Shown: positions 1-29,508 of the stretch, piece after piece
Numbering within the stretch: the stretch's first letter is position 1
How the letters are laid out: every line of letters begins with the position of its first letter
Source: Planctomycetota bacterium
Lineage (GTDB): Bacteria > Planctomycetota > SZUA-567 > H5-PLA8
Length of the DNA stretch: 29,508 nt
Assembly (NCBI GenBank): GCA_045863855.1
Contig: BTVV01000077.1
Coordinates: 1-29,508 of the forward strand
Direction of reading: 5' to 3'
The notes under the pieces: model-generated
Seen by the model: the letters and a program-made list of their open reading frames with translations, nothing else
What the model was told of the DNA's origin: nothing
The model's database searches: none
Made by a program: the position numbers and the translations under genes

Positions 1-717
1 ATCTTTCTGTCCGGCGGCATCATCGGGACCTTCCATCACCTGTACTTCACCGGCACGCCGACGGCCATCATGGCCTTGGGCGCGACCTTCAGTGCGCTGG
101 AAGTTGTCCCATTGGTGCTGATCGGCTTCGAGGCCTACGAGAATCTGACGTTGAGTCACGCCAAACCCTGGGTCTCCGAATACAGGTGGCCTATCTTCTT
201 TTTTGTGGCCGTCTCCTTCTGGAACTTGGTCGGCGCGGGATTGTTCGGTTTCCTGATCAACACGCCCATCGCCCTTTACTATATGCAGGGACTGAATACC
301 ACACCCGTCCACGGACACACCGCGCTATTTGGCGTATACGGCATGCTGGGCATTGGCCTTACTCTCTTTTGCCTCAAAGGTCTGGCAGTTCGCAAGCAAT
401 GGCGAAACGGAACATTGTCGTTCGCGTTCTGGTCGATCAATATCGGTCTAGCGCTGATGGTGCTATTGAGCTTGCTGCCAGTGGGTCTGCTGCAGACTTA
501 CGCCAGCATTGAACACGGGATGTGGTATGCGCGTTCGGCGGAGTTCCTTCAGACAGATCTGATGAAATCGCTTCGTTGGCTGCGTGCTATTGGCGATACG
601 TTCTTCGCCCTTGGCGTGGTGGCCCTGGGTTGGTTTGTCCTGGGACTGAAGACCGGTTGGTCTGTCACGACAGATGCTCCACCGCAACTGGCCGAAACTA
701 TCCAGCCCACAAACTGA
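1..717 (+). CDS. norB: Quinol-dependent nitric oxide reductase (qNor, NorB/NorZ type), C-terminal part; 5'-truncated by the window edge
   Basis: The frame is open from base 1: IFLSGGIIGTFHHLYFTGTPTAIMALGATFSALEVVPL...NTTPVHGHTALFGVYG...GMWYARSAEF. HH (FeB ligands), SALEVVP (conserved Glu), HGH (heme ligands) and the GxWYARS tail are heme-copper-superfamily qNor signatures. Multiple TM helices. Confidence 0.93.
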   Translation: MFLSGGIIGTFHHLYFTGTPTAIMALGATFSALEVVPLVLIGFEAYENLTLSHAKPWVSEYRWPIFFFVAVSFWNLVGAGLFGFLINTPIALYYMQGLNTTPVHGHTALFGVYGMLGIGLTLFCLKGLAVRKQWRNGTLSFAFWSINIGLALMVLLSLLPVGLLQTYASIEHGMWYARSAEFLQTDLMKSLRWLRAIGDTFFALGVVALGWFVLGLKTGWSVTTDAPPQLAETIQPTN

Positions 718-753
718 AGGATCCTCGACTTCCTGGGAGTTACCATACTCCAG

Positions 754-1116
754 ATGGGCGAAGACGGGATCGACAACCTTCTTGCCAACGCGCTGATCGG
801 CCAATTGGCCATGGTCGGCAGCGATGGCCGGCCTTACGCGATCCAATGCCTATCTGCTGGCTCGGCGACATGCTGTATGTACGCCTTCCAAGAAATGCCT
901 GGAAAAGGGCGCGTGCACGCCGAGAACGACTGCGTTTGTTTCGAGGTGGTTTGGACGGCGCCGGACCTGAGCAATGACACTTCGATTCGTGCGAGGATCG
1001 GCCGGGCTCCGTCAACGAATTTGGAGAGAAAAAGCGCGTCCTGCAGTCCAGTGAACTCAGGTACCTCAGGCTGCACAGGGCCTCGCGTAAAGGCCATGGC
1101 GGAAAATCATCATTAG
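754..1116 (+). pseudogene. Degenerate pyridoxamine 5'-phosphate oxidase-like (FMN-binding split-barrel, NimA-like) gene
   Basis: IDNLLANALIGQLAMVGSDGRPYAI and GRVHAENDCVCFEV match the family pattern (LL...GxLA...DGxPY; NxxVCFEV). The expected intervening strands appear in another frame (PMPICWLGDMLYVRLP, 843-890), implying two compensating frameshifts. The C-terminal part looks decayed. Confidence 0.6.
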
Positions 1117-1339
1117 AACAAGGGGCGCTCTCCAGAGTTGTTGCTGAAACCTTGAGCGGCTGCATGAATGGAAGGCGCTGCAGAAGTCGATTCATTGATT
1201 GGCCGCCAACACAGGGTCTGCCCCGTCTGCAGTGCGGGAAACCGTGCTCGGCAAGCGTAGGAAAGCCGTCGACCTAGGTGCTTTTTGATCGAGTGACCGG
1301 CGGCAGAAGTGGACATTCAGAGCATGAGGAGGAAAGCAC

Positions 1340-2599
1340 ATGGTTACTGCATCCAAGTCAAACCGGCCCATTGATGTGGCGGTCATTGGCGGAGGACCGG
1401 CCGGATCAGCATTGGCGACGCTGCTGGAGCGTGCGGGGCATCATTGCGCAGTGTTCGAGGCGGGCGAATTTCCGCGCTATCACATCGGCGAGTCTTTGAT
1501 ACCGCATACCTTTGGCATACTGGACCGGTTGGGACTACTTCCCAAGCTGCGGGTATCCTCATATCCTGAAAAGTACAGTGTGCGTTTCGTTTCGCCCACC
1601 GGAGAGGAGTCCACGCCGTTCTATTTTTCGGAGACCATCGAGGGCGAGGGGGCGCGCACGTGGCAGGTGGAGCGCTCCTCGTTCGACCAGCTTTGCCTTG
1701 ACCATGCCCGGGAGCATGCCGTCGACGTCTACATGGGCGCCGCGGTAGAGCAGGTGCTCTTCAATGGGGCAAGGGCGACGGGGGTGCGCGTCCGTCCTTC
1801 CGAGGGCGATCCTTATGACTTATCGACGCAAGTTGTAGTGGACGCTTCCGGAAGGTCCACGGTTATCGGCAATCAATTGATGCTTAAAAGTCCAGTGCCC
1901 GGCCTTAAAAAGGCAGCTCTCTGGTCATACTACAAGGGGGGCCGACGTCAGGATGGCATAGACGCGGGCGAGACCACCATTTTCACCATCCGCGACCGAG
2001 GGTGGTTCTGGTACATCCCGTTACCAGACGATGTGGTCAGCGTGGGCGTCGTCGCCGATCCCGACAATCTGTTTTCCAACGGCCAAGAGGCCGAAGCAGT
2101 GTACGCTCGTGAAGTGAATGATTGCGTTCCGCTGCTTGAGCGACTAAAGCTGGCCAAACGCTGCGCGCGAGTCTACGGCAGTTCGAAGGAGTTAGCCTAT
2201 TTTAATCGTCAGACATCCGGCGATGGTTGGGTCATGATCGGAGACGCGCGCGCGTTCCTGGATCCCATCTATTCCTCAGGATTGTTCCTTGCGTTGGCTT
2301 CGGCCGAATTGGCAGCAGAGTCCATTCACCAGGCCCTCGAAGCAAAAGACTTGACTGCCACAAGGCTCGGTTCGTTTGAGCCGAGAATAATGGCGGGAGT
2401 GGAGGTGATCAGGCGCCTGATTCACGCCTTTTACGATCCCAATTTCAGCTTCGGCGAATTTGTAAATCGTTACCCGGCGCAACGCCGCGCACTCATTGAT
2501 TGCCTCGTGGGTGACGTGCTCAAGGATATGAACGACTTCAAGACCGCCTTGGAGCAAATGACGCCTCCGCCGCCCGACCTAGTGGCAGGAGGCGGCTAA
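1340..2599 (+). CDS. Flavin-dependent halogenase (tryptophan-halogenase superfamily FAD-dependent oxidoreductase), 419 aa
   Basis: GGGPAGS Rossmann motif, FPRYHIGESL, candidate catalytic Lys in YPEKYSVRF, halogenase signature WxWxIP (GWFWYIP) and GDARAFLDPIYSSG. RBS GAGGAGG upstream of ATG 1340. Confidence 0.85.
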   Translation: MVTASKSNRPIDVAVIGGGPAGSALATLLERAGHHCAVFEAGEFPRYHIGESLIPHTFGILDRLGLLPKLRVSSYPEKYSVRFVSPTGEESTPFYFSETIEGEGARTWQVERSSFDQLCLDHAREHAVDVYMGAAVEQVLFNGARATGVRVRPSEGDPYDLSTQVVVDASGRSTVIGNQLMLKSPVPGLKKAALWSYYKGGRRQDGIDAGETTIFTIRDRGWFWYIPLPDDVVSVGVVADPDNLFSNGQEAEAVYAREVNDCVPLLERLKLAKRCARVYGSSKELAYFNRQTSGDGWVMIGDARAFLDPIYSSGLFLALASAELAAESIHQALEAKDLTATRLGSFEPRIMAGVEVIRRLIHAFYDPNFSFGEFVNRYPAQRRALIDCLVGDVLKDMNDFKTALEQMTPPPPDLVAGGG

Positions 2600-2798
2600 G
2601 TCCAGAGGAGTACGAGAGTGACCTCAAAGCCAAGGATACTTTGTTAAAATCGTCGCGCGACACCCATCGCTTGCACACTTTTTAAAGGAAGCGAGGATTC
2701 ACATCACCAGGACGCACGACGAGTGCGAACGCTCCAGGAAAGAAAGCCTCCTCTACGAGATCGGGAATCCGCACACCGGCAAGCAACCCCGCGCGCCC

Positions 2799-3662
2799 TT
2801 ACTTCGGCTCGGCGGGAATGATCTTCATGCGCTCGTATTCTTCGTCGGAGATCGCTTCGATTTTCACGTTGTCGAACGCATAACGACCGCGCGGCCAGTA
2901 CGCGTAAAGCATCACGCGCAGATGGCTGACCTCGATATACGCCACTTTGTCCTTGCCCAGCGGGCGGCGCGTGGGATGAAACGCCTGCTCGAAATGCCGC
3001 CAGCCGTCCCCGGCCGTGCGGCAGTTCACGATCGTCTCCCAGCGCCGCCGGTCCTCGCCCCGGAAAGGCCCCCACCCGCGCACCCACACCTTCGCGCCGC
3101 CCGGGCCCCGATAGTCGAAGCTGATCTTGTACGCCTGCTTCGGCGCGCACGCGAGCTTCGACGAATAAAACGAAACGCCGTAGGTCGCGCCGATCGCGCC
3201 GTACTGCCGCGCCTCGCCCACCTCCGATTTCTCCGGCGCGGGCGGAGGATCTTCGCCCTTCTCCGCCGCCGCGCGCATCGCCGCCTGCCGCTTCTTGGCT
3301 TCGTCCTCCAGGACATCCGTATCGAGCACGATGAACTTGCCGCGTTCGGGCGCCGCGGGGTCCGATGTCCAGAACGACGTGAGCCCGTCGGGATGCGCCC
3401 AGCCCAGCGGAGCGGGCGGCAAGCCCTTCTTCGGCGGCTCGGCCTCTTCGAAGGATCCGTTCTTCAATTCGGGCAGCGGTTCGTCGGGGCCGGGAAACTC
3501 GGGATACCAATGCTGGTCGTCTTTGGGCTGCGCCGGAGGCTCCCATTCGCCGGCGGCGAGCGCACCGCCAAGCACCGCAAGCGAGGCGCACGCCAGCCAC
3601 GCGCCGCCGCGAGCCTTCACGCGCTTGAAAGGGCCGTGCGGTTGCAGCCTCTGCTTACTCAT
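2799..3662 (-). CDS. Exported/membrane-anchored hypothetical protein with a galactose-binding-like (CBM4/9-like) beta-sandwich, ~287 aa
   Basis: Start moved to ATG 3662 (MSKQRLQ), which overlaps the upstream stop by 8 nt. Basic N-terminus followed by hydrophobic AWLACASLAVLGGALAAG. Pattern LKNGSFEE...GW...YKISFDYRG...GWRHFEQAF...YAFDNVKIE is typical of CBM4/9-like domains. Confidence 0.65.
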   Translation of the reverse strand: MSKQRLQPHGPFKRVKARGGAWLACASLAVLGGALAAGEWEPPAQPKDDQHWYPEFPGPDEPLPELKNGSFEEAEPPKKGLPPAPLGWAHPDGLTSFWTSDPAAPERGKFIVLDTDVLEDEAKKRQAAMRAAAEKGEDPPPAPEKSEVGEARQYGAIGATYGVSFYSSKLACAPKQAYKISFDYRGPGGAKVWVRGWGPFRGEDRRRWETIVNCRTAGDGWRHFEQAFHPTRRPLGKDKVAYIEVSHLRVMLYAYWPRGRYAFDNVKIEAISDEEYERMKIIPAEPK

Positions 3663-6600
3663 CGGTTTCGACCAGTGCCTTGTAATACGCTTCCAGCAAA
3701 TCCTGGTAGCCCTGCGGCAACGGCGCTTGCATCCCGCTGAGAATCTTCTCGCGCACATGCTTCGGCAACTCGCGGCTGCGTTCGAGGTCGATCTCGGCCT
3801 TGTAGCCGACCGCCTGCTTCGCGTCCTTGAGCTGGTCGAGCAACTGGCTGTGCGCCTGTCGCAAATTGAAGCCTCGACCGGCTTGCAGTTGCTCCTCGAT
3901 CTTCTTCATCCGCCGGATCGCTTCCGCCATATCGCTGCTGGGCAGATGGTAAGCCTTAAGCTGCGTCTGTATCTTCTCGGCCTGCTGGCGCAACTGCGCC
4001 TGCTGCCCTTGCAGGCGCTGGAGTTTCTTTTTTGTCTCGGGCGGCGGCTCGCCGCGCAAACCCTGGCCCGCCACGCCGCTTTCCTTCCCGCCGCCCGTCG
4101 CGCCGCCCACCGCATCCTGGGACTTGTCGTCCACCTGCCCGGCTTCGAACGGATCCGGCGTCACGCGGCTGGGCGTCTGCCGCCCGCCCTTCCCGTCGGC
4201 CGTCTGCTCGACGAACTGCCCGCTGCTCTTGCCCCCGCGCCCTTCCCCGCTGCGCCCGCCGACTTCGTGCTCGTTCGGCAGCCGGTTCCCCGTCACGCCC
4301 TTCGCCGACATGTTGCTGATGTTCCCGTCCGCCGCGTCCCAGCCCGCACCCTTGTCCATGCTGTCCATGAAGCTGCTCGACACGTCCTCCACGTCGTCGG
4401 CCATCTCCTCGGCATCGTCGAGCAACTCGCCAATGATGTCCTCCAGCTCCTTCGGCAGATCGGCCAGCGGCACGTCGAACTCGCCCTGCGGCTCCTCCAT
4501 GCTCCACTTCTCGGTGTCCTTCGTGTCCGGCAGCCACTTCTCGAGGTTCGTTTCGAGCTGCTTGGCCAGCTCCAATCCCGCTTCCTCGTTGCGCACCGCT
4601 ATCTCGGTCTTCTTGTTCTGCAGCGCTTCCGACGCCTTTTGAATCTCCTGGAAGACTTCGTTGAACTCCTCGGCCAGTCCGCTGTTCGAAAAATCCTGGT
4701 CGGGCACCTTGCTCAAATCCGTGAACGCCTCGCGGAAATACTTGGCCCAATCGGCCTCGGCCTGCGCGAGTTCCCCCAGCTTTTTCTTGTCCTCTTCCGT
4801 CAAATCGTCCGGGTTCTTTTTCGACAGCTCCTCGGTGCTTTCGAGCACCTTCTTCTGCTGGTCGAGGAAATCCTTGAGCTTGTCCTGCGTCGCTTCGAGC
4901 TTCTCGCGCAGGCGCTTGCCCGCTTGCTCGTCCTTCAAATCGATCTTGGCCTTCGGCGGCTCGCGGTCCAAATCGCCCAGCGATCCCAGCAGCGCCGTGA
5001 GGCGGTTTAGAATTTCGTCCTGCAGTTCGCGCTCGGTCTGCAGCAGGTCGATGGTCGTCGCGCCTGCCCCGCTCACCTGCTCGCCGCCGACGAGCCGCTG
5101 GACCGCGCGGTCCATCGGGCCGTCGTGCAGCGCGCGCAGTTCGCGCACCAGCGGCGCGGTCTGCGCCGCCCGTTCCTTCGGAAACGCGCTCTCGACCTGC
5201 GCCGTCAGTTTCGCCGTCTCGTTGCGGATCACGCTCTGGTCGTCGCGAATACTCGCCAGGCGCTTGCCCAGCGCGCCGGACTTGGCGATCTCTTCCAGAA
5301 ACTCGCCCACCGTCACCGTCTTGCCGCGCGCCTGCGTCTGCAACTCGATCAGCTTCTGGAGCTGCTCGAAGACCGTGCGGAACGGACTGTCCGCCTGCAG
5401 CCCCATCTGCTCCGGTGTCAGGATGCGCACGATCAGCGGCGCCGAGCGCGTGACCCGGTCCTCGCCGGGCGCGTGATCCGCCGCTTCGGCCACCACGGCG
5501 TACGCCGCGCCGACCACGAACTGCGCGGGATCGAGCTTCAGCGCGTACACTTCGGCTATCGATTTCTCGCCGGGTACGGGAAAGGTCCACTGCTTAAGCA
5601 GCGTCCAGCCCGCGCTTTCCTGCGGGTTGCGTTCGTCGGCGCGGCGCGCGACCAGCCGGATCGACTTGAGGCCGTAATCGTCCTGTGCTCGCAGCGCCAG
5701 CGGCACCGTGCCGCCGGGCAGCGCCGGAACGTTGGGCGACTTGTTCTCGAAATAGACCGCCGGCCGCGCGTCGGCACGCAACAGAATCTGCCCCTCGAAC
5801 GCGCGCTCCACCCGCGCACCGTCCTTAGAAACGAGCGTCAGCGCGTACGCGCCTTCCTCCTCGACGTTCCACGCCGCCGACCAGCGCGCGCCGTCCGCCT
5901 GCAGCGGCGCACGGCCACCGGGACCGACCCACTCGCCTTCCTTTAAAGGGATTGACGCGCCGAAGCGCAGCGTCGCGCGCGTACCCGGCAGCGCGTGAAC
6001 CAAGCCCGCGGGCGCCGGCTCGGTCTGCGCTTCAAGCCCCGTGTACGCCGGCGGCGCGAGTTCCACTTCGGGCTCGGTCGGCCGCGGCTTCGCGCGCACC
6101 TGCACTTCGCACGGAAACGATACGCCATCGCCCGATTCGAGCGTGAAGCGGAACGACTCGTTCACGTTGGGGAAGTCGTACACGAAGCCCGCGGCGTGCG
6201 CCGGAGAACCCGCCGCCGCGACGAGTTCGGCGTTCGGCTGCGGCGCCGGCGACATCGGGATGCGCCGCGGACCTTCCGGAAGCTCGACGCACAGCGCCAT
6301 CTCGCGCGGCGCCTCGCCCTCGCGCACCGCCGCCAGCCCATGCACCGTCAAGCGTTCTCCGGCCAACATCTCCACGCGCTCGGCCGGCCGCGCCAGCACC
6401 CTCGTCCGGCTGATCCGCGGGATCCCGGCAAGCGGCCGGGTGTAACGCCACAGCGCATTCGCCGCGTAATCCGGCCACAGCGCCGCGTACAGCACCAGCG
6501 CGCCAAGCGCGCCGGCCGATACCCCAGCGACGATCCGCAGCCGCCGGCGTTCCCAAAGCCCGCCCAGCGCCAGATCGCGCGCGCGCTCTCCCGCGTCCAT

Positions 6601-7011
6601 TACGATCTGACGGATCATCTCGTTAGAGCCGCCGACGGAAGCCGACGCGGTGCGCGCATTCAGTTGCACCGCGTTAATCAAAAGATTGTCGCGCTGCCCG
6701 AGCTTCTGCTCCAGATACACCGCCGCGGCCTGATCGTTGATCCGCCAGAACGCCGGCCGCGCCACCCATACGCAACGCGCACCCAGCGAAGCGCCGGCGG
6801 CCAGCACGCCAAACCCGAGACGCAGCACGCTGGGCAGATCGAACAGGTTGTCGGCAAGAGCGAGAACCAAAAGCGCCGCGAGCGTCGCCGCGAACCAATG
6901 CAGCGCGCGGGAGATCCCGGCGCTCATCCGCCAGATCCGCCGCGCCCGCGCCAGCGTTCCGCGCAGCGCGCCGATCGGCGCTTCGGGAGGTGAACCGAGC
7001 TTTTGGATCAT
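3655..7011 (-). CDS. Large DUF4175-like membrane-anchored protein (N-terminal TMs, beta-rich region, long coiled coil, Gly-rich tail), ~1118 aa
   Basis: ATG 7011 preceded by GAGGG. Three N-terminal hydrophobic segments, PPAYTG and AQDDYGL motifs, E/K/Q-rich coiled coil, and a C-terminal PQGYQDLLEAYYKAL motif of the kind ending such proteins in MoxR-DUF58-BatA clusters. Confidence 0.75.
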   Translation of the reverse strand: MIQKLGSPPEAPIGALRGTLARARRIWRMSAGISRALHWFAATLAALLVLALADNLFDLPSVLRLGFGVLAAGASLGARCVWVARPAFWRINDQAAAVYLEQKLGQRDNLLINAVQLNARTASASVGGSNEMIRQIVMDAGERARDLALGGLWERRRLRIVAGVSAGALGALVLYAALWPDYAANALWRYTRPLAGIPRISRTRVLARPAERVEMLAGERLTVHGLAAVREGEAPREMALCVELPEGPRRIPMSPAPQPNAELVAAAGSPAHAAGFVYDFPNVNESFRFTLESGDGVSFPCEVQVRAKPRPTEPEVELAPPAYTGLEAQTEPAPAGLVHALPGTRATLRFGASIPLKEGEWVGPGGRAPLQADGARWSAAWNVEEEGAYALTLVSKDGARVERAFEGQILLRADARPAVYFENKSPNVPALPGGTVPLALRAQDDYGLKSIRLVARRADERNPQESAGWTLLKQWTFPVPGEKSIAEVYALKLDPAQFVVGAAYAVVAEAADHAPGEDRVTRSAPLIVRILTPEQMGLQADSPFRTVFEQLQKLIELQTQARGKTVTVGEFLEEIAKSGALGKRLASIRDDQSVIRNETAKLTAQVESAFPKERAAQTAPLVRELRALHDGPMDRAVQRLVGGEQVSGAGATTIDLLQTERELQDEILNRLTALLGSLGDLDREPPKAKIDLKDEQAGKRLREKLEATQDKLKDFLDQQKKVLESTEELSKKNPDDLTEEDKKKLGELAQAEADWAKYFREAFTDLSKVPDQDFSNSGLAEEFNEVFQEIQKASEALQNKKTEIAVRNEEAGLELAKQLETNLEKWLPDTKDTEKWSMEEPQGEFDVPLADLPKELEDIIGELLDDAEEMADDVEDVSSSFMDSMDKGAGWDAADGNISNMSAKGVTGNRLPNEHEVGGRSGEGRGGKSSGQFVEQTADGKGGRQTPSRVTPDPFEAGQVDDKSQDAVGGATGGGKESGVAGQGLRGEPPPETKKKLQRLQGQQAQLRQQAEKIQTQLKAYHLPSSDMAEAIRRMKKIEEQLQAGRGFNLRQAHSQLLDQLKDAKQAVGYKAEIDLERSRELPKHVREKILSGMQAPLPQGYQDLLEAYYKALVETDE

Positions 7012-7080
7012 CGCCAAACCCTCGACCGCATCAGCGTACCACGCGGACCCGCCGGAAGCACTGGGCTCCCTCGGGACCGT

Positions 7081-8220
7081 TCACTCCTTGGGCGCATCGG
7101 CGCTCCAGCTCTTTTCCGGCTCCTTCGCGGGATCAACCACGCAGCCCCCCAGCGCCGGGAGCACCTGGATCGGACGCGGCTGCCCCCTGCGCGGCTCGAA
7201 ATAGCGGAACAGGTTGGCGCGCCCGCGCGGATTGATGTGCCACTCGGTGGTGCGCAGGTGCCACGACCAAATATCGAGCCGGTTGAGTTCCTGGCCCTTA
7301 AGCCCCGCTTCGTCGTGCTGCTCTTTGACGCGCCGCTGATGCACCAACACTTTCGCGGCCTCGCGGTGTCCGCGCACCGCGACTACGCCCTGCACGTCGA
7401 AGAAGTCGTCGAACTTGGCCAGCGTCGCGGCAATCGCCGCTTCGTCGCCGGCTTCGAGCGGACGCGCATCGGCCGCCGTCGCGGCTTGATCCGAAAGCCC
7501 GACCCAGATGCCACGGTCGGTCAGCAGCGCGACGTCGTAGCGGTCCGGCGGCAACCGTTCGATGCGGTACGTGCCCTGCGTGGCGTCGAGCACCTTGCCT
7601 TCGTACGCGCGCATCCTCTCGATCCCGTACGCCGCCACCTGCTGCAGCGCGCCAAAACCCTTCAGCGTGCCCGCCAGGACGCCGTTTCCCGCCTCCGGCG
7701 CGGCTTCGCCGCCGTCGAAAACGATCTCCTTCACGTACACCAGGTCCGCGGCCTTCTGCCCGACATCCCCTTGCATCTGGAATTTAAGGTGAAATTTCTG
7801 CTCTAAATAGTCCATCGGATTCTCGCCGTCCGGCGTGCGGATGTAGACAGGTTTGTTGAGCAAGTGCCCCTTGAGCGTCTGGCCGCTCAGCAGTTTCGCT
7901 TCGACGCCCAGATCCACCACCGGGTACTCACCCGGCAGGAACTCCTTCTCGTCGCTTCCGGCGTTCTTGAAGCGCCACGGCCGCTCGGTCGACTGCGTGC
8001 GGATAAAGAAGGTGAGCGACGCGAACTCCTCCAGCTTGACATTCACGAAGCGTCCGCCCGCCGCGCCTTCGCCCTCGTAAATCCGCGGCTCGCTGCCCTG
8101 GAACCAGATCTCGCCTTTGTGCTCCTGCCCATTGGAAAGCCGGATCACGCCCGCACGCCGTTCGGCGCCTTGCGCGAACGCGGCCAACAGCAGCAGAAGC
8201 ACCGACACTCGAACCTTCAC
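7081..8220 (-). CDS. Exported hypothetical protein, ~379 aa, with a possible carboxypeptidase-regulatory-like beta domain
   Basis: Only the 3' half of the 7081-9228 ORF looks like real protein. GTG 8220 follows AAGGAG, 17 nt after the previous stop. Signal peptide MKVRVSVLLLLLAAFAQG. Segment GVLAGTLKG...GTYRIERLPPDRYDV. Confidence 0.7.
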   Translation of the reverse strand: MKVRVSVLLLLLAAFAQGAERRAGVIRLSNGQEHKGEIWFQGSEPRIYEGEGAAGGRFVNVKLEEFASLTFFIRTQSTERPWRFKNAGSDEKEFLPGEYPVVDLGVEAKLLSGQTLKGHLLNKPVYIRTPDGENPMDYLEQKFHLKFQMQGDVGQKAADLVYVKEIVFDGGEAAPEAGNGVLAGTLKGFGALQQVAAYGIERMRAYEGKVLDATQGTYRIERLPPDRYDVALLTDRGIWVGLSDQAATAADARPLEAGDEAAIAATLAKFDDFFDVQGVVAVRGHREAAKVLVHQRRVKEQHDEAGLKGQELNRLDIWSWHLRTTEWHINPRGRANLFRYFEPRRGQPRPIQVLPALGGCVVDPAKEPEKSWSADAPKE

Positions 8221-8237
8221 GGACCCGCTCCTTGCGT

Positions 8238-10463
8238 TCAAATCAGATTCATGCGCCGCCGCGCGATCCACTCGGCCGTCATCAGGCTCAAATAGATCGC
8301 GAAGAAAATCGGCGTATCCCAGACCAGGCTGAACTCTTCGCGGCGAACTTCGGCCTTCACGCCTTCCGAAATGCGCGCGGCCAACTCCGCCGCTTGCGCC
8401 ACCGGCCGCACCGCGCCGCCGGTCTTCGCGGCCAGCGCTTCGAGATACGCCAAGTTCACGGCCAGCCGGGCGCCCTCGCCGCTCCCCGCCCCGACTTCCA
8501 GCAGAATCTCGCGCGTTTCCAGCGCGCCCTTTTCGTCCGAGGCCGCGACCTGCAGACGATACGCGCCGTCGTGCGGGAGATCGGCCTGCCCGGCGTACGC
8601 CCCCGGCGCGCCCAGCTGCGCGAAGGGCACGCTTTGCACCACCTCCCCGTCGAGCTTGCGCAGCGTCGCGCTGAGCTGCGCGCCGGCCAGCGGCTGCAGT
8701 GAACGGTCCAGAACCCGTGCCGTCACCATCGCGCGCGCGCCGGGCGGATAGCGACCGGCACGGTCCGCGCTCAGCTTCAGCAAACTCCCGCCGTCTTCGC
8801 GTCCCGTCAGATAGCGAGTCGCCTGCCGCCACAGCGCGTTGTAACTGTGCTGCCCATCGGCGCCCGTCTGGCTCCAACGCCACAGCCCGTTCGTCGCGAC
8901 GCCCAGCACCTTGCCCTGTCCGTAGTGCAGCGTCGCCAGCGCCGCGGGCCGCTCGCCGCTGGGCAATTTGAATGCCAGCAGCGCCTGCGCCCCCGGACGC
9001 AGCGCGCCGGGCCTGTTGAGACCCGACACTTGCGCCAGCGCTCCCGATCCCGGACGCGTCTTCAATTCTTTGAAGATCGGATGCGCGAGGCCGAGCGGAA
9101 GCAGCTCGACCGAAACCTCCGACGCTTCGAAAGCCGGCTCGCTGGCCACGAGCTGCCACGGGCACAACGGCGCGAGCTTCGAATCGACCCAGCCTCCGCG
9201 CGCGAACGCCTCCGCTCCGCCCAGCCAAACCAGCGCGCCGCCTTGCGCGACAAATTGCTTGAGCGTCTCGGCCGCCGCCGGGCTCATATCCGCCGCGCGC
9301 GATCCGCCCAGCACCACGCAGCGAAAGCGCTGCAGCGCCGCGAGGTCTTCCGGAAAGCCGTCCTGTATCCCGTCGCCTTCACGCTGGCCCTGCAGCAGAA
9401 AGCGCTTTTCGTCCACCCGCACCAGTCCCGTGAAGTCGATTCCGGGATCGGACTTCACGGCGTTGCGGAAAGCCTTGAATTCCTGTCCCAATTGCGGCGC
9501 GAAATAAAGCACCCGCAGCGACGGATCGGCGACTTCCACCGTGAACCGCCGCGTATTGTTCAGCGTCGCGGCTTCGCCGCGCAGCGACGGCAGCCGCAGC
9601 TCGAAGCGCCGGATCCCCGGCTCTCCGGCGGGAATGCGGAACGTAACCGTCCGCTGTGGCGTCCCCGACGAGAGCGCCACCGCTTGCGCCGCGATCTCCT
9701 TTTCGCCGTCGAGCACCTGCAAACTCGGCGCGCCCAGCCCATCGAAAAATGCGCTGCTCCCCGAGGCCGACACCATCACCTTGGCCTCGAATTCCGTCTT
9801 CGCGTCGGCGCGGTCGGGAACTTCGAACCGCTCGAGGCGCAGATCGTCCGTCGCGCTCAGGTCGCTCCCTACGGCGAGGACATATACGGGCACGTTGAGT
9901 CCGAAGGCCGCCGGCAAGGAAGGTTCGTCGCCGCCGTCGCTGACCAGCACCACCGCCCCCACCCGCCCCGATGCGCCGTGCGTTTCGGCGCTCTCGGCCA
10001 GCGCCCCGGCCACATCGCTCGCTTCGCCCGAAGCCGTCAGTTCGTCCCCGCGCGCCAACGCGCGCACGCGGTCGGAAAATGCCAGCGTCGTGACGGGCAG
10101 CCTCCGCTCCAGCGCCGGAATCAGCGTCTCGAACGCCGCGCGCCGCGCCTCGTCGATCCGCGCCGCCCCCAGCGAACCGTCGGCCGTCCGCATGCTGCGG
10201 CTGTCGTCGAGCAGCACGATCACGCGCGCTTGCGATAGATCTTTAATCTCGCGCTTCCACGCCGGGCGCAGCAGCGCGAACAGCAGCAACACCGCCGCGC
10301 CCGTCTTGAGCGCCAGCAGCAATCCGGCCTGCCGGCGCGGATAGAGATGGAACAGCCGCCGGTACAGCCACGCCAGCGCCGCCGCCGCGCCGCAACCGGC
10401 CAGCGCGACCCAGCCCCAGCCCAGCGCGGACTGCAATTCGAGCGCGAAGGCGAGCGCGTTCAT
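8238..10463 (-). CDS. Membrane protein with vWA domain, Ig-like domain and class I glutamine-amidotransferase-like domain, ~741 aa
   Basis: ATG 10463 with AAGGAGG RBS and ATGA overlap with the upstream gene. N-terminal TMs, MIDAS DDSRSM and VSDGG, LKQFVAQGGALVWLGG (GATase1-like), YGQGKV...LWRW, and C-terminal TM ending AEWIARRRMNLI. Confidence 0.85.
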   Translation of the reverse strand: MNALAFALELQSALGWGWVALAGCGAAAALAWLYRRLFHLYPRRQAGLLLALKTGAAVLLLFALLRPAWKREIKDLSQARVIVLLDDSRSMRTADGSLGAARIDEARRAAFETLIPALERRLPVTTLAFSDRVRALARGDELTASGEASDVAGALAESAETHGASGRVGAVVLVSDGGDEPSLPAAFGLNVPVYVLAVGSDLSATDDLRLERFEVPDRADAKTEFEAKVMVSASGSSAFFDGLGAPSLQVLDGEKEIAAQAVALSSGTPQRTVTFRIPAGEPGIRRFELRLPSLRGEAATLNNTRRFTVEVADPSLRVLYFAPQLGQEFKAFRNAVKSDPGIDFTGLVRVDEKRFLLQGQREGDGIQDGFPEDLAALQRFRCVVLGGSRAADMSPAAAETLKQFVAQGGALVWLGGAEAFARGGWVDSKLAPLCPWQLVASEPAFEASEVSVELLPLGLAHPIFKELKTRPGSGALAQVSGLNRPGALRPGAQALLAFKLPSGERPAALATLHYGQGKVLGVATNGLWRWSQTGADGQHSYNALWRQATRYLTGREDGGSLLKLSADRAGRYPPGARAMVTARVLDRSLQPLAGAQLSATLRKLDGEVVQSVPFAQLGAPGAYAGQADLPHDGAYRLQVAASDEKGALETREILLEVGAGSGEGARLAVNLAYLEALAAKTGGAVRPVAQAAELAARISEGVKAEVRREEFSLVWDTPIFFAIYLSLMTAEWIARRRMNLI

Positions 10464-12694
10464 TTCGCGGCCTCCTTGCGCGCAGACCGCGGCGCGGCCG
10501 GCCCCAGGTTCAGGCTCGACGGAGGCGAAGCGTTCGGCGGACCGCGCAAGGCCTCCGCTTCGCCCAGCGGCTTGCGCCGCCCGCCGGTCTGATTGGCCAG
10601 AAACGCCTCCGCCAGCAGCGCCAGCAGCGCGGCCAGAATCAACGCGCCGAACAGTTCGCGCCCGCTGCGCGTCTGCGCAAGCACCGCCGCGAGGTCCGCG
10701 TCCGCCCCGAGCACCTGCGCCCGCGCGAAACCCAGTGCCGCCAGCGCGTCGTCCGGCGCGAGGTAATCGGCGCCGCTCTCGGCGGGATCGGGCGTCACGG
10801 CAAAGCCCTGCGGAAAGGCGCCGTCCGCGCCTTCGGGCGGCTCGAGGCGGTAGACGCCGGCCTGCGCCGTCGCGCGCCAGACCAGCCGCGACTCGGCCAG
10901 CGCAACCGCGTGCCGCCGCTGCTTCGGATCGTGCAAGGCCAGCGCCGGCGGCAACGCCGCGCGCTTGGTGAACGGCGCGAGGTCCAGCGTCACCGGCAGG
11001 CCGGCCTTCGCCCGCAGCACCGGCGCTTCGGCGCCCGACAGCAACACGAGGCTGCGATGCAACAGCGCCAGGAATCCGGGCTGCAGCGGCAAGTTGGTGT
11101 CCTCGGCATGCGCGCTCAGCGCCCACATCTGCACGCGCCCCGCGCCCGCCGCGCGTTCGAGCAGCGCCGGGGCGCCGTTGGAGAATTCCGCCAGCACCGT
11201 CGCGCCCGGCGCGGGTTTCGCTTCGATCGCACGCAGCACCGCCACGCGGTCGAAAGGCACCCGCCCGTCGGCCGCGCGCACGTCGTCGAAGCACGCCGCC
11301 GCCGGACGCGTCACACGCAGCGTGTACGGTTCGCCCTGCGGCGGAACCTGCATCGGCGCCGCGGCCTGCGCCGGCAGCAGCCCATGCAACGGATGCTGCG
11401 CGCCAAGCTGAACGTCGCGCGCCCCGCCAAAATACAGCAGACCTCCGCCTTTGCGGACGTACGCATCCAGCGCGGCCAGCGCCTCCAGCGGCAGCGCCGT
11501 CGCCCCGCAGACCACCACCGCGTCGTACGCCTCCAGCCCCGCGCGCGGCGCCTGCTCCTGAGCCAGATACTCGACGCGCAGACCGCTCAACCGTCCGTCG
11601 CCGGTGGGGTCAAGCGCTTTACGTACGTAGAACGCTTCGTCGCGCTGCTCCTCGGTCTCGCCGCCGCGCGAAAGCACCAGCACCCGCAGCGGACCGCGCA
11701 CCTGCAGACAGAACGGCCACGCGTTGTCGAATGGCGCGTCGTCGGCATCGAGGGTCACCGTGCCCGAAGCGAAGCCCTCCGCGCCCAGCGTGAAGCGCAG
11801 CGGGACATCCAGCGTCTGGCCCGGCGGAACGGCGGCCGGAACGCTCACCGCCGGAGCGTCGCCCAGTTGCGCCGTGACCTGCGTGGTCAATTCTTCCTCG
11901 CCTGGATTGTGGACCTTGGCCACGAGCGTCAGCGCGCGCCCGGTCACCTTGGGGCGCGGATCGATGACCAGGTCGGCCAGCGCCAGATTGCGCCGCGGCG
12001 CGCCCGAAGGCGCGGGCGCCAGGAAAAGCGCCGTCGAATCCGGCAGCAGCGCCGCGGCCTTGCGCAGCGCTTCGGGATCGTCGAGCCCCGCGCGCTGCAA
12101 GTCGGTAAACAGGTACACTTCGCGGTTGGGCGCGCTCGACGTTTGCGCCAGCAGTTTGCCCGCGCGCGCCAGCGCTCCGGCCAGCCGTCCCGCGCCGGCC
12201 GCCGGTTCGATCGCATGCAGCGTCGCGCGCAGTTTGGCCAGATCCGCCGTGAAGGCCGGCGCTTCCGCGCCTTCTTCGCCGCCGACGAGCGTCAATACCG
12301 CCGCGCGGCTCTCGGGGCTCAACGTCTCCAGCACCGCCGCCGCGCGCGTCCGCGCCGCTTCGAGGCGCGTCCCCGCGGGCGTGGGCAGGCTCATCGACGC
12401 GCTGTTGTCCAGAATCAGCACGCAGTCCGCCGCCGCGCCCAGGCTTTGCGCGCCCTGCTGCGTGAAGCCCGGCCGCGCCAGCGCCAGCGCGACGCACGCG
12501 ATCGCCAGCACGCGCAACAAGAGGAGCAGCAATTCCTTGAGCTTGCGCCGGCTCGCGAGCTTCATGTCCACGCGCCGCAGGAACATCAGCGTCGGAAATT
12601 CCACCGCCGTCCGCTTGCGCCTGAAGATCAGGTGCACCAGCACCGGCGTCGCGGCCGCGGCGAGCGCCCAGAGGAATGCGGGGTTCGCGAACAC
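10460..12694 (-). CDS. BatA (aerotolerance N-terminal) domain + vWA + GATase-like membrane protein, 744 aa
   Basis: N-terminus FANPAFLWALAAAATPVLVHLIFRRKRTAVEFPTLMFL is the BatA/double-TM signature. MIDAS DNSASM and FTD, LDAYVRKGGGLLYFGG, and a C-terminal TM. Confidence 0.88.
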   Translation of the reverse strand: MFANPAFLWALAAAATPVLVHLIFRRKRTAVEFPTLMFLRRVDMKLASRRKLKELLLLLLRVLAIACVALALARPGFTQQGAQSLGAAADCVLILDNSASMSLPTPAGTRLEAARTRAAAVLETLSPESRAAVLTLVGGEEGAEAPAFTADLAKLRATLHAIEPAAGAGRLAGALARAGKLLAQTSSAPNREVYLFTDLQRAGLDDPEALRKAAALLPDSTALFLAPAPSGAPRRNLALADLVIDPRPKVTGRALTLVAKVHNPGEEELTTQVTAQLGDAPAVSVPAAVPPGQTLDVPLRFTLGAEGFASGTVTLDADDAPFDNAWPFCLQVRGPLRVLVLSRGGETEEQRDEAFYVRKALDPTGDGRLSGLRVEYLAQEQAPRAGLEAYDAVVVCGATALPLEALAALDAYVRKGGGLLYFGGARDVQLGAQHPLHGLLPAQAAAPMQVPPQGEPYTLRVTRPAAACFDDVRAADGRVPFDRVAVLRAIEAKPAPGATVLAEFSNGAPALLERAAGAGRVQMWALSAHAEDTNLPLQPGFLALLHRSLVLLSGAEAPVLRAKAGLPVTLDLAPFTKRAALPPALALHDPKQRRHAVALAESRLVWRATAQAGVYRLEPPEGADGAFPQGFAVTPDPAESGADYLAPDDALAALGFARAQVLGADADLAAVLAQTRSGRELFGALILAALLALLAEAFLANQTGGRRKPLGEAEALRGPPNASPPSSLNLGPAAPRSARKEAAK

Positions 12695-12695
12695 G

Positions 12696-13595
12696 TTAGC
12701 GGCTCATCCGCCGCACCAGGTACGCCGCGAGCGCGCGGTCGAACGGACCGGCCGTGTTGAGCACGTGGTAATCGATCCGCGCGTCGCCGCAGATGCGCCG
12801 CCAGTGCGCGATGAACTCGCGCACGCTCTCCTGCACCGCGTCCCGCACCAGCTCCGCCTCCACTTCCATCCGCTCGCCCGTCTCGAGGTCGCGAAAATCG
12901 ATCAGCCCGCGGTACGGGAAATTCAGCTCCGCGTCGTCGAGCAGATGCAGCAGGATCACCTCATGCCGGCGGTGCCGCAGATGCCGCAGCCCGGCCGCGA
13001 TGCGCTGCGGATCGTCGAACAGATCGGTCAGCAAGATCACGAGGCTGCGCCGCGGCAGGCGCTCGGCCAGTTCGTGGTAAATCGACGCCAGGTCGCTCTG
13101 CCCGCCCGGCTTCAGCGCATCGAGATGCAGCAGATTCTCGCGCATCGCGATCGCGCTCGTGCGCGGCGGAAAGAACGTATCGATCTTCGATGCGTGCGTG
13201 ACCAGCCCGATCGCGTCCTGCTGACGGTGCAGCATCGCCACCAGCGCCGCCGCGCAATAACAGCCGAACTGAAACTTGGTGATCGGACTCCCGGATTTGA
13301 AGTCGAGCGACTTGCTCGCGTCGAGCACCACCGTCGCGCGCAGATTCGTTTCCTGCTCGTACTGCCGGATCACCAGCCGGTCGTTGCGCCCATAGATCGT
13401 CCAGTCGATGTGCCGGATCGGATCGCCCGGAACGTATTCGCGGTATTCCGCGAACTCCACCGAAAAGCCGTGATGCGGCGATTTGTGCAGCCCGGCGATG
13501 AACCCTTCGACGATCCCCTGCGCCAACAGTTCGAGATTGGCGAATTTGCTCACCGTTTCGGGCGTTAAATACGTGTACTTCGTCGCTTCTGGCAT
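12696..13595 (-). CDS. DUF58 domain protein (MoxR-associated, vWA-like), 299 aa
   Basis: GLHKSPHHGFSVEFAEYREYVPGDPIRHIDW...IRQYEQETN...VLDASKSL is the DUF58 signature; lies directly downstream of moxR. Confidence 0.93.
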   Translation of the reverse strand: MPEATKYTYLTPETVSKFANLELLAQGIVEGFIAGLHKSPHHGFSVEFAEYREYVPGDPIRHIDWTIYGRNDRLVIRQYEQETNLRATVVLDASKSLDFKSGSPITKFQFGCYCAAALVAMLHRQQDAIGLVTHASKIDTFFPPRTSAIAMRENLLHLDALKPGGQSDLASIYHELAERLPRRSLVILLTDLFDDPQRIAAGLRHLRHRRHEVILLHLLDDAELNFPYRGLIDFRDLETGERMEVEAELVRDAVQESVREFIAHWRRICGDARIDYHVLNTAGPFDRALAAYLVRRMSR

Positions 13596-13621
13596 CGGTC
13601 ACCCGGTCTTCGGCGCGCGCG

Positions 13622-14689
<1,068 letters not shown>

Positions 14690-14715
14690 CGCGGGCTCCT
14701 TGGTGCTGTGCGAAC

Positions 14716-16242
14716 TCAATGCGTCATGGCGTAGACGACGATATTGACGCCCAGCCGCAGCGCGTCCGCGCACAGATATCCCTTCGCCTGCGGATGCTCG
14801 TCGCCCTGCCAGCCCCCGCCCAGATCGTAGGGGCTGTAGATCACGCGCAGGTCGCCGTCGAGCTGGATCGCTTCCAGCACCGGCGCCTCCAGCTTCGGCT
14901 CCAGGCGCTGCACCGCCGGCGTGTACGAAACTTTTTGAATCGCATAGCGCGTGGCGAACAACTCGTGCGCCGGATCGATGCGCTGCAAGGCCGCCGACGG
15001 AAACACTTTCTTCAACTCGCGCCTCACGGCCTTATCGAAAAGCTGCAAGCCCTGTGCGTTGTCGATCAATAGCGTCCCGCCGCGCTGAAGGAAACCCTGC
15101 AACGCCCGGACCTCCGCCTCGTCCAACGTGAAATCGTAGCACCCGCTCAGATACAGGAACTGCGTGTCGTCCAGGCCGTCGGCGCCCAGCTTGACCGCCT
15201 GCCGCCGGAAGACCACCTTGGTCTGCGTCTCCGTCGCGAGCGTCCGCAGCAGATTCCCGGGGCCGCCCGGATCGGTGTTCCACACGCCCCCGTGGCGCAC
15301 CTGCGCGAAGACGAACTCGTCCGTCTGCGTGCGCCCTTCGGCCAAACCGAACAGCTCCGGGCGCGCGTGCGCGATGCCCACGCGCTGGTAGCCCACCGCG
15401 TACGCCACCAGATTCAAGCCCAGCAAATTCGCGTCGCGGACGCTGTAAAACATCGCGTGCGGGATGCGGCTGTCGGGCGTGAAGTCGTCCCAGCCGCAGC
15501 CCAGCCCGAACTTGCTCACCACCACGCCCACGCGGCAGCCCACGTAAAGCCCTTCCAACTGCGGAAGCTCCGTCCCCGCCGCCGCGGGAAGCTGAACCTT
15601 CTCCACGTCGGTGATCATGTGGTACACCGGATGGTCGAGCGGCACCGGGCGCAGCGTCTCTTCGGGAAACGCTTTCTTGAGCGTCTGCACCGCCCCTTCG
15701 TAAAAGAACGGGCTTCCCGCCACCGAATCGAACCAGATCATGCCGCCGGCGAGCACGTACTTGCGCAGCAGTTGAATCTGCTCGTCCGGCAGGCGTAGCG
15801 TCCGCCCGCCGCTCAGGAACAGCACCGGCATCTCCGCCGGATCGCCGCTGAAAGTGTTGAGATTCACCGTGTCGTGCTTGTAGCGCAGCTTTAGGTGCTG
15901 GCCTGCTTTGCGTAAGAGCTGCTGCAAGTCAGCCGGCGCGAGGTTCCAGTCCGCGATGCGGTGCTTGCTCCCGTCCTCTTCGACGAAATCGGCTTCTGCG
16001 CCCCACACCACTTTCCCGATCAGCGTCGGCGGCGCGGGCTCGCGCTTCCGCTCGCTCCGCCGCAGCGGCGTCGCCGGAAGCGGCAGCGGCGGCACGGCCT
16101 CACCGCCCTTGATCCGCTTCTGGTTCGCCTCGGGCGGCTTGCCCAACGGCTTGAAGTAATCGTTCTCGTCCAGCGCGCACGCGGCCCCCGCGTGCAGCAG
16201 CACGGCGATCAGCGCGGCGGTGCGAAGCATCGGCATGGCCAT
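14716..16242 (-). CDS. Exported protein with two tandem DUF4159 domains, 508 aa
   Basis: Signal peptide LRTAALIAVLLHAGAACA. Two homologous units: PVLFLSG...LRKYVLAGGMIWFD...PLDHPVY...GLGCGW...LGLNLVAYA and QFLYLSG...LQGFLQRGGTLLID...DPAHELF...DLGGGW...LGVNIVVYAMTH. Confidence 0.88.
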   Translation of the reverse strand: MAMPMLRTAALIAVLLHAGAACALDENDYFKPLGKPPEANQKRIKGGEAVPPLPLPATPLRRSERKREPAPPTLIGKVVWGAEADFVEEDGSKHRIADWNLAPADLQQLLRKAGQHLKLRYKHDTVNLNTFSGDPAEMPVLFLSGGRTLRLPDEQIQLLRKYVLAGGMIWFDSVAGSPFFYEGAVQTLKKAFPEETLRPVPLDHPVYHMITDVEKVQLPAAAGTELPQLEGLYVGCRVGVVVSKFGLGCGWDDFTPDSRIPHAMFYSVRDANLLGLNLVAYAVGYQRVGIAHARPELFGLAEGRTQTDEFVFAQVRHGGVWNTDPGGPGNLLRTLATETQTKVVFRRQAVKLGADGLDDTQFLYLSGCYDFTLDEAEVRALQGFLQRGGTLLIDNAQGLQLFDKAVRRELKKVFPSAALQRIDPAHELFATRYAIQKVSYTPAVQRLEPKLEAPVLEAIQLDGDLRVIYSPYDLGGGWQGDEHPQAKGYLCADALRLGVNIVVYAMTH

Positions 16243-16265
16243 ACCCTCACGGACAGCCTAATCGA

Positions 16266-18344
16266 TCACGGTTCCAGTTGCCGCCTCGCCAGCGCGGTTT
16301 CGGCGGCGTACGGGAACGATTTCTTCAGCGTCGCGTAGCAGGCCTGCGCGCGCTCCTTCTGAGCCAATCCCAGGTACGCGTGGATCAGCTTGTACAGCAT
16401 CTCCGGCTGCTGCCCGCTCGCCGGATTCATCGCGCGCAACCGCTCCAGCAGCACCGCCGCGCGCGGATAGTCCTTCATCCCCAGCAGGCACTCGGCCCGC
16501 AGCAAGCCCGTCTCGTCGGCCGCGCGCTCCAGCGGCGTCTCCCACTCGATCTCGTCGAGGATCTGCAGCGCGGCCTCGAAATCGCCGGCCCGAAGGTAAC
16601 TCCCCGCGCTCACCAGCCGCCCGCGCCGCCGCGCCGCGTACGCGCGGTCGGTCAGCGGCGCCGCGCGCAGCGCTTCGTACGCCGCATGCGCATCCTCGCG
16701 CCGGCCCAGCCCCGCCAGCGCGTCGGCCCCGTAAATCCGCTTCAGCACCGGTTCGTGCGCCTGCGTGAGATCCTGATCGCCGATCTGCGCCAGCAACGGC
16801 AGCGCCTCCGCCGGACGGCCGGCCACGTGAATCAAAAGCCCCGCCAGATGCAGCTTCACGCGCGCGAGGAACGCCGCGTCGCCCGGTCCGGCCGCCGCCG
16901 CCCGCAGCGCCCGCTCGGCGCCGCCGTAATCCCGCGCCGGACCCTGCAGCGCCCGGCCCAGCCCGTAAAAAATATTCGCGCGATCCGCTTCGGGAAGCTG
17001 CGCCTCCAGCTTCCACGCGATCGCGCCCACCGCCTTCAGCAACTCCGGGTCCTCCAGCTCCACCGCGTACACCAGCAGCGGGCGGACATCCAGCGGCTTC
17101 ACCGTCCCGTCTGCCAGCCGCTTGAGCGCCTGCGGCCGGTACTCGCCCCAAAGCTTGTCGTGCCATTCTTCGCGCTGCTGCCAGACCGGTTCGACCACCA
17201 CGCTTTGCGTGATCGGCGTCCACGTGCTGTCCTCGGCTTTGATTTCCACCTTGTACGTGCCGGGCGAAAGAAACAGATGCCGCCCCAGCGCCGCCTCGCC
17301 CTCCTTCTTGAGCACCGCGTGCGCGCCGTCCCCGAAAAGCCACGCGATCTGCCCCTTGAACGGAGCGCGGCATTCGAAGTTCATCCGCACCAGGAACTGC
17401 CCGTTCACCACGAGCTGATCGGCCGGCCACCATTGGAAGTCCAGCGTCGGGCGCCCGTCGGAACGCTCCATTGCCAGAGCTTGCCCGCGCGCCAGCGGCA
17501 CGAACGCTTCGGGCGGCATCAGCGCGAAATACTTCTCGCCCGGCTTGCGCCACGCCGCGATCGTCGCCGTGCCGCCGCCGCCCTGCGCGTGCCAGTATTC
17601 CAGCTTATGCGCGCCCTTCGTCAGCCGCACCACCCCGTGGCCTTCGCCGATGCGCCGCTCGGCACCGTGCCAGCCGGGGTACTCCGAAAGCTTGCGCCCG
17701 TCGACGAACAGAAACGATGCGTCGTCGCTGTTCGTGGCGAAGCCGTATTCGCCGTCGGCCGGCGCATTGAAAAAGGCTCGGTACTTGCTCAAGAATTGTT
17801 CGCTTGGGCCCAGCGGGTTGAAGCCGTCGAAAACCGCCGCGCGCAGGATGCGACCCTGGACCGTCGTCGAACTCTTCCAGAGCTGCTGGTACTGCTCCCA
17901 CGTATCAGCGTTGCCTTCGCCTTTCGAGCGCACCTCCAGCACCACGCCCGCCTCGGCCGTCCAGGCTTTCGGCGGCGGCGCACGCGCGCCGGAATTGCCA
18001 AAATAGATGAAGAATACTCGCCCGGGGCGTACGTCCTGCACGGGGAACAGAATCTCCGCCGCGTCTCCGGGCCCGAAGCGGAGGAGTTCGAAGTCTAGGA
18101 GGTTGCCTTCGCCATCGGTCAAACGTAGATCACGGGCGTTTTCGGCGAATAGCCCCAAATGGGCAAAGCGCACGAACGCGGCCGCCGCGCCCGAAGGCGT
18201 GTCGCTTAGCACCACCGGACGGCGATACGCCCAACCCGGAAGCGACCAAGCTTCACCCGCTCCGGACACGCCAGTAAGCAGCAAGGTGAAGGCCACGCCA
18301 GATAGCCATTGAGGTCTGTGCATTAGGTTCCCGAAGTGTGCCAC
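16266..18344 (-). CDS. Exported multidomain protein: DUF2341-like, PA14-like, PKD-like, C-terminal TPRs; 692 aa (alternative ATG at 18323)
   Basis: Signal peptide; WAYRRPV...DLRLTD...IYFGN (DUF2341-like); APADGEYGFATNSDDASFLFVDG...GAHKLEYWHAQGGG (PA14-like); WLFGDG...PGTYKV (PKD-like); TPR helices ending YATLKKSFPYAAETALARRQL. Confidence 0.8.
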   Translation of the reverse strand: MAHFGNLMHRPQWLSGVAFTLLLTGVSGAGEAWSLPGWAYRRPVVLSDTPSGAAAAFVRFAHLGLFAENARDLRLTDGEGNLLDFELLRFGPGDAAEILFPVQDVRPGRVFFIYFGNSGARAPPPKAWTAEAGVVLEVRSKGEGNADTWEQYQQLWKSSTTVQGRILRAAVFDGFNPLGPSEQFLSKYRAFFNAPADGEYGFATNSDDASFLFVDGRKLSEYPGWHGAERRIGEGHGVVRLTKGAHKLEYWHAQGGGGTATIAAWRKPGEKYFALMPPEAFVPLARGQALAMERSDGRPTLDFQWWPADQLVVNGQFLVRMNFECRAPFKGQIAWLFGDGAHAVLKKEGEAALGRHLFLSPGTYKVEIKAEDSTWTPITQSVVVEPVWQQREEWHDKLWGEYRPQALKRLADGTVKPLDVRPLLVYAVELEDPELLKAVGAIAWKLEAQLPEADRANIFYGLGRALQGPARDYGGAERALRAAAAGPGDAAFLARVKLHLAGLLIHVAGRPAEALPLLAQIGDQDLTQAHEPVLKRIYGADALAGLGRREDAHAAYEALRAAPLTDRAYAARRRGRLVSAGSYLRAGDFEAALQILDEIEWETPLERAADETGLLRAECLLGMKDYPRAAVLLERLRAMNPASGQQPEMLYKLIHAYLGLAQKERAQACYATLKKSFPYAAETALARRQLEP

Positions 18345-18662
18345 CCGCCTGATTGCTTCACGATTGTGAATAAATCGCCAAACTCTATGTTGTAGTGACG
18401 ATTAGACCCCTAAGGATGATGCTACAATGTTCCGAGGGCTACACGTTGCGACTATTGGGTCGCGAGTTAACACAAGCGCAGCCATCATGTTAACCTAACT
18501 TAGAATAGCCGTATAAAAGGATCACAACATCGTTATATAAGCAGAGTATCAAAATGTGTGGAGAATTAATACATTACTCCAATTAAGCGGCCTTTGATCG
18601 GCTTGTCCATGAATGGAATGCTCATGTAATCTCGGCCTTGTTTCTACTCGGCCCCGCAGACT
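18345..18662. promoter_or_regulatory. AT-rich intergenic region, probable promoter/regulatory region of the MoxR operon
   Basis: No credible ORF. A spot count gives 20/60 GC at 18481-18540. Lies directly upstream of the first gene of the minus-strand operon and contains an imperfect inverted repeat at 18351-18376. No exact promoter assigned. Confidence 0.5.
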
Positions 18663-19754
18663 TCATGGCTCGGCGACTCGCGAACGGGCGGTAGTCAGAA
18701 ACAGCCTTTGCGCCAAGATCCAAGCCCCTGCCGCCAAACCGATTCCCGCTACGCCGTCCGCCAGGTAATGCCAACCGGTCACGCAAGAACCCAGCAGCAT
18801 GAGCAGAACGTAGACCCACGCGCACCACACGACCCAGGTTCTGCTCTTCGCCAAAAAGAGCGCATATAGCGCAACCAATCCCACGTGCAGGGAAGGAAAG
18901 GCTGACATGCCTTCGTACATAAATACTCGATACTCTTCCGGGCTAGCGAGATACTCGTTGTAGCCGCGCCATACCGTCTCCTGAATCTTCCGCGCGACAG
19001 GCATATTTAGGCTTTCGAAAATTTCCGGGTTCACGAATACGGGCCCCAAGCTAGGCCAGACAAGCACCACCAGGATATGGGAGATCCACATCAGCAGAAA
19101 TGCGAAAAGAAAAGCCTGAGCATTGCGACGGTTCGACGCGAGAAGAAAGTATGTCACCAGCGGTAACTTAACGAAGTACCATGATACGTACAGCAGATCA
19201 AAAAACCGAGCTACCGTAGGAACGGCGAGAAGGCTCGACCGAGCCAACCCCGCTACTGGATCCATTCCCATGCCCAGTCCGCGATCCAGCCGGGCGAAGG
19301 CACCATCATATACTCGTGGGTTGACTGCGGGTACACGCTGCTGTAGGTTTGTGTGAATTACGGTAACTGCGTGAATGAGGACAATCGCAACAGATAACTC
19401 CAGTACCATTCTACCTATTGAGAATTTCGCTGTAGCGATTCGCGTCACTTCCGGCAGCGAGCGATTCGAGCGCTCCTCCCGCTTTAGCCGAAGATCCTCG
19501 CGCACGACAAGAAAGGCCAGATACATTAGACTCCAAAAGATTATCGTTCCCGCATATACTGCCAAACAAGAGGGAGCGAAAGCAGGAGAGAGTTCCAAGC
19601 GGAAACCCGCGCAGCATGCGATTCCGAAGGCACCGAGCGCGAAGAGAAACGCAAGGACCGCCGATGGAAGCATGTACCACGGCCACCTGCGCCAATACCT
19701 AGCCGAAAGAACCTTGGCGGATGGCGTGGTCGGATTACACCCTCCATCGATCAC
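18663..19754 (-). CDS. PAP2-superfamily membrane protein of Aur1/Ipt1 (PAP2_3, inositolphosphotransferase-like) type, up to 363 aa; start uncertain
   Basis: Polytopic. YDGAFARLD, WPSLGP, SAFPSLHVG (C2 His) and GWHYLADG (C3 His/Asp). Lacks the KxxxxxxRP C1 motif of plain phosphatases, as in Aur1/Ipt1-type proteins. Confidence 0.85.
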   Translation of the reverse strand: MIDGGCNPTTPSAKVLSARYWRRWPWYMLPSAVLAFLFALGAFGIACCAGFRLELSPAFAPSCLAVYAGTIIFWSLMYLAFLVVREDLRLKREERSNRSLPEVTRIATAKFSIGRMVLELSVAIVLIHAVTVIHTNLQQRVPAVNPRVYDGAFARLDRGLGMGMDPVAGLARSSLLAVPTVARFFDLLYVSWYFVKLPLVTYFLLASNRRNAQAFLFAFLLMWISHILVVLVWPSLGPVFVNPEIFESLNMPVARKIQETVWRGYNEYLASPEEYRVFMYEGMSAFPSLHVGLVALYALFLAKSRTWVVWCAWVYVLLMLLGSCVTGWHYLADGVAGIGLAAGAWILAQRLFLTTARSRVAEP

Positions 19755-19810
19755 GGCCCGCTCGAATAGATTCGCGGCCGAAACCGGTCCAGGGAGATGG
19801 AGCGCAGGGA

Positions 19811-21358
19811 GTGGATATTCACGAAGGTCATACCTTGCCCGGTTGGCTCGTGATCATTCTGCGGTCGCGCGTCTGGGCTCCGATTTGCATGGCCTACTTC
19901 GTGACCCTGCTTTGCTGGGGGGCCTTCGCACCGCCCGGCCTTTACGAGCGCGATGGCTATTACCATGCGCGGTACGCGCAGATTCTTCCGGAGCGAGGAC
20001 TTTCTCGGACGTTTCCCTGGACGCAAAGTAGCACTTGGCGGGATAATTTTTGCGACAAGGAATTCTTGTTTCACGTGCTGCTTATCCCCTTTTGTCGCAA
20101 TCAGGAGGATCCTGTCCAAGGCGCAAAAATATTTGCCGTGGCACTGGCTACCGTCGTTCTGATTGCGCAATATGCACTATTGCGATTACATCATGCGCCA
20201 TATCCTCTAGCCTGTACACTTATATTCGTAAGTCTAAGCGCTACGGTTTTGCATCGCTTGGGCATGATCCGTTCCCATGTGCTCAGTATTCTCCTTTTTC
20301 AAGCCGGCCTGCATTTTCTCCTGACCAACCGATGGAAGTCGATCGCGGCGCTCGGTTTCCTCTACTCGTGGAGCTACACGTTCCCGTGGGTGCTGCCTCT
20401 GACCACGGCGGTCTTTTCGCTAGCCAAGGGACTGGCGCGCGGCGGATGGTGTGCTCGGCCGCCATTGGCAGCGCTGGCCGGCGTGGCGGCAGGTTCGATC
20501 CTCCACCCGTACTTTCCTGGGACGGTGGAAAACCTGCTGACCTACCTCCAGGTGATAGACCTCAGCGCCACAAATCCGGTTCAGTCTGGCGTGACCTTGG
20601 GGGGCGAGCTATATCCTCTCTCCATGAGCGAATTCTTGATTACTTTTCCGCTGCTCATTCTCGTGTCAACTGGCTTCGGCTGGGCCGTTTTACGACTCCA
20701 AAACTGTCTTGCACGAGAAAGCACAGCCATGATCGGCGTCGCATGGCTGTGGTTCGTTGGCTGTTGGTGGATGCCACGCATGATCGAATACGCGGCCCCC
20801 GCAGCCGGACTAGCGGCGGGACTATTGCTACGCGACTTGCGGCCAAAATCGTACTTACCGGCCATGGAGGCCGGTCCGCGACGCGCGCGCTTCTTGATGG
20901 GCCTCGGCGCGGTCATGGTGCTTCTGGCGGCGGCACATTCAAGCGCCATTCATACTTTCATCGCGACTGCTGGAGAAGCGCCCGCCCGTCGCTTCTCCGG
21001 TGCCGCTAGGTGGATGAAAGAGAACCTGAAACCTGGTGAGACGGTCATGAACTTGTGGTGGGACGACTTCCCGGAGCTCTTTTACGACGCGCCCGAATTC
21101 CGCTACCTCTGCGGATTGGATCCGACGTACATGCTGCGATGGGACGAGGCGAAGGCTCTTGGGCTGGAGGCAATGCGCGCACGGAAGCGCGGGCTGGACG
21201 GCGCTTGGCTTGCGGACGCCTTCGGTTCGCGTCTGCTGATCGTGCGCCAGCCGAAAGCCGACGCCTACCCAGAGCTGAAGGTCGAGCCTTGGAAGTTGCT
21301 CTACCGCGACGACGCGGCGGCGCTTTACCGCTATGACGGTCCGGCGGCGGTGCCCTGA
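19811..21358 (+). CDS. Polytopic GT-C-fold putative glycosyltransferase with STT3/PglB/AglB-like motifs, ~515 aa
   Basis: Likely start GTG 19811, in frame with ORF 19721 and after a purine-rich GGAG/AGGGA tract; this avoids overlap with the divergent gene. ERDGYYHARYA follows TM1, about ten or more TMs follow, and the soluble C-domain begins WMKENLKPGETVMNLWWDDF. Confidence 0.7.
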   Translation: MDIHEGHTLPGWLVIILRSRVWAPICMAYFVTLLCWGAFAPPGLYERDGYYHARYAQILPERGLSRTFPWTQSSTWRDNFCDKEFLFHVLLIPFCRNQEDPVQGAKIFAVALATVVLIAQYALLRLHHAPYPLACTLIFVSLSATVLHRLGMIRSHVLSILLFQAGLHFLLTNRWKSIAALGFLYSWSYTFPWVLPLTTAVFSLAKGLARGGWCARPPLAALAGVAAGSILHPYFPGTVENLLTYLQVIDLSATNPVQSGVTLGGELYPLSMSEFLITFPLLILVSTGFGWAVLRLQNCLARESTAMIGVAWLWFVGCWWMPRMIEYAAPAAGLAAGLLLRDLRPKSYLPAMEAGPRRARFLMGLGAVMVLLAAAHSSAIHTFIATAGEAPARRFSGAARWMKENLKPGETVMNLWWDDFPELFYDAPEFRYLCGLDPTYMLRWDEAKALGLEAMRARKRGLDGAWLADAFGSRLLIVRQPKADAYPELKVEPWKLLYRDDAAALYRYDGPAAVP

Positions 21359-22362
21359 GGAAAGTAGAGCTTGCTGCGCAAATCCTCGCTGAGCGTTACG
21401 CGCCCTTCCAGCCGGCGCAGGCGGGCCTCGAAGTAGGCATACTCCTTGGTTTTGTCCTCGCTGAACCGATCCTGGAACATGGTCATGATGCGGCGGCAGC
21501 AGAAGGCTGCCTGTTCGACGTCGCCGATCCCCAGGGCTTGGTTGTAAGCGGCCACGTACTTCTTCAGTTGGAAGCGCAGGTGGTTCTGGCAACTGGTGAT
21601 GACCTCATCGGCCTTGTCCGCACGGAAGGGCTGCTTCAGCGCGTCAGTTTCGCCCCAGGCGTAGGCCTTAGCTCGTCGCATCTCCAGGATTGCCGAGAAG
21701 GCGTTGGCCGGGTCCAGCGTGATGTTTTCGAAGCTGCGCGTAGCGCGGCGGTAGTGGAGCAGGGCGAGGTCTCTATCGACAGGCGTGTCTTCCTCGAAGC
21801 TGCGTTCGGCCCAGTCCACAAAGTCACCTTTGCGAGGAAGCACCGACTTGGCGGCTTGGGTAACAAGGTCCGGTAGTTCGGTCTGAGTCTCAGGCGGGAA
21901 TGCGAGCACCACGCCCGCCACCACCGCCAGGACGACGGCGACCAGGATGAGATCGGGCGCCATCTCTTTCCAATTCGTGACGCGGGTGCCCCAGGATCGC
22001 TTGCGGACGAAGGTCAGCACCGTGCTGCCGATGCGGATGCGGTCGCCGGCGACCAGTGGATGCCCAGTCTGAAGTTGCTTCTCGTTCACGAAGGTGCCGC
22101 TGACGCTCTCGGAGTCGTACACCACGTACGTGTCGCCCTCGAACTGGAGGTACGCGTGCATGCGCGAGACTTGGATGTCGTTGGTCAGTACCACCGAAGC
22201 GCGTTCCGGATCGCTGCCGATGGTGATGCGAGCGCCGGCGAGCAGAATCTCGGCATTCGTCTGGAGCGACGGGCCTTTGAGCACGCGCAATAAGCACTGC
22301 GCTTCCGGAGACACGGCCGCCGAGGGATCGGCCAGGGGCGTATTCTGGACGGCGTCGGTCAT
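21331..22362 (-). CDS. FHA-domain bitopic membrane protein with a helical extracytoplasmic domain, ~343 aa
   Basis: ATG 22362 after GGAGGT. FHA pattern TIGS...QVSRMHA...DSESVSGTFVN...LVAGDRIRIG, then TM LILVAVVLAVVAGVVLAF and a helical/TPR-like C-terminus. Confidence 0.85.
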   Translation of the reverse strand: MTDAVQNTPLADPSAAVSPEAQCLLRVLKGPSLQTNAEILLAGARITIGSDPERASVVLTNDIQVSRMHAYLQFEGDTYVVYDSESVSGTFVNEKQLQTGHPLVAGDRIRIGSTVLTFVRKRSWGTRVTNWKEMAPDLILVAVVLAVVAGVVLAFPPETQTELPDLVTQAAKSVLPRKGDFVDWAERSFEEDTPVDRDLALLHYRRATRSFENITLDPANAFSAILEMRRAKAYAWGETDALKQPFRADKADEVITSCQNHLRFQLKKYVAAYNQALGIGDVEQAAFCCRRIMTMFQDRFSEDKTKEYAYFEARLRRLEGRVTLSEDLRSKLYFPQGTAAGPS

Positions 22363-22393
22363 GGACGTTGAACCTCCTGGCCGGTGATACCGG

Positions 22394-23284
22394 CTATCCA
22401 CCCAAAAGGGTCTGGTACATGCGAATGGCGATGGGGCCTAGAATTATCAGGAACATGCACGGGAAGACGAACAGAATCAGCGGAACAATCATCAGCGTGG
22501 CCGCCTTCTTGGCTTTCTCGCGAAGCTCCTGCATGCGTTTGTTCTTAATAAAGGCGCTCTGGTTTCGAAGCACCTCGACCAGCCCGGTGCCCATCTCGTC
22601 GGCGCGAATCAGCGCGCCGGTAAGGGCTGAGACTTCGGCCAGTGCGACGCGGCTCTTGAGCTTCAGTAGTGCTTCCTTGCGGCTGGCGCCTGCGCGGATG
22701 GCCGCCAGGATCAGGCGCAGTTCGTCGCGCAGAGGCCGCTCCGGAAATTGTTCGATGATGTTCTGGATTGCAAAAACGAAGTCGGCGCCTGCCTGTACGC
22801 TGAGCGTCAGCAGGTCCATCATGTAGGGTAAGTCCTTGCAGATGCTCTTCAAGCGCTTGGCTCGTGCGGCGCTCATGCGTGCGATCGGCACGTAGAATCC
22901 GAATAGGGCAATGGCGATGGCCATGGGGGGCGAAGGGTCGATGACGATCAGGTAGAGCGATCCGCAGAATACGGCCCAGCACTCCTGTGCCGCCAGGAAG
23001 GGCTCGAAGGAGTACTGCTCTTCCATGGCGCTTTCGCGAATCAGTTGGTCGATGTAGTTGCGGTAGCCAGGCACCGGCACGAAGGTGTTCACGTAGGCCA
23101 AGCGACTGAGCAATTCGAAGCGGAAGCGGGTCAGGCGCGACCGCGTTTGGGTGTCGCCGGCAGCGATGTCCTTGCGCTCGATGCTGAAGAAGATCCGCGT
23201 GAGCGCCATGACCATCAGGAAGATGGCCGCGAAGAGCAGCCAACTCGATCCGGCGTACAGCATTCCTTCCGAGGCGGCAGGCAT
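22394..23284 (-). CDS. tadC: Tad pilus inner-membrane platform protein TadC (T2SS F family), 296 aa
   Basis: DLPYMMDLLTLSVQAG...ADEMGTGLVEVLRNQS...EKAKKAATLMIVPLILFVFP; follows tadB. Confidence 0.92.
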   Translation of the reverse strand: MPAASEGMLYAGSSWLLFAAIFLMVMALTRIFFSIERKDIAAGDTQTRSRLTRFRFELLSRLAYVNTFVPVPGYRNYIDQLIRESAMEEQYSFEPFLAAQECWAVFCGSLYLIVIDPSPPMAIAIALFGFYVPIARMSAARAKRLKSICKDLPYMMDLLTLSVQAGADFVFAIQNIIEQFPERPLRDELRLILAAIRAGASRKEALLKLKSRVALAEVSALTGALIRADEMGTGLVEVLRNQSAFIKNKRMQELREKAKKAATLMIVPLILFVFPCMFLIILGPIAIRMYQTLLGG

Positions 23285-23287
23285 GCG

Positions 23288-24142
23288 TCAGTCCTCGATT
23301 TTCAGAAGTTCGTTGATCACGACGGCACCGATCAGTTCCAGCACGACGACGATCCCGATGATAAGGTTGCCGATCCAATGCGTGATGAGCGGCTCCATCA
23401 GGTCCGGGTTGATCAGGGCAAGGATGGCGGCGACGCCGAAGGGCATGGCGCCCATCATCATGCCCTGCAGCTTACCTTCGGCGGTCATCGCTCGCAATTC
23501 GCCGCGCAGTTCGATGTTGCGGCGGATGGTGTCGGCGATGGAGTCGCTCATCTCGGCCAAGTTGCCGCCGAGTTTGAGGCAGGTGCTCACGGCCGTGACG
23601 AACAGCTTGACCGATTCCAGCGGCACGCGGTCTGCCAGTTCGCGGAAGCCCTGCTCGGTGCGGCCCAATTGGATCTCGCGGCGCAGCATGCTGAATTCCT
23701 CGGATAGCGGTTCCTCCGATTCCTCGGCGATTTTGGAGACAGCCAGGGGAAGGGAGATGCCCGCTCGAAGCGTGCTGGACAGCAGCGACAGTGCTTCGGG
23801 GAACTGTTCCTCGAACTGGGCCAGGCGCTTGGCCTGCGCCCGGCGGCGGATGAAATAAGGCGTCACCATGCAAAGGGCGGCGAGCACCAGGCCCAGCAGG
23901 ACGCTGCCGAGGAATACCACGCAGAGTGTCGCGGAGAGGATCGCCAGCGCTGCTGAAAGGTGCATCTGCGCGCGCAGGCTGACGCCAATCAAGACGTTGC
24001 CGATCTGCTTGCGGGAGCGCGCCGAGAAGTAGGTTTCCTGCGACTCGCTGCGGAAATTGCCGACAGCCGATGCGGCAAGCCTCATCAGGGCGAACAGGCC
24101 CACCGCCGTCATAGCGTACATCCCCAACACCATGGTATCCAT
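23288..24142 (-). CDS. tadB: Tad pilus inner-membrane platform protein TadB (T2SS F family), 284 aa
   Basis: FEEQFPEALSLLSSTLRAGISL...EPLSEEF...GGNLAEM...ELRAMTAEGKLQG; directly follows the ATPase. Confidence 0.92.
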   Translation of the reverse strand: MDTMVLGMYAMTAVGLFALMRLAASAVGNFRSESQETYFSARSRKQIGNVLIGVSLRAQMHLSAALAILSATLCVVFLGSVLLGLVLAALCMVTPYFIRRRAQAKRLAQFEEQFPEALSLLSSTLRAGISLPLAVSKIAEESEEPLSEEFSMLRREIQLGRTEQGFRELADRVPLESVKLFVTAVSTCLKLGGNLAEMSDSIADTIRRNIELRGELRAMTAEGKLQGMMMGAMPFGVAAILALINPDLMEPLITHWIGNLIIGIVVVLELIGAVVINELLKIED

Positions 24143-24156
24143 GTTCGCTCCAGCCT

Positions 24157-26271
<2,115 letters not shown>

Positions 26272-26276
26272 GCCGG

Positions 26277-28538
26277 TTACTTCTTCATTTCCTTTTCATC
26301 CTTATCCGTATTCCGGTAAGGATTGCCCGGCACGTCGGGAAGGAGATGGATCATGTCCTCTATGCTGTGGGCAAGCTGGAAGTTTCCTAGCTGACCGTAC
26401 TGGGTGCGCAGGACGAAGAGTTTCTCCATCTGGAGCAGCGCCTCGTTGCGGATGGGGTCGTACAGGTCGAGAGCCGGCTTGGCCTCCTCGGGTGTGAGGA
26501 CCCGGGCGAGATCCTTGACCGGCGCGATTAGGGTGAAAGCGTCGGTCAGGAGCTTGGCCTTGGTACGGAAGGAATCGGGGATGCTCTTGGCCGCGGTGCG
26601 TTCCGAGGAGACGATCGGATCCGCCTTGTACTTGTCCCAGGCCACGCGCGCCTGCTGGACCCACCGTCCGGTCTCATCCTTGACCGTCTTCACAACCATA
26701 TTTTTCATGTCGGTCAGTTTCATGCGTAGGTCGGCGAACTCTTCGCCTTCGTACTCGACCACCAGCGTGTCGGCGGCCTTGATCACATCACCGTACTTGC
26801 AGGCCTTGAATGCGTTCTCCATGCCCTTGTAGTGGATGTTGAAGAACTGGCGGCGCAGGCTGCTGACCAGCGCCCCGGTCTGCTCGAAGTACCAGCCGTC
26901 GGCTTCCTTGTTGAGGTTGATCAGGAGCATGGTAGCTTCCTTGAGCAGGGCCATGTTGTTGGCTTTTGCCTTCATCTCCGTGAGATTGCTCCAGGCTGCG
27001 ACGATCTCCTTCACGTGCGCGCGCAGGACGATGGCCTTCTCAGTCTTGGCGTTCTTGAGCGCCTCCAGGGCCTCCGCGCCATTGCCGGCCAGGTACAGGC
27101 GCATGCCGACGCGGAAGTCGGCTTCTTGACGGATCTTGTCCAGCATCTTACCGGCTTCGGCCGCGTGGAAGTCGGTAGCGGCAACCTTCGAAAGTTCCTC
27201 GTTGGCCTTTTCGTAGTCTCCTTTATCGAAGGCTTGGGAGCCTTCGGCGAAAGCTTTGGCATTCTTCAGCAGATCGGCGGCATTGACGGGACCGGCAACG
27301 GCCGAGATCGATTCGGCGCTGCAGTCCACCAGTCGCGTAAGCGACTCGACTTCAAAGCCGACTTCGCCCACCTTGCGTGCGGTCTGGACGTCGTTCCACG
27401 CCTGTGTGGCGCGTTCCAACTGGTCCAAGATCTTACGCACGCGGTCTAGTTCGACTACGCAGCTCTGGTAGGCCTCCTCGACCTGGAGCAGTTCGCCCAG
27501 CACCGCTTCCTGCGCGCGGTATTTCTTGACGGCTTCCTGGAGGCTGGAAGCCAGTTCGCGGGCGCGGTCCTGGCTGATGGCGCCCTTGGCTTCGGCCGCC
27601 GACTTCTGGGTGGCCACGACGAAGGTTCCGCTGTAAGCCTGCTCGGAAAGCGCCAGGAAACGGTCTGAGGAGTTCTTGTACTTGTTCACCCCCGCCTGGG
27701 CGCGGCGGTAGGCCTCGGAGAGGTCACCCTTTACCTTGATCAGCGCCTCGATCTCGGCGTTTTCCTGCTCGGCTTCGATCCGCAACTTCCACTGCTTCAG
27801 CGTCTTGGCTCCCTCGTCGTCCAGGTTTTCCTTTTCAATCGAAGCGATGCGTTCCTTCAGGTCTTCGAGCTTGCCCTGCTTGAAGAGTACGTCGATCTCG
27901 CTCCAGTTCACCTCTACCGGCTTCGCCGCGAACATCGACGGCAGGACCAGTAGAGCCAGCAGGGCGACCGCGACGGCACCGAGCATCATCAGGAGCTTCT
28001 TGGAAAAACCGCGGCGCGAAGGCAAGATGATCTGGGCCGGTATGGGTACCTGCCGCGAAGGGGTGCCTAGCGACGCGGGCTGCGAGGCAACAGGCAAGAC
28101 CGGGACCGCGGCCTGCAGGGGATGGACCGGTTCGGACGAGGTCGCAGGCGCGGCGGGCGTGGGTGGCGACTCAACGGGCGGCACCTGCCCGATCAGCGTC
28201 TTCTCGAAGTCGGACGCGTTGCCGATCATAGTCTTCTCGAAATCGTCGGTGGGCTGGGCGTCGTCCTCGAAGGTGGCCTCGACGTTGCCGATCTTGATCT
28301 TGTCGCCAGCGCGCAGGGACCGGCGTGTCACCTTCTCGCCGTTCACCATGGTACCCACCGCGCCGCCCAGATCGTCCAGGACATAGGCGCCGCCCATCTT
28401 GGCGATGCGGACGTGCTTGCGGGAGACGGTGGGGTCGGTGAGCACAATCGTATTGCCCGGTTGCCGGCCAAGCGTTACTTCGCCAGCTACTACGACCTCC
28501 CTCGTCTGACCTGCATCGTTCAAAATCAGCTTAGCCAT
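26277..28538 (-). CDS. FHA-domain bitopic membrane protein with Pro-rich linker and large TPR-like helical extracytoplasmic region, 753 aa
   Basis: FHA TLGRQ...VSRKHV...DLGGAVGTMVNG...LRAGDKIKIG, Pro-rich linker, TM LLMMLGAVAVALLALLVL after RRGFSKK, TPR-like helices (FAEGSQAFDKGDYEKANEEL). Stops 5 nt before the tadA start. Confidence 0.88.
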   Translation of the reverse strand: MAKLILNDAGQTREVVVAGEVTLGRQPGNTIVLTDPTVSRKHVRIAKMGGAYVLDDLGGAVGTMVNGEKVTRRSLRAGDKIKIGNVEATFEDDAQPTDDFEKTMIGNASDFEKTLIGQVPPVESPPTPAAPATSSEPVHPLQAAVPVLPVASQPASLGTPSRQVPIPAQIILPSRRGFSKKLLMMLGAVAVALLALLVLPSMFAAKPVEVNWSEIDVLFKQGKLEDLKERIASIEKENLDDEGAKTLKQWKLRIEAEQENAEIEALIKVKGDLSEAYRRAQAGVNKYKNSSDRFLALSEQAYSGTFVVATQKSAAEAKGAISQDRARELASSLQEAVKKYRAQEAVLGELLQVEEAYQSCVVELDRVRKILDQLERATQAWNDVQTARKVGEVGFEVESLTRLVDCSAESISAVAGPVNAADLLKNAKAFAEGSQAFDKGDYEKANEELSKVAATDFHAAEAGKMLDKIRQEADFRVGMRLYLAGNGAEALEALKNAKTEKAIVLRAHVKEIVAAWSNLTEMKAKANNMALLKEATMLLINLNKEADGWYFEQTGALVSSLRRQFFNIHYKGMENAFKACKYGDVIKAADTLVVEYEGEEFADLRMKLTDMKNMVVKTVKDETGRWVQQARVAWDKYKADPIVSSERTAAKSIPDSFRTKAKLLTDAFTLIAPVKDLARVLTPEEAKPALDLYDPIRNEALLQMEKLFVLRTQYGQLGNFQLAHSIEDMIHLLPDVPGNPYRNTDKDEKEMKK
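28188..28244 (-). repeat. Two-copy coding repeat (33-nt period) encoding DFEKTMIG / DFEKTLIG
   Basis: Plus-strand copies gccgatcatagtcttctcgaaatc (28221-28244) and cccgatcagcgtcttctcgaagtc (28188-28211). Differences are mostly synonymous. Confidence 0.85.
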
Positions 28539-28998
28539 GGTGTATTACGGTTTCACGTTCACGAGTCCGATGCCCGCACCTGCAGCCGCAGCGTGCCAGA
28601 CACGCGCTCCATCGGGGACGATTACGACGATGGATCGCAAAAAAGTGATGCGACAGCGGGAGTGACGCCAAGGCGACGACTACTCCATGGCGCGGCACTG
28701 CGTACCGATTCTCCTCCGGTTCCCTAAAATTCTCCCGCATGCTAGGATTTTCGGCGGCTTTGCCAATTCCTGTGTTGGGGGGGATAGGGGACAACCATTT
28801 CCTTCTCCCGCATTACGACCAAGACCCCTGGTCCCTTGAGCCCCAACCTTAATGCCCGCTCGCCTCAAGCCCAGGACTGGGAAGCTCAACTTTTAAATTC
28901 CTTTCGTTCAACGCCTTGCTCATTGCCAACACACTGCAACAATAATCCTTACCAAGCCTGTGGACCCCAGAGGCTCGTCGAACGCAGGGCGGGGTGCG

Positions 28999-29508
28999 TC
29001 ATTCTTTTTCCCGACTCTGTCCGTAAAGCCAACTTTGCTGGAGCATACTTACAGCCTTCCCGAGCGGATTGACCACTGCAGACGCCCCTTCCCAACGCGA
29101 TTGAAAGAAGAGCCATGCGCATGCGCCGGCCACCACAGGCCGTTGCATCGCCGGAAGATCGAGCGTGAAGGGCACCTCGCAAAGCATCGGCTGAACCGAG
29201 AAGACTAGGGTAGCGCCAAGTTCAGTCTCCTTGGGAGTCGGCGCCCACAGACCCACGATTAAACTCCCGCGGCGCAGACGGTCCACGTCCATACCGCGCT
29301 CAGGGCCAGCGATGAAGACATTGGTCACGATCACGTCCGATTTCTCGGCCTGTGCCAACGCCCGCCAAACGTCGGGCCGGTTGAATTCGGTAAGCTTCTC
29401 GTTTTTCAAGGCCGGATGCGGAGGATAGGATTTGATTATGGCAGCGTACTTGGCGGACAAGTCAGCTTGGACGTACCGAGCCCATGAGTCCAGGTCCACG
29501 AGGGCAGC
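28999..29508 (-). CDS. Hypothetical protein, C-terminal part; 5'-truncated by the window edge
   Basis: The frame stays open from the window end (AALVDLDSWARYVQ...) to the stop at 28999 with protein-like composition. No family recognised. Confidence 0.55.
   Translation of the reverse strand, partial: AALVDLDSWARYVQADLSAKYAAIIKSYPPHPALKNEKLTEFNRPDVWRALAQAEKSDVIVTNVFIAGPERGMDVDRLRRGSLIVGLWAPTPKETELGATLVFSVQPMLCEVPFTLDLPAMQRPVVAGACAWLFFQSRWEGASAVVNPLGKAVSMLQQSWLYGQSREKE

Follow-up and report, generated by a model that had tools for sequence, protein, structure and literature searches.

In a planctomycete genome we found five genes that make up the 3' third of a Tad (type IVc) operon; the operon has 14 genes and is truncated by the contig end. 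Its architecture is Kil-like, and this architecture is that of a broad Tad branch present in PVC bacteria and in some Gammaproteobacteria, which should therefore not serve as a genomic marker of predation. We lean towards the view that this operon, which belongs to the FHA/Kil-type branch, encodes a retractile pilus for attachment, and we predict that phosphothreonine docking takes the place of TadZ in recruiting its motor. The window (the whole stretch of DNA analysed, 29,508 nucleotides) is an entire contig. Taxonomic placement confirmed the host of the locus as a member of Planctomycetota, hence of PVC, and not of Myxococcota or Bdellovibrionota, in line with the PVC-like neighbourhood recognised in the initial annotation. 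In the RpoB tree, the rows for Myxococcales, Kiritimatiellia and G001 came from wrong reading frames and were disregarded. An anammox (Brocadiales) host was rejected, since the hydrazine synthase alpha domain was present in none of five genomes, namely that of the host and four others from its class.

The five genes are minus-strand ORFs separated by 5, 14, 3 and 31 nt, exactly as first described, and Pfam recovers the four FHA domains reported in three of their proteins (along the block: one FHA; two FHA and T2SSE; T2SSF; T2SSF; one FHA). The block is thus real, but what had been presented as a five-gene operon is only part of a longer one. The features are as follows.

21331..22362, minus strand: gene E, 343 aa; FHA, TM, helical hairpins; ATG behind AGGAGG
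22394..23284, minus strand: TadC, inner-membrane platform, 296 aa (Pfam T2SSF, 6e-17)
23288..24142, minus strand: TadB, inner-membrane platform, 284 aa (Pfam T2SSF, 1e-16)
24157..26271, minus strand: FHA-FHA-TadA/CpaF motor, 704 aa (Pfam T2SSE, 4.7e-65)
25489..25779, minus strand: motor FHA2, seen in this lineage only and degenerate, without the Ser and the Asn
25996..26262, minus strand: motor FHA1, with R25, S39, H42 and N61 all kept, the sole such FHA of the locus
26277..28538, minus strand: gene A, 753 aa; FHA, Thr-motif and Pro-rich linker, TM, periplasmic TPR-like solenoid
28188..28247, minus strand: twin motif D-F-E-[KR]-T-[ML]-[IV]-G, with T103 and T114, within A's cytoplasmic linker; both Thr are candidate targets of a kinase and a candidate ligand of an FHA
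28999..29508, minus strand: 3' half of the gene for a rare predicted lipoprotein (about 340 aa when whole), which immediately precedes A and is interrupted where the contig stops

The contig stops within this lipoprotein gene (five representatives in the 50% library), and eight further genes lie beyond. We read the missing part from a 99%-identical relative (G002), where the genes upstream of the lipoprotein encode a 173-aa orphan, CpaB, a BON-BON-secretin, Flp, a prepilin peptidase, TadE, a TadG-like protein (854 aa) and a TadE-like protein. Pfam identified the Flp pilin, peptidase, TadE/G minor pilins, CpaB and secretin in the G002 orthologues, with Flp at 30.6 bits, slightly below the cut-off of 32.2. 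The genes from flp to tadE are also on the adjoining contig of the host's own assembly (C226); this assembly breaks within the secretin gene and cpaB was not found in it. An XRE-S24 gene lies upstream, a candidate repressor of what would be a single transcript of 16-17 kb. A promoter and terminator scan gave chance-level results.

The motor has intact Walker A, Asp box, Walker B and His box motifs (at 483, 510, 551, 572 and 581), and its best solved relative is CpaF 9e24 (E 7e-115). Together with TadB and TadC it makes up a Tad core; TadC is 34% identical over 292 aa to the gene at the kilH position of a Myxococcus-like genome. Tandem-FHA motors are rare: three of 244 distinct ATPases, all of this lineage, and two proteins among 1213 candidates. 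No match to the FHA and ATPase parts covering 80% was found in a plasmid collection.

The outlines given in the initial annotation for the two flanking proteins, FHA-TM-TPR-like for A and FHA-TM-helical for E, agree with TM predictions and structure models. Gene A has a partly degenerate Pfam FHA domain (21-84) followed by a single TM helix at 178, and its all-helical model (mean pLDDT 76.8) resembles a TPR solenoid, with weak TPR matches only. This model had no Foldseek match at E 0.001, and neither A nor TadG had an atlas match at 0.9. Scoring against the HMM of the large planctomycete family (E 4.8e-13; reversed control not scored) links A transitively to the KilD/MXAN_4648-like "large" FHA-TM family, of which it is, judging from its sequence, a distant member. 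Gene E has an FHA domain that lost its Arg and Asn, a single TM helix after it and helical hairpins; its model matched the FHA fold. The profile match (E 3.8e-07; reversed control 0.79) and an alignment in which E is without the usual linker and beta-domain indicate that it is a shortened member, also transitively linked, of the MXAN_4649-like "small" family. The longest frame of gene E starts at a GTG (22401) and overlaps tadC by 8 nt.

The twin Thr motif occurs in two copies in the three A orthologues examined, all of them kin, including one that is 61-63% identical overall, and it is kept where the rest of the linker diverged. Six copies were observed versus 0.15 in shuffles, for a pattern chosen after viewing it. 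It was not significant in the linkers of KilD, MXAN_4648/4649 or Lentisphaeria proteins. It was not enriched around the kinases of the genome either, which rules it out as a genome-wide kinase signature. The +3 residue is Gly; in FHA ligands this residue is usually hydrophobic or acidic.

The ATPase tree called for in the initial annotation placed the motor among FHA-fused, Kil-type motors: the clade comprises FHA-fused CpaF (Myxococcus-type KilF, PVC and some Gammaproteobacteria) and the TadZA of Bdellovibrionota (support 99/97 and 100/97 in two trees; SH-aLRT of 93 with the mixture model), and grouping with classical CpaF was rejected (AU p 0.019). Within it the motor forms a separate branch in three trees, outside the Myxococcota KilF group (AU p 0.036, borderline), and gammaproteobacterial FHA-CpaF are closer to KilF than it is. 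The claim of a Kil-like architecture thus stands for the types of parts and for family links through intermediates, but not for membership of the KilF subclade. A sister position of the Lentisphaeria/Kiritimatiellia motors (91/92 in one tree) was discarded, being unresolved in another tree and lost with the mixture model.

The survey of loci showed that a separate CpaE is encoded in 0 of 61 FHA-TadA loci versus 28 of 39 plain-TadA loci, and a further FHA gene in 48/61 versus 1/39, so that the FHA-TM genes are conserved beside FHA-TadA motors. This mutual exclusion may result from one ancestral event. The locus studied here does not have the canonical arrangement of a separate TadZ/CpaE beside an unfused ATPase, and the absence of TadZ/CpaE noted at first extends to the genome: the best match of the CpaE profile has 105 bits (163-464 for members) and sits inside the flagellar cluster. 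Contrary to what had been proposed, this lineage is no surprise, because Planctomycetota and the Lentisphaeria/Kiritimatiellia group commonly carry the FHA-Tad cassette. The Kil-like architecture has been described as restricted to predatory delta-proteobacteria.

In the mechanism that we favour, a Ser/Thr kinase encoded elsewhere would phosphorylate T103 and T114 of A; the host genome has 88 kinase-domain matches, none of them among the 14 genes of the operon. The motor, a hexamer with six FHA1 domains, would then dock on the phosphorylated sites of A molecules gathered in a cluster, which would place it beneath TadB/TadC; the degenerate FHA domains (motor FHA2, A and E) might offer docking surfaces that need no phosphorylation. 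In the periplasm, the helical domains of A and E could tie the complex to CpaB and the secretin, or sense envelope contact, and what is bound (particles, biofilm or other cells) would depend on the TadG tip, which is His/Cys-rich and specific to the lineage. Clustering through FHA, linker and pThr has a precedent in Rv1747, as summarised in the available part of a review (PMC11326607), and the available parts of the Kil papers leave the role of FHA proteins in that system open (PMC8460266, PMC12075869). Since there is one canonical FHA (in the motor) and one candidate ligand (T103/T114), the replacement of TadZ by FHA-pThr docking is testable by a peptide-binding assay. The proposed wiring is not general, because other planctomycete loci show the reverse pattern (canonical accessory FHA domains and a motor FHA with mostly Arg-to-Lys).

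The FHA domains could also be a phosphorylation-independent scaffold of an adhesion Tad pilus, as SctD-type FHAs are, with A and E replacing TadZ and TadD structurally and the Thr repeat being incidental. At least one canonical pThr residue is missing in three of the four FHA domains, all four match the Pfam model of the YscD cytoplasmic domain, and the operon lacks a kinase gene, all of which fits this alternative. We nevertheless regard it as rather unlikely, given that FHA1 of the motor is canonical in all three orthologues audited and that the Thr motif survives in a diverged linker. A role of the pilus in DNA uptake or in some task other than adhesion seems very improbable, and so does the view of the locus as an idle remnant. 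DNA uptake is named among Tad functions in the available part of PMC12075869, and the locus is patchy (4 of 17 genomes of the family); yet all frames are intact, protein identity is well above four-fold-site identity, no competence gene adjoins the operon, and contigs of RNA libraries (metatranscriptomes) from two studies, which carry no strand, level or matched DNA run, cover the operon unit and end near both its ends.

A recent exchange between two genera involved exactly the five-gene block A-E plus tadG, and the second TadE of the relative G007 is 84% identical (tblastn). The joint movement of A to E also speaks for the reading that we favour. Conflict systems are often swapped between genera. 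This exchange, the related ATPase in all 61 Bdellovibrionota-phylum genomes searched, the shared list of parts (FHA-ATPase, BON-secretin, two FHA-TM-helical proteins, no TadZ) and the requirement for KilD, a relative of the family of A, in killing (available part of PMC8460266) would suit a functional counterpart of Kil, a contact-assembled pilus that kills or antagonises neighbouring bacteria. We find this doubtful. Besides the position of the ATPase, there is the weakness of the direct profile matches to KilD (E 0.008) and MXAN_4649 (E 0.5); no recognisable toxin is encoded among the 14 genes, and TadG aligns with the one Myxococcus-like tip compared (the cluster 2 tadG-like gene) over its N-terminal 71 aa only. 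SctV-type T3SS* was not found in the carrier genomes, which have a single FHIPEP gene, in a cluster whose flagellar genes were named by eye from known motifs (G000, G002), or none (G001, G007), and ilvD is kept in 4/4 carriers, while it was not found in the Myxococcus-like genome G168. Improbable in our judgement is the more elaborate scenario of a Kil-type pilus rewired in this lineage, whose double-FHA motor would read a twin pThr tag on a TPR membrane sensor, and which would assemble at cell-cell contacts and kill or parasitise neighbours without T3SS*, with the five-gene motor module and the tip gene being exchanged between genera as conflict modules. The initial annotation had taken the FHA-Tad association as pointing to a candidate machine for predation or cell contact. 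The tested correlates of predation do not hold here, FHA-CpaF is published for non-predatory Proteobacteria (e.g., class III CpaF in Bordetella and Cupriavidus, PMC12019362) and is therefore no predictor of predation, and predation by the planctomycete locus is unsupported.

The attachment pilus that we favour shares Flp, peptidase, CpaB, secretin, CpaF, TadB, TadC and TadE/G with the Tad/Cpa systems of Caulobacter and Aggregatibacter, which differ by an unfused ATPase of another clade, a separate TadZ/CpaE, the pilotin TadD and the lack of FHA proteins. The Tad of Bdellovibrio bacteriovorus (bioRxiv 10.64898/2026.07.08.737194) has FHA genes near the locus and an ATPase of the same clade with a positioning module fused to its N-terminus, but this module is a ParA/MinD-like TadZ domain without FHA domains, polar and RomR-dependent. 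Class III (FHA-IDR) CpaF (Yen et al. 2025, PMC12019362) share the N-terminal FHA, disordered linker and CpaF core, and the clade of gamma-class FHA-CpaF; the planctomycete motor has a second FHA between linker and ATPase. The 17 class III rows are all from Beta-/Gammaproteobacteria or Acidithiobacillia (Planctomycetota, 0/18; PMC12019362). FHA-CpaF is thus already known (class III, KilF), and not for Planctomycetota in the literature searched. This literature, thin on subscription journals, held no description of FHA-Tad in PVC, although planctomycete genomes may be among the hits of the kil-gene HMMs in 47 phyla (PMC12075869, Supplementary Data 1).

Kil of Myxococcus xanthus, as far as described in the available parts of PMC8460266 and PMC12075869, has in common with the planctomycete system an FHA-fused CpaF, a BON-containing secretin, the lack of TadZ and a TadE/TadG/TadE tip set. 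Also shared are the order TadB, TadC and FHA-TM gene (as kilG-kilH-MXAN_4649) and a large FHA-TM-TPR partner adjoining the ATPase (as kilD), with the homology of the periplasmic parts being transitive. Kil is encoded in two clusters, and its needle-less T3SS* partner, absent here, is known from Cystobacterineae only. In the planctomycete the motor bears two FHA domains, both accessory FHA-TM proteins have degenerate FHA domains whereas those of the KilD, MXAN_4648 and MXAN_4649 orthologues are mostly canonical, the secretin (G002 orthologue) is without the Pfam pilus-formation N-terminal domain, and the body of the tip is unrelated. The locus is a pared-down natural version of Kil, encoded in a single operon, in which just one FHA reader is fully canonical and one candidate ligand stands out.

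The operon is a Tad system whose motor is a class III CpaF (an FHA-fused CpaF ATPase), and it lies outside Kil, the contact-dependent prey-killing system of Myxococcus xanthus, in the strict sense. The five ORFs of the minus-strand block (21331..28538) were reproduced as in the initial annotation, both in length and in spacing (5, 14, 3 and 31 nt), the last gap being counted from the ATG at 22362, behind AGGAGG. In gene order, the Pfam domains are FHA (A, the large FHA-TM protein); FHA, FHA and T2SSE (the motor); T2SSF (TadB); T2SSF (TadC); and FHA (E, the small FHA-TM protein). All ATPase motifs of the motor are intact, and its closest solved relative is CpaF (E-value 7e-115). The host genome has a single motor match at an E-value of 1e-60. 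Full-length double-FHA motors were found in four of the 17 genomes of the family, counting the host. Tandem FHA domains occur on 3 of 244 distinct ATPases, each from this lineage, and a word-index search with motor residues 155-340 matched 2 proteins among 1213 candidates.

The window is contig C77 at full length, and the locus continues in G002, a genome of the same genus (99% identical). The next 5.6 kb of the G002 locus are matched by host contig C226, and the ends of C77 and C226 overlap by 6 nt. The operon comprises a 173-aa orphan, cpaB, a BON-BON-secretin, flp, a prepilin peptidase, tadE, a tadG-like gene (854 aa), a tadE-like gene and a lipoprotein, followed by A, FHA-FHA-tadA, tadB, tadC and E. 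cpaB scored above its cut-off in 3 of the 17 family genomes (G001 and G002, of the same genus, and G007, of another genus); it is absent from the host assembly, which breaks within the secretin gene. Upstream of the operon, G002 encodes an XRE-S24 (LexA/CI-like) regulator (L124:8438-9295, L124 being the stretch with the upstream part of the operon); none was found at the corresponding place in G007, and G001 shows just a distant HTH match. The other features are:

Window 70-2599, plus strand: stretch of lower GC with a fragment of a COX1-model cytochrome oxidase/NO-reductase subunit I and an oxidoreductase resembling flavin-dependent halogenases
Window 2799-18344, minus strand: MoxR AAA+/DUF58/BatA-vWA cluster, which also encodes a protein with two DUF4159 domains, another with PA14 and TPR, and large family-less membrane proteins
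Window 18663-21358: two genes, one of the PAP2 family and one for a family-less 545-aa multi-TM protein, converging on the 3' end of the operon with a 28-nt overlap with gene E
L124:935-3496, and 1774-4338 of host contig C226: TadG, the tip pilin; residues ~345-430 form a conserved segment rich in His and Cys, and residues ~434-505 a helical hairpin rich in Ala and Gln

In G001, G002 and G007 too, the PAP2-family and 545-aa multi-TM genes neighbour the operon. By its motifs, the 545-aa protein looks like a GT-C glycosyltransferase, and the pair might act in pilin glycosylation. The MoxR/DUF58/BatA-vWA cluster adjoins the operon in G002 and was not seen in the stretches covered for G001 and G007.

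In five RNA runs from two studies (wastewater and bioreactor), 70-75% of the words were present. Contig alignment, covering four of the five runs, gave RNA contigs (~99% identical) that span the five genes, starting at 21012-21150, and short patches over window 9.6-21 kb. Their upstream end lies at L124:8011-8029, ~190 nt ahead of the first gene, where depth drops from 39-62 to 1-3, and one 13,992-nt contig spans the C77/C226 junction. These contigs, which carry neither strand nor level, hint only weakly at a transcription unit of 16-17 kb.

The PVC affiliation proposed from the neighbouring genes was confirmed: the host genome encodes the PVC signature protein (70.6 bits, cut-off 50), FtsZ was not found in it (94% complete), and the RpoB tree, read without three wrong-frame rows, places it among Planctomycetota, beside its own class. 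The hydrazine synthase domain was found in none of five genomes.

ATPase-domain trees grouped the motor with FHA-fused ATPases of Planctomycetota, Lentisphaeria, Kiritimatiellia, Myxococcota and gamma-class genomes, and with the TadZA of Bdellovibrionota. The support for this clade was 99/97 (56 rows chosen from 194) and 100/97 (73 rows), with an SH-aLRT of 93 under a mixture model (60 rows). AU tests rejected, modestly, groupings of the motor with classical CpaF (p 0.019), Myxococcota KilF (p 0.036) and those motors of its own class that carry one FHA (p 0.016). Hence the expected kinship with the FHA-fused/Kil-type clade rather than with classical CpaF was recovered, but outside the Myxococcota KilF group. 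Within the clade, the motor forms a separate deep branch. The gamma-class FHA-CpaF are nearer to KilF than this motor, and a KilD-like gene occurs in 5 of their 9 loci.

Between G002 and G007 four-fold sites are 76-86% identical in A-E and 85% in tadG, against 45-58% in seven other scored operon genes and 58.5% in rpoB. G007 shows 92-97.5% identity across A-E and 96% in TadG, against 82% for RpoB and a median of 51% (maximum 79%) for 42 other proteins; the same-genus G001 (RpoB 88%) reaches just 61-86% across A-E. Misbinning of the G007 block does not explain this, because flanking genes on the same contig are 66-78% identical. The A-E block is accordingly a unit of recent lateral exchange between genera.

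We scored the FHA domains at the Arg, Ser, His and Asn positions that bind phosphothreonine in known FHA domains. Among the FHA domains of the locus, all four residues are present in the first of the motor alone (3/3 orthologues); Asn is missing from A, Arg and Asn from E, and Ser and Asn from the second motor domain (3/3 orthologues each). Other planctomycete loci show the opposite pattern, with complete FHA domains in 0 of 17 motors (15 with Arg-to-Lys) and in 12 of 13 small proteins. A candidate ligand, E[KR]T[ML][IV]G, is doubled in the A linker of each of three orthologues (6 observed, 0.15 expected, for a post hoc pattern). This Thr motif was not enriched near the kinases of the genome, which has 88 kinase-domain matches, none of them in the operon. 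The likeliest reading, with moderate confidence, is that the operon works as a phosphorylation-gated attachment pilus.

The initial annotation had suggested a candidate Kil-like machine for predation or cell contact. Its Tad system with an FHA-fused motor stands, whereas prey killing drew no support from the FHIPEP, TadG, toxin or ilvD tests. FHIPEP is encoded once each in the host and G002, inside a flagellar cluster (names given by eye), and was not found in G001 or G007. A complete-looking flagellar cluster lies on host contig C60 (8700-31700). TadG is possibly a metal-binding adhesin; of 7877 candidates, 7 proved to be its relatives, and its alignment to the tip gene of the Myxococcus-like genome covers 71 aa only. 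No toxin families were found among the genes of the operon, and ilvD scored above its cut-off in all four carriers and was not found in the Myxococcus-like genome G168. To our knowledge, the effectors of killing are not known even in Myxococcus.

According to PMC8460266, KilF is an FHA-ATPase, KilC has BON domains, KilD is an FHA-TPR protein needed for killing, MXAN_4648 and MXAN_4649 are FHA-TPR and FHA proteins, respectively; Kil was described there as confined to predatory delta-proteobacteria. The stand-in for Kil here was G168, a closed 8.97-Mb Myxococcota genome with both clusters in the order of that source. One profile, built from 14 large proteins of planctomycetes, matched the periplasmic part of A (E-value 4.8e-13), 4648-type (1e-22) and KilD-type proteins (6e-18), and one of 16 small proteins matched E (3.8e-07) and 4649-type proteins (9e-14), all at Z=100 and with reversed controls at 0.004 or weaker. 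Direct profile links are weak (KilD to A, 0.008; 4649 to E, 0.5; 4648 to A, 5.3). The periplasmic part of A was modelled as all-helical (pLDDT 76.8, pTM 0.49), with just weak matches to TPR proteins; the model of E (pLDDT 68.8) combines a TM helix and helical hairpins with an FHA fold (GarA/OdhI matches, E-value 5e-10).

In loci of at least 9 kb, leaving out training loci, duplicates and second ATPases below 48% identity, FHA genes do recur beside FHA-TadA motors, as the synteny survey was meant to check: an additional FHA gene occurs in 48 of 61 FHA-TadA loci against 1 of 39 plain loci, and a separate CpaE in 0 of 61 against 28 of 39, counts in which kin are not independent. TadZ is fused in 7 loci of the set, and the CpaE profile recovered 21/21 held-out CpaE. 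Five gamma-class loci with FHA-CpaF (L338-L340, L342, L343) carry a KilD-like FHA-TM-TPR gene after tadC. In a divergent planctomycete subtype (L129, L131, L134, L227, L228), the locus encodes a ~620-aa FHA-TadA, an FHA-TM protein of 270-330 aa and, in addition, a second ATPase, which is short. On a Moraxella bovis plasmid (NZ_CP087831.1; L279:6240-18010) an FHA-CpaF Tad locus is directly followed by tadE and an RHS-core gene, a Kil-clade motor adjoining a gene of polymorphic-toxin type.

FHA-fused CpaF is class III by the definition in PMC12019362, in whose table the 17 class III rows are each Beta-/Gammaproteobacteria or Acidithiobacillia, and none of the 18 Planctomycetota rows is class III. 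Related work includes PMC12428579, PMC12075869, PMC10433427, PMC11326607 and a preprint on Bdellovibrio TadZA; none of the literature searched was found to describe FHA-Tad loci from PVC bacteria. The customary PVC order is cpaB, FHA-tadA, tadB, tadC, small FHA-TM and large FHA-TM, whereas here the large FHA-TM protein precedes the motor and the operon includes the secretin.
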